Positions 1-64,000 of a stretch of 64,000 nt of DNA are shown here, in pieces. This DNA comes from Mobula hypostoma (lineage: Eukaryota): the NCBI RefSeq assembly GCF_963921235.1, contig NC_086097.1:63614001-63678000 (forward strand), written 5' to 3'. The position numbers were made by a program, and so were the translations under genes. Numbering within the stretch: position 1 is the stretch's first letter; every line of letters starts with the position of its first letter. The notes under the pieces were generated by a model that saw nothing but the letters and a program-made list of their open reading frames with translations, did not search any database and had not been told where the DNA came from.

Positions 1-589
1 TCTGGCACTCCTTCCAACCATAATGAAAGAATATCACACTTAAAAAGAAGTTTCAAGACAGGTTGGAAATAGTAAGATAATTAAAGTTGGAGCAATGGCA
101 GATTGCTGTTACTCCATCAGCCACCACCAGGAAATCTCATCATTCATTTTTAGCAATAATTAATTTCACATCTCCTCTCAGTGTTTGCTGTAATTACAAT
201 TATGGCAAGCTGTCAAAATCAAATCGTACTAGAAAGATTGTTCCATATACAATCACAGTATTAAATAATCGGCTCAAGCATAATTAAATAAACTGTCTCC
301 TTTGCATGCAAAATTGTTTCAAAAGGTACCATGATGCAACCCCAGCAAAATGTTACTAATAATTCATTTACACTATTCCAGAGTTTTGACCCAATACATG
401 GATGATTCCTTTCCCCCTTCAGGTGCTGCTCTATCTACTCAGTTCCTTCAGCAGTTTATTTGTTACAGCCTTTCCTTCTTTTGTTGCTGATATTTCTTTC
501 TTCTCATTTATTGTGTAATATCAAAATAATCATGAATATTGCATCATAAGAGCCATTTTGCATGGAAACAGGCTCTTCATCTCAACTGG

Positions 590-1372
590 CCCATCTCAGG
601 AAGAATGAGACTAGTGCAAGAGAACTTGCTCCTGCCTCCACTGTGGTGATCTAGAGCATTTCCAAGCATCGTGCCCCAAGCGCCCAGTAAAAGAGGATAT
701 CCATCAGCAGGAAGGGGAATCAGACAGGTTGATTCTCTCTACAAGCATCTTCCCCTTATCATGTAATGCTTCCAGCTTACTTGTCATGGGGGTCCCAGAC
801 CCATGAGATTCAGGTATTTATTGACTCCAGCACAGCCGGAAACCTCAGGGATATCTGATGGAAAGTTCTGACTTGACAATTGAAATAGAATATCAATGTC
901 AAGGCTCTGGAAAGTTAGCCTCTGGGCACCAGCAAGATTCTCCTTTCCAAAGAACCCCTCCAATTCATGCCAGAAGGCGACCCTTCTATCTTGTTGACTC
1001 ACCTGAACTGCAGTTAATTCTTGGCCTTCCCTGCCTATCTCGGCACAACCCATGGACCAACTGGTCTCTAACAGCACTCCAACAGTTGTGATTAGCACGC
1101 CTGTCTACCTGTCTGGGTCCAGCTCAAGCTACTGCCAGCATATCCCCTCCTATGCCAACTGCTAATGTGGACCTGTCTGGTCTTCCAGCTTACTTGAGAT
1201 TGCCCACTTCACTCTCCCCAAGCTCCTATCAGCTCATGAGACCATCATCCTCATGGTTCAGCATATGTTCAGGCTGCATGGCTTCCTTCTGATTAAGCAC
1301 CACAGTTCAGGTCCCACTTTTGGAGGGCTTGCTGTTCTCTTTTGGGAGCCACAATCAGCCTCTCATCAGGTT
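590..1372 (+). mobile_element. Heavily decayed Ty3/Gypsy (Sushi/chromovirus-like) internal fragments: Gag zinc knuckle, protease region, integrase piece
   Basis: CLHCGDLEHFQASCP knuckle near 634-675; FYLVDSPELQLILGLPCLSRHNP in ORF 858-1091; integrase-like RLHGFL...FW...LLGATISLSSG near 1270-1370; many stops and frameshifts. Confidence 0.65.
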
Positions 1373-1373
1373 A

Positions 1374-1600
1374 GGGTCACTGTAGTGTAGTGGTTAGCAC
1401 ATTGCTTTACATCCCCAGCAGCACGGGTTTAATTCCCACTGCTGTTTGTAAGGAGTTTGTACGTTCTCCCCGTGACCATGTGGGTTTCCTCCAAGTGCTC
1501 TGGTTTCCTCCCACAGCCCAAAGACATACCAGCTGGGAGGATAATTTGCCATTCTAAATTGTACCATTTCATTTTAAATTACTTTCTGACTGTGGATTGG
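1374..1600 (+). mobile_element. tRNA-derived V-SINE (HE1-like)
   Basis: tRNA-like head (GTAGTGTAGTGGTTAGCAC...GGGTTTAATTCCC) followed by the V-domain GGAGTTTGTACGTTCTCCCCGTGACCATGTGGGTTTCCTCC. Confidence 0.8.
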
Positions 1601-2324
1601 ATTGGATTGCATTTGACTCTGAAATCGCAAAGAAAAAAAACTGCCCGCTGGGAAAACTATTTCCCAAGACTAAACAATGGAAACATGCTGCATTAGAATT
1701 TGTAGGCCAGATGCTTTGGCACATGCTCGTAACCCAGGTGCTGGGAAGCTATTATTACTGAATTTGATATATAGTTGAGATCTGCAATTTGCCTATATCA
1801 AAGACTGATATTCCTCAAGCTTACTTGCAACAACATAGGAGTCCGAATAATGAATAACAAAAGAGGATTAGAATTGAGCATTAAATTTAACAGACAAACA
1901 GAGGCTCAAGGTCACACTTATGGAACATTAGTCACCTTTAACGTTTCTGGGTGGCTATCCTTGCCCAACATTACCTATCACTCAATAAAGACTTTCATCA
2001 ATACCTCCCAACTCCAGCCCACTCCATTCTTCCTCAATAATGGAAATCTGCCTCACTGTGGACCTCATGCATCTTAAGAGTGAAAACTGAATGAAGTAGG
2101 AGGAACTAAAGAACACGCTGACTCAGTCGTCAGCACTGAACAATATCCTGCCATATTGAAGTGGCTGCTTCTCACCATACAATTTTAAGTGATTCAATTG
2201 TTTCTGCATTTTTTCTCAGAGTATCAACTTATTCTTTATGAGAGCTGATATTATTTTCTATCCAATGTGAATTTGTTAGTTGATGCCTGCAAACAGGTGT
2301 TGAACCAATGTGAGGAGAAGAAGA

Positions 2325-4920
2325 GAGAAGATTGAAGAGGGTGCAGAGCAGGTTTACCAGGAATTGGCCTGGAGTTGAATGCATGTGCTACAGGGGGATA
2401 ACTGGCCAAATGTAAGTTGTTTTCTTTGGAGCAGTGGAGTCTGAGGGGAGACCTAATAGTGGTTTATAAGATTATGAGTGGCATAGATAGACAGATGAAA
2501 TCTTTTTCCCTGGGGTTGAAATATTTAATACTAGAGATCATGCAATTAAGGTGAGAGGGGATAAGTTCAAAGGAGGTGTGCAGGACATGTTTTTACACAG
2601 AGAGTGCTGGGAGACTGAAATGCACGCACAGAGGGTGCTAATATGAGAGAGGTGTTTAAGAGACTCTTAGATAAGCACATGAATATACAGGGATGGATGC
2701 AGAAGGGATTTGCTTAGTTAGGCGTTTAATTACTAGTTTAATTAGTTTGGCACAATATCGTGGGCTGAAGGTCCTGTCCTGTGTGGTAATGTTCAATGTT
2801 CAATGACTTAATTATCTACTAATTCCCTTATTCACTTTACAATGGTAACTAATAAACATTCTACACTGCCTGTAATAGCATTTCAGAAAAAAATAAACAA
2901 TTAAGAGAAGTAACATCTCTAAAGGATGTAAGCCTATAAAGTAATTTTGTTTTCCTAATGCTCATACACCCACTTCTTCAGCAATAAACGGTGCAGAATC
3001 ACAGTCTTTTCCCAGAGCAGGGGTATCTAAAACTAGATGGCATAGGTTCAAGATGAGAGCGGAAAGATTTAAAAAGGATCTGAGGGCAACTTTTTCACCG
3101 TGAGGGTGGTGGGTACAATTAAAATATTTAAAAGACATTTAGACAGTTATCTGGATAAGAAAGGTTTAGAGGAATATGTGCCAAACTTGGGGAGATGGGA
3201 CTGTATGACCATTAAACATGGATGCAGAATTAACCCACTCAGCCTACTCTGCCATTTGATCATGGCTATTTACTTTTCCTCTCAAACCCATTCTCCTGTC
3301 TTCTCCTTGTAACTTTTGATGATCAAGAACCTATCAACCTCTGCTATAAATATACCCCGATGATTTGGCCTCCGCAGCTACTTGTGGCAATGAATTCCAC
3401 AGATTCATTGCCTTCTGCTAAGGAAATCTCTCCTCATCTCTGTTCTAAAGGGGTGCCCCTGTATTCTTATGCTGTGCCCTCTTGTCCTAGTATTTCCTAT
3501 TTGAAACATCCTCTGCACATCCACTCAATCTAGGCCCATATGAAGTAGTGACTTTAGTCAGCAGGCCAAGTTGAGCAAGAGGGCCTGTTTCCATGCTATA
3601 TAGCTAGCTGTATGACTCTTTGAGTCTAATCTGTTCTGCAAACTTCACATCAACCACACTGCTTACTAGATATTCACCAGACATTTTTGGGCATTTGACA
3701 AATGAATCACCAGCAATGCCTTTCAGAGGAAGTTCACCTACGATTTCCAGAGTCTACCAATATTAGAGGGCTAGACCCACTTACACAAATTCTTATCTTT
3801 GTCAAATAAAGCATGCTGGTCATCATAGACAGGAGCAGAGGGGTACACTGGAAAAAATGCTGTGCAAGACTTCTTCATTTGTTAAGCTGACTTTCTCATC
3901 CGGATTCAATTTCTCATAAAAAAGTGCATTCACCAGCCCTGTTTCCACAACAGAATCTATTCCTGTCTCTTTCTATAATTTGCTTTGCAGAGAAGTTGTG
4001 AGCCCTTGCACCACCTCATGAAGAGTAGTCAGCATTACTGAAAGTGAGCTCTCTTTCAGTCCGACCTATACAGCCACTGACTCAGGTTTTGGCACCAGCT
4101 ATACAGAGCATGAGCTTATGAATGGTTAATCCTTAGGGCCAGGGCATGGAAATAAAATGTAGAAAGTTCCCTGGAAGGCAACGCTGTATTCATTCTCCGC
4201 TGCTGAGCGTGTTCTGCTGAGGTCACACTACCAAGAATGACGATGGGCAGATCCAGCAAAATGTTGGGCAGGCTTCTTGGAAGCTTGCATGTAATGTTGC
4301 AATGCATGGTGGAATAAAGACAGAAAAGGAAAAGGAGCAGGACTAAACCATTCAGTGTTCAAGCTTGCTTTGCCATTCATCAAGATCATGGCTAATCTTC
4401 CAAGCAAATGCCATTTTCCACCACTATGCCTATATCCCTTGATTTCCTCGATATCTCAAAAATCAGCTTCAGTTTTGAATGAAATCTGAGATGAAGCCTC
4501 CAGAGCCTCTCGGGTACAGAATTACAAAAATTCACTATACTCTACATGAAGAAATTCTCCTCATTTCAGACATAAATTACCAAACCATTATTCGTGGTTC
4601 TGAGCTCCTCAGCCAAGAGAAACATTCTGCCTTTATATTCTGTGAGAAATTTTGAAGTATCAGTGAGAACTCATCTCATTACTATGAACTCTGGAGAATG
4701 CGGAACAAATCTTCTCAATCCTACCTCATAACACAAGCCCATCAGTGCTTTCCTACTGTGGCAAGTACATCCCTTTTAATTAAGGTGACTGAAACTGTTC
4801 ACAATACTCCTTGTGCATTCTCACCAAGGCCCTGTTCAAATGCAATAAAATATCTTTAATCCTGCACTTAACTCCTCTTAAGGTATGGGCTAACAAACCA
4901 TTTGCCTTCGAGAAATAGTT
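2325..4920. mobile_element. Cluster of old CR1 LINE 3' fragments in both orientations (about 2325-2800 +, 3000-3200 +, 3200-3540 -, 4340-4920 -)
   Basis: Degenerate similarity to the CR1 RT C-terminus and 3' UTR of younger copies in this window, e.g. LVRMHKEYCEQFQSP in ORF 4780-5028 and GGGCTGAAGGTCCTGT 3' stem. Confidence 0.7.
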
Positions 4921-5057
4921 GGTCAGGGCCTCAATGCACAGAGTATAACATTTAGAACTAAGATCAAAAGAAATTAATTCACCCCGAAGGCTTCTGCCAT
5001 TAAAAAAAAGTATTGGAGACCAAAGCAATAAATATTTTTGAGTTGGGGGAAGATATG

Positions 5058-5738
5058 CACTGTGGCCACTTTATTAGGTACATCCATAAACCTGCTCATT
5101 AATGTAAATATCTAATCAGCCAATCACATGGCAGCAACTCAATGCGAAAAAGCATGCAGACATCGTCAAGAGGTTCAGTTAAGTAACACACACAAAATGC
5201 TGGAGGAAATCAGTAGTCCAGGCAGCATCCATGGAAAAGAGTAAACAGTCGAAGTTTTGGGTGAAGACTCTTCATGAAGACTCAGTTGTTGTTCAGAGTA
5301 AGCATCCAAATGGAGAAGAAATGTTATCTAAGTGACTTTGACCATGTAATGATTGTTGATGCCAGACTAGTGGTTTGAGTATCTCAGAAACTGCTGACCA
5401 TCTGGGATTTTCACACACAACAGTCTCTAGATTTACACAAAATGGTGTGAGAAACAAAAAAATCTAGTCAGTGGAAGTTCTGTGGGTGAATCACCTTGTT
5501 AATGAGAAAGGTCAGAGGAGAAATTCCAGACTGGTTCAAGCTGACAGGAAGGTGACAGTAACTCAAGTAACCATGCGTTATAACAATGGTGTGCAAAAGA
5601 GCATCTCAAGATGCACAGCACATTGACCACGTTCAATAGTTGATGTGGATGGGCTACAGCAGCAGAAGACCACACGACATGCACTCAGTGGCCACTGCAC
5701 TAGGTACAGGGCATACCTAGTGAAATGGCCTCTGAGTG
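5058..5738 (+). mobile_element. Non-autonomous Tc1/mariner element with a decayed transposase HTH region, interrupted by a Penelope terminal fragment (about 5182-5281)
   Basis: TIRs CACT(CA)GTGGCCACTTTATTAGGTAC at the left and TACCTAGTGAAATGGCCTCTGAGTG at the right; internal frames read MEKKCYLSDFDHVMIVDAR...RLVQADRKVTVTQVT...MGYSSRRP, a Tc1 N-terminus. Confidence 0.8.
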
Positions 5739-5903
5739 TGTATTTTTAATGGCAAGGAATCTAGGTTCACAGAGAGACAGTAAGACTAAGGACCAAGGAA
5801 TGAATAATCATGATTTTATTGAATCATGGAGATCTGTTTATTCCCACCCTTTGCTCTCTATACTGTAACAAATTCTCAATCTATGTCACTGTGTAATATT
5901 TTA

Positions 5904-6499
5904 TGAAACCCCTTGGTTTCCTTGGCTGCGTAAGTCTCGGGAAGACAACCGCCGACCTGCCAAACTCATGAGATTGAGGTGCTCTCCCACCCCAACCTCC
6001 CGTTTGTGTGGATGCTGTGTCATTTGCTACCCTGTTACAAACTAGTGCCACAAAATAACAGACAGTACACTGCATACAACTAAAGTAATCATATTTATAA
6101 ATATTAATTTAACTAAAGGGTTAGTAAAGAATAACAAAAAGAAAAGGGCTCATTCTAATTAAACAGTTAAATGTGCACAAGGTGGAGCTCAGCTTAAACT
6201 TCTTTATCACTCACAAGCTCACAGCACCTTCCAAATGTCGCTCGCAATCCTTCTCGAACATATACTACGACTGGTTCTCTCCGGTGTCTTCACTCTTCAC
6301 ACCCCACTGAACAAAAGCCCAAGACCAACCTTACTGACCTGCACCAAGAAAACCTCCCGCTAATTGGATGGCACACATTCACCATCATCCCTTATTTTCA
6401 ACAAATAGCCCAAACAAGCTGAAAACAAGCTGCTCTTACAGAACTGCCAAAATGAAATACATACAGCATAACAGTAAAAATATGAACCCGGGCATTACA
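5904..6499. mobile_element. Solo LTR (596 bp)
   Basis: TG...CA ends, 4-bp TSD TTTA (5900-5903 and 6500-6503); shares blocks (GTTTGTGTGGATGCTGTGT, AAATAACAGACA) with the solo LTR at 62094-62591. Confidence 0.75.
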
Positions 6500-7441
6500 T
6501 TTACATTTGCTATACTCAAATCCATGGGAACAATTCCAGAATTTACAATGTATCTGAAGATGTTAACTGGATTGTTGACTATCTACATAGCCGTCATTAC
6601 TGGTAAAATAGAGAAAGTGTATTAATATGAATTTTGTTGGAGTGTAGGTATTCTTAATGAACTAAGAGCAAGACCCATACGGTTAGACTGAACGCCAAAA
6701 AGATGGAGGTACTGAAAACAGAGATGCAAGGGTAGCAAATAAAAGTTGTATTGGGGATGAAGTCATTTGCCTGAAATGCTCTTCAATGGACCGTTTCAGA
6801 GCTCTGACAGCCAATGCTTTTAATAAAATCCAGTGGTTTGCTCTTCTCATCCAAGTTACTCTGATGCTAGAATCAAACCGATGTCTATCTTGCTTGTTAT
6901 TTCTTCAAAGATTTGTCAGGCAAGATTTTCCCCTGAGGAAACTATGCTGACTATAGCCTATTTTATCATGTGCCTCCAAACACCTCATCCTTAATAATCA
7001 AATCTAACATTTTCCCAACCACTGAGGTCAGACTAATTGGCCTATAGTTTCCTTTATTCTGCTTCTTGAAGAGCGGAGTGACATTTGCAGTTTTCTAGTC
7101 ATCCAGAACCATTCCAGAATCTAGTGATTTTTGAAAGATCATTACTAACACTCCACGATCTCTTCACCCACCTCTTTCAGAACTCTTCTCTCTAGTTATG
7201 GTAATTTCACGCACTTCATGAGCCGTGACACCTGGAACTTCCAACATACTGCTTGTGTCTTCCACAGTGATGAATGACGCAAAATACTTATTCAGTTTGT
7301 CTGTCTTTTCGTTGTCCCCCATTACTACCTCTCCAACACCGTTACGTTCAATGTTGATATATTTGCTTTACGCCCATAGCATATTGTATGTATTCATTAT
7401 AATAAAGTAATTGTATTTTAAGGAGTATTTGTGATAGCAAA

Positions 7442-7828
7442 ATGTCTCACCAATGTTGCAACAGCCACAATACTTTCGGTTACATTTGTGGTGAGTATAC
7501 GCACAAATCTCAAAGACAGAGTATGACTCCTCTTATTAAGAAAGCCTATGAGCTCTACTTCAGATGTAAACTTGGTGACCAGAACATGGTTTGGGCTCCT
7601 CACATCTGTTACACAACATACCCTATCGATCTTAGGGCTTGGCTCAGAGATACTCGGAAATCTATTGATTCAATGATATGGCAAGAGCAGAAGGATCATG
7701 TGACAGATTGCTATTACTGTCTGACCAGCGTGTCTGGTTTCTCTGCTAAAAACAAGCAATCTATTGAACACCCCAATCTCCCTTCAGCCATGAGACGTGT
7801 GTCGCATGACGATAGTCTCCAGTACTGA
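7442..7828 (+). mobile_element. Chapaev3 (CMC superfamily) transposase N-terminal fragment
   Basis: CCNSHNTFGYICGEY...AYELYFRCKLGDQNMVWAPHIC...MIWQEQKDHVTDCYYC...HPNLPSAMRRVSH matches the Cys-rich Chapaev3 transposase N-terminus as I recall it. Confidence 0.75.
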
Positions 7829-8879
7829 AGCCACCAGAGACATGGAGTCTAGAGGAGGCGGACAAAGATGCCATGATGCAAAGCCAGGAATGGAAAATGA
7901 CACAGATACTGAGATCTGTTAAAGAGTTTGACAGGCTAGATGCAGAAAGTATGGTTTTCCTGACAAAGGAGTGTAGCACCAGGGAGAACAATTTGAGAAT
8001 AAAGGTTAGAATCTGATCAGAAGTCGTTTCTTCTGTCAGAAGGTGCTGAACCTTTGGAATTCTCTGGAGGCCTATGGTGGCTCGGCCATTGGGTTCTATC
8101 TAAACAGAGAGTAGTAGATATTTCTGGAATTTGGGAGATATAGGGAGATATATATAGTAATGAAAAATGCTGCTGAGTCAAAGACTTTGACAGATGAGAG
8201 AGCAGGCTCGAAGAGCCCAAAAATGAAAGTACTTGAAATATTCAGTGGGCCTTGCAGTATCAGTGGAATAAGCTCTTGCGAAACAAAATGCCTTTGACCC
8301 GAAACATTAATTCTGTTTCTCTTTATGCAAATGTTGCCTGATATTTTCTGCTTTCACTTATGATTTCCAGGCAGGAAGGGTGAAATGGACTACTCCTGCT
8401 TCTATTTCAGTTAACAGGATCACCAATTTGGACTTGAGGGTGTAGCAAGAGGAAGCCTCTTATACGGAGACCAGTATTTATGAACAGCCGGCTTCCTCTC
8501 CAGCAACGTATAATAAATAAAGCAGTAAGTGAGTAACATTCTACTTGAGGTGAGAATAACACAAAGTATGATTGACAAGTAATGATGGTGGAAAATACCC
8601 AAAATAAACAATAAAAATCTGACCTCTCAAAAGAGGAAAATGACAAACTGCCTGGTTAAAAAGTCAACAACAGAACACAAATCTCAGAGTCACTCTGTAG
8701 TGACCAAGATACAGCTTACATGATTACTGACAAAGAAATAATTAGTTTCTTCAAGCTAATTTGGCATTTTCCACTAACATTCTCTTTTCTTTAGGAATCT
8801 ACATTATCCCTTTATCTTCACATTCCATTCAGATATCCACACAATCTGGGAAATATTGACTAAATCAAGCAAGGATCAC

Positions 8880-10575
8880 AGAATTTAATGTAAGCTGTCA
8901 ACATGAATGAAAATATAAGGCTGATTCAATGAAACAGGTAAGACTTTCACAATGAATAGCAGGACCCGGGGAACTGTAGCAGAGGGAACTTGAAGTATAA
9001 GTATATGTTTACCAAAATTGGAGTTACGTATAGACAGGGTAATGAAGAAAGCTTTTTGCATAATGGCCTTCATAAGTCATACCATTAAATATAAAGTTGG
9101 GAGGTCATGATGCAATTGTGCAGAAGGTGGGTCAAACCACACTTGCACTATTGTGTTTAGTTATGATCACCCTGCTATAGGAAAGATGTTATAAAACTGG
9201 TAGGTGCATAGAAAATATTTACAAGAGTGTTGCCAAGATTTGCATACTGAGTTATAGGGAGAGGTTGAGATCGTTAAGAACACCAAATTTCTTGGTGTTC
9301 ACCTGGTGGAGAATCTCATCTGGTCCCTCAACACCAGCTCCATAGCAAAGAAAGCCCAGCAGCGTCTCTACTTTCTGCAAAGGCTGAGAAAAGTCCATCT
9401 CCCACCCCCCATCCTCAACACATTCTACAGAGGTTGTATTGAGAGCATCCTGAGCAGCTGCATCACGGCCTGGTTCGGAAATTGCACCATCTTGGATTGC
9501 AAGACCCTGCAGCAGATAATGAGGTCAGCTGAGATCATCGGGGTCTCTCTTCCTGTCATTACAGACATATACACCACACGCTGCACCCACAAAGCTAACA
9601 GTATTGTGAAGGACCCCATGCACCTTTCATACAAACTCTTCTCCCTCCTGCCATCTGGCAAAAGGTACCAAAGCATTCGGGCTCTCACGACCAGACTGTG
9701 CAAAAGTTTCTTCCCCCAAGCCATCAGACTCCTCAATACTCAGAGTCTAGACTGACATCAACATCATTTATTATTATATTGTAATTTGTCCTCTACTGTG
9801 CCTATTGTCTTGTTGATTAATTATTGTACTGCCCTGCACTGGTTTGTGCACTTTACGTAGTCCTGTGCAGGTCTGTAGTCTAGTGCAGTTTACCTGTTCC
9901 TAGAGATGCTGCCTGGCCTGCTGCGTTCACCAGCAACTTTGATGTGTGTTGCTTGAATTTCCAGCATCTGCAGAATTCCTGTTGTTTGCAGTTTTTATGT
10001 TGTTTTACATAGTCTGGTGTAGCCTTGTGCTGTCTCACATAGTTTAGTGTAGTTTTGTGTTGTTTCATGTAGCACAGGGTCCTGGAGGAACATTGTTTTG
10101 TTTTTACTGTGTATTGTACCAGCAGTTTATGGTCGAAATGACAACAAACTTGATTTGACTTGACGGTGGATATTCTAGCACTTTATTCCTTAAAGCGTAG
10201 CAGACTGAAAGGTGATCTTATAATACTGAGAGGCATCGACAGGGTGAATGCAGTCAGTTTTATTCCCAGGGAATCAAGAACTAGAGAACATATATCTAAG
10301 GTGAGTAGAGAAAGATTTAACAGGAATTTATGGGGCAAATTTCTTTTACACAAAGGGTAGCATCTATGTGGAAATAAGCTGCCAAAGGAAGTGGTTGAGA
10401 TAGATACAATAATAACTTTTAAAAAACAGTTGGACTGGTGCATGTATTGAAAGGGTTTAGAAGGTTATGGGCCAAGTGCTGTCAAATGGGACTAGCCTGG
10501 ATGGAGCATCACGGTCAGCATGGACCAGTTGGACTGAACGGCCTGTTTCAATGCCAGATAACTCAATTACTCTAT
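8880..10575 (+). mobile_element. Old CR1 3' fragment interrupted by a Rex1/Babar LINE 3' end (about 9271-10163), which itself holds a Penelope terminal fragment (9892-9986)
   Basis: ORF 9306-9755 [15 protein letters not shown]...[19 protein letters not shown] is the Rex1/Babar C-terminus; TGCAGTTT TSD at 9884-9891 and 9987-9994; CR1 sequence resumes after the insert. Confidence 0.8.
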
Positions 10576-12440
10576 AAAATATGAACCTACCACTGAAGCA
10601 TTTAAATCTTCATAAACTTTAGAAAGAATTCACATAATCTCATTATTACAAGACAATAGAAGTGGAGAGAAAGATTGCATATCATTCAATACAATTCACT
10701 CATTTCAAATTGATCACTGTTTTCACAATGGAGATAAAACACACAGCATACTTCAACATTTTAATACTTCAATACGTATTTACTTCAATATCCTCATATC
10801 TACAATTAACATTTGCAATCGAAAGTATTGCTTCATTTGACATGCAATGTCTTCCACCTCAATATCTTAGTAACCCATGGTAATTGAAGATTAAGCACTT
10901 CCTTGCGATATGACAATAAATAATTGGGCATGTTGCATGAATGAGATAATTACCTTAATTTCTGTAGGGAACCCTGAATAATTTATCCTAAGTAAGCAGT
11001 ATCAGAGAACCTTCAAGTGCAACATTTCTTGAAGAAACGTTAAGAAATGTAAAGGTTTTTTCTCTTTGTAATCATTGAAGTTCTGTTTCAGCACAGAATA
11101 GAACACAGAACACAGAACACAGCACAGAAATCCACATTTATTTTCTCCATTGATTTCAATGTGATTAAAAATAAATAGACTATCTGTTTACAGTGAAACA
11201 TTAGATTTTAAAAGCATAGCTAACAATTTTAATGGAGGATGGTATTTCCAACAGCTACATTCAAATATCTGTATAGGAAAGTGTTCAAGCGATCATGTGA
11301 ATGAACAAATAAAAGCAATCTATATGTTGTCTCGTCTGTCAGTATAAAGTGATTAATATTACTTTGGATGGATGTGCTGAGACTGAAATTAAATTAGAAA
11401 TGAGCTCCCCATCAAATCAGCTCATGACTTTAATACAAACTTATCTAGTACAGCTTTGTATCTTGCCACGTGAGATTTTACAACCTAGAAATCATTTCTC
11501 AGCAAAAACAGAGTGATGTACTTACAGGGCAGTCTTTCCATGGTACAGATTTAGGGAGGATGTATACTCTTTTTTCATATTTGCAGTATAAACAAAATCA
11601 CACAAATATGACCAAATAAATGGATTATTCTCAATGCCTAATCGGTGCCAGTGAAAGTAGGCTTTAAATGGAGAACTTCATCCATCTAGTTCATTTTTAA
11701 TGCAATTAACATCTACATTATTTTTAATTAGAATTCTTTGGGGAAGACCTTGCTGTAAAATTTGTACTGGGAATGCAATGCACAATTAACTCATGCAATT
11801 GACCTGATCAAAAAAGAAATGTTCCCTCTTCATCAACACGATTACAGAATGTGTCAGTGTTTGCTTATTATTTTAAGGCTTATGCACAGGCCAAACTAAA
11901 CGACTAGCATTAGATGAAGCAAACTGGTGCTGACCAAAGATAGTCTTGAGATGTTTGGATTGCAGTTACTAAATTTTTAGGTGCTTGGAGGAAATCAAAG
12001 CAAAACTGGACACCCTGATGAGGAGAGCATGAGCAAACCAATTTACCCTCTGGGAAACCCAGCAATCTGATAGTCAAGTGCTCTTTAGAGTGTATGGCCA
12101 TTAAGCTAATGATATAGTGGAGTACCACAGCTTTACTGACTTCATACAGTGCAGTGAAGGTAAATCATTCCAGCATCAAATTTCAGTTCCTAGCAAATTA
12201 CCATAAACCTCATCTTTCTCCAAAGCTGGACACCTCATCATCAAGCAATATTTTTTATCAATTGAGATTTCAACGTAAACTATGCCATGCCCCTTTACAC
12301 TTACCAATACTTCAGGACTTAAAACTATTACACAGTTACCACATGTGAGCAGTTTCACCGTCGTGACAGCCACATCACCGAACACATTCTAAAACATACA
12401 CTAGAAGAGTCTTCTCACTCCCGTAGAAAAAGACACAGAA

Positions 12441-15400
12441 CACTGGGCAACAATTTTTTTGTTGCTTCCTCCGAATTATTTTCTGTTGAGTTTTTTTCAG
12501 CTTGAAGCTGAACACAAATATAATTTCAGACTACTTGTATCACACAGGAATTTGGAGAAACGCAAAATTAATTTTTATTCAATATAATGCATTTAATTGC
12601 ATAACAGTGTTGATGTTTTGAAATAATTTAACCAAGCTAAAACTGTTTTGTTGATGATTTTCATTTGTACTCTTTGACTGAGGTTTCTCGATTCAGTGTC
12701 CAACAATAATCAGCCAGCACTGATGGAATCCAGTTGCCCTGATACCGTTTCTCCAAGATCGTAATGTCCTGATGAAACCGAGGTTTGTAAAGAAGAAGTC
12801 TAACTGGGAATGCAGGAAATGAATCTTTAGTAACATGTTGTACTTCATGGTTTTGTATGCTTGAAGCATATTGTCAACCAGCTGCATCTGGTTTAGTGCT
12901 CTGTAGTTGCTAAGGAAATTTCCAACAACATCATTGAATGCCTTCAATGCGATTTTCTAGAAGTTCTTCGAATTTGTTGTCATGGATGGCCTGTTTCATT
13001 TGTGGACCAACAAAAATGCCTTCCTTAATCTTGGCATCAGTTATTCTGGGAAACATCTGTCTCAAAAATCAAAATCCTTGATAGTAATTTATAGCCTTTC
13101 TAAAACCTGTCTTGCCATGCAGCATCTGCCATGCCTGAACCGGTCCAGGCATGCCTGGACAGGATAGAAAGCTTAACAGCTTTCATTGTGGGCAACAATT
13201 TAATTGACTGGAAATAACAAATATTGGTGATTTTTTTTTAAAATAGTGCATGATAGGGAAATTTCATGGTTATTTTCATGGACGGAGAAGAGGAGAGCTG
13301 TTGTCATTGGAGACTCTTTAGTCAGGGCAGCAGACAGGAGATTTTGTGGACGTGAGCAGGACACCCGCATGGTTTGTTGCCTCCCGGGTGCCAGGGTCCG
13401 GGATGTCTCTGACCAGGTGCACAACATCCTGGTACGAGAGGGAAAGCAACCAGAAGTCGTGATACATGTTGGGACCAACGACATAGGCAGGAAGAGGGAT
13501 GAGGTCCTGAAGTGTGAGTTTCGGGAATTGGGCAGAAGGCTGAAGAACAGGACCTCAAGGGTGGTGTTCTCAGGATTGCTGCCAGTGCTATGTGACAGTG
13601 ATGGTAAGAATTGGAGGAGATGCCAGTTGAATGCGTGGCTGAGGAGTTGGTGCAGGGAGCAGGGGTTTAGATTTTTAGATCATTGGGATCTCTTCTGGGG
13701 AAGGTGGGACCTGTACAGATTGGATGGGTTGCACCTGAACTCGAGAGGGAGCAATATCCTTGCAGGTAGGTTTGCTAGCATGGTTTGGGAGGGTTTAAAC
13801 TAATTTGCAAGGGAGATGGGATCCAGTGCGGTAGAGCAGTGAAAGAAGTGCATGGAGTAAAGCCAGATCTAACATACAGAGAGGCTTTGAGGAAAGAGAA
13901 GCAGAATAAACGCTGTAAAGACAGTAAGGTAGAAGGGCTGAAATGTGTGTACCTCAGTGCAAGAAGCATCAGGAACAAAGGTGATGAACTGAGAGCTTGG
14001 ATACATACATGGAATTATGATGTAGTGGCTATTACACAGACTTGGCTGGCATCAGGGCAGGAATGGATTCTCAATATTCCTGGATTTCAGTGCTTTAAAA
14101 GGGATAGAGAGGGCGGAAAAAGGGGAGGAGGGGTGGCATTACTGGTCGAGGATACTATTACAGCTACAGAAAGGGTGGGTAATGTAGCAGGATCCTCTTC
14201 TGAGTCAGTATGGGTGGAAGTCAGGAACAGGAAGGGAGCAGTTACTCTATTGGGGGTATTCTATAGGCCCCCTGGTAGCAGCAGAGATACAGAGGAGCAG
14301 ATTGGGAGGCAGATTTTGGAAAGGTGCAAAAATAACCAGGGCTATTATCTTGGGTGACTTTAACTTCCCTAATATTGATTGGCACCTGATTAGTTCCAAG
14401 GGTTTAGATGGTGCAGAATTTGTTAAGTTTGTCCAGGACAGGTTCCTGTCACAGTATGTGGACAGGCCGACTAGGGGGAATGCCATACTAGATCTAGTAC
14501 TAGGTAATGAACCGGGTCAGGTCACAGATCTCTCAGTGGGTGAGCATCTGGGGGACAGTGACCACTGCTCCCTGGCCTTTAGCATTATCATGGAAAAAGA
14601 TAGAATCAGAGAGGACAGGAAAATTTTTAATTGGGGAAGGGCAAATTATTAGGCTATAAGGCTAGAACTTGTGGGTGTGAATTGGGATGATGTTTTTGCA
14701 GGGGAATGTACTATGGACATGTGGTCGATGCTTAGAGATCTCTTGCAGGATGTTAGGGATAAATTTGTCCCGGTGAGGAAGATAAAGAATGGTAGGGTGA
14801 AGGAACCATGGGTGACAAGTGAGGTGGAAAATCTAGTCAGGTGAAAGAAGGCAGCATACATGAGGTTTAGGAAGCAAAGATAAGATGGGTCTATTGAGGA
14901 ATATAGGGAAGCAAGAAAGGAGCTTAAGAAGGGGCCGAGAAGAGCAAGAAGGGGGCATGAGAAGGCCTCGGCGAGTAGGGTAAAGGAAAACCACAAGGCA
15001 TTCTTCAGTTATGTGAAGAAAAAAAGGATGACAGGAGTGAAGGTAGGACCGATTAGAGATAAAGGTGGGAAGATGTGCCTGGAGGCTTTGGAAGTGAGCG
15101 AGATCCTCAATGAATACTTCTCTTCGGTATTCACCAATGAGAAGGAACTTGATGATGGTGAGGACAATATGAGTGAGGTTGATGTTCTGGAGCATGTTGA
15201 TATTAAGGGAGAGGAGGTGTTGGAGTTGTTAAAATGCATTAGGACGGGTAAGTCCCCGGGGCCTGACGTAATTTTCCCCAGGCTACGCCACAAGGCGAGG
15301 GAAGAGATTGCTGAGCCTCTGGCTAGGATATTTATGTCCTCGTTGTCCACGGGAATGGTACCGGAGGATTGGAGGGAGGCGAATGTTGACCCCTTGTTCA

Positions 15401-16864
15401 AAAAAGTTAGTAGGGATAGTCCGGGTAATTATAGACCAGTGAGCCTTACGTCTGTGGTGGGAAAGCTGTTGGAAAAGATTCTTAGAGATAGGATCTCTGG
15501 GCATTTAGAGAATCATGGTCTGATCAGGGACAGTCAGCATGGCTTTGTGAAGGGCAGATCATGTCTAACAAGCCTGATAGAGTTCTTTGAGGAGGTGACC
15601 AGACATATAGATGAGGGTAGTGCAGTGGATGTGATCTATATGGATTTTAGTAAGGCATTTGACAAGGTTCCACACAGTAGGCTTATTCAGAAAGTCAGAA
15701 GGCATGGGATCCAGAGAAGTTTGGCCAGGTGGATGCAGAATTGGCTTGCCTGCAGAAGGCAGAGGGTCGTGGTGGAGGGAATACATTCAGATTGGAGGAT
15801 TGTGACTAGTGGTGTCCCACAAGGATCTGTTCTGGGACCTCTACTTTTCATGATTTTTATTAATGACCTGGATGTGGGGGTAGAAGAGTGGGTTGGCAAG
15901 TTTGCAGATGACACAAAGGTTGGTGGTGTTGTATATAGTGTAGAGGATTGTCAAAGATTGCAGAGAGACATTGACAGGATGCAGAAGTGGGCTGAGAAGT
16001 GGCAGATGGAGTTCAACCCGGAGAAGTGTGAGGTGGTACACTTTGGAAGAACAAACTCCAACGCAGAGTACAAAGTAAATGGCAGGATACTTGGTAGTTT
16101 GGAGGAGCAGAGGGATCTGGGGGTACATGTCCACAGATCCCTGAAAGTTGTCTCACAGGTGGATAGGGTAGTTAAGAAAGCTTATGGGGTGTTAGATTTC
16201 ATAAGTCGAGGGATAGAGTTTAAGGGTCGCGATGTAGTGATGCAGCTCTATAAAACTCTGGTTAGGCCACACTTGGAGTACTGTGTCCAGTTCTGGTCAC
16301 CTCACTATAGGAAGGATGTGGAAGCATTGGAAAGGGTACAGAGGAGATTTACCAGAAGGCTGTCTGGTTTAGAGAGTATGCATTATGATCAGAGATTAAG
16401 GGAGCTAGGGCTTTACTCTTTGGAGAGAAGGAGGATGAGAGGAGACATGATAGAGGTGTACAAGATAATAAGAGGAATAGATAGAGTGGATAGCCAGTGC
16501 CTCTTCCCCAGGGCACCACTGCTCAATACAAGAGGACATGGCTTTAAGGTAAAGGGTGGGAAGTTCAAGGGGGATATTAGAGGAAGGTTTTTACTCAGAG
16601 AGTGGTTGGTGCGTGGAATGCACTACCTGAGTCAGTGGTGGAGGCAGATACACTCGTGAAGTTTAAGAGACTACTAGACAGGTATATGGAGGAATTTAAG
16701 ATGGGGGCTTATATGGGAGGCAGAGTTTGAGGGTCAGCACAACATTGTGGGCCGAAGGGCCTGTACTGTGCTGTACTATTCTATGTTCTATGTTCTATCA
16801 CAAACACCAAATCAAGAAGATACACCCAAAAGTATTCATGTAGCAAAATCTTTGTTGTCCAGTG
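12441..16864 (-). mobile_element. Internally deleted Chapaev3 DNA transposon with both TIRs, split by a CR1 insertion
   Basis: TIRs CACTGGGCAACAA (12441) and TTGTTGTCCAGTG (ending 16864); flanks GAA/TAA resemble the 3-bp TWA TSD; ORF 12693-12947 AFNDVVGNFLSNYRA...LKIHFLHSQLDFF is the transposase C-terminus. Confidence 0.75.
13281..16796 (+). mobile_element. Near full-length young CR1 LINE: ORF1 SGNH esterase domain and ORF2 AP endonuclease plus RT, with a few stops and frameshifts
   Basis: ORF1 VVIGDSLVR...HVGTNDIG...DGLHLN; endonuclease GDFNFP and SDH; RT QHGF, DFSKAFD, GVPQGSVLGP, KFADD; (CTATGTT)n tail. Confidence 0.95.
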
Positions 16865-17175
16865 TAATCAAATCCTCCAAGGGAATGCAGTAGGGGACAG
16901 ATTGTAATCCAAGAGCTAATTAGCCTGGAGAAGAGTGAAAAGAGCTCTCAATCCATGGCCACCTGTAGATCATTGATGACGACGACTTGTACACATCTTA
17001 CTTCAGATTCATGTCCCCATTTATCAGAAACACGAGATGAAGATTCTGTAGGTATTAAGAGTATATGACATAGGAGAAGCATTAGACGATTGGGCCTATT
17101 GAATCTGGTCCGTCATTCCATCATAGTTGATTTATAATCCTTCTCACCCCCATTCTCCTGCCTTCTCCCTGTAAT

Positions 17176-18228
17176 CATAAGACCATAAGACATAGGAGAA
17201 GAATTAGGCCATTTGGCCCATTGAGTCTGTTCTGTCATTCAATCATGGCTGATCCTTTTTTCCCTTCCTCAGCCCCATCCCCTAACCTTCTCCCTGTAGC
17301 ACTTGACGGCGTGTCCAATCAGGAACATATCAAGATCTTTCTTAAGTACGCCCAATGATCTGTCTTCCACAGCTGCCTGTGGTGATAAATTCCACAAATT
17401 CAGAACCCTCTAGCTAAAGAAATTTCTCCCCATCTCTGTTTTAAATGGACACCCTTCCACCCTGAGTCTGTGCCCTCTTGTCCTACACTCCCCCACCACG
17501 GGAAATATCCTTTCCACATCTACTCTGTCTAGGCCTTTCAATATTTGAAAGGTTTCTATTGGATCCACCCTCATCCTTCTAAATTCCAGTAAGTACAGAT
17601 CCAGAACTATCAAAAGTTCCTCATATGATAACCCTTTCATTTCTGGAATCATCCTTGTGAACCTCCTCTGGACCCTCTCCAAAGCCAGTACATCTTTTCT
17701 TCGATCAGAAGCCCAAAATTATTCACAATACTCAAGGTGAGGCCTCACAAGTGACTTGTAAAACCTCAGCATCGCATCCCTGCTCTTGTATTCAAGACCG
17801 CTTGTAATGAATGCTAACACTGCATTTGCCTTCCTTACCATCAACTCTACCTGCAAGTTAATCTCTAAGGTGTTCTGCACAAGGACTCCCAAGTCCCTTT
17901 GCATCTCAGATTTCTGGATTTTTTTCCCCATTTAGAAAAATAGTCTGTACATTTATTTCCACTACCAAAGTGCACGACCATGCATTTTCCAACATTGTAT
18001 TTCATTTGCCATTCTCTTGCCCATTCTCCAATCTGTTTAAGTCCTTCTGCAGCCTACCTGTTTCCTCAACACTACCTGCCCCTCCACCAATCTTCGTATC
18101 ATCTGCAAACTTGGCAACAAAGCTATCTATTCCATCATCTAAATCATTTACATACAGCATAAAAAGAACTGGTCCCAACACCGACCCCTGTAGAACACCA
18201 CTAGTCACTGGCAGCCAACCAGAAAAGG
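17176..18228 (-). mobile_element. 5'-truncated CR1 LINE (second family)
   Basis: Minus ORFs with GVLQGSVLGP, KFADDTKIGG, LVRPHLEYC; (TCTTATGG)n tail at the left end. Confidence 0.9.
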
Positions 18229-18354
18229 GTCTTGTTTCCTGTTGCAAGAACATGTGTTATCATTGTGCACCAATTTGGAAGATCGGGAGTCAAACCAACA
18301 TTTATCCAAGACTGAAGCCACCAAGTGCCTGCACATAATGTTCTTTTATTCTAG

Positions 18355-18462
18355 TTTTGTTGGCAAATATAGCAGTCAACTGAAAAACAGCATTGAGAGA
18401 AGTGTGCAGTTAATTCATTTTGGGGCTCAGCCTAAATCTGACAAGGACAGCCCCCTTGCGTT
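18355..18462 (+). CDS. Candidate internal exon of an unidentified host gene (108 nt, phase 2-2): FVGKYSSQLKNSIERSVQLIHFGAQPKSDKDSPLA
   Basis: Acceptor aatgttcttttattctAG and donor GTGAGT; only one frame is open; lies in non-repeat sequence. No protein family recognised. Confidence 0.35.
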
Positions 18463-19589
18463 GTGAGTGTCTGTGTATTTTTTCCTTAAGAAAGCAGATA
18501 TAATTTGTGTTTACCAGTTCATCTAAAAGACTGTCCATGTAAAACCTTGTAGTGCCTCAGGGATACATTGAGCTGTCAGTCCAGATTACACATCCAGATC
18601 GATACTGGCTCTTCATCTCATGACACAACACAGACGCAACAACACAAAAATTGACTCAAACCGACACATTTTAATTGCTCTTAATTAACAATTTTGTAAA
18701 ATTGAGTAACTGCCATTGATAACTGAATCTTGCAGATCAGTGGGAACTTGTGAAATCCAGGCACCAGTAAAAAGAAGAAAACAGTGTGAACTGATTGTTT
18801 TCTGTTTTTTTAAGATGTTCTGGACCGATAACGAATACTGTATGTATTCACCGCTAGATCTCCTATAATATCGTTCTCAATGGTTGTTTCAAAGATTAAA
18901 GTGGAAAAAATTATGTAAGATAATAAACCAAACTACTACAGCTTTAATTATAAGAACAGAATTGGTTGTTAAGAACTTAAGGATTGCCACCAGGTCTTAC
19001 TTTAACTGAGAGTCCGTTTTTAATCATACGTGGTTATGTTTTCTAGATTTTGTGTAACCTGGCAACTGGGAGTTAGCAAGACTCCATGAGTGAATGTGTT
19101 TTCAGCAGTACAAGCAGGCTAGACTGAGCCAGAATGCTTTCTGTGTCCCTTGTCACCAATTTACCGGCCTCGCACAGGACACTGACTACAACCACAATAA
19201 GGCCCTAAGGTGATGGCCCTGGCAACATAGGCCAAGGTTTAGCAGGCAGCTCACAAAAATACTAGAGACTCTGCTAAATATACGTCTTATGAACTACGAT
19301 CACTTCAGTCCTCAACCTCTAATTTCCCTTTTGGACAGCCTAAACAAACTAGCAATTTTACGATCTCTGAGGGATATGGTGAACTTGACTCTCAAGAATG
19401 TAATTACGGCTATCGCCGGGGTGGTCATCACTGGGGGACGATGGGCCATCGAGGCCAGGGTGCTCATTCCATTACTCTGCACTGATTAAAGAGTCAAGCC
19501 AGATTAAACCAGAGCAGAAAATGAACCAGTGTTCTCATCCATGTCAGCCAAGATACCCCACCTGAACCCATCCCATCTACCTGCATTTC

Positions 19590-21390
19590 AGATACCTTCC
19601 TCTCTTCTTGCTACTATCATCAGGCGGGAGGTACAGGAGTCTCAGTTGCCAGGCCAGCAGGTTCAGGAGCAGTTGTTACCCTGCAGCCATGGGTTCCTGG
19701 CCCGGCTTCGCTCACCTCACCGCTGAACTGACTCTGCAGCAGTGGACTCGCTTTCATGGACTCTTGCAGTTCATGTTCTGTGGATTATTTGTTTATTTTT
19801 CTTTACTGTCTGTACGATTTGTCCTCTTTTGCACATTGGATGCTTGTCAATCTTTGTTGTATGTGTGTTTTCTGTGGATTCCATTGTATTTCTTTGTGGT
19901 GCCTGCAGCAAGGTGAATCTCAAGGTTGTATATGGAATAGATACTTAGATAATAAATGCGAACATAGATAAAGGAGCAGAATTAGCCTGGTTGGCCCATC
20001 AAGTCTGCTCTTCCATTCAATCATGACTAATTTAGTTTCCTTCTCAACCTTATTCTCCCCATAGCCTTTGGCAATCTACAATTCATAATCCTGCACCACA
20101 ATCAGAATTTATTGTCCCAATCTGTTACACCTAGGCATCATGTTACCACAAGCATCTTCTACAAATGAAACTCTTCCCCATACAGCTCCCTATATCAATT
20201 TTCTCAGGCTTCTGGGCCTACCCCTCCACATCTCTCATTCCAATCTACCTAATGACTTCCTGTCAAATTACCTTCTGGAAGCCCCCAACTGACAGTAGTC
20301 ACAACTCTCACAACCCATCCACCTCATCCTCAACATCACATAGTATATAGCTCCAAGCTAACATCCAGACCAACATTTCAAGAGCATGGTCCTAGCGCAA
20401 AGAAATAAGCTACTAATTCAACAACAGCAATGCTTACGTCACACTGCCATTTATCAATTACAGCTTGGCCTTCAACACCATCATCCTGTCAGTACTAATC
20501 AATAAGCTTCAAAACCTGGGATTCTGTACCTCCCTCTGCAACTAGATCCTTGCCTTCCTCAGCAGGAGACCACAGTCCATGCAGATCGGTACTAACATCT
20601 CGTCTTTGCTGACAATCAAAACAGGTGCACCTCAAGTAGAGCTCACAGACCTACTCCCTCTACACTTACGACAGTGTGGCTAAGCAAAGCACAAATCCCA
20701 TCTATAACCTCACTGATGATACCACTGTTGTCAGCAGAAGCTCAGATGGTGACAAGGAGGAGTACAGAAGTGAGATAAATTGGCTGGCTGAGTGATGCTG
20801 CAATAACAACATTGCAGTCAACACCAGCAAGATGAAGGAGTGGACTTCAGGAATGTGAAATCAAGTGGACGCAAACCAATCTTCATTGAGGGGTCAGCGG
20901 TGCAAAGGGTGAGCAGCTTTAAGTTCCTGGGTGTCAACATCTCAGAGAATCTATCTTGGGCCCAACACAATGATGCAATCATGAAGAAGGCATGTCAGCA
21001 GCTATACTCCATTAGGAGTTTGTGGAGATTTGGTATGTACCAAATACTCTAGCAAATCCCTACAGATATACCATGGAGACCATTCCAACTGGTTGCATCG
21101 CTGCCTGGTATGGAGGCTCCAAAGCACAGGATTGAAAAAGGCTGAAGAGTGTTGCAGACTCAACCTACACCATCATGGACACGAGCCTCTCCACCATCAA
21201 AGACATCTTCAAAAGGTGGGATTCATCATTCAGGACTCTCACCGCCCAGGACATGCCCTCTTCTTAATACCGCCATCAAGGAGGAGGTACGGCAGCCTGA
21301 AGGCCCACACTCAATGCTTTAAGAGCAGTTTCTTTCTATCTGCCATCAGGTTGCTAAACCGTCCATGAACCCATGGACACCACTGCATTA
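19590..21390 (+). mobile_element. Decayed Rex1/Babar LINE fragments (about 19590-19960 and 20420-21390)
   Basis: VSSFKFLGVNISENLSW...KKACQQLY and HPGHALF...SRRRY...FFLSAIRLLN-type motifs in ORFs 20840-21052 and 21030-21368. Confidence 0.8.
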
Positions 21391-21392
21391 TT

Positions 21393-21625
21393 TGGCATGG
21401 TAGCTTAGTGGTTAGCATTCTATTATGGCGCCAGAGACCTGGGTTCAATTCATGCCACGTCCATATGTTCTCCCCATGACCTGTGTGATTCTTCCGAGTG
21501 CTCTGGTTTCCAGCCACACTCCGGTTTAGCAGGTCGAATGGCCACATATGTCATTGGGTAGCTTGGGTTCATTGGGATGGAAAGGCCTGGAATTGTGCTG
21601 CATATAAAAAATAAATAAATAAACA
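21393..21625 (+). mobile_element. V-SINE copy
   Basis: tRNA-like head GGCATGGTAGCTTAGTGGTTAGC...GGGTTCAATTC, V-domain ATGTTCTCCCCATGACC, A-rich tail. Confidence 0.7.
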
Positions 21626-21776
21626 ACACATTTCACACCATATGTCAATTGTAATAAGCTTAATTCTGAATGGAATTCAACTCCGCGTGTCCTTTTCCTT
21701 CTCTGTTTGTGGCGGGTTAGTTTATTCCTCTATCATCATTTCCTTGTCTTCTGCATCTTTGTCTTTTGCTTTGAAG

Positions 21777-21869
21777 ATTAAACGAACACGAAACAGAGAG
21801 CATACTAATAATGTACAAATACTAGCCTCTCTCAGCAAAAGGCATTTCAAATAACGTAAGCTGAATAAA
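21777..21869 (+). CDS. Candidate terminal exon (LNEHETESILIMYKY, stop at 21823-21825, AATAAA at 21864-21869)
   Basis: Long polypyrimidine tract ending ttttgctttgaAG; phase compatible with the 18355-18462 candidate; poly(A) signal 39 nt after the stop. Confidence 0.25.
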
Positions 21870-22369
21870 AAAGCAATTCATGTGGTTTTAGTTGATAATT
21901 GAAAATTTCTTGCCTGGTTCGCAGCAAATTATTATTGTGGTATCACAGAAAGCATATCATACATGAACTGCTCTCTCATTTCTGAATACAGATATACATA
22001 CTGCATACAGAATTAGTATCGTCCATTTCACACCACAGCCAGACAATTTCATCCCATTGGTTTTGAATTTCATGAATGGTGGGTTTAATTTCCTGTCATT
22101 CTCCCTCAGCAAATAGGATTTGTTGATTATTGTAGCTGAAGTTTCTTTGAATGAAGTGATTTTATCATTTGAAAATTTGCATAAAGCACAGTACAATAAA
22201 GATGTGAAGAAAGGACACAGATTTTAAAATTGTTTTAATACCCTAGTACTCCATGGGATTCCACCACAAGCTTCACATTTGCCAAAATGATAAACTTTAT
22301 TCATAGAGAGTGAATGACTCACATGAAAATCAATAGGTATATTTATTTAAACATTCTTTTATTTAAAAT

Positions 22370-23490
22370 TTTAAAGTACATTTATTATTAAAGTATTTAC
22401 ACTATATACAAGCTTGAGATTCATCTCCGTACAGGCAGCCACAAATCAAAGAAGCCCCCTTCAAAAAAAGACCATCAACACCCATTGTGCCAAAAGAGAA
22501 ACAAATTGTGCAAGCAACAAAAGCAAGCCAATAACTTCAGTTCACGAAAGTGAATCCACAGCTGCAAAAATAGTCTTCACAGCAGCCAATCCGGTAGCCC
22601 ATTAGTTGCAAGCCACAGCCTCAGTTGAGCGCAGAGATGAGTAGCTCTCAAGGAGCCCGTCCCTCACCTCCAGCCCCAACACTGTGACCTTTGCAATCTG
22701 ACCCAGCATTTAAATTGTCCAAACCTTGGGTCATTCTGTGCTCTCACACCCAGGCCCTGCCGCTTTGCTATACTCTCGGGCCTGGGCCTGGGCCCCTTTG
22801 CCTTGATTCGGCCCATATCTGATCTTTGCAATTCATCCAGGCATTTAGATTAATCAAACCCGTCCTGCCGAAGGGTCTCAGCCCAAAATGTCGACTGCAC
22901 TTTTTTCCGTAGATGCTGCCTGACCTGCTGAGTTCCTCCAGCATTTTGTGTGTATTGCTTGTATTTCCAGCATCTGCAGATTTTCTCTTGTTTTTATTTG
23001 TTCTTTGCTCTCAGAACCATCCTCTGCCTCTTCAATACGCTCTCAGGCCTGGACTCCGCCACCTCAATTTGGCCCGTACTCAAACTTTCCAATTCAGCCT
23101 GGTGCTTAATTTGATCAAACCGCAGGATTTCCTTGCTCTCGGGCCCCACCACCTCAACTCACCTCTCTCAGTTCTACTGCATCGAATTACCTCCAACAAT
23201 GGCCAAACATTGGCTCATTTCCCGCCCTCGGGCCTGGGCCCCACTGCCTTTATTGGTGCCTTACACGCCATGCCACAACCATCCTGCACCGTCAAGACTT
23301 CAGTTCACACCACAAAAACGTCCGATCATACAGGCGGTTCAAAAGCTCCTCTCCAAAAGGGAACTTGCAGGCTATTGATTGCAGTGATCATTTTCAAGAA
23401 AAAGTGTAATTAATACAACAGTTAATTATTGTTTTTGCCTCCAGCAAGTCACCGCTGAGCTTCAGCAGTGCCACCTTAAGCCAGAAGCAC
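22370..23490 (-). mobile_element. Probable non-autonomous Rex1/Babar-related element with an inserted Penelope terminal repeat (about 22861-22995)
   Basis: Minus strand begins CTTCTGGCTTAAGGTGGCACTG and ends TAATAAATGTACTTT, like Rex-type ends elsewhere in the window; AGATGCTGCCTGACCTGCTGAGTTCCTCCAGC Penelope motif inside. Confidence 0.5.
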
Positions 23491-25148
23491 AGGAAGTGAT
23501 TTAACCATTCTAAGATTGAGACTTCGGGTTTTATTTCTACAAATAGTATTCACCCTAAAACTGGGACGTAGATGGACTTAAGCTTCTTTATTCTTAATCA
23601 GCTATATATAACAAATGACTATGATACAGCTTTAATAAATAAGATTAGGGCATGGATCAACATCCTGTCAAAAACTCATATCATTGGCTGTCTTTCTCAG
23701 GATCACTGAAGATTTTTATTTTCAGTTGGTTCCACAAAATAAGTTCCAGGTTGCAAATTGTATCTGGAGGGCAGAAGACTTAATAATAGAGAAAATTTCC
23801 CATCCACGTGTAACTAGGAAAAATGCGTCAGGATATGGGAGAGACTTAGGAATGTGGGGCTAAATGTATAGCTTGAAGATAGGTTGATTGAGCTAGGGCT
23901 TTTCTCTTTGAAGCAAAGGAGGATGAGAAGTGATTTAATAGAGGTTTACAAACTGATAAAAGGCATAAATCAAGTGCAGAGCTAGAGAATTTTTTCCCAT
24001 TGTGGAAATAGCTAATACAAGGGGGCATAATTTTGAGGTCATAGAGTCAAAGAACATTACAGCTCAGGAACAGGCCCTTCAGCCCATCTAGCGCATGCCA
24101 AACTATTAATCTGCCATAGCCCTCCATACTTCTCCCATCCATGAACTTATCCAAACTTCTCTTAAATGTTGAAATCAAATCCACATCCATCGCTTCCACT
24201 GGCAGCTCATTCCATACTCTCCCCACTCTCTGTGAAGAAATTCCCCCACCCGATTGTGATTCATGTTCCCCTTAAGTAGTTCATCTTTCACCCTTAACCC
24301 GGGACCTTTAGTTCTTGTCTCCCCCAACCTCCGTAGAAAAAGCCTGCTTGCATTTACCCTCATATACCCCTCATAATTTAGTATACCTCAAGTCTCCACT
24401 CATTCTATGGTCTAAGGAATAACGTCCTAACCTATTCAACCTTCCATTATAACTGGCAACATCCTTGTAAATTTTCTCTGCAGCTTTTCAATCTTACTGA
24501 GATCTTTCCTGTAGGTAAGTGACAAAAACTGTACACAACGCTCCAAATTAGGCCTCACCAATGTCTTATACAACTTTGACATAAGATTCCAAGTCCTCTA
24601 TTCAATACTTTGATTTTTGAAGGTCAATGTACCACAAGCTCTTTTTACAACCCTATCTATCTGTGACGCCAGTTTTAAGGAATTATGCCTACCCCTCCAG
24701 TGCCCCTCCAGTGCCCCTCCAATGCCCCTCCAGTGCCCCTCCTTCGTTCACTTAACCAGGGCCTCAATATCTCTCAAAAACCAAAGCTCCTTAAAAGTGT
24801 TATCCTTGCCTTTTATTCTGATAGGAGCCTACAGACTGTACTCTCAAACTTCCACTTTTGAAGGCCTCCCACTTAGCAAGTACACCGTTGCCGGAAAGCA
24901 ACTGGTCCGAATCCATACTTGCTAAATCCTTACTATCAAAACTGGCCTTTCTCCAATTTAGAATCTCAATCTGAAGACCAGACCTATCCCTTGCCAAAAT
25001 TATCTTAAAGCTAATGGCATTATGATCACTAGGTTCAAAGTTCTCCCCTACACAAACTTCTGTCACCTGCCCTTTCTTATTCCCTAATAGGAGATCTAGT
25101 ATCACACTCTCTCTAGTTGCGACCTCTATGTGCTGATTATGGAAACCT

Positions 25149-26166
25149 TCCACAGGGATCAGTGTTGGGGCCGCTTCTTTTTACATTGTACATCAATGAT
25201 TTGGATTATGGAATAGATGGCTTTGTGGCTAAGTTTGCTGACGATACGAAGATAGGTGGAAGGGCCGGTAGTGCTGAGGAAATGGAGAGCCTGCAGAGAG
25301 ACTTGGATAGATTGGAAGAATGGGCAGAGAAGTGGCAAATGAAATACAATGTTGGAAAGTGTATGGTTATGCACTTTGGCAGAAAAAATAATCCGGCAGA
25401 CTATTATTTAAATGGGGAGAGAATTCAAAGTTCTGAGATGCAACAGGACTTGGGAGTCCTCGTACAGGATACCCTTAAAGTTAACCTCCAGGTTGAGTCA
25501 GTAGTGAAGAAGGCGAATGCAAGGTTGGCATTCATTTGTAGAGGAATAGAGTAAAGGAGCAGGGATGTGATGTTGAGGCTCTATAAGGTACTGGTGAGAC
25601 CTCACTTGGAGTACTGTGGGCAGTTTTGGTCTCCTTATTTAAGAAAGGATGTGCTGACGTTGGAGAGGGTACAGAGAAGATTCACTAGAATGATTACAGG
25701 AATGAGAGGGTTAACATATGAGGAACGTTTTCCGCTCTTGGACTGTATTCCTTGGAGTTTAGAAGAATGAAGGGAGACCTCATAGAAACATTTCGAATGT
25801 TAAAAGGCATGGACAGAGTGGATGTGGCAAAGTTGTTTCCCATGATGGGGGAATCTAGTACGAGAGGGCATGACTTAAGGATTGAAGGGCGCCCTTTCAG
25901 AACAGAAATGCGAAGAAATTTTTTTAGTCAGAGGGTGGTGAATCTATGGAATTTGTTGCCACGGGCAGCAGTGGAGGCCAGGTCATTGGGTGTATTTAAG
26001 GCAGAGATTGATAGGTATCTGAGTAGCCAGGGCATCAAAGGTTATGGTGAGAAGGCGGGGGAGTGGGACTAAATAGGAGAATGGATCAGCTCATGATAAA
26101 ATGGCGGAGCAGACTCGATGGGCCGAATGGCCTACTTCTGCTCCTTTGTCTTATGGTCTTATGGTC
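25149..26166 (+). mobile_element. Young 5'-truncated CR1 LINE
   Basis: PQGSVLGPLLF, KFADD, LVRPHLEYC; (TCTTATGG)n tail; near-identical to 33750-34762. Confidence 0.95.
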
Positions 26167-26689
26167 ACATTTGATAAGCTCTTTCTCAGCCAATCCTTTT
26201 CCTGTGTGGGAGTCCCAGTCAATAAGTGGAAAAGTAAAATCTTATGTTGTGACAGTATACAATCTCACTACAAATTTGCTCCTCTAAATCCTTTAGACTG
26301 TTGGGTGAGTCTATAATATAATCCCATTAACGTGGTCATTCCTTTCTTATTCCTTGGTTCCACCCATATAGCCTTAGTACAGGAGCTCTCCAGACTGTCC
26401 TGACTGACCACTATCATGACAATTTCCCTGACTAGTAACACCACCCCTCCTCCTTTAATCCTTCCCACTCCATTACTGTACATCTCAAACAACGGAATCC
26501 TGAACATTGAGCTGCTGGTCCTGCGCCTCCTGCAATCAAATCTAACTAATGGCTACAATGTCATAATTCCACATGCTGATCCACACTCTCTCATCCAGCT
26601 TTCCTACAATACTCCCTGCATTGAAATATACACAACTCAGAACATCAGTTCCTCCATCGAATCCTTTCGATTCCTGACTTTGTATGTAG

Positions 26690-27960
26690 GGCGAGGGCAC
26701 GTGGCCAAGTGGTTAAGGCATTGGACTAGCTACCTGAAGGTCACCACAACAGGGACAGAGTTCCCCTTGTCCTCACTTACCACCCCACTAGCCTCCGGAT
26801 CCAACACATTATCCTCTGCAACTTCCGCTGCCTTCAACAGGACCCCACCACTAAGCATATCTTTCCCTCTCCACCCCTCTCCACTCCCTGGTCCACACGT
26901 CCCTGCCTAACGATCTCCCACCCGGCACTTATCCCTGTAAGCACAAGTGCTACACCTGTCCCTACACCTCCTCGCTTGCCACCATTCAGGGCCCTAAACA
27001 GTCCTTCCAGGTGAGGCAACACTTCACTTGTGAGTCTGTTGGGGGCCATCTATTGCATCCGGTGCTCCCGGTGCGGCCTCCTCTACATCAGTGAAACCCG
27101 ACGCAGATTGAGGGACCGCTTCTTCGAGCACCTCCGCTCCGTCCGCCACAACAGACAGGATCTCTCAGTAGCCACCCACTTCAACTCTGCTTCCCACTCC
27201 CATTCAGATATGTCCATACATGGCCTCCTCTACTGCCATGACGAGGCTAAACTCAGGTTGGAGGAGCAACACCTCATATACTGACTAGGTAGTCTCCAGC
27301 CCCTTGGTATGAACATAGAATTATCCAACTTCCGGTAATTCCCTCCCCCTCCCTTCCCCCATCCCTATTTCACTCTGCCCCCTCACCCAGCTGCCTATCA
27401 CCTCCCTTATGGTTCCGCCTCCTCCTACTACCCATTGTGTTTTCCCCTATTCCTGCTGCACCTTTCCTGCCTATCACCTCCCTGCTTCCCCTCCCCCACC
27501 CCTTTATCTTTCCCCTTCACCTGGAACCTACCAGCCTTCTCCTTCCCACCCTCCCCCCACCTTCTTTATAGGGCTTCTGCCCCTTCCCCCTACAGTCCTG
27601 ACGAAGGGTTCCAGCCCGAAACATCGACCGATCTTTTCCACAGATGCTGCCCGATCTGCTGAGTTCCTCCAGCGTGTTGTGAGTGTTACCTGAAGGTCGT
27701 GAGTTCGAGCCCCAGCCGAGGGAACATGTTGTGTCCTTGAGCAAGGCACGTAATCACACATCGCTCTGCGACGACACTGGTGCCAAACTGTATGGGTCCT
27801 AATGCCCTTCCCTTGGACCAACATTGGTGTCGTGGAGAGGGGAGACTTGCAGCATGGGCAACCGCTGGTCTTCCATACAAACTTGCCCAGGCCTGCGCCC
27901 TGGAGAGTGAAGATTTTCCAGGCGCAGGTCCATGGTCTCGCAAGACTAACGGATGCCTTA
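26690..27960 (+). mobile_element. tRNA-derived SINE split by a Penelope insertion
   Basis: A box TGGCCAAGTGG (about 26702) and B box GTTCGAGCC (about 27703) are separated by the insert; TSD ATGTAG at 26684-26689 and 27961-27966. Confidence 0.75.
26743..27686 (+). mobile_element. 5'-truncated Penelope-like element (GIY-YIG endonuclease plus pseudo-LTR with hammerhead motif)
   Basis: GAIYCIRCSRCGLLYISETRRRLRDRFFEHLRSV in ORF 27030-27284; TSD TACCTGAAGGTC at 26731-26742 and 27687-27698. Confidence 0.9.
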
Positions 27961-29137
27961 ATGTAGACTTAAAAACATCTTTCCCCACAACTACTCCACT
28001 ATCTGTTCTGGCACTCTGGATTAAATCCACCCATGCAGCACTAGCAAACCTTCCTGCAAGGATATTTGTCTCCTTCTAGTTAAGGTGCAAACCATCCCTT
28101 TTGTACGAGCCCACCTTCCCTGGAAGAGAGCCCAGTGATCCAGGCATCTGAAGCCCTCCCCCCTGCACCATCTGCTTAGCCATGTGGTAAACTGTATGAT
28201 CTTCCTATTTCTGGCCTCAATTGCACATGGTATGGGTAGCAATCCTGAGCTCACTACCCTGAGGCTGTGTCCTTGCTATGACTCTACCTACCACAAACCC
28301 ATCATTCACATCACTTTGGAGAACTATGCTATCAATTACTATTGTATGGATCACAGTCAATTTAACAACATTATCAAATGATGCTACTGAAAGCATGTAT
28401 CCACTAAACAAGAACATGTTGCTTAGATTAAAAATGATGGATCCAAAAGTAAAAAGCTTTATAAAAGCAGAAAGAGGACTTGCATTTATATAATGCTTTT
28501 TATAACTTCTGGAATCTCTAAACACTTTACAAATAATGAAGTACATAATGAGCTTTCAGATTGTTGGCAAATAAATCATTTAAAGGCATCTTAGGATAAA
28601 CCAGAAACAATATGCATTGGCACTTAGAATGAGAAATTATTCTGTTTCTCCCAGGAGTGTTTCCTCAGCAATGGACATTCTCCCAAGCATCTTAAAATAT
28701 AAATGTTTAGAAGTGAGAAGGAGAGTGAACCATACTCCAAGCATTTATGTGCAAGTAAATAGTCTTAAGTCAGGTTAAAGGTTCTAAATCAGATTTAACG
28801 CACATGAAAATTAACTCTATGTAGTATCAAACCACAATTATGGAAGACAACCTCCAGGGACTCCTTCTCTTCTTTATTTTGGAGTCACATTGCACTTTAA
28901 ACTAAGATTATAAATTCTGATCACTGTCTATTCAAAACCAAAATTAGATCTGCTGAAGGGTAATAGAATGTAAATAAGAATATTAAATTAGTGAACGCTG
29001 GAAAGGGACTAATAAACACTCAATGTTAGCTTGAAATGAGGATTAAGTCTAAGCACAAAACTAGTGCTTTGATGCATACACAGATTGTTAGTCCATAGAA
29101 TATTCAAAGCACAACTAGTCATCATGTAGTTGAAAGG

Positions 29138-29640
29138 TCTGTCTGTCTGTCTAAATACCATATCCGATGCAGACTTTGATGACCATAGTTTTCCATATAA
29201 ATCTATCCTTCGTTTTTTGGATGACTTCCATTTCCTCGATGTGTAGCCACCTGGCTATGCTTTTGATGTACATAAGCCAAGGTCTTCCTCTAGGTTTACT
29301 CCCCTCAATCTTTCCAGAGAGTATGAGTTTTTATAGTTTATCTTTCTGCATGATGTGTCCTAGGAATCTGAGTTGTCTTTCTCTTATTGTTGGTATGAGT
29401 GATCGAACTGCTTGGGCTCTTCTGAGAACTTCTTCATTTGATGTGTGTGTGGTCCATGATATTTTTAACATTCTCCTGTAGAACCATAATTCAGCTGTTT
29501 CTAGTCTCTTTTCCATTGCTGGACAAATGGTCCAGCATTCATTTCCATAAGTCAGGATAGAATAAATGTAGCACTGCAGTATTCTGTTTCTAGTGTACGT
29601 GCTCATCTTTCTGTCTGTTAATATGGTCTTCATTTCAGTT
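29138..29640 (-). mobile_element. RTE-clade LINE 3' fragment
   Basis: ORF 29331-29675 ILTYGNECWTI...AELWFYRRMLKISWT...NEEVLRR...RQLRFLGHIM; (CAGA)n tail. Confidence 0.85.
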
Positions 29641-31296
29641 GAAAGGTAGCTGATTATAAATGTTCTATATGTCACTGTGCAAAAGGAAAAAGCACATAGC
29701 TACATCCTGAGTTGTTGCACTATTACCTTTCCTGAAGTTTATAATAACCTTTGATCTCAGCCTTCTCAGAATTCTTCAGCATTGTTATCTAGCTATTGAT
29801 TTCATTAACTCTACTTCTTCTTGAGCTAAGGATCTCACCAGTGCCACGCAAAATGTAAATATGCACACCATATACAGGTACTTCCCTGTTTGCAGTTACA
29901 ATGCCTTATTTTAAATAAAATTGTTTGTCAGGCACAATTAGTTTTTCTTTCAAATCTAGTTGTTATTTAACATTTTCAGCTGATATCCTTTAGATTGAAG
30001 CATTAATAGAATCTTCACTGATGATCTATCCTATGATTTAAATTTGCAAACTTTAAATTCCAGCAATCCCATCAGCAGCAGGAGCAGGCCAGAGCAAGGA
30101 TATTTCTCACAGGTCGGCGACACTTTTGAAAAGTACAGAAGGGACAAGTGGGGCAGCCATTGTTGAGGGTAGGCTAGTGGTGATAGTAGGATTGTCAGGT
30201 TTGGCTCAAAGGAGGCTTCGGATCAGAGGAGGTGTTGGTTCTGGGTAAGTTTCTGTTAAGGTTCCCTTTTTTTTCTCTTACTGTACCTAGTGTAGTAAAT
30301 AGCCATTGTGTGTTCTTCATGCCGGATGTTAGAGTCCTGGGAGACCCAGAGTCCCTCAGGGAACTACATCTAAGTGAAGTGCATCCAACTGCAGCTCGTT
30401 GAAGACCATGTTAGGGATCTGGAGTAGCAGCAAGATGACCTTCGGCTTGTATGAGAGAGCAAGGTCTGGGACAGATGGTTAAAAAAGCAAAGATAGCACG
30501 CAGTTAGACTGTCGGGAAGGACAGGCAGATGATAGGACAAAATTGCAGCCAGCAGGGTGAGTATCTGTGCATTAGGGATGCAGAACCAAAAAAGGTAGCA
30601 AATACAGCACTCAATGTGTTACATCTCAATGCACGGAGTATAAGAAATAAGGTGGATGATCTTGTTGCACTTTTACATATTGTCAGATATGATGTTGTGG
30701 CCATCATGGTGGGATAGGAAGGTAGGCAGAGGGAGTGGTGTGGCTCTGCTAGTAAAGATTAGCATCAAATCAGTAGAAAGATGTGACATAGGATCAGAAG
30801 GTGTTAAATCCTTGTGGGTTGAGTTAAGAAACTGCAAAGGTAAAAGGACCCTGATGGCAGTTACTTACAGGCCTCCCAACAATAGTTGAGACCTGGACCA
30901 CAGATTACAATGGGAAATAGAAAAGGCGTGTCAAAAGGGCAATGTTATGATAGTTATGGGAGATTTCAACATGCAGGTCAATTGGGAAAATCAGGTTGGC
31001 AATTGATCTCAAGAGAGTGAGTTTGTTGAATGCCTATGAGATGGCTTTTTGGAGTAGTCTGTCTTTGAGTCTACTAGAGATCATTTGGGAGGAAGGCAGC
31101 AGAAAGGAGATCATAGTCTAGTTAGCCTGATCTCGGTGTTTGGGAAAATGTTGGACTGGGTCTTATGTAATGAACTGGAATTGATTAGGGAGCTTAAAGT
31201 AAAAGAACCCTTAGGAGCCAGTGATCACAAAATGATCGAGTTCAACTTGAAATTTGATAGGGAGAAAGTAACGTCTATGTAACAGTATTTCAGTGG

Positions 31297-31935
31297 AATT
31301 TACGTGCCGGGCGGCACCTAATTAATTAGCATGTTTATTTCGGCTTTTTTCTTAAAGATGTGCTGTGTGCCTCCCGGCTACCGCTGGACCCCTGCATGCT
31401 TCGTGGATCAGTATCGGGTCGCTGCCCGAAGGGTGGGGGCCACTGCACCACCCGAACCTCCGACTCAGCCTAACACACCATCATCAGTGTGCTCGGCGCT
31501 GTCTTCCAGATTCCCGTAAGTGATACTACACTGTACATATATTATTTCTACTTTATATAGGCTGTGTATGTTTACGTGTTACTTGGTATGATTTGGCAGC
31601 TTCATAGCTTAAAGGTTACTGGAGAGAGTGTTTTGCCAACAGTGCTTGCGTGAGATTTTCGCAGCAAAGAACAGTGCCGGCAATGATTGTGGAAAAGTAT
31701 TTCTACTTTATATGGGCTGTGTATTTATCATATCATTCCTGCTTTTACTATATGTTACTGTTATTTTAGGTTTTATGTGTTATTTGGCATGATTTGGTAG
31801 GTTATTTTTGGGTCTGCGAACGCTCACAAAATTTTCCCATATAAATAAATGGTAATTACTTCTTCGCTTTACGACACTCCAGCTTACGAACCAGTTCATA
31901 GGAACGCTCTACCTTCGGATGGCGATGGAAACCTG
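31297..31935. mobile_element. Tigger/pogo-like non-autonomous DNA transposon fragment (one end visible)
   Basis: End reads CAGGTTTCCATCGCCATCCGAAGGTAGAGCGTTCCTATGAA on the minus strand, with flanking TA at 31936-31937. Confidence 0.55.
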
Positions 31936-32057
31936 TAGAAAGGAAATTATAGACCGGTTAGACTAACTTCAATGGTTGGGAAGATACTGGAGTCAATTGT
32001 TAAGGCTGAGGTGATGGAGTACTTGGTGACACAGGACAAGATAGGACAAAGTCAGCA

Positions 32058-34762
32058 GAGGGGGTGGCGTGGCTTTATTGGTAAGAAATGATATTAAATC
32101 ATTAGAAAGCGGTGATATAGGATCGGAAGGTGCAGAATCTTTATGGGTTGAGCTAAGAAATCGTAGGGGTAAAATGATCCTGATGGCAGTTATTTATAGG
32201 CCTCCAAACAGCTGCAGTGATGTGGACTACAAATTATAACAGGAAATAGAAAAGGCTTGTCAGAAGGGCAGTATTATGATAATTGTGGGGGATGTTAACA
32301 TGCGAGTGGATTGGGAAATCAGGTCGGCACTGGATCTCAAGAGAGAGAATTTGTAGAATGTCTGAGAGATGGCTTTTTAGAACAGCTTGTTGTTGAGCCC
32401 ACTAGGGGATCGGCTGTACTGGATTGGGTATTGTGTAATGAACCGGAGATGATTAGAGAGATTGAGGTGAAGGAACCCTTAGGAGGCAGTGATCATAACA
32501 TGACTGGGTTCACTGTGAAACTTGAAAAAGAGAAGCCAAAATCCGATGTGTCAGTATTTCAGTGGAGTAAAGGAAATTATAGTGGCATGAGAGAGGAGCT
32601 GGCCAAAGTTGAATGGAAAGGGACACTGGCTGGAAAGACAGCAGAGCAGCAGTGGCTGAAGTTTATGCAAGAAGTGAGGAAGGTGCAGGACAGGTGTATT
32701 CCAAAAAAGAAGAAATTTTCAAGTGGAAAAAGGATGCAACCGTGGCTGACAAGAGAAGTCAAAGCCAAAGTCAAAGCAGAGGAGAGAGCATACAAGGAAG
32801 CAAAAATTAGTGGGAAGACAGAGGATTGGGAAGTTTTTAAAAGCTTACAAAAGGAAACTAAGAAGGTCATTAAGAGGGAAAATATTAACTATGAAAGGAA
32901 GCTAGCAAATAATATCAAAGGGGATACTAAAAGCTTTTTCAAGTGCATAAAGAGTAAAAGACAGGTGAGAGCAGATATAGGACTGATAGAAAATGATGCT
33001 GGAGAAATTATAATGGGAGATAAGAAGATGACGGAAGAACTGAACGAGTATTTTGCATCAGTCTTCACTGAGGAAGACATCAGCAGTATACCGGACACTC
33101 AAGGGTGGCAGGGAAGAGAAGTGTGTGCAGTCACAATTACGACAGAGAAAGTACTCAGGAAGCTGAATAGTCTAAAGGTAGATAAATCTCCCGGACCAGA
33201 TGGAATGCACCCTCGTGTTCTGAAGTAAGTAGCTGTGGAGACTGCGGAGGCATTAGCGATGATCTTTCAAAAGTCGATAGATTCTGGCATGGTTCCGGAG
33301 GACTGGAAGATTGCAAACGTCACTCCACTACTTAAGAAGGGGGCAAGGAAGCAAAAAGGAAATTATAGACCTGTTAGCTTGACATCGGTTGTTGGGAAGT
33401 TGTTGGAGTCGATTGTCAAGGATGAGGTTACAGAGTACCTGGAGGCATATGACAAGATAGGCAGAACTCAGCATGAATTCCTTAAAGGAAAATCCTGCCT
33501 GACAAACCTATTACAATTTTTTGAGGAAATTACCAGTAGGCTAGACAAGGGAGATGCAGTGGATGTTGTATATTTGGATTTTCAGAAGGCCTTTGACAAG
33601 GTGCCACACATGAGGTTACTTAACAAGATAAAAGCCCATGGAATTACAGGAAATTTACCTATGTGGATAGAGCATTGGCTGATTGGCAGGAAACAGAAAG
33701 TGGGAATAAAGGGATCCTATTCTGTTTGGCTGCCGGTTACCAGTGGTGTTCCACAGGGGTCCATGTTGGGGCCGCTTCTTTTTACATTGCATATCAACGA
33801 TTTGGATTATGGAATAGATGGCTTTGTGGCTAAGTTTGCTGACGATACGAAGATAGGTGGAGGGGCCGGGAGTGCTGAGGAAACAGAGAGCCTGCAGAGA
33901 GACTTGGATAGATTGGAAGAATGGGCAAAGAAGTGGCAAATGAAGTACAATGTTGGACATGTATGGTTATGCACTTTGGCAGAAGAAATAAACAGGCAGA
34001 CTATTATTTAAATGGGGAGACAATTCAAAGTTCTGAGATGCGACGGGACTTGGGAGTCCTTGTACAGGATACCCTTAAGGTTAACCTCCAGGTTGAGTCG
34101 GTGGTGAAGAAGGAGATTGCAATGTTGGCATTCATTTCTAGAGGAATAGAGTATAGGAGCAGGGATGTGATGTTGAGGCTCTATAAGGCACTGGTGAGAC
34201 CTCACTTGGAGTACTGTGGGCAGTTTTGGTCTCCTTATTTACGAAAGGATGTGCTGACATTGGAGAGGGTACAGAGAAGATACCCTAGAATGATTCCAGG
34301 AATGAGAGGGTTAACGTATGAGGAACATTTGTCCGCTCTTGGACTGTATTCCTTGGAGTTTAGAAGAATGAGGGGAGGCCTCATAGAAACATTTCAAATG
34401 TTGAAAGGCATGGACAGAGTGGATGTGGCAAAGTTGTTTCCCATGATGGGGGAGTCTAGTACGAGAGGGAATGACTTAAGGATTGAAGGGCGCCATTCAG
34501 AACAGAAATGCGAAGAAACTTTTTCAGCCAGAGGGTGGTGAATCTATGGAATTTGTTCCCACGGGCGGCAGTGGAGGCCAAGTGTATTTAAGGCAGAGAT
34601 TGATAGGTATCTGAGTAACCAGGGCATCAAAGGTTATGGTGAGAAGGTGGGACAGTGGGACTAAGTGGGAGAATGGATCAGCTCATGATAAAATGGCGGA
34701 GCAGACTCGATGGGCCGAATGGCCAACTTCTGTTCCTTTGTCTTATGGTCTTATGGTCTTAT
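32058..34762 (+). mobile_element. Young CR1 LINE ORF2 (endonuclease-RT) with few lesions, 5'-truncated
   Basis: ORFs 32311-33228, 33235-34011 and 33921-34541 carry SDHN, KSPGPDG, DFQKAFD, KFADD; (TCTTATGG)n tail; the host CR1 QHG codons resume after it. Confidence 0.95.
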
Positions 34763-36859
34763 GATTTCCTTAAGGGAACGTGTTGAAATTCTTCGAGACT
34801 GCACTTATTCTTCGAGTTAAAGGGAATACAGTGGAAGTTATATATATGGACTTTCAGAAGGCCTTTGACAAGGTGCCACACATGAGGCTGCTTACCAAGT
34901 TAAGAGCCCATGGTATTACAGGAACGTTATTGGTATGGTTAAAGCATTGGCTGATTGGTAGGACGTAGCGAGTGGGAATTTAAGGATCCTTTTCTGGTTG
35001 GCTGCCAGTGACTAGTGTTGTTCTGCAGGGGTCGCTGTCAGGACCACTTCTTTTTATGCTGTAAATAAATGATTTAGATAATGGAATAAATAGCATTGTT
35101 GCAAGGTTTGCAGATGATACAAAGATTGGTGGAGGGGAAGGTAGTGTTGAGGAAACAGGTTGCAGAAGGACTTAGATAGATTAGGAGAATGGGCAATAAA
35201 GTGGCAAATGAAATACAATGTTGGAAAATGAATGGTCATCTACTTTAGTACTAGAAATAAGTGTGCAGAATATTTTCTAAATGGGGGGGGGAATCCAAAA
35301 ATCAAAGATGCAAAGGGACTTGGGAGTTTAAAGGTTAACTTGCAGATAGACAGTGGTGAAGAAGGCAAATGCAATGTTAGCATTCCTTTTAGGGATGTGA
35401 TGCTGAGGCTTTACAAGGCACTGGTGAGGTCTCCTTTGGGCTCCTCATCTAAGAAAAGGTGTGCTGGCTTTGGAGAGGGTTCAAAAGAGATTCACAAGGC
35501 TGATTACGGGAATAAAATGGTTATCATACGAGGAATGATTGGTGGCTCTGGGTCTGCACTTGCTAGAATTCAGAAGGATGAGGGGGGGGATCTCATTGAA
35601 ATCTTGCAGATGTTGAAAGGCCTAGACAGAGTAGCTATGGAAAGGATATTTCCCATGGTGGGGGAGTCTAGGACAAGAGGGCACAGCCTCAGGATGGAGG
35701 GGTGTCCATTTAAAACAGAGTTGCGAAGAAATTTCTTTAGCCAGAGGATGGTGAATTCGTGGAATTTGCTACCACAGGCAGCTGTGGAGGTCAGGTCATT
35801 GGGTTTATTTAAGCAAGAGCTTGGTAGGTTCTTGGTAGGACACAGCATCAAAGGTTCTGGGGAGAAGGCCAGGGGGTGGGGCTGAGGAGGGGAAAAAAGG
35901 ATCCACCATAACTGAATGGTGGAGCAGAGTCGATAGGTCAATGGGCTATTTCTGCTCCTATGTCTTATGGTCTTGTGGTCTTAAAACAGTTTGTGATGCC
36001 AATATCCCTTTTCTTATTTTTTTGTAAAAAGGAATTTTCCACTAATAAATGTCATGAGGATGTACACAAAAAAATTTAAAAATCCCTCTCCAGAAACTGC
36101 TGCTTATTGCCTTTATTTTACCAACCTTGAATATTTGACATCAGATCCTTTATTTAATTTAAACATTTTACACTTCCAAGAATTTCTCTTCCCCTTTTTA
36201 TTCAGATAGTGTAGATTTTCTAAACAGTCATGGTTTAACAGCACCGTGGCATTAGGACAAACAACGTCCATGGAAATATGTTTCACAAATTTCACTCTGC
36301 TGTTTTGCTCTCAGCACAGAAAAAGTAAAATGTACTATGACATCTGCAGTCAAATCAAATCTTTCATAAGGATTACTGCATGCTGCAGTAACTCACTCCA
36401 AAGACTAAGTTCCTACTACTCACTTTGATAAAAGCTGAAGGAAACCACAATACTGTAATTAGCCCTTGCTCTGCCCAGATTTACCTTGTTTAATGTATTT
36501 TGCACCCAGTGGTAACTTCATGTACAATTCATGTCATATAATCAGTCTTTCAAACATCATACTCTGATAAACAGAACTTTTTCTGTCAGAGACATCTATA
36601 ACTGTATTTTTTTCTTAATTTCTACTTTTCATTCTGAGCTTTGTAAAATAAGGCCACATTTTCAATTGGAATGATTTCCATGTGCTTTTCTCTTCAAATT
36701 TCTTTAATCTCTCTCTTGCAATTTTCTCAACCACTGTTTCTTACAAATGAATTAAGTTACTTTAGATGATGCAAATTGAAGATTATGAATAACCAAGCAT
36801 GTATAGAACCACAGAATTATTACAGCACAAATTTGGTGACAATTGACCTATTTAATCTA

Positions 36860-37270
36860 TATCTTCGTCACCATCCTGGGCCACATGGCTTCATATTATC
36901 TCCTTACCTGCCATTACGTCCCTCTGGTGCTCCTCGACCTTCCCTTTTTTCCATGGTCTTCTGTCCTCTCCTATCAGATTCCCCCTTCTCCAGCCCTTTA
37001 TCTCTTTCACCAATCAACTTCCCAGCTCTTTATTTCACCCCTCCTACTCTCCTGGTTTCCTCTATCATCTTGAACCTTGTACTTCTTCCTCCCCTACCCC
37101 ACATTCTTACTCTGATTTGTCATCTTTTTTTGCAGTCCTGGAAAAGGGTCTAAGCCCAAAACATCGACTGTTTACTCTTTTCCATAGATGCTGCCTGGCC
37201 TGCTCAGTTCCTCCAGCAATTCGTGTGTATTGTTTTAATTTCTAGCATCTGCAGATTTTCTTTTGTTTGG
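36860..37270 (+). mobile_element. Penelope pseudo-LTR remnant
   Basis: Pyrimidine-rich tract, degenerate hammerhead CAGTCCTGGAAAAGGGTCTAAGCCCAAAACATCGACTG, then ATAGATGCTGCCTGGCCTGCT. Confidence 0.75.
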
Positions 37271-37442
37271 TATTTTATTGAGCAATCACAGCTACAATCT
37301 CCTGTGCTTTTCCCCACAGTGCTGTAAATGATTTTCTTTCAAACAACTGTGCAATGTTATTTTGAAGGGTCTACTGAATTTTATTTTCCCATTCTGTAGG
37401 CAAGGAATTCCATAAGACCATAGGATATAGGTGCAGAATTAA

Positions 37443-40026
37443 ACACAGTACAGCACAGTACAGGCCCTTTGGCCCACAATGTTGTGCTGACCCTCAAACC
37501 CTGCCTCCCATATAAGCCCCTACATTAAATTCCTCCATATACCTGTCTAGAAGTCTCTTAAATTTCTCTAGTGTATCTGCCTCCATCACTGACTCAGGCA
37601 GTGCATTCCACGCACCAACCACTCTCTGAGTAAAAAACCTTCCTCTAATATCCCCCTTGAACTTCCCACCCCTTACCTTAAAGCCATGTCCTCTTGCATT
37701 GAGCAGTGGTGCCCTGGGGAAGAGGTGCTGGCTATCCACTTTATCGATTCTTCTTAATATCTTGAAAACCTCTATCCTGTCTCCTTCCATCCTCCTTCTC
37801 TCCAAAGAGTAAAGCCCTAGCTCCCTTAATCTCTGATCATAATCCATACTCTCTAAACCTGGCAACATCCTGGTAAACCTCCCCTGTACCCTTTCCGATG
37901 CTTCCACGTCCTTCCTATAGTGAGGTGACCAGAACTGGACACAGTACTCCAAGTGCGACCTAACCAGAGTTTTATAGAGCTGCATCATTACATCGCGACT
38001 CTTAAACTCTATCCCTCGACTTATGAAAGCTAACACCCCATAAGCTTTCTTAACTACCCTATCCACCTGTGAGGCAACTTTCAGGGATCTGTGGACATGT
38101 ACCCCCAGATCCCTCTGCTCCTCCACGCTACCAAGTATCCTGCCATTTTCCTTGTACACTGCCTTGGAGTTTGTCCTTCCAAAGTGTACCACCTCACACT
38201 TCTCCGGGTTGAACTCCATCTGCCACTTCTCAGCACACTTCTGCATCCTATCAATGTCTCTCTGCAATCTTTGACAATCCTCTACACTATCTACAACACC
38301 ACCAACCTTTGTGCTATCTGCAAACTTGCCAACCCACCCTTCTATCCCCACATCCAGGTCATTAATAAAAATCACGAAAAGTAGAGGTCCCAGAACCGAT
38401 CCTTGTGGGACACCACTAATCACAACCCTCCAATCCGAATGTACTCCCTCCACCACGACCCTCTGCTTTCTGCAGGCAAGCCAATTCTGAATCCACCTGG
38501 CCAAACTTCCCTGGATCCCATTCCTTCTGACTTTCTGAATAAGCCTACCATGTGGAGCCTTGTCCAATGCCTTACTAAAATCCATATAGATCACATCCAC
38601 TGCACTACCCTCATCTATATGTCTGGTCACCTCCTCAAAGAACTCTATCAGTCTTGTTAGACACGATCTGCCCTTCACAAAGCCATGCTGACTGCCCCTG
38701 ATCAGACCATGATTCTCTAAATGCCCATAGATCCTATCTTTAAGAATCTTTTCCAACAGATTTCCCATCACAGATGTAAGGCTCACTGGTCTATAATTAC
38801 CCAGACTATCCCTACTACCTTTTTTGAACAAGGGGACAACATTCGCCTCCCTCCAATCCTCCAGTACCATTCCCGTGGACAACAAGGACATAAAGATCCT
38901 AGCCAGAGACTCAGCAATCTCTTCCCTTGCCTCATGAAGCAGCCTGGGGAATATTCCGTCAGGCACCGGGGACTTATCCGTCCTAATTTGTTTTAACAAC
39001 TCCAACACCTCCTCTCCCTTAATGTCAACATGCTACAGAACATCAACCTCACTCATATTGTCCTCACCGTCATCAAGTTCCCTCTCATTGGTGAATACCA
39101 AAGAGAAGTATTCATTGAGGACATCGCTTACTTCCACAGCCTCCAGGCACATCTTCCCACCTTTATCTCTAATCGGTCCTACCTTCACTCCTGTCATCCT
39201 TTTGTTCTTCACATAATTGAAAAATGCCTTGGGGTTTTCCTTTACCCTACTCGTCAAGGCCTTCTCATGCCCCCTTCTTGCTCTCCTCAGCCCCTTCTTA
39301 AGCTCCTTTCTTGCTACCCTATATTCCTCAATAGACCCATCTGATCCTTGCTTCCTAAACCTCATGTATGCTGCCTTCTTCCACTTGACTAGATTTTCCA
39401 CCTCACTTGTCAACCATGGTTCCTTCACCCTACCATTCTTTATCTTCCTCACTGGGACAAATTTATCCCTAACATCCTGCAAGAGATCCCTAAACATCAA
39501 CCACATGTCCACAGTACATTTCCCTGCAAAAACATCATCCCAATTCACACTCGCAATTTCTAGCCTTTTAGCCTCATAATTTGCCTTTCCCCAATTAAAA
39601 ATGTTCCTGCCCTCTCTGGTTCTATCCTTTTCCATGATAATGCTAAAGGCCAGGGAGCGGTGGTCACTGTCCCCCAGATGCTCACCCACTGAGAGATCTG
39701 TGACCTGACCCAGTTCGTTACCTAATACTAGACCTAGTATGGCATTCCCCCTTCTCGCTCTGTCCACAGACTGTGACAGGAATCCGTTCTGGACATGCTT
39801 AACAAACTCTGCCCTGTCTAAACCCTTGGAACTAATCTGGTGCCAATCAATATTAGGGAAGTTAAAGTCACCCATGATAATAACCCTGTTATTTTTGCAC
39901 CTTTCCAAATTCTGCCTCCCAATCTGATCCTCAGTATCCCTGCTGCTACCAGGGGGCCTATAGAATACTCCCAATAGAGTAACTGCTCCCTTCCTGTTCC
40001 TGACTTTCACCCATACTGACTCAAAA
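37443..40026 (-). mobile_element. Young CR1 LINE of the same family as 13281-16796, 5'-truncated in the endonuclease; the retained ORF2 is broken by one stop
   Basis: ORFs 39033-40010 and 37494-39008 are in the same frame and near-identical to the plus-strand copy; the RT motif reads KFADS. Confidence 0.95.
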
Positions 40027-41989
40027 TTATGGATTTATTGAGTATGCCCACAAGAAAATGAATTTCAGGGTCGTATATGGTGACATATGTACCTTGATAA
40101 TAAATTCACTTTGTACTTTGAAGACCACAAGAAAAGGCAGAGAGCTGTGACTAAAGCCCAGTCTATCACGAAAACCAACCTCCCCTCCTTTGACCATCTG
40201 CACTTTCCATTGTATTGGGAAAACAAGCATTGTAATCAAAACCCCCACCCACTCCAGTGGTTCTCTGTTCCCCATTCCATTAGATAGAAGGTATGAAAGC
40301 TTGAGAACACCTACCAGCAAGCTCAAGGACAGCTTCTATAAAGCTATTACAAGAGTCCTGAACAGACTTCTTGCATGATAAAGATGGACTCTTGATCTCT
40401 CAGTCTACCCCATCATGCCCCTTGCACCTTATTTGTCTATCTGCACTGAACTTTCTCTTTAACTGTACGACTACACTCTGCATTCTGCTCTTGGCACTAT
40501 CTCAGTATACTTCTGTGTGGAATGGCTGTCAAACAAAACTTCACTGCATTTTGATATATGTGACAATAATAAATCAGTGAATGAATTCCATGAACTTTCC
40601 AAAGTGTGAAGTTAGATTAACGAGTCATTTATCTACCTCGTTTTTGGAATCTCGAAACACTCCGTCACCAAACACTGTTACATCTTTTGAGTTCTGCCTT
40701 ACCATCCAGCATTGTACTCAAGCACAGTTTGAATTATTGGAATCTAAACCTTCAGTCAAGATGGTGCCAGTGACAACGGTTCCTTGGGCAGCATATTCCA
40801 AATAGCCAATTTCTTCAATTATTTCACTTTTTCTGCCCCTTCTGCTTATTCTTTTTGCCTTGATTGTGCTACGAAAACTGTCAGAGCCTGTGATGTGCAA
40901 TTCAGAATTCGATGAAATGATCTAACGCTCTGTGATGCCCGGAGAGACACCTCATGGAAAAGACCAGAGACCGAGAACATGAGCTGACTCGTGGAAAGGA
41001 CCAGAGTCGAGGTACGGGGTCATGAACAATTCCAGTAAGCAGCATTATCTTGTGGTGTCAGCAGTGTATGATTGTTCAATGTGACTACACACCAAGATCC
41101 ACAATGAACACTTCCCAAACCTTGCATATCTAATTTTAGCTACAATGTAATTTCTATACCATTAAAATTAGATTAAAATCTCTTGAAATTAGCTTTGCTT
41201 TCCCTCTGATCTGATTACAGACCAAAAAAAAAACCAACAAGCAGATGAGTTAATTTTAGATATTTAAGGAAACTGGGCATAAAGCTAATGAAGGCACAAG
41301 AGATTGCTGGAACGTACGGCAACACACAAAGTGTTGAAGGAATTCAGCGAGTCAGACAGCATCAGTGGAAGGAGTTAATTAAAGGAAAATAATACCTCAG
41401 TCAGCTTTCCAACATTTCACAGAAGTTTATTGAATTACAGCATAAATAAAGTGCATGAAATAGTCTCCTGCCTTTATTCTCAGTTTGAATATGATGTATT
41501 CTAAGGGTGAGGAGAATTAAATTAAGCTAGGGAAATATTTTCATAGGAATAAATGTGAGATACAAACAACAAATCCAGGCACAAATTGATTTCTAATTTA
41601 AAAAAAAATAAAGTTAGTCCTCATCCACAAAGCCTTGAGAAGACTTTCAATCATGTAAATAGAGATTGCATTAGAGTAATAAGAAATGCAGAGCTGAATA
41701 ATTAGAGTGATATAAAGGATGCTGAATTTCAGACCTGAGATGTCGGCATTATTCTCCTAGTGCTAAACTTTACTTAAAGTGTAACTTTAAAGTCATTAAA
41801 AGTTTTGCCAGAACAAATAAACTGCTTCCAGTTTAGTCACATACAGATCAGACTGGGTAGGGGTGGCAGATGTCCCCTGAAAGGCATTACTGAACCTGAT
41901 GAGGTTTTGATAATAAACTGGTAATTAACCATCATTTAACTATTTATGTATATGAAATTGCACAATTAATTACTTGAAAAAATATATAC

Positions 41990-42631
41990 TGTTGTTGCGT
42001 GAATGAAATCACCAGAGAGAGAATTACTGATAGATACAAAGCTTCTTTATTCGTCAAAAACAAGGTTCAACAAGCATCATACGGACAGAGGCGCTTTCAG
42101 TGGAAAGGTCTGCTGCCCAACGTGGGGCTCGATATCTATTTGCTACACACACAAAGGACAATTCCATATTTAATATAGACAATGCTTTCTTTTGAAGCTA
42201 CATACAAACTTCACACCTCCTGATTACATCCATCACATAGGCGCCAGCAGTATAAGGACTGGTATTCAGGAATCCATTGTTCCAAACTGAATCCATAATA
42301 CATTTATTTGGTATTTTACGTGCTTAACATGAAGGGCAATCCATATTTACAAAGTATAGATAATACTGTCTTTGAAACCGCATGCAAACCTCACACCTTC
42401 TCACCAGCAGCGTCTGGACTGGTATTCCGGTATTCACAGCTTTTAGGAAATGCATTGTTACAAATGGACTGGGATTCTGATATTCACAGCTTTTAGGAAA
42501 TGCATTGTTACAAATGGACTGGGATTCTGATATTCACAGCTTTTAGGAAATGCATTGTCAAGGAACAGAAGACTGGTGGCTGAAGCCGTTTACTAAGTGT
42601 TAATGACCTAAACCCAAAAATTATTCTAACA
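41990..42631. mobile_element. Probable solo LTR containing a 50-bp tandem duplication
   Basis: TGTTG...CTAACA ends; AATAAA on the minus strand near 42045-42050; 50-bp unit about 2.6 times at 42431-42558; TSD unclear (TAC on both sides only). Confidence 0.55.
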
Positions 42632-42929
42632 TACTTCTATATTTCATACACTCAGTTATAGATTTAACTAAACTTGAACTCAATCTCTTAGTCTAATCTG
42701 CAACTCTTTATTGCAAGCTATCCTTCACAGCTCAAAATGATCTACATTCATCCTCTAATACATTACAACTTCATGTAGGTCTCATACACTTCTAGTCTAC
42801 CATTACATGCTAAATTGTTGCATTAAGTCTGAACCTATGCTATTACTTTGTCAGGATTACCATTTCTTAATGTTATCTCTATGAGGTAACACCAACATCC
42901 AGTAACTTTGGAAGTTTGGCTGATCTCTG

Positions 42930-43670
42930 AGTTTGGCAAAATGTTTGCAGACATTTCAGCTCCAATCAAGAAGCCATCGTCAGTGCACAGTTGAGCGTGT
43001 TGTCTCCTCAGAATGCTGGCTTATATACTCCTCTGGGGTCCAAATGGGCATTGGTTAGATATCATGATCTGGTAGGCTGATTCAAAGCACTGTGAACAGT
43101 TTAGAGGTAGAAGATTCTCATTGGCTAACTTCGAGGGAGCTCCATTGTAAGTGTTCGATTCACTGTCCAGATCCCAAGATCACTGATGATTCAACCCCCC
43201 TCAACTAGTATCAGCTCATGAAGACGAAGAAGAACAGCATTTCAAGTGGATGACAGCTATAGCCTTGACTCAAGCAAGAACAAGAAAAGAATGAGAATTT
43301 CTTGAAGCATGGTTCTCTACAGAAAGACCCATCAACAAACACATCAACATAGATATGGCAAAGGAACCCTTATGGGGAAAAGAGAAACAAGGACATCAAC
43401 AATCAACGAATCACCAGTAATCGCGGGATCTGGACAGTGAAGTAAACACTTTCAATAGCCCTCACTTGAAGCTAGCTGATCAGAATCTTCTACTGCTAAA
43501 CTGTCACAGTGCTTTGAACCTGCCAACCAGATCATGACATCTAATCAATATTCATTTGGACCCCAGAGGAGTATATAAGCCTGCATTCTGAGGAGACAAG
43601 ACCCTCAACTGCGCACTGATGGTGGCTTCTTGATAGAAACTGAAACAACTGCAAACATTTTGCCAAACTT
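42930..43670 (+). mobile_element. Second-family Penelope-like 3' fragment with an inverted pseudo-LTR
   Basis: About 260-bp inverted arms at 42930-43192 and 43408-43670 flank a GIY-YIG C-terminus (QLVSAHEDEEEQHFKW...EFLEAWFSTERPINKHINID); hammerhead-like core in the arms. Confidence 0.8.
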
Positions 43671-43689
43671 GTCAAGCAGCGCTTACCGC

Positions 43690-45677
43690 GTGACATAGAG
43701 CTTACATCGCTGGCAATCAGCTAAAGCTCAAGGGAAGTAGCTACGATCTGCACAAAGCTATCAAGACTGTGAAACAATACAGGGACAAGATTGAGTGAAG
43801 ATTCACAATGAATAGCACACGTGACTTGTGGCAAGGGCTGCATACCACTGCAGACTTCAAAGTGAGATGTAGTGGTGCCAACATCGCAGCCTCTCTCCCA
43901 GATGAGCTCAATCATTTTTACGCTTGGTTCGATGTCGCTAACTCTGAGCCTCCAAGGAAAGCCACTGCTACAACCTGCAACCTGGTCATCTCTGAGGCTG
44001 AGGTATGCAGATGTTTCCAATGAGTGGACGGTCACAAGGCGGCAGGATCGGACAGCATTCCAGGCCAAGTACTCAGGATGACCACTGCACAACTGGCAGG
44101 TGTGTCTACTGACATTTTTAATCTCTCCCTCTCCCAGTGTAAAGTGCCTTCCTGCTTCAAAACATCCACCATTCTCTCTGTACCAAAAAATGCCAAGGTA
44201 ACATGCCTGAGTGACTGGTGTCCTGTCGCTCTCACCTCAATAATAAGCAACAATAAGGGAACCTACCAGCCTTCTCCTTCCCACCCTCCCCCCCCCACCT
44301 TCTTTATAGGGCCTCTGCCCCCTTCCCTCTTCAGTCCTGACGAAGGGTTCCAGCCCGAAACATTGACTGGTCGTTTCCACAGATGCTGGCCGACCTGCTG
44401 AGTTCCTCCAGCGTGCTGTGAGTGCTGCAATAATAAGCAAATGTTTTGAGAGGCTGGTCAAGGATTACATCTGCAGTTTGCTACCACCCACACTGGACCC
44501 CTTACAATTTGCCTACCAACACAACCAATCGACAGACGACACATAGCAACTGCTCTACATACCGTCCTTACATATTTGGAGAAGAAGGATGCTTATGTGA
44601 GAATGCTGTTCTTGGACTACAGTTGAACATTCAACACCATAATTCCATCCAGGCTTGACAAGAAGCTCAGGGACCTTGGCCTTGGCTCTGCCTTGTGCAG
44701 CTGGATCCTGGACTTCCTGTCAGATCACCTGCAGGTTGTAAGAGTGGGCTCCCTCACCTCCATCCTTCTGACTCTCAATACAGGAGCCCGTCAGGGCTGT
44801 TTCCTAAATCCCCTCCTTTACTCCCTGACTGTGTCGCCACCCACAGCTTTAATCTGCTAATTAAATTGCCGACAACACTACACTGATTGTCCTAATCTCA
44901 AACAATAATGAGGCAGCCTACAGGGAAGAAATCATCTCTCTGACACAGTGGTGTCAAGAAAACAACCTCTCCCTTAAAGGAGCTGGTTCTGGATTACAGG
45001 AGGAATGGATAAGGGCCAACCCCTATTGACATTAATGGATCTGGAGTTGAGAGGGTAAACAGCTTCAAGTTCCTCGGCATCCACATCACCGAGGACCTCA
45101 CGTGACCTGTACACATCAGCTGTGTGGTGAAAAAGGCATAACAGCGCCTCTTTCAGCTCAGACAGTTGAGGAAGTTTGGTATGGGCACTCAAATCCTGAG
45201 AAATTTCTACAGGGGCACAATTAAGAGAATCTTGACTGGCTACATCACTGTCTAGTATGGGAACTGTATCTCCCTTAATTGCAGGACTCTGCAGAGAGTG
45301 GTGCAGACAGTCCAGCACATCTGTAGTTGTGAACTTCCCATGGTTCAGGACATTTACAAAGACAGGTGTCTATAAAGAGCCTGTAGGATCACTGGGGACC
45401 CAAATCACCCCAATGACAATCTATTCCACCTGCTGCCATCCAGGAAATGGTACCACAGCATAAAAGCCAGGACCAACAGGCTCCAGACCAGTTTCTTCCA
45501 CCAGGCCATCAGGCTGATTAACTCACACTGACTTGAGTGTATTCTATGTTACATTGACTGTTCTATTTATTATAAATTACGATGATTGCACATCGCACAT
45601 TTATACGGAGACGTAACGTAAAGATTCTTACACCTCATGTATATGAAGGATGCAAGAAATAAAGTCAATTCAATTCA
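43690..45677 (+). mobile_element. Rex1/Babar LINE RT region, 5'-truncated and decayed
   Basis: KAAGSDSIPGQVLR...DIFNLSLSQCKVPSCFKTSTI; TGARQGC; FKFLGIHI; ends AATAAAGTCAATTCAATTC. Confidence 0.9.
44251..44427 (+). mobile_element. Short Penelope terminal insertion with hammerhead motif
   Basis: 13-bp TSD CAATAATAAGCAA (44238-44250 and 44428-44440); CAGTCCTGACGAAGGGTTCCAGCCCGAAACATTGACTG. Confidence 0.9.
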
Positions 45678-47250
45678 TAGAAACATAGAAAATCTACAGC
45701 ACATTAAAGGCTCTTCAGCCCACAATGTTGTGCCAACCATGTAACCTACTCTAGAAGCTGCCTAGAATTTCCCTACCGCATAGCCCTCTATTTTTCTAAG
45801 CTCCATGTACCTATCTAAGAGTTTCTTAAAAGACCCTACTGTATCCGCCTCTCCCACCTTCACTGACAGTGCATTCCATGCTCCCACCACTCTCTGTGTG
45901 AAAAACTTACCTCTGACATCCCCCTTGTACCTACTTCCAAGCACCTTAAAACTATGCCCCCTCATGCTAGCCATTTCATCCCTGGGGAAAAGCCTCTGGC
46001 TATCCACATGAACCACATGATCAATGTCTCTCATCATCTCATACACCTCTATCAGGTCACCATTCCTCTGTCACTCCAAGGAGAAAAGGCCAAGTTCACT
46101 CAACCTATTCTCATAAGACATGCTCTCCATCCAGGCAACATCCTTGTAAATCTCCCTTGCATTCTCTCTATAGTATCCACATCCTCCCTGTGATGAAGTG
46201 ACCAGAACTGAAAACAGTACTCCAAGTGGGGCCTAACTAAGGTCTTATTTAGCTGTAACATTACCTCACTGCTCTTGAACTCAATCCCATGGTTGATGAA
46301 GACCAACATACCATACGCCTCCTTAACAACACTGTCAAACTGTGCAGCAGCTTTGAGTGTCCTGTGGACATGGGCTCCAAGTTCTCTCTGGTCCTCCATA
46401 CTGCCAAGAGTCCTACCAATAATATTATATTGTCTTCAAATTTGACCTACCAAAATGAAAAACTTTACACTTATCTGGGTTGAATTCCATCTGCCACTAC
46501 TCAGCCCAGTTCTGCATCCTATCATACAAATTGTAAATAAGACATTATTATGAGCCAACCAATTCACTATTTATTCAACTGAACATTTTAAAATTCAGAG
46601 ATTTTGTAGATTTTAAAGTAATACAAATTATGTATAAAGTAAAAAATGGACACCTACCACAAAGTATCCAAAGGTTGTTTAAAATGAGAGAAAGTCAATG
46701 TGATTTGAGAGGAACATGTATATTTCAAAAACAATGAATAAGAACAGATGTAAAAGATCATTGTATTTCAGTCAGAGGGGTGAATCTATGGAACAGTTGT
46801 AGTGAGAATTTAAAAACATGTACCACACTTAACAAGTTTTAAAATATTTAAAAATAATTTAATGAACAAATATAAAATACATGATTTAAAATGAGTGGAA
46901 GTAATGTAAATAAATGATACTTGGAATTGGCTGTTGTGTTAAAAGATTATGAATTTTTTCTTGTTTTGATGTGATGATTGACACCAAATATGTTGTTGTA
47001 TAATTAAGAGGGGTAGCAGTAATAAGTTGTGGCATCAACCTACATCCTTTCCACCTGTTTTAAAGAATATCTATGTTTTTGTTGTAATTTTCTCCTATAA
47101 AATCATTGTTATGAAATCATCACTGAAATCATCATTTTTGTTATGTTTGTACTGACCAAGATAAATGTCATTCATTCATTGTCCCACTGTAACCTCTGAC
47201 AGTCCTCAAGACTATTCACAACAACCCCCACTTTTGTGTCAACCAAACTT
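45678..47250 (-). mobile_element. CR1 3' fragment (minus) interrupted by an L2/Crack-like LINE 3' end (plus, about 46525-47180)
   Basis: CR1 ORFs 45762-46046 and 46100-46399; insert translates PTNSLFIQLNILKFRDFVDFK...ISVRGVNLWN and ends in (CATT)n; CR1 resumes at about 47181. Confidence 0.75.
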
Positions 47251-47319
47251 CCAAATAGCCAATCTGATATATCAATATTCCGCAATATTTCATCTTAATT
47301 AATAACTACATTGAGTATA

Positions 47320-50300
47320 GGAATAGAGTGAGGTGGAGGATGAATGCGTGGATGAGGGATTGGAGCAGGGGGCAGGGATTCAGACTTCTAGATCATTAGG
47401 ACCATTTTTGGGGCAGGCATAACCTGTACAAAAAGGACAGGTTGCACTTGAATCCAAGGGGGATCAATATCCTGGCAGGGAGGTTAGCTAAGGCTATTGG
47501 GGAGAGTTTAAACTAGAATTGCTGGGGGGTGGGAACTGAACTGAAGAGCCAGAGGAAGGGGTGGTTGGCTCATGTATATAGAAAGCATGGAGACAGTGCG
47601 AGAGGGAGGATAGGCAGGTGATAGAGAAGGAATACGCTCAGACCGATTGTTTGAGATGTGTCTATTTTAATGCAAGAAGCATTCATGAACAAAGCAGACG
47701 AACCTAGAGCGTGGATCAGTACTTGGATCTATGATGTTGTGGCCATTACAGAGACTTGGATGGCTCAGGGGCAGGAATGGTTACTTCGAGTGCCAGGTTT
47801 TAGATGTTTCAGAAAGGACAGGGAGGGAGGGAAAAGAGGTGGGGGCATGGCACTGCTGATCAGAGATAATGTCATGGCTTCAGATAAGGAGGAAGTCATG
47901 GAGGGATTGTCTACTGAGTCTTTGTGGGTGGAAATTACAAATAGGAAAGGGTCAATAACTCTACTGGGTGTTTTTTATAGTCCACCCAATAGTAACAGGG
48001 ACATCAAGGAGCAGATAGGGAGACAGCTGGAAAAGTGCAATAATAACAGTGTGATAGTGGAAAAGTGTGCATGGAACTGGAGGAGATAGTTGAGGTACTT
48101 AATGAATAAACTGGGCTGAGAAGTGGCAGTTGGAGTTCAACTCATATAAGTGTTTGGTGGTTCGGTTTGGTAGGTCAAATGTGATGGCAGAATTTAGTAT
48201 TAATGGTAAGACACTTAGCAGTGTGGAGGATCAGAGAGATCTTGGGGTCCGAAATCCATAGGATTCTCAAAGCTGCTGTTCAGGTTGACACTGTGGTTAA
48301 GAAGGCTTACAGTGCATTGGCCTTCATCAACCATAGGACTGAGTTTAAGAGTCGAGAGGTAATGTTACAGCCACATATGACCCTGATCAGATCCCACTTG
48401 GAGTACTGTGCTCACTTCTGGTCACCTCACTACAGGAAGGATGTGCAAACTATAGAAAGGGTGCAGAGGAGATTTACAAGGATGTTGCCTGGATTGGGAA
48501 GCATGCCTTACGAGGATAGGTTGAGTGAACCTGGCCACTTCTCCTTGGAGCAATGGAGGATGAGAGGTGACCTGATAGAGGTGTATAAGAATGCTAGACA
48601 ACCAGGTGACCCGTCGGGGCACCCTTTGAGAGAAGGGTAGTGCAGTCTGATGTGACCAGAATGAACATTAAATTTCCCTGAATGCTATTGCTATCGCTTT
48701 GCTTTGAAAATTAAAGAAGAGAAACTCAGTTTATTAAAGAAGAAAGACGCATAGCAAGACAAATATAGCTCCTCCTCGGTTAACGAAGGACACTTTTGGT
48801 GACACATTTCTGGTTGCCCTTCCACCCTTCAAGAATACTCTAACGTTTTCATTTCTCTTTCCCCGGCTTAAAGCCACATACAGCTGACCATGCTGGAATA
48901 CCGGTTTCTCCAAATAAATCACCACATTCTCCATGGTGTGGCCTTGCACCTTATGTATAGTCATAGCAAAGCATGACTGTATCGGGAACTGGCTCCGCTG
49001 AAGAGGGACGTCTTCCCCTTCTGATAAACTGAGAGTCATTCTTGGGATCATGACTATGTCATTTTTGAATGCACCAATGTTTATCTTGGCTACGATAAGA
49101 TTGTCGTACAGTTCTTCCACCACCATTCGCGATCCATTGCAAAGCCTTGATGCATCCAAGTGCCTCATTGAAATGATGGGAGATCCCCTCTTCAATTCCA
49201 GTTTATGTGGTGGCAATCCAGAGAGTTCGACCGAATCAAGGAATTCTGTTGGAAAATGAGTGGCGTTACCTCCTTCACTTACGGCATTGAAGGAACAGTA
49301 TTCTTTCATGATTCCAGGGAAGCCTCTAATGCATGTGAAGTTTATTTTTTGCATCATTTCATTGAGAGGAACCAAGATAGAATTCCTCGAGAACAGTTCT
49401 GCAGGATTGTCGAATGTAGGGTAGATGAAATCAATACATTCTTCCATAGTTTTTGCTGGCAGAATCATATCTTCAGGTAATTCAATTTCATCGTTTTCAT
49501 TTTTCTCAATCTTGTCTTCTCCAACATCCAATAAGAACTCAGAATATCATCCTTCTTCCTCACTCAATGGCATGTTTCTCTTCAATTGAAACTTGATGAA
49601 GCTTCTCCATAAGTAGGATTTTTTATGCATGACTTCTCCACATCAGCATCATTTCCTCATTTCACAACTGCTAGAAGCTGACGGAAATTGCCACAGCAAA
49701 TGGTTAAAATACCCCCGAAGGCCTCATTCTTGTCACATACATCATGAAGAGTCCGGTCCACGGCTTTGAAGCTCTCCCTCCTAATCATGGAGCACTCATC
49801 CCAGACAATAAGCCTCGCAGTTTGGAGTAAATTTGCAGTATTGGTAGTTTTATCGATGTTACAAAGGGCATCTTCATTGACTTTGAGGGGTATCTTGAAT
49901 CTTGAATGCGCTGTTCTACCACCAGGCATCAATGTTGCAGCAATACCAGATGATGCTACAGCAATAGCAACACCTCCATCTCCCCTAACTTTAGCGAGGA
50001 TCAAGTTGATGATAAATGTCTTGCCCGCTCCTCCTGGTGCATCAATGAAAATCATTGAAGAGAGATTCCTTTCCAAGCAGTCGCACACATATTCATATAC
50101 TTCTCTTTGCTCATTATTCAATAGGGGCTCCTTCTGTGAAACAAATCCCTGCTGTTCATCTGTGTTGTATTGCAGTTCACACAAAGATTCCAGATTGCCA
50201 GCACTTTGACTAAGTGTACCGTTTCTTGGTGTTGGCAAGTTATATTCTTCAAGTGTTTTGCCCAAATTCTTAAGTTTCTCTTGGAAATACAGATGAGCTT

Positions 50301-51560
50301 GTCCGTGATGCCTGTCATCAATCATGATATTAAGATCATTTATAGTTCTGCTCTCCATTGGTAAGAAATCTTCAGACATTGCATTCTTGAACCGGTTCCA
50401 TAATTGCTGTGGATTGTTGATTTCAGTGTTTGTTAGCAAGACGACAAACAAATCTCTCGTTGCTCTGGGCATTCTTGTTCTCTCTGCCTCTTCCATAGTT
50501 TGCTGCCAATGATCGTCAGCTTGCAACAATCCTCTCTCTCTGCAGATATCTTTGAAGGATGGAAGGATATCTCCATCATGTGTTTTCAATGATTCGAAAG
50601 ATACTGGCCCCTCTATGTGATGAAGAAGAAGTCTCAATTAGTAGAGGTCACCACTTTGTGGAGAAACGGTATACACTCGACCCAGAACATTTGCTTCAGA
50701 AATCCTGGAGTAGTCCTCCACTCTTTTCCCCATTCTCTTTCTTTCCCATCTCTTATTAGTCCAAGTGTAGAATCTGGGAATAGGGTGTTTCAAAGTAGTT
50801 CATTACAATGAGATTTAAATATCTCTTATTGATGGGTCGCAGTTTGATCTGTCCCAATCCTGCACATGCTGATGGTGATTAGCAGAATGTGACCACTCGA
50901 AATAGAGCTGCCCTGCCCTTTTGCTGCGGTTGGTGTCGCTGCTGTGAGCATCGTGAGGCGCTGCTGAGGCTGGCCATGCGCATGCGTCATGGTGTCGCAT
51001 CGCAGTTTCCATCGAAGCTGGAATCGGGTGTGGAAAGCGAGGCCTGTTGACCAGTGAGCAATTTTAAATGAATATGAGCAATTTTAAATGAATATAACCC
51101 TGACCTTTGCATGCATTCTGTAAGTTAGCGCATTTTAAGTCCACTTTAGTCAAAAAAAGTGCCACTGTAATTCATCGTTTGGGCTAATTGGAGGTCACAA
51201 ACAGGCAAACAGAGCATGAGAATTTTAGTAGTATATAGATGAGAGGCATTGATCGTGTGGATAGTCGGAGGCTTTTTCCCAGGGCTGAAATGACTATCAC
51301 AAGAGGGCACAGTTTTAAGGTGCTTGGAAGAAGACACAGAGGAGATGGCAGGGGTGAGTTTCTTATGCAGAGAGTGGTGAGTGCATGGAATGGGCTGCCG
51401 GCAGCGGTGGTGGAGGTGGATACGATAGGGTCTTTTAAGAGACTCCTGGATAGATACATGGAGCTTAGAAAAATAGAGGGCTATGGGTAACCCTAAGTAA
51501 TTTCTAAAGTAAGTACATGTTCAGCACAGCATTGTGGGCCAAAGGGCCTGTTCTGTCCTG
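47320..51560 (+). mobile_element. Deleted CR1 LINE split by the Helitron
   Basis: Esterase tail, YDVVAITETW endonuclease, RT C-terminus ...GDLIEVYK | MRGIDRVDS... continuous across 48593/51240. Confidence 0.9.
48594..51239 (-). mobile_element. Internally deleted Helitron (2646 bp) retaining the PIF1-family helicase region
   Basis: Minus-strand 5' end TCTATATACTACT, 3' end CTAG with subterminal hairpin GGTGACCC-GTC-GGGGCACC (48605-48623), no TSD; ORFs with FIDAPGGAGKT, GRTAHSRFKIP, IVWDECSM, FAMTIHKVQG, HGQLYVALSR. Confidence 0.95.
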
Positions 51561-53468
51561 GTAGACCCATAGTTTCTGCCTGCTCCTGTCCCACCAAACT
51601 TGTATCTGCCCACCTGGACTCCATTTTGTCACCCATTGTTCAGTCCCTCCCCACCTACATCCAGGATACATCCCATACCCTCCACTTCTTCAAGAACTTC
51701 CAATTCCCCGGTCCCGACAGCTTCATTTTCACTATGGATGTCCAATCCTTATACACCTCCATTCCCCAACAAGAAGGCCTCAAAGCCCTCCGCTACTTTC
51801 TGGATAATAGACCTCACCAGTTCCACACCACCACTACCCTCCTCCGGTTGGCGGAACTGGTTCTCACACTTAATAACTTCTCTTTTGGCTCTTCCCACTT
51901 TCTTCAGACTAAGGGTGTAGCTATGGGAACTCGCATGGGCCCCGGCTATGCCTGCCTCTTCGTTGGTTATGTGGAACAGTCTGTGCTCCAAACCTGTTCT
52001 GGTACTGCTCTCCAAACTTTCCTTTGGTACATTGACGACTACATTGGTGCTGCTTCCTGCACCCATGCTGAGCTCGTCAATTTCATCCACTTTACTTCAA
52101 ACTTCCACCCAGCCCTCAAATTCACTTGGTCTATCTCGGACACTTCTCTCTCCTTTCTCGATCTCTCAGTCTCCATCTCTGGAGACAGACTGTCCACTGA
52201 CATCTTCTACAAGCCCACTGACTCTCATAACTACCTCGACTATACCTCTTCCCACCCCGCCACATGCAAAAACGCCATTCCCTATTCCTAGTTCCTCCGT
52301 CTCCGCTGCATCTGCTCCCAGGATGAGGCTTTCCATTCCAGGACATCTCAAATGTCCTCTTTCTTTAAGGATCGTGGTTTCCTTTTGACCGTCATCAATG
52401 ATGCCCTCACCCGCATCTCCTCCATTTCCCACACTTCGGCCCTCACCCCATCCTCCCGCCACCACAACAGGGACAGAGTTCCCCTTGTCCTCACCTACCA
52501 CCCCACCAGCCTCCGGATCCAGCACATTATCCTCCGCAACTTCCGCCACCTTCAACAGGACCCCACCACTAAGCACATCTTTCCCTCTCCACCCCCTCCG
52601 CTTTCCGCAGGGATCGGTCCCTCTGCGACTCCTTTATCCACACATCCCTCCCCACGGATCTCCCACCTGGCATTTATCCTTGTAAGAGTAAGTGCTACAC
52701 CTCCTCTCTTGCCACCATTCAGGGCCCCAAACAGTCCTTCCAGGTGAGGCAACACTTCATTTGGGAGTCTGTTGGGGTCATCTATTGCATCCGGTGCTCC
52801 CGGTACGGCATCCTCTACATCAGTGAAACCCGACGCAGATTGGGGGACCACTTCGTCGAGCACCTCCGCTCCGTCTGCCACAACAGATAGGATCTCCCAG
52901 TAGCCACTCAACTTCAACTCTGCTTCCCACTCCCATTCAGATATGTCCATACATGGCCTCCTCTACTGCCATGATGAGGCCAAACTCAGGTTGGAGGAGC
53001 AACACCTCACATACCGTCTAGGTAGTCTCCAGCCCCTTGGTATGAACATAGAATTCTCCAACTTCCGGTAATTCCCTCCCCCGCCCTTCCCCTATCCCTA
53101 TGTCACTCTGCTCCCTCCCCCAGCTGCCTATCACCTCCCACATGGTTCTGCCTCCTTCTACTACCCATTGTGTTTTCCCCTATTCCTTCTTCACCTTTCC
53201 TGTCTATCACCTCCCTGATTCCCCTCCTCCACCCCTTTATCTTTCCCCTTACTGGTTTTTCACCTGGCACCTACCTGCCTTCTCCTTCCCACCCTCCCCC
53301 CACCTTCTTTATAGGGCCCCTGCCCCTTCCCTCTTCAGTCCTGACGAAGGGTTCCGACCTGAAACGTCGACTCATCGTTTCCACGGATGCTGCCCGACCT
53401 GCTGAGTTCCTCCAGTATGTTGTGAGTGTTGCTTTGACCCCAGCATCTGCAGATTATTTTGTGTTTAC
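51561..53468 (+). mobile_element. Penelope-like element: RT, GIY-YIG endonuclease and 3' pseudo-LTR, 5'-truncated
   Basis: ORF 51626-52291 MDVQSLYTSIP, GVAMGTRMGP, YIDD, FLDL, YKPTD; GVIYCIRCSR...LYISET near 52775; terminal hammerhead. Confidence 0.95.
53336..53373 (+). ncRNA. Minimal type I hammerhead ribozyme in the Penelope pseudo-LTR
   Basis: AGTC-CTGACGA-AGG(gttccga)CCT-GAAA-CG-TC-GACT: intact CUGANGA and GAAA boxes, GUC cleavage triplet, stem I AGTC/GACT, palindromic ACGT stem III. Confidence 0.8.
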
Positions 53469-53904
53469 TGTATTGTGCTGTAGTTTTTCTACGTTTCTAC
53501 AGCAGATAGAGACATGTCGTAAATTCAAAGGGAGTACATTCTATTTGTTAACTAGGAAATCTCAGTCTTCTTTTCTCTGTTCTTGTGCTGTTTTGCATCC
53601 TGACTTCTCTTCCAATTCCTAAATTGCACCTCTGCACTTTTCTACTTTTCTTTTTTACCCCCAACTGCAAATGCACCCACTGCTTCCCATTTTGAGGCAG
53701 TATCAAGGCCCTTTTCTACAAGAACATACCACCTTCAATCCTGCTATATTGCGGTCGTGGCACAATGAAGAATTAATAATTCAATCTTGCCTAAGGTTTT
53801 ATCCTCCATTGATTATGAAAGTGCTCAGCCTTCGTTTAACTTACTGCTTCTTTTCTGGACTTAGTGTTCAGAATGTGAAATGTGGAATTTCCTGAGTAAA
53901 ACTG

Positions 53905-54865
53905 ATCAGACATTAAAAACCAGGAACGGAGGCAGGCCAATCAACCCCTTTGTGCTTGCTCTGCCAGTCAGCAGAGCATGGCTAATCCTTATACTCCACT
54001 AACCAAATTTCCCTCAATTCCTTTAGAATAGAAAAGTCTGTCAGTCTCTGTCTTGAATATATTCAGAGACTGAGCCTCCAAAAGCCTCTTGGCTTGAGAA
54101 GTCCAAGGATTTACAATCCCCATACAAAAAAACTTCTCCAAATCTCTGAAGCAATGATCACTTATTTTGAAACTCTGCCCCTAGTTCAAGACATCCAGCC
54201 TGAGGAAAGATTAACTTCTCATCTACAGAATGTTATATGTTTCAACAAGACCACCTCTCATTCCCTAGAAGTCATAAGTATAGACTTAATCTGTTTACTC
54301 TCTTCTCATGATAAATCCACCTTTCCACGAATCAGTCTGGTTAACCTTTTTCTGCATTTCCCCTATTGCAAATATATCCTTTCTTAGACAGTGTGATCAG
54401 ACTTTTACATAATATTCAAAATATAATCTCACCATGGCATTATTTGCAGAGATGTCTCTACACTTGTATTCATATCCTCTTGCCAACCATTTACCTTCTT
54501 TATTACTTGCTGTATCTGTATGTTAACATTATGATTCATATACAAGACCAACCAAGGCCTTCCGAACACCAATACTTTCACCATTTAAAAATATCCCACC
54601 TTTCATATTTTTTCTACAATGGTGGATAACCTCACAATTTTTACACATTATTTGCAATCTGCTATGTCCTTGCCATCTTTATTCTCCTAATGCCTCTCTG
54701 AATATTCCTCACTGCCCACAAGGCCTCCTTGTTTTGCATCATCAGTGTACTCAAACATACTATATCTGATCTACTCTTCCAATTCACTGATACAGATTAT
54801 GATGCCCCTGCACCAATCCCTATGGTACCCAACTAATCACAACCCTCCCTCCTTAAGATAACATC
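53905..54865 (-). mobile_element. Old CR1 RT fragment, the target of the ERV insertion; continues at 63239-63480
   Basis: Degenerate minus-strand CR1 RT sequence is collinear on both sides of the provirus. Confidence 0.65.
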
Positions 54866-55785
54866 TGTTAGATTGGACTGTATTTTATACTATTATCTAT
54901 ATACTTGTAACTATTCAGTGTGTTTTTAGTGGTTGTAATTACCTTTCTATCTTTCTAGAAACTTTTAGTTTCAGTGGTGCGTACCGCATTACTTGAATAG
55001 TGGCTATCTTATTAGCTAACTATTATCCACAGAAATTCGGTGGAATTACTGGTCTGTAGTGATCTCGTTGTTCATCACCTGCCACCAGAGTCTCTTCTTT
55101 TTCTCTCTGCACCTTTTCCCTTTCCCAAGTTTCCTTTGTTCTTGTGATACTTAATAAAACCATTGTAAGTAACAAGTTTCATGCCTCATTCTTGTTTCCA
55201 AAGAACCTAGGATCGCAAAAACATCAGGATTCAACAGTTTGGCATAGTCAGCAGGATGGTTGCAAAAATTTAAGGATTTGGAAGAACCCCAGATGAAGTG
55301 GAAAGTTTAAGCATGTAAAGTTAATACAAGGGAAGACCTTCTTTCTTATTTTCCTAACTGTCCAAGAAATCACCTAGTTCTTGCTTCACTACACCACCTA
55401 ATGGGAGTTAAGAATGAAGGAAAACTCTATTATACTTTGCTATTCTGGAAAAGTCAGATATGAACTAAGATTCAAATTGTACTCAATTCTATTTGTACTA
55501 CCTGTGGAGCACCAAAGAATTTTGTGTTTTAGAAAAACACCTTTCAATTCCAATCCAATAAGAAAAAAACATCATTTGCAAATCAATGATAGTCCAATTC
55601 CAATCCAATAATATCCTGATTGTAATCCAACAGCATTTCAATTGCAATCTAACAATATTTTGATACAATCCAATGGTATTTCAATTGTAGTCTAAGTGAT
55701 AAGAAGTACATACAAAATAACTGTTATGTGAGATCAAATTAAGACAATGGTCAAAATCGTAAAACCTATTACAGAAAAAGGGGGA

Positions 55786-55978
55786 CCACGAGAAAATCTG
55801 CAGATGCTAGAAATTCCAGCAACACACACAAAATGCTGGTGGAACGCAGCAGGCCAGGCAGCATCTGTAGGAAGAAGTACAGTCGACGTTTCGGGCCAAG
55901 ACCCTTCTTCAGTACTGTGACGAAAGGTCTCGGTCCGAAACATCGACTGTACTTCTTCCTATAGATGCTGCCTGGTCC
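55786..55978. mobile_element. 193-bp Penelope-derived insertion with two inverted hammerhead-containing arms
   Basis: 15-bp TSD ACAGAAAAAGGGGGA (55771-55785 and 55979-55993); arms 55852-55913 and 55914-55978 are reverse complements. Confidence 0.9.
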
Positions 55979-58900
55979 ACAGAAAAAGGGGGAGCTGAAT
56001 CTCCATTTGTTATGTTTGAACAGATAATTGAGGGTTTGAGTTCTTACCTGAATAAAATATTTCAATTTGATAAGATTAATGAAAAAAAGGCAGATAAAAT
56101 ATAGCATCAGTGTTGAGGCTATTAAGAAGGGTTGGGTTAAAATCCAGAGAGTGTCTGAGGAGAAAGAGGAGAAATAGATGGACGTTAGCTATCTTGTCAC
56201 AGTTAAAGAACCCAACACAGGCTCAGCTGGAAAGCTGGATACATGAGCTAACGGGAAAAGTGGTAAAGTTAACTGAATAAGTGAAAAAGGAAAGGGAAAA
56301 TTGTGATAAACTACAAAAGCAGTTAACAGGTACAGTATAAAGTCTAAGAAGCAAATCATTGCATTAACTGAATGAGTGAAAAATAACATAATAAATGTAA
56401 TCCAACCAAAATGCATTGTATGGAGCTTCAAAGTACACAGAAGCAAATTCAGAAGACCCAGCAGGGACCTCAGGTGGGCAACCCTCCCAGTGATGCTCCT
56501 CTTGGGAAATGCCCCCTACATTGAACAGTCCTCCAAGACATCACCACAGTCCAAACTCCAAGGAATTGCCGTATGGACATAGACTTTACAGTGACCTCTA
56601 GTGACTCATGTGATGAAACAATAGGATTGGCAGCCATGTTATGACTTCCCCAATAAACAGCAAGGAACTGAAGTCATGCCGGACAGAAGATGGAATCAAT
56701 GAAACAAGATAAATGGTCTTTCATCAACTACCTGAACTAAAAAAGATTGATAAATAGTCCAGAAAGGTTCTATATCTTAAAAAAGGAAGTTTAAAGATTG
56801 GGGCTGAACTTCAACTAATTAAGAACATATACAAATTGCACCCATATGATGGCATCCAAATTTTGGCTACCATCTTGTTTTCTCAGCAAATCGGACAGTT
56901 TTCTCATAGAGTTGATGATGACATGGGAGATGATAATCAAAATGTACAAAGTGTTTGGGATGTTACTGAGAGGTGGTTGGAAGAACAGACCCCAATACAG
57001 AATGATTGCAAGAAAATAGTTGATTGTAAGCAAAAGATTTCTGAAGATATTTCTGAATATGAGGAATGCAACAGGGCAACATGGTTAACTTATCCAAGAC
57101 TTCTGGGAGTAAATGAAGATACCATGAAGGATCTACATATGGTCCTGGAGATCAACTTTAATGGATAGCTTGAAACCAGATTTCGCCAAAGTGATGAAGC
57201 TGACAAAAATAGAAGTGAAGCTGGTGTTCCATATAGTGAGCTAGTACAAGCCACCAGACAAGTGGAATGAGATATCGAAATCTGAATAAGATCATTATAT
57301 GTTCATCAGTTACCTATTGATCAACAGCCACTGGCCATGGGTCAACAGCCACAGCTACTGCAGGTGAGTCAACAGCAAACACCCATTAGCCAACAGAAAA
57401 AGCAGGACTGGAATTCATCGTGTGCACCACAACAATTTCAATATGAGTTGTTGGAATAAAAAAACAAAATGGACAACGGAAGAAAGCTCAACAAGAAGTT
57501 CGATCCTCTGCCCCTCAAAAGTTGCAAGATCTTGATCTGATTATAGAGTTTCAACAAACAACAAAGCCCTTGATAGTGCAAAAGCCAGATGGCTTATATG
57601 TTAATTTAGTGATTGGGAATGAATGTGCTGAATTCTTATTGGACATGGAGAACTATGATGACCATGACTGGGCATGGATAGTAACATACCATGAAGATGA
57701 AAATTATTACAAATAAATGCCTCTATTGAACTCAGATATGATTCTGTACATTGCTAGCTCCTCAACAATTGATGGAAGATTTCAAATGTTTCTGGAACTG
57801 TAGTGCTGGCATCAGAAAGCATGGCTCCTGGTACATCTGCAAAACAGGAAAAACTGAAAGGCCTCATTGAAGCCTGTAAGCTTGCAGAAGGAAGATGAGC
57901 TAATATCTACACAGTCTCTCGATATGCTTTTGGAGTTGTTCATGACTTTGGAATCTTACGGAGGCCAAGGGGATTTCTTACGGCTGAAGTAATCCCAATC
58001 AAGAATGACCAACTATTATAGGAACTCATGAATGTTACACAATTGCCATCAGAAGTAGCTGTATTGAAGTGTAAAAGCCACTCCAAAATGACAACAATAA
58101 AAAGCTGTGGAAATGTATTCACAGATAAAATTGCAAAAAAAAAGCAGCACAGGAAGGGATAAAAGAAATAAAACAAGTAAAAGAAGTTAAAGAAAAGTCA
58201 AAGAATTAAAAGTAATGGGAACGTATGCAGTGAACCTGACAACTGAAATTTTGGAAACAAATTGAACTCTTATTACAGATGAATATACAAGATATTTGAG
58301 AGATGCAAGCTCGATGCTCTAAGAAAAGTGGTTCTGGATGGAGAATGGTAGGAGATTAAAGAGTGATGGAGCATGGAGATATGCACTAGTCATAGACTAG
58401 TAGCTCCAATTACATCGCTTGCTATCCTAGCACAGAAGATACACTCTCTAGGACACATTGGAGAGGAAAAGATTATCAGCAGGTTTTTCCATTGGTGGCA
58501 GAATACAAAGCTCAGAGCACAAACTTGGGAAACGTTTGAAAGATGCATGATATGCCAGAAAACAAATCCTGGAGCAGTGGAAAAGCTACCACGACGAAGT
58601 GTTCCTATCCCCAACTAGTCCATTTTTACACATATGGGTGGACTATATTACTTTGCCAAAGTGTCAAAGATACTCAGATGTTTTAGTAATAGTGGATAAG
58701 TTTTCAAGATGGGTGGAAACTATTCCAGCAAGGAAAGCCACTGCCACTCACACAGCAAAAACTCTGATCAAAGACTATACTCCTAGACGGGGATTGCCAT
58801 GTCACATTGAATCTGAACAAGGAACACATTTCACTCGGAGTGTTTGTCAGGAATCATGTTGACTAAAGAATATTGAATGGTCTTTCCATTAAACAGATGA

Positions 58901-59723
58901 ATGGGATCATCAAACAACGACAAACTAAGTATCATGAGGGAAGTGTACTACAGTCTACGAATCTTCCTATGGTCTTAATTAGAATCAAAGCAACCCAAAA
59001 AAACAGAAAATTAAATTAAGTCCATTCAAGATAGTAACAGGGGAGCCTATGTCACTGCCAGCAGCTCTTGATCTTAGAGAGGCTGGTATACACAATATGG
59101 CAGACAATTTAGCTACCTATTGTGTGAAATTAACCCAAGCTGTACAGTCTGCTTCTCAGCAAATTTCTGCTGCTTGGAGTGGTCCAACAGAAGGAGGATA
59201 TGTCCCAATTCCTGGTGAGTGGTCCAGATCAAAAAACCTCATAAGAAGCCACTGGAGCTTACTTATCAAGTGTAGGTAACTAATAATTCAGCATAGAAAA
59301 GTAGGTAAAGGTAAGTGGATGCATGCTAGCCACTCCAAGAGAGCTAAGGTAGCACCTGTCAAGGACAACAAGTGCTGATGTTAATGTGTTAGTAATCTCT
59401 GACTTAGTGTCTATGCTACTGGGCTACAGTGAACAAATCACTAACCCACCAGAAGACTTCAAACAGATTTGATAACTGTGATATCATGTGTCACGTGTAA
59501 GAACATGATTGGACAGGGTTCTGAGCATGCGCAGAAATGAGAGAACGATCAAGAAACTTGTATGGTGAAAATGTGGTTGCTGTTTGCTGTTGTAAATAAA
59601 AGTTCTAGTTCTTATTCTTCCAGAATGTGGTTTGTTCTTAGTAACCCATGGTACGTATAAAGAACACAACATGGTGTCAGAAGTCACTCTGGAAGAATAA
59701 TACGTTGCACTAACACGGGAGGA

Positions 59724-60960
59724 GTGAAGATAATCGAAAAAAAGAGCGTGAGTTGTTTTGGTGTGCTAACGGTTTTAAAAAATGGAAGTTTTGCAACCCC
59801 CATTGATGTTCAGCTGACTGGAAACATAGCCGAAAAATGTAAAAGATTTAAACAGCATTTTGAAATGTATTTATCGGCGATCAGAGCAGATGTGAAATCG
59901 GAAGAAACAAAAGCTGCAATTCTACTCCACGTAATAGATGACAATGCAATTGAGGTATATAACCATTTTACTTTTGAAAATGGAGATAATTTGAATCTAA
60001 AAGCGATAATGGACAAATTTGACGCATTTTCTATACCGAAGCGCAATGTGACATATGAATCGTACAAATTTTTCAAATGTTGGCAGAGATCTGGTGAAAC
60101 GATTGATCAGTTTGTTACGGAGTTGAGAAACCACAGTAAAACATGCCAGTTTGCAGAACTGACAGACTCTCTCATTACAGACAAAATTGTTCACAGCATT
60201 CGGGATAATGCTCTGAGAGGAAGGCTGTTAAGAGAACAAGACGTAAATTTGGAAAAAGGTTTGATTCTCTGCAAAGCTTCGGAAACCGTGACCTTGCAGG
60301 CTAAAGAGCTTTTTATTGAGAACTGCAACTTACACGCTGTGTGCGAACATATTAGAAAAGATAATAAAACAACAACAAAACTCACAGAGAGCAAGACGTC
60401 GTCTGAGAGAAAAAAGTCGTGTAATCGCTGTGGGCGGCAGCACCAGCCAAAACAGTGTCCAGCGTATGGGAAAATGTGCAACGACTGCAGTAAGAGTAAT
60501 CATTTTTCACGCTGTTGCAGAAGTAGAAAGAAAATAAAACAAGTAAGTGCAGTGCTTGAAAATGAACTGGAGGAGTTTTATATAGATGTGCTTTGTGAAA
60601 ACAAGCAAAGTAAGATTGACTGGACTATTCCATTGCAAGTGAACCAAAACAATATTCTGTTTAAACTTGATACTGGAGCACAAGTAAATGTTCTTGCAGA
60701 ATCTGAGTTTAATGCATTAAAGCCAAGACCAAAGTTATATAAGACAAATATAAAAGTGACTGGGTATTCAGGTGCAGACATTCCAGTTAAAGGAACATGT
60801 GTGGCAAAAGAATATATGGAATATATGTGTGGCAAAAGTATCACACAAAAATATTGTGCACACGCTTTCATTTGTGGTGGTGCCAAAGAATGTACAGTCA
60901 ATACTGGGTTTATCTGCCTGTGAGAGACTGAATTTGGTGAAAAGAGTGTTAGTCCTGGAT
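59724..60960 (+). pseudogene. Gypsy Gag-protease
   Basis: ORF 59724-60923: CNRCGRQHQPKQC, CNDCSKSNHFSRC, LFKLDTGAQVNVL; continues after a 28-bp frameshifting duplication as ...[17 protein letters not shown]. Confidence 0.9.
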
Positions 60961-61119
60961 ATTGAAGAAGTTAAAGCACAAGTGAAGGAATTGAGAAGTT
61001 TTATTGAAATAATGAAGTCTCAGCATAAAAAAGAGGTTACACAGTTAACGAGTGAATTAGATGAAGAAAAGAAGATTCGTATTTCATTACAAATGGAAGA
61101 AAAAGGAATTAAGAAAGCT
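60961..61119 (+). pseudogene. SH3KBP1: Transduced fragment of the SH3KBP1/CIN85 C-terminal coiled coil
   Basis: [53 protein letters not shown] aligns without gaps to the human CIN85 C-terminus as I recall it ([53 protein letters not shown]). Confidence 0.85.
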
Positions 61120-62093
61120 ACAGTCCTTGAAGTACAACCCAGATGATACATGGTCCAAACAGAGGAGGGAGAAGTGTTAAGAAGAAATCGCAAAGACCTC
61201 AAGAAAGAGCCAACTTCAGAGTTTCAGTTAACTGATGCAGACCAGACAAAACATGGAAATAACAACGAAACACAAGAACTGTGTGAACCACTTAGAAGGT
61301 CTACTCGTGTTCATAAACCCCCAGAGAGACTGGTAGTGACATGTTAAATTATGTATTTGTTCTGATCAATATTGCTAATTGTTTTTCTTTTTAAGGAAAG
61401 GAAGATGTGCTATCACGTGTCACGTGTAAGAATGTGATTGTACAGAGTTCTGAGCATGCGTAGAAATGACAGAATGATCGAGAAACTTGTATGGTGAAAA
61501 TGTGGTTGCTGTTTTCTGTTGTAAATAAAAGTTCTAGTTCTTATTCTTCCAGAATATGATTTGTTCTTAGTAACCCACGGTACATATAAAGAACACAACA
61601 ATAATGACTGGACCTTATGGTGCTGTTACATTTTAACCAAATTTTTCTACTCACAACATGCCAATTAAGATGACTCACAATGTGTACTTGCGGGTATCAG
61701 ATAAATTTACTAATATTGTTAATGTTTCTAGCTGTCAGGATGCCACACACTTCAAAAGAAGTATCAGAGAGATTTAAAATGTATATGCGGCTTTAGAAAG
61801 AGTGAGCAATGACACTGCTGGTGCCTTGGAGGAAATAACAACAGAAATAGTTACTATGCATAAGATGGTTTGTCAAAATCAGATATTCTCTCATAGGCAA
61901 GGAGCTGACAGGTCTGACAATGAAACTGATTTAGCTGATCATATTTGTAAATAAATAGCTCAAATACATCAATTTGATGAATGATATTTCTTTGACTGGA
62001 TTCAATAAACTCTAGGAAGATGGGGTTACTCAATAATTATAATATTTGTCCTGACATGCCTTATCATAATTTATGTCTTTTTTATTGTATAAG

Positions 62094-62591
62094 TGTAGCC
62101 CCCTGGTAATCCTTAGGGTGGCTCCATTCGCTGTCGTCTAGGGAACAGCCCTCAGCCCCGCCAAACTGGGTAATTAAGTTTGTGTGGATGCTGTGTGATG
62201 TACCCCACCCCGCCAAATAACAGACAATACACCATATACGATTAAATGAATTACAGTTTATGGATATTACTGGAACTATATAATTAATAGAGATAAAATA
62301 TAAAAGGAAAATAAAAGGTGCCACACTTATCAAAGTTCAATCTCTTCATACACAAACAGCTGGAGCTCTAGTAACGATCCTTTCTTCGCCATTCGATCCC
62401 CTCTGACCACCTCGACCTGCCGCCTGGGACCACAAGAAAGAATAACATGGACACCCATTGGTTCAATGACTCTCTTATCAATAATATAACCCAAACAATC
62501 TACCAGCAAGAGAACTTTCTCAGCATTTAACAGAACAAAGAAGCCATTTTAATTAGCCTACACAGTAACATAAAAGAAGAAACCCCTTACA
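62094..62591. mobile_element. Solo LTR (498 bp) inserted in the ERV env 3' region
   Basis: TGTA...TACA termini, 4-bp TSD TAAG (62090-62093 and 62592-62595); related to 5904-6499. Confidence 0.85.
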
Positions 62592-63489
62592 TAAGGAAAT
62601 CATTAATACAGCAATTCAAACTCAGACAAGTGCACCTATTTACAAAGGTAATCTACCTAACTCTGATATAATCCTATGAATACCCTATGATGTTTCCATA
62701 TCTTGGGTGAACTTTTTAATTATTTTATACTTAACATAGGTACCACAAGTTTTTCTGCCTCTGAATTTTCAGATGTAATGATTCTAAATGTGTGATATAG
62801 AATCAAAGGGGTGAATGTTGGATCGGACTGTATAATTGTTATTTCACTTGCAGTTTAACTTTCTTATGATTATTTGTATTTTAAATCATATCCAATATAC
62901 ATATAATTTGTACTTTAGTGATTACAGTTGCCTTTGTACATTTTTGGAAACGTCCTAGTTTCAGTAGTGGGTATCACATTACTTGAATTGGGACTATCTT
63001 GTTGGTTAACTGTTATCCATGGAAATTCAATGGAATTAGTGGTCTATTATAAAAAGACCAGACCATCTTAGTTTGATCTTTTTGTTCTTCCTTTGCCACT
63101 AAGGTCTCTTCTTTTACTCTCTCCTCTCTTTCCATTCCCCTCATTTCTTTTGTTCTTGTAACACTTAATAAAAAAAGTTTTATGCCTCATTCTTGATTTC
63201 TAAAGAACCCTGGATTGCAAAAACATCAGGATCCAACACCCGTTTATTGTTATTCTGTTGACTCTCTGTAAACCAATCCTCAATCCAAGCCAGTATATTG
63301 CTTTCTCTTCTCTTGTTGTTGTTGTTTATATAATCTCTTGTGGCACCTGGTAGAGTCTTGCAAAAGGTCCAAATCTATCACAATCACTGTTCTGTCCTGA
63401 TCTATTCTGCTAGCTGTAACTCAAAAATTCTGACAGAATGATCAAATATGTTTTCCTTTCATAAGTCCATATTTTCCATGTTTCCCCCC

Positions 63490-63760
63490 AGGGGTAGGGA
63501 ATCAAAGGTTCAAGGCAATGTGTGAAAACTTCAAAAGGGACATGAGGGGAAACTTCTTCACACAGAGGCTGCCAGTGGAAGTGGTTCAGGCAAGTGCAAT
63601 CACATTTAAAAGGTATTTGGACAGGCACATAGATAGGAAGGGTTCAACGGGACTTGGGCCAAACACAGGCAAATGGGACTAGCTGAGATGGGTACCTTAG
63701 TCAGCACAGACAAGCTGGGCTGAATAACTTCTTTCCCTCCTTTATTATTCTATGACTTTT
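63490..63760 (+). mobile_element. Old CR1 3' fragment
   Basis: GAGGGGAAACTTCTTCACACAGAG...TTTAAAAGGTATTTGGACAGG...GCAAATGGGACTAGCT 3' UTR motifs. Confidence 0.7.
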
Positions 63761-64000
63761 CTTGTGTATTCTTTCTATCTAAAGTAAACCTTCCAATTTT
63801 AAAGTTATTGCCGATTTACTATCCTCTTTATCTTAAAGTGTTGTATTTTTCATGCATCTAAAATCCTGCAGTCCCATTCCAGATGCAGGAGTCACAATAC
63901 ACCATGGAGGGCCCTATCTGTATGGCAGAAAGAGACCAAGCATTTCAAAGATCTGAAATGCTATTTGGCAACTCTTTGTAAATGACTTTAGTTGATAAAC

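Follow-up and report, generated by a model that had tools for sequence, protein, structure and literature searches.

The 64,000-nt stretch of the genome of the devil ray Mobula hypostoma analysed here (hereafter, the window) contains a short LTR element in which a segment resembling a host endocytic adaptor takes the place of reverse transcriptase, RNase H and integrase. This locus raises the questions of where the segment came from, by which route it entered the element, and whether it serves the element or is simply carried along.

Structure and state of the element in the window

The element is a Ty3/Gypsy-type LTR element of 2,124 bp (59477–61600; the element and its parts are on the forward strand). 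A repeat search identified a single family of direct repeats in it, 195 nt in length, which represent the 5′ LTR (59477–59671) and the 3′ LTR (61406–61600). Both LTRs start with TG and end with CA, and 180 of the 195 positions are identical in a global alignment (15 mismatches, no gaps). The flanking sequences, ATAAC on the left (59472–59476) and ATAAT on the right (61601–61605), match at four of five positions and represent the target-site duplication. A 13-nt primer-binding site, TGGTGTCAGAAGT (59672–59684), which is complementary to the 3′ end of tRNA-Leu including the added CCA, lies directly 3′ of the 5′ LTR, and a polypurine tract, AAGGAAAGGAAGA (61393–61405), adjoins the 3′ LTR; other copies have an identical primer-binding site and polypurine tract. 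The window contains no tRNA genes. When the tRNA-body part of the primer-binding site (reverse complement) was searched for together with a T-loop motif, five genomic matches were obtained (control: 0 forward, 1 reverse); among the three examined by ARAGORN, one is a tRNA-Leu gene whose 3′ end bears the matched string, whereas no tRNA was called at the other two. The complete element with paired LTRs, Leu-type primer-binding site, polypurine tract and target-site duplication that the initial annotation had described was therefore borne out, the duplication being a four-of-five match.

The gag region (59782 to approximately 60560) contains two CCHC-type knuckles, CNRCGRQHQPKQC and CNDCSKSNHFSRCC, and is homologous to that of at least 40 other copies, and the aspartic protease region (approximately 60561 to 60960) contains the motif LDTGAQ. 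The zinc knuckle and D(T/S)G motifs are visible by eye in the sequence; Asp_protease_2 was matched with an E-value of 0.0036, below the Pfam cut-off, and no zf-CCHC match was reported. The protease is followed by a 53-codon segment (60961–61119; hereafter, the cargo) and by the C-terminal tail of an integrase (61120–61347) that is in frame with the cargo and has its natural stop at 61345–61347. The catalytic pol core is absent. One frame (60760–61146) runs from the end of the protease through the cargo to ATVLEVQPR, where it is closed by a premature TGA in the integrase tail (61144–61146). Furthermore, gag is frameshifted just after its ATG (59782), with the ATG frame closing at 59815–59817 and the gag homology going on in another frame, and the protease contains a 28-nt insertion at about 60797–60824 relative to another copy, L002. 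No env-like frame was found in this element or in its autonomous relative described below. The window copy is a dead, old and broken member of a non-autonomous Ty3/Gypsy family. Open reading frames for LINE-type reverse transcriptase and endonuclease fill the window.

Identity and host source of the cargo

The 53 codons match two PDB chains of SH3KBP1 over all 53 residues (5abs_A, E 9.1e-15; 2n64_A, E 1.3e-14), and the next PDB matches have E-values of 0.18 and 0.93. The initial annotation had recognized the C-terminal coiled coil of SH3KBP1/CIN85, with 35 of 53 residues identical to the human protein; the PDB matches confirmed this assignment, and the HMMER midline gave the same count. Identity to the host's own protein is higher (47 of 53). 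The longest form of the cargo, 142 amino acids in copy L047 (1506–1931), is 93% identical to M. hypostoma SH3KBP1 at 96% coverage, and 18 of its 19 protein matches are SH3KBP1 or bear its C-terminal stretch, the remaining one (P0020) being named RABEP1-like. In Pfam searches with the 53 residues and with the long-form frame, no family scored above the cut-off. Members of the SH3KBP1/CIN85 gene family have three SH3 domains, a proline-rich region and a C-terminal coiled coil. The cargo is a fragment of SH3KBP1 and not a member of this family, as it comprises no more than 53 C-terminal codons in the window copy and 142 in the longest form.

In a genome search with the whole SH3KBP1 protein, all 67 matches listed (66 scored places) were intronless element pieces from the C-terminal part (residues 513–669 only). 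We located the host gene by using the upstream part of the protein as the query, which placed its exons on contig C18 at 80.65–80.90 Mb. In this gene, the 142-codon stretch is divided among four terminal exons (offsets 3064–3210, 7391–7641, 8729–8792 and 10806–10871 of C18:80899001) with introns of 4.2, 1.1 and 2.0 kb. The long form starts inside the first of these exons, ends inside the last and lacks all three introns. Because the host gene splits the captured stretch in this manner, its source was spliced SH3KBP1 mRNA. The window cargo corresponds to positions 268–425 of the 426-nt capture and is identical to the host's spliced exons at 150 of 158 nucleotides; it crosses two exon junctions with both introns missing, which demonstrates an mRNA intermediate, as had been proposed from the division of this region over small terminal exons in vertebrates.

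The opposite direction of transfer, in which the coiled coil was native to a retroelement lineage and was acquired by SH3KBP1, has a practically negligible probability. SH3KBP1 proteins contain the stretch in species ranging from human (PDB) to chimaera, coelacanth and bichir, introns interrupt it in the host gene, and the autonomous element does not have it, as expected from the initial view that it is host rather than retroelement sequence; no points in favour of this direction were found.

Autonomous relative and capture junctions

An autonomous relative on contig C21 (L055 + L007) aligns with positions 2–1489 and 1636–2124 of the window element, and from position 1636 onward, the two are 91% identical. 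Between the aligned parts, the relative encodes RVT_1 (1e-16), RT_RNaseH_2 (3.8e-15), Integrase_H2C2 (4.7e-15) and rve, and it is the only copy in which the order gag–protease–reverse transcriptase–RNase H–integrase was seen. The pol core of the chimera was therefore replaced, as initially proposed, and not merely interrupted: approximately 2.4 kb encoding reverse transcriptase, RNase H and integrase gave way to the cargo between the two junctions.

At the left junction, the parent element reads GATGAAAGAG followed by TATGAG and the host reads GAGAAGAG followed by CAAGAG, with AAGAG (5 bp) in common; alternatively, the junction can be read as a 10-nt homology (GATGAAAGAG) with a 5-nt slip. At the right junction, the host reads AAGAAAGC followed by ACTT and the parent reads ACAGAAAGC followed by TACAG, and the 7-bp sequence AGAAAGC (61113–61119 in the window) is found both in exon E of the host gene and in the autonomous element. 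Microhomology at this junction had been anticipated in the form of AAGAAAGCT, and it is present with a closely similar extent. The original capture comprised 142 codons (426 nt), which begin in the middle of an exon after DLMKE of the element and end four codons before the host stop; in the listed S-type copies that reach its 3′ end, alignments end at host positions 421–425 of 426. The founder capture is in frame with the element on either side. The cargo is cut within the coding sequence on both sides and runs straight into element sequence, without a poly(A) tail, 3′ UTR or flanking duplication of its own.

In contrast to the initial annotation, which took position 60961 for the capture switch point, this boundary was produced by a later in-frame deletion of 102 codons that left the last 53 cargo codons, namely the coiled coil. 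Judging from these alignments, the window copy is an in-frame deletion derivative of the 142-codon founder rather than a primary capture.

From this anatomy, we infer template switching within a particle. Reverse transcriptase would have switched templates twice inside a virus-like particle, between the element RNA and a co-packaged host mRNA. The outcome was that the founder exchanged its ~2.4-kb pol core for 426 nt of spliced SH3KBP1 mRNA. A DNA-level origin, in which a processed SH3KBP1 pseudogene made by LINEs landed in a Gypsy copy (or the reverse) and pol was deleted before the spread, might be considered because LINE machinery is abundant in this genome, as exemplified by the LINE-type frames throughout the window. 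However, the lack of a poly(A) tail, of a 3′ UTR and of a flanking duplication of its own, the truncation of both cargo ends inside the coding sequence, the location of the cargo exactly at the site of the missing pol, and the microhomology and in-frame fusion at both junctions all argue against it. The same architecture also recurs independently for two other host genes at other breakpoints (see below), and we regard the DNA-level route as very improbable. We favour, with a probability of roughly 85%, the reading that a piece of spliced SH3KBP1 mRNA was captured by a Gypsy element that thereby lost pol, was joined through microhomology, and was then amplified as a passenger, trimmed in frame and recombined with RABEP1 and SLU7 chimeras.

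Copy number, age and derivatives of the family

The uninterrupted 53-residue segment was found in 150 of the 150 scored places (from 483 first-look candidates), with E-values of 3e-13 or better; family copy numbers are lower bounds (at least 150) and not a census. The initial interpretation of a capture was right in kind but had the left boundary wrong, and the element is not a one-off but belongs to a family of this size. Among the 17 copies with both LTRs, the 5-bp target duplication is perfect in 7 and matches at four of five positions in 4, and LTR-pair identity ranges from 85.6 to 94.9%. The divergence of the cargo from the host mRNA averages 4.5% (range 1.4–7.1%, 45 copies), and a cargo identity of 95–98.6% to the host mRNA is also seen in elements whose backbones share no more than 70–79% identity with the autonomous copy. 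Given such closely similar cargos on these backbones, a single capture requires module exchange by recombination.

Besides the window type, a common variant lacks the last third of the coiled coil (junction LMNEL/KKEPTSEF; many copies, e.g. L005, L009, L010, L011, L017 and L024). The chimera inserted many times with 5-bp target duplications and diversified by further in-frame deletions; later copies would have been mobilized in trans by autonomous relatives. In three runs that we guessed to be RNA, contig depth is much higher over the coiled coil than over the flanking element, a pattern that host SH3KBP1 mRNA would also produce; among the listed contigs of four runs, none bridges the window-type junction.

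RABEP1 and SLU7 fragments in sister lineages

Sister lineages bear spliced fragments of RABEP1 and SLU7 as well as mosaics, and these chimeras have recombined with the SH3KBP1 lineage. The RABEP1 cargo, a coiled-coil stretch of an endosomal adaptor, is 109 amino acids long and 92% identical (Pfam Rabaptin, 6.7e-50), occurs in at least 150 intronless places, and lacks the host intron located after AIMK; its left junction contains the microhomology AGAGCT. Elements with RABEP1 alone, such as L060, have no SH3KBP1 piece, and in the RABEP1 mosaics, the SH3KBP1 coiled coil is kept as 47 codons. The SLU7 cargo (94 matches), the charged tail of a splicing factor, joins two host exons that lie 5.66 kb apart, with the exons of the Slu7 domain just upstream; no PDB entry was matched by the 38-aa SLU7 exon of the host, and an ESM Atlas search with this third cargo gave no usable match. 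A supposed older and longer RABEP1 capture (40–55% identity, residues 58–276) was rejected: in L063, its low-identity part is gag aligned by chance.

Frame-keeping and selection on the cargo

Each of the 18 different types of rearrangement junction observed preserves a single continuous frame; none is out of frame. The ratio of non-synonymous to synonymous derived mutations (N:S) is 41:27 for those shared by at least two copies and 171:56 for private ones (Fisher p 0.02, a weak difference open to recurrent mutation). The lower ratio of the shared mutations hints at some protein-level constraint. This depletion of amino acid changes arises in the upstream, non-coiled part (shared N:S 19:20), and in the coiled-coil codons alone, shared (22:7) and private (72:28) mutations do not differ. 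Private mutations look neutral (N:S 3.05 versus an expected 2.5–3.0).

The apparent neutrality also bears on the possibility that an intact chimera has become a host gene and that the rest of the family are its decayed relatives. Several copies have stop-free frames of 445–563 aa (e.g. 536 aa in L002 and 563 aa on C21), and gene prediction in two stingrays, Hemitrygon akajei and Hypanus sabinus, has turned such frames into annotated proteins (P0006, P0020 and P0051), under the names 'uncharacterized' or 'RABEP1-like'; a near-length protein search for annotated chimeras yielded two proteins, both from Hemitrygon, which is no evidence of absence elsewhere. However, L002 is still bounded by a target duplication and by two LTRs that are 94.9% identical, and in a family of at least 150 copies, chance alone should leave a few frames intact. 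Together with the neutral pattern of private mutations, these features make domestication highly improbable.

Alternatively, the cargo might be functional for the element. A self-associating coiled coil placed behind Gag-protease might aid multimerization of the defective element's protein, entry into autonomous particles or endosomal traffic, and coiled-coil cargos would then have been selected. Several observations agree with this idea: the coiled coil persists in the window type, which is the shortest derivative, as well as in the mosaics with RABEP1, the RABEP1 cargo likewise comes from a coiled-coil region of an adaptor protein of endosomes, the structure 2n64 of the SH3KBP1 coiled coil comprises three chains, every junction is in frame, and shared derived mutations are poor in amino acid changes overall. 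Conversely, the coiled coil itself shows no difference between shared and private mutations, the variant without its last third still has many copies, RABEP1-only elements such as L060 do without the SH3KBP1 piece, and the SLU7 piece is not an endocytic coiled coil at all. Purine-rich coding sequence may also simply offer more microhomology to a purine-rich element. On balance, a functional cargo appears unlikely. The broader proposal of a serial, frame-selective exon shuffler, in which the in-frame, helix-forming pieces of SH3KBP1, RABEP1 and SLU7 are selected parasitic adaptations conferring a replication advantage, with the fused cargo letting the Gag-protease polyprotein multimerize with autonomous particles or ride in them, is likewise unlikely.

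Most likely, the cargo is a passenger. That the window type and the mosaics have both kept the coiled coil is nevertheless awkward for this reading. What constrains replicating lineages would be the need for a single polyprotein frame that stays open from gag through to the natural stop, rather than a particular cargo function; this frame is perhaps needed for the stability or the translation-linked packaging of the genomic RNA. Our data point to an unbroken polyprotein frame as the requirement for mobilization, and the family, as a natural series, lends itself to studying which features a defective LTR element has to retain for its mobilization.

Comparison with known systems

Acutely transforming retroviruses gain host mRNA sequences by recombination during reverse transcription, lose replicative genes, depend on a helper, and often carry the cargo as an in-frame fusion to gag. 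They resemble the ray family in the mRNA uptake, in the loss of replicative genes and often in the in-frame gag fusion, but they are infectious and somatically selected for an oncogenic product, whereas the ray element is a germline Gypsy element without env whose cargos derive from adaptor and splicing proteins; these fragments are not known oncogenes and show no sign of oncogenic selection. The comparison with these viruses made in the initial annotation is fair as an analogy of mechanism and holds only as such, the direct precedent being LTR-mediated retroposition. Pack-MULEs and Helitrons also amplify and shuffle host gene fragments; however, their capture operates on DNA, introns are retained, and their transposition chemistry differs. 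Maize Bs1 has gag but no pol, contains sequence transduced from three cellular genes, and is present in very few copies.

Bs1 is thus, like the ray family, an LTR element with captured host gene sequence (PMC5131818), although it is a plant element, and the systematic frame-keeping and family-wide mosaics of the ray family are features for which the sections of that paper used here give no indication in Bs1. In human, the capture of FAM8A1 by HERV-K likewise represents a processed host gene in a vertebrate LTR element with microsimilarity at the fusion points, but it is described as a single untranscribed pseudogene locus (PMC5131818) in contrast to the amplified ray family.

LTR-mediated retroposition generates chimeric retrocopies within LTR elements (Tan et al., Genome Res 2016, PMC5131818). 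As far as the cases set out there are concerned, they share with the ray family the replacement of an internal part of the ORF by an intronless piece of host mRNA, the retention of both LTRs, the lack of poly(A), and microsimilarity at the fusion points (median 6 bp, compared with 5 and 7 bp in the ray family); they are also non-autonomous, can retropose again and at some loci combine several parental genes (PMC5131818). The ray chimera accordingly has an intronless, replacing insert with microsimilarity at both ends and no poly(A) or L1-type hallmarks. It differs from the cases in that source in that the published retrocopies occupy one or a few sites, whereas the ray family has at least 150 copies with a long in-frame deletion and a mosaic history, in that its cargo represents only part of a coding sequence and continues the polyprotein frame at every junction seen, and in that its host is an elasmobranch, a group outside the survey (PMC5131818).

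The mechanism itself has thus already been published; what is unusual here is its scale, together with the capture of one host fragment after another and the strict maintenance of the frame. Host-mRNA capture by LTR retrotransposons has been documented mostly as single loci, and the ray family displays the aftermath of such a capture in a vertebrate: a fragment that spread to at least 150 sites, was trimmed by in-frame deletions and recombined with two other captured fragments. A literature search for SH3KBP1 together with retrotransposons, judged by titles and abstract openings, found no relevant report. Caution is also required in annotation, as hundreds of intronless look-alikes of SH3KBP1, RABEP1 and SLU7 will confuse gene prediction and orthology assignment in rays.

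Structure of the window element

The Ty3/Gypsy-type LTR element of 2124 bp at positions 59477-61600 of the window is bounded by two 195-bp LTRs (5', 59477-59671; 3', 61406-61600), which a repeat search returned as the sole long direct repeat of the region and which are identical at 180/195 positions in a gap-free alignment. The primer site TGGTGTCAGAAGT lies directly 3' of the 5' LTR, AAGGAAAGGAAGA adjoins the 3' LTR, and the flanks read ATAAC on the left and ATAAT on the right. A test pattern consisting of the T-loop motif and the complement of the primer site matched the genome at five places, and one of the three matches fetched is a tRNA-Leu gene with the complementary string at its end. 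The description in the initial annotation of a complete element with paired 195-bp LTRs and a Leu-type primer-binding site is thus borne out.

The interior encodes gag with two CCHC knuckles, an aspartic protease whose 11-residue end runs into 53 foreign codons (60961-61119), and a tail that terminates ...STRVHKPPERLVVTC. The window copy is dead: its initiator frame is closed after 11 codons, its protease frame is shifted by a 28-nt insertion, and its tail is broken by a TGA. It is ∼84-86% identical to other copies in the LTR and gag and 91-94% in the protease, cargo and tail; judging from this unequal identity, it looks mosaic.

Three endonuclease/RT frames of LINE type, the longest of 591 aa, lie elsewhere in the window (13231-16659, 32299-35885 and 37494-40034, minus) and explain why its composition profile has blocks of strong GC skew. 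Other mobile elements are represented by a frame for a PIF1/Helitron-like helicase (326 + 270 aa; 48734-50637, minus) and, separately, by an RT-like frame (51497-52291) that contains a YIDD motif.

Origin of the SH3KBP1 cargo

Over their full length, the 53 foreign residues align with solved structures of the SH3KBP1 coiled coil (5abs_A, E 9.1e-15; 2n64_A, E 1.3e-14), the next matches in the structure search having E values of 0.18 or worse, and a count against the human chain gave 35/53 identities, the figure of the initial annotation. The longest form, found in family locus L047, carries 142 cargo residues with 93% identity to Mobula hypostoma SH3KBP1. Among its 19 protein matches, 18 are SH3KBP1 or bear its C-terminal stretch, the species ranging from rays to coelacanth and bichir; the remaining one is P0020, named RABEP1-like.

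The last exons of the host gene have GT/AG borders and lie on contig C18 (offsets 3064-3210, 7391-7641, 8729-8792 and 10806-10871 of C18:80899001). The capture starts at CAAGAGAGAACAG within the exon at 3064-3210, ends within the last exon, 4 codons short of the stop, and lacks the three host introns (∼4.2, 1.1 and 2.0 kb). The window cargo corresponds to positions 268-425 of the 426-nt capture, is identical to the spliced host sequence at 150/158 positions, and crosses the exon junctions at 335 and 399. The source of the cargo was spliced mRNA, as the earlier proposal of an RNA intermediate had anticipated.

Founding capture and later deletion

A search of the genome (3.48 Gb) with the window element yielded at least 85 matches from 40 scored candidates out of 1487 first-look candidates. 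L002-L004 align colinearly with the window copy; in many other copies, 70-232 additional bases stand precisely at the protease/cargo boundary, and another set has 66 bases more. L047 reads ...VLVLDNDTESEYSELMKE/QEKTEFDS...(142 aa)...GIKKT/TVLEVHPRSYMVQ in a single open 277-aa frame, whereas autonomous copies run on past the boundary with ...DLMKEYEDLFKGLGCLPGEHTIKIDNTVPP..., one of them encoding RVT_1, RT_RNaseH_2, Integrase_H2C2 and rve in the stretch that the chimeras lack. The reported replacement of the catalytic pol core therefore stands. However, the longer copies and the autonomous form identify the boundary at 60961, formerly taken as a capture switch point, as a later deletion of 102 codons (13 of the element and 89 of the cargo). 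Judging from these copies, the window copy is a derivative and not the original capture; the initial annotation of a Gypsy element carrying the SH3KBP1/CIN85 coiled coil in place of RT, RNase H and integrase is confirmed as an observation and in part as an interpretation.

At the left junction, the parent (...GATGAAAGAG/TATGAGG) and the host (...GAGAAGAG/CAAGAGAG) have AAGAG in common or, in an alternative reading, match over 10 nt once a 5-nt slip is allowed. At the right junction, the host (...TTAAGAAAGC/ACTTCAA) and the parent (...ACAGAAAGC/TACAGTA) have AGAAAGC in common, in agreement with the microhomology suspected there. Both joins are in frame. Among the listed copies, cargo alignments that reach the 3' end terminate at host position 421-425 of 426, and this common end fits one founding event.

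Additional cargos

The locus L060 (G000:C45:33811065-33814337, minus), a sister element within this Gypsy family, carries 109 in-frame codons of spliced RABEP1 (rabaptin-5; L060:1447-1773) between the RT start and the integrase tail, reading ...HQLKTE/LKRQN...(109 aa)...LSEGQ/GDKIRMQDKMNTWTQKATV. This cargo shares 92% identity with Mobula RABEP1 and matches Pfam Rabaptin (6.7e-50). The host exon on C71 ends ...AIMK/gt, with the next exon >6.3 kb off, and the element reads AIMKETLREY across this end without a break. AGAGCT is common to both sequences at the left junction. Because its breakpoints are unlike those of the SH3KBP1 capture, this was a separate event. In the mosaics L056-L059, the rabaptin stretch is broken at EEV and EVE by 47 SH3KBP1 coiled-coil codons.

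A 260-aa open frame in L063 (G000:C1:34000001-34005000; 2352-3131) combines a gag knuckle (the protease being deleted) with a segment of RABEP1, the SH3KBP1 coiled coil, some integrase tail and, at 2877-3086, a third cargo from the C-terminal region of SLU7. This third piece has 94 genomic matches and a weak match to SLU7 in the PDB (E 0.0098); in the host it corresponds to two exons separated by 5.66 kb (C21:67583220 and C21:67588977), directly downstream of five Slu7-domain exons.

Chimeras are also present in stingrays, in predicted proteins of Hemitrygon akajei (P0006 and P0020) and Hypanus sabinus (P0051), which are named 'uncharacterized' or 'RABEP1-like' and are translated chimeric elements. 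P0020 comprises a gag knuckle, protease, a rabaptin stretch, the SH3KBP1 coiled coil and an integrase tail, and its rabaptin stretch is intronless at at least 150 places in the Mobula genome (150 scored of 260). In P0006, 60 residues of the RT N-terminus run into EVIKKAP of SH3KBP1, and this type of junction is absent among the family loci fetched.

Amplification

The 53 residues are unbroken at all 150 places scored among 483 candidates, giving at least 150 copies. Of 21 copies tried, 17 allowed alignment of both LTRs, with pair identities of 85.6-94.9%. Target duplications in these 17 copies were perfect 5-bp repeats in seven, matched at 4/5 positions in four, absent in one and not judgeable in five; insertion of the chimeric copies therefore relied on an integrase encoded elsewhere. 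L002 (G000:C96:46745134-46750241; 1742-3349) has the exact architecture of the window copy, but its frame remains open over 536 aa, from gag as far as the natural stop; its LTRs are 94.9% identical and its 5-bp target duplication is perfect.

The mean difference between cargo and host mRNA is 4.5% (1.4-7.1%; 45 copies, two duplicate loci having been dropped beforehand and three near-identical neighbours within the count). The cargo is 95-98.6% identical to the host mRNA even where the backbone is 70-79% identical to the autonomous copy, for which module exchange between co-packaged RNAs would be the simplest account.

Near-identical chimeric copies are clustered at 4.06 and 5.77 Mb of G000:C22 (L031, L033, L035 and L040) and at 168.38-168.43 Mb of G000:C1, which suggests that segmental duplication has added to retrotransposition. 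L006 (C63) and L024 (C5) have the identical 5-bp flank ACTAC on different contigs, and copies of some other repeat may have been the target of both insertions. L013, L016 and L046 are broken by unrelated insertions, one with a LINE-type RT frame and another, GC-rich, splitting the SH3KBP1 cargo.

Frame-keeping and comparison with LTR-mediated retroposition

Each of the 18 distinct rearrangement junction types observed (six from the three captures, the others from deletions and mosaics) can be read through in a single frame in one or more copies, and no frame-breaking type was seen. Since the chance is one in three for each, this is not accidental. Private cargo mutations relative to the host sequence (N:S 171:56) are near the neutral value of 2.5-3.0. 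Mutations common to copies have N:S 41:27 (Fisher p 0.02), but those in the coiled coil appear neutral (22:7), so that the picture at the protein level is weak. The near-neutral mutations and a frequent variant whose coiled coil lacks its final third favour a passenger cargo, which would be constrained by the need for an open polyprotein frame; a functional cargo is considered unlikely.

Among the entries listed by a literature search for SH3KBP1 and retrotransposons, none was relevant. In LTR-mediated retroposition as described by Tan et al. 2016 (PMC5131818), internal ORF sequence is replaced, microsimilarity marks the fusion point on either side, the LTRs are kept, the chimeras can be mobilised again, and some combine several genes. 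The anatomy of the ray element shows all of these features of a published mechanism; relative to the cases described there, the family differs in its scale, its persistence, serial capture in one lineage and strict in-frame fusion.

Follow-up and report, generated by a model that had tools for sequence, protein, structure and literature searches.

We analysed a 64,000-nt window of the Mobula hypostoma genome that holds, on its forward strand, a single copy of a Ty3/gypsy LTR element at 59477-61600 (2124 bp, or 2.1 kb). The 5' LTR (195 nt, TG...CA, 59477-59671) and the 3' LTR (61406-61600) are 92% alike, with 15 differences in 195 positions and a K2P distance of 0.082. They are bounded by a 5-bp target-site duplication whose left copy (59472-59476) agrees with the right copy (61601-61605) in four of five letters. 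A primer-binding site starting with TGG (59672-59684), which may be of the tRNA-Leu type, follows the 5' LTR, and a polypurine tract in which all 13 letters are purines (61393-61405) precedes the 3' LTR; ARAGORN found no tRNA in the 64-kb window. Paired TG...CA LTRs, a short target duplication, a primer-binding site and a polypurine tract are the Ty3/gypsy features present here, and the PR-RT-RH-IN domain order is found in an intact relative, P0003. Presumably the element belongs to the Mag-like clade.

The gypsy copy was inserted into an older, decayed retrovirus-like element (54925-63238, forward strand), whose terminal repeats (54925-55236 and 62914-63238) are 71% alike and which retains integrase remnants at 58367-58862 (rve, E 3e-9). 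One contig in each of two DNA sequencing runs, X1 and X5, carries an insertion-free joint between 59465 and 61651. A putative envelope-transmembrane-like remnant, picked out by reading, may lie at about 61600-62080 within the older element; a Pfam search of 61778-61951 gave no match. Elsewhere in the window, a 2.26-kb inverted repeat pair (14329-16592 and 37633-39896, 93% alike) probably represents two LINE copies.

The internal part of the gypsy copy begins with Gag (59782-60620), in which two CCHC-like knuckles (60420-60515) can be read from the sequence. An aspartic protease and a short linker follow (60621-60960), with a DTG motif at 60669-60677; the Pfam match of the protease (PF13650, E 0.004) lies below the curated cut-off, and it is 74-91% identical to the proteases of P0002 and P0028-P0030. 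Next come 53 codons of captured host sequence (60961-61119) and the C-terminal tail of an integrase (61120-61347), which matches the C-termini of P0002 and P0003. The latter is an intact gypsy polyprotein of 1294 aa, with PR-RT-RH-IN (Pfam) in one frame. Its Gag and protease align with the window at 53% (by tblastn, over residues 7-350), and its last 70-odd codons align too. Nothing in the window corresponds to residues ~392-1212, where P0003 has its reverse transcriptase (RT), RNase H and integrase core. The host piece substitutes for an internal part of the ORF and is not an insertion into an intact one, and the window copy reads as a non-autonomous Ty3/gypsy derivative lacking RT, RNase H and the integrase core.

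The captured piece encodes the C-terminal coiled coil of SH3KBP1/CIN85 without the last four host residues. It matches the solved human CIN85 coil (5abs, 2n64) with an E value of 4e-14, begins at the first turn of that coil, and shares 47 of its 53 residues (89%) with the SH3KBP1 of Mobula and of Pristis. A host exon junction falls at 61092/61093: one contig in each of runs X15 and X18 has a loose end at 61092 with an intron starting in GT, and the Callorhinchus isoform P0019 departs from the coil at the same residue. The piece crosses this junction without an intron and was therefore captured from spliced RNA. The SH3KBP1 sequence just upstream of the coil occurs with or without three codons (SDK), as seen in loose ends before 60961 in X15 and X18 and in P0007, which suggests an alternative splice acceptor that may lie near the capture point.

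An earlier note on this DNA had reported that the copy is dead and that three breaks interrupt an otherwise continuous frame, and on re-checking the sequence we found its coordinates correct. The C-terminal half of the protease, the coil and the integrase tail share one frame (60760-61146), closed by a single TGA (61144-61146) beyond which it continues to the native stop at 61345-61347. At the other end, the start ATG at 59782 reads MEVLQPP, matching the N-terminus of P0003 (MQALQPP), and the frame breaks near 59805-59811, as had been noted. The remaining lesion, which shifts the frame within the protease, had been described as a 28-bp duplication near 60811-60838. A lesion is indeed present (60797-60838), consisting not of a tandem 28-bp repeat but of a 14-nt direct repeat (period 28) around 14 other letters. 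With these three breaks, the locus contains no intact ORF. Its private changes, 17 non-synonymous and 3 synonymous, match the ratio of sites (p 0.78); they are the 20 of 28 listed coding differences at which more than 90% of X1 depth disagrees with the window, and those 28 lie among the 40 letter differences listed of 370. The window copy decayed neutrally after insertion.

A chimeric family in rays

The copy belongs to a multi-copy, non-autonomous Ty3/gypsy family of stingray-type rays. Part of the element is present in 20 of the 24 listed sequencing runs (seven organisms). The summed depth of the coil in the two DNA runs is 7442 and 25262, compared with 9.1 and 48.8 for the insertion-free joint, figures that do not give a copy number but exclude a single copy. 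Six coil positions were listed, and at these each DNA run has 16-30 contigs with a letter that also occurs in runs guessed to be RNA. The earlier note would have given up its fusion had only one copy existed, with a neutrally evolving coil; we found many distinct coil-bearing contigs. Their occurrence in two organisms, the 3' junction shared with P0028 and the copy's own target duplication all point to secondary retrotransposition of the chimera.

Protein searches returned three stingray gene models in which the same protease is fused to host pieces (three of seven matches, and the top three of 81). In P0028, from Hemitrygon akajei, the protease and the first part of RT are followed by about 125 residues from the C-terminus of SH3KBP1, and the coil-to-tail junction equals that of the window; most of Gag is missing, and the model stops early within the tail. 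In P0029 (H. akajei) and P0030 (Hypanus sabinus), a Rabaptin coil follows the protease and the CIN85 coil comes next, joined at most two codons from the 5' junction of the window copy and the start of the structural coil. P0029 continues with more Rabaptin and the integrase tail and is annotated in RefSeq as 'rab GTPase-binding effector protein 1-like', that is, as a RABEP1-like host gene. P0030 has a frame shift inside the coil. In all three models there is an ascertainment bias towards an intact frame, and predicted introns may be concealed in them. The host piece of P0028 has 121 identities to Mobula SH3KBP1, 116 to H. akajei's own gene, 116 to Pristis and 104 to Narcine; since it is closest to Mobula, the capture probably predates some Hemitrygon-specific changes.

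Longer-protein searches (26 and 5 matches) contained no full-length Gag-PR-coil-tail protein, an absence that weighs little. Metagenomes yielded 25 loci, all with distant CIN85/CD2AP-like coils (40-49%) and none matching P0003, and a scan of viral contigs for the element found none. P0035, a NACHT protein, was dropped as a relative, having matched only by generic coiled-coil composition.

Gene models of this kind might suggest that the fusion acted on the host, either as a dominant-negative form of CIN85 or as a domesticated gene, and both the closeness of the coil to the host's own (89%) and the three RefSeq accessions under which P0028 appears, probably reflecting several transcript models at its locus, would be in keeping with this. 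We consider it very improbable. The window copy, with its three breaks, decayed neutrally, P0028 is missing most of Gag and has a short tail, P0030 is frame-shifted in the coil, and each gene model forms a cluster of one.

The lesions of the window copy are largely its own. At the internal stop (61144-61146), related contigs disagree with this copy over 99.9% of their depth in each DNA run (51 and 43 contigs), and at the 5' frameshift (59808) 72% and 84% of depth differ in length in the two runs. The protease lesion is missing from all three chimeric gene models, which run through it; it is not among the listed joints (15 of 44) or indels, and its absence in relatives rests on these three proteins. 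Because the stop and the 5' frameshift are rare in related sequence and the protease lesion is absent from the gene models, the family frame was probably open. Lesions common to the copies would, according to the earlier note, have spoken against a translated fusion, and the stop and the 5' frameshift instead differ in most related sequence. The note had also inferred an ancestor encoding one chimeric polyprotein. An open frame of Gag, protease, host piece and integrase tail is indeed most likely for the family. Support does not extend to the exact short fusion as that ancestor: P0028 has a longer capture with the same 3' junction, and the 5' junction of the window copy is bridged by no listed contig.

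Junctions and the origin of the frame

The 3' switch point (61112-61119) lies within seven to eight letters that the host K-K-A codons, as deduced from protein, have in common with the plain element, and these letters are read in one frame in both. Loose ends at 61129 in X1, X15 and X18 go with this switch point. At the 5' end, the long form seen in P0028 has E-V-I common to both partners at the protein level, and the partners of the window copy's short junction share at most about one letter. None of the listed pieces (32 of 9229, and 24 of 878 loose ends) bridges this short protease-coil junction; in X1, ten contigs part from the window copy at 60959 and continue as plain element, and nine join it at 60961, coming from a longer stretch of SH3KBP1. 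Among the listed pieces (32 of 9229), two runs guessed to be RNA bridge neither junction, which has no bearing on expression.

How surprising is it that both junctions are in frame? The earlier note put the chance at about 1 in 9, which is too small, because short words that two coding sequences have in common tend to lie in the same frame. Among words that the coil shares by chance with the window's retroelement coding DNA, 77 of 169 of at least 6 nt are in frame, as are 24 of 51 of at least 7 nt and 12 of 16 of at least 8 nt. Two in-frame microhomology junctions accordingly have a chance of ~0.21-0.56.

Rearrangements within the family provide a further view of the frame. Among the 15 of 44 joints listed, four distinct ones fall in the coding region and have a known filler; three of these keep the frame (p 0.11), and the two of greatest depth are among the three. 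One of these two, in X5 (60775-60833, depth 864), deletes part of the protease in frame. The second defines a subfamily in two organisms (X1 and X5) in which the middle of the coil is joined to the tail (61058-61191) and the C-terminal half of the coil is lost; its 12-nt filler is the reverse complement of tail positions 61180-61191, and it is in frame in X1. The X5 version carries an extra shift that puts it out of frame and was left out of the count of four. The joints give a weak signal, short of significance in this small sample, that the frame was kept. All four Rabaptin junctions of P0029, a model selected for being in frame, also keep it.

These observations bear on whether translation was selected at all. 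The first frame might have come from microhomology alone, with the hybrid spreading as an RNA parasite and the short junction representing a chance in-frame deletion, possibly after insertion. The odds just given for two microhomology junctions are compatible with such a history. So are the near lack of shared letters at the short junction, where the frame would be kept one time in three, its absence from the listed pieces, and the way X1 leaves at 60959 and enters at 60961 with other sequence. We nevertheless find this account doubtful. The Rabaptin-CIN85 models join CIN85 almost at this codon, and a short form that was itself mobile would explain this most simply; the P0029 junctions and the two highest-depth rearrangements are in frame; and Gag and protease are still readable throughout the family.

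We think it reasonably probable, instead, that the window holds a dead copy produced by a known process, template-switch capture by an LTR element, in which the frame was kept and the coil was mostly a passenger. The first step is seen in the comparison with P0003: a one-frame Gag-PR-RT-RH-IN element was stripped of RT, RNase H and the integrase core, and a spliced SH3KBP1 coding piece stands in their place. For this to happen, spliced host mRNA would have been co-packaged, and RT would have changed templates at two short words common to both partners (E-V-I where RT begins, K-A within the integrase tail), so that about 125 codons were captured. The hybrid then multiplied, as related genomes attest, with RT and integrase probably supplied by intact relatives; we infer such helpers because the LTRs, primer-binding site and polypurine tract are whole. 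A later in-frame deletion of about 138 codons may have left the 53-codon coil of the window copy. A long, P0028-like capture followed by such a deletion is the simplest history, and the joining of CIN85 near the same codon in P0029 and P0030 hints that the short form may itself have been mobile. The frame could have survived through microhomology between coding sequences and through an advantage to RNAs translated as far as the native stop, owing either to Gag acting in cis or to RNA stability. Neutral decay after insertion, evident in the private changes, completes the series.

Is the coil more than a passenger?

A passenger coil might persist simply because it adjoins the fixed 3' junction, so that deletions from the 5' side leave it until last. 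Against this stands the landing of two different 5' junctions within two codons of the structural start of the coil. The earlier note had proposed that the coil could have altered particle assembly or interfered with host CIN85. One copy alone suggests constraint on the coil: P0028 has no changes among 53 coil residues and 13 among 115 elsewhere (p 0.01, at the protein level). Pooling of four copies does not bear it out, since 11 of 170 coil residues depart from the Mobula host sequence and the C-terminal half of the protease has 8 private changes in 172 (p 0.49), two measures that are not identical.

A working coil could operate as follows. Placed behind the protease, a trimerising CIN85 coil would replace the clustering otherwise provided by RT and integrase and would drive protease activation or Gag assembly; deletions sparing precisely the coil would then have had an advantage. 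Besides the conservation in P0028, this would account for a window piece whose start coincides with the first turn of the solved structure, and for a Rabaptin cargo in the same slot that is also a coiled coil. The accessible part of one study reports that a leucine zipper placed C-terminal to the HIV-1 protease raises Gag cleavage, and also that it lowered particle yield (PMC3291649); trimerisation of the CIN85 coil is described in the available text of another (PMC10786037). The lowered yield counts against a benefit, as do the lack of extra constraint in the pooled copies and the subfamily in two organisms that lost the C-terminal half of the coil. Furthermore, the coil-coding DNA is 69% purine and resembles that of the element (59-62%), and so offers more switch points. 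On balance, a working coil seems to us unlikely, with some chance of being right.

A broader form of this idea, which we put forward tentatively and at similarly low probability, is that host coiled coils (CIN85, Rabaptin) repeatedly replaced the RT-RNase H-integrase region in frame and were kept by selection for clustering Gag-protease in place of Pol. If this were true, helper-dependent elements would owe their success over their autonomous parents to oligomerisation modules taken from the host, and some of the most abundant retrocopy families of cartilaginous fish would be explained. A 2026 preprint, in the portion available to us, names MIPOL1, SUDS3, SDF2L1, SLU7 and ZNF276 among the leading parent genes of retrocopies in cartilaginous fish and links the number of retrocopies to non-LTR elements (bioRxiv 10.64898/2026.06.26.734816). 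Gypsy capture may account for some of these retrocopies, which would then have been counted before the mechanism was recognised.

Comparison with known captures of host mRNA

The observation is real, and both the capture and the open-frame family are well supported, at a locus that is now dead. Acutely transforming retroviruses are one parallel: they depend on helpers and carry host coding sequence fused in frame to gag in place of pol, as gag-onc. In the ray family there is neither an envelope nor infection, and the cargo is just the oligomerising end of an adaptor, without a growth-promoting domain.

A closer likeness is offered by the chimeras of animals formed by LTR-mediated retroposition (Tan et al., 2016; PMC5131818). 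As described in the available sections of that paper, a partial, intron-less host mRNA replaces an internal part of the ORF, microsimilarity is found at the switch points of 25 of 29 junctions, and the cargo is in frame with its parent gene in 14 of 17 cases; multi-gene chimeras and further rounds as non-autonomous elements are also reported. The ray family shares the intron-less host piece, the ORF replacement, the multi-gene chimeras and the secondary mobilisation, and perhaps also the microsimilarity at switches. It differs in having been amplified in several ray genomes, in carrying cargo that is in frame with its own Gag-protease and integrase tail, and in holding an alternative cargo, Rabaptin, in the same slot. 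The same source also mentions maize Bs1, an LTR element in whose ORF parts of several host genes are joined, some of them in frame (PMC5131818). Bs1 differs in being a plant element that is reported as a chimeric gene, whereas translation of the ray fusion is a prediction. Together with the crocodilian case below, it is the nearest amplified relative in kind.

Among vertebrates, crocodilian endogenous retroviruses are reported, in the part of the account accessible to us, to carry mRNAs of KIT-ligand and nectin3 whose ORFs are intact and under purifying selection (PMC4299795). Like the ray family, these are germ-line lineages that multiplied with captured host mRNA. Unlike them, the ray family is gypsy, its fragment is fused into the polyprotein, and in the pooled copies that fragment is no more conserved than the protease. 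A literature search of titles and the openings of abstracts, with subscription journals outside its scope, found no paper describing an LTR element family that carries SH3KBP1.

The finding also matters for annotation, since RefSeq models such as P0029 look like retroelement chimeras. Above all, the ray family offers a clean vertebrate germ-line case in which a retroelement captures a spliced host mRNA in frame, multiplies and reshuffles its cargo. With many copies and independent junctions, it becomes countable whether host pieces are kept for their protein, for their reading frame or by accident.
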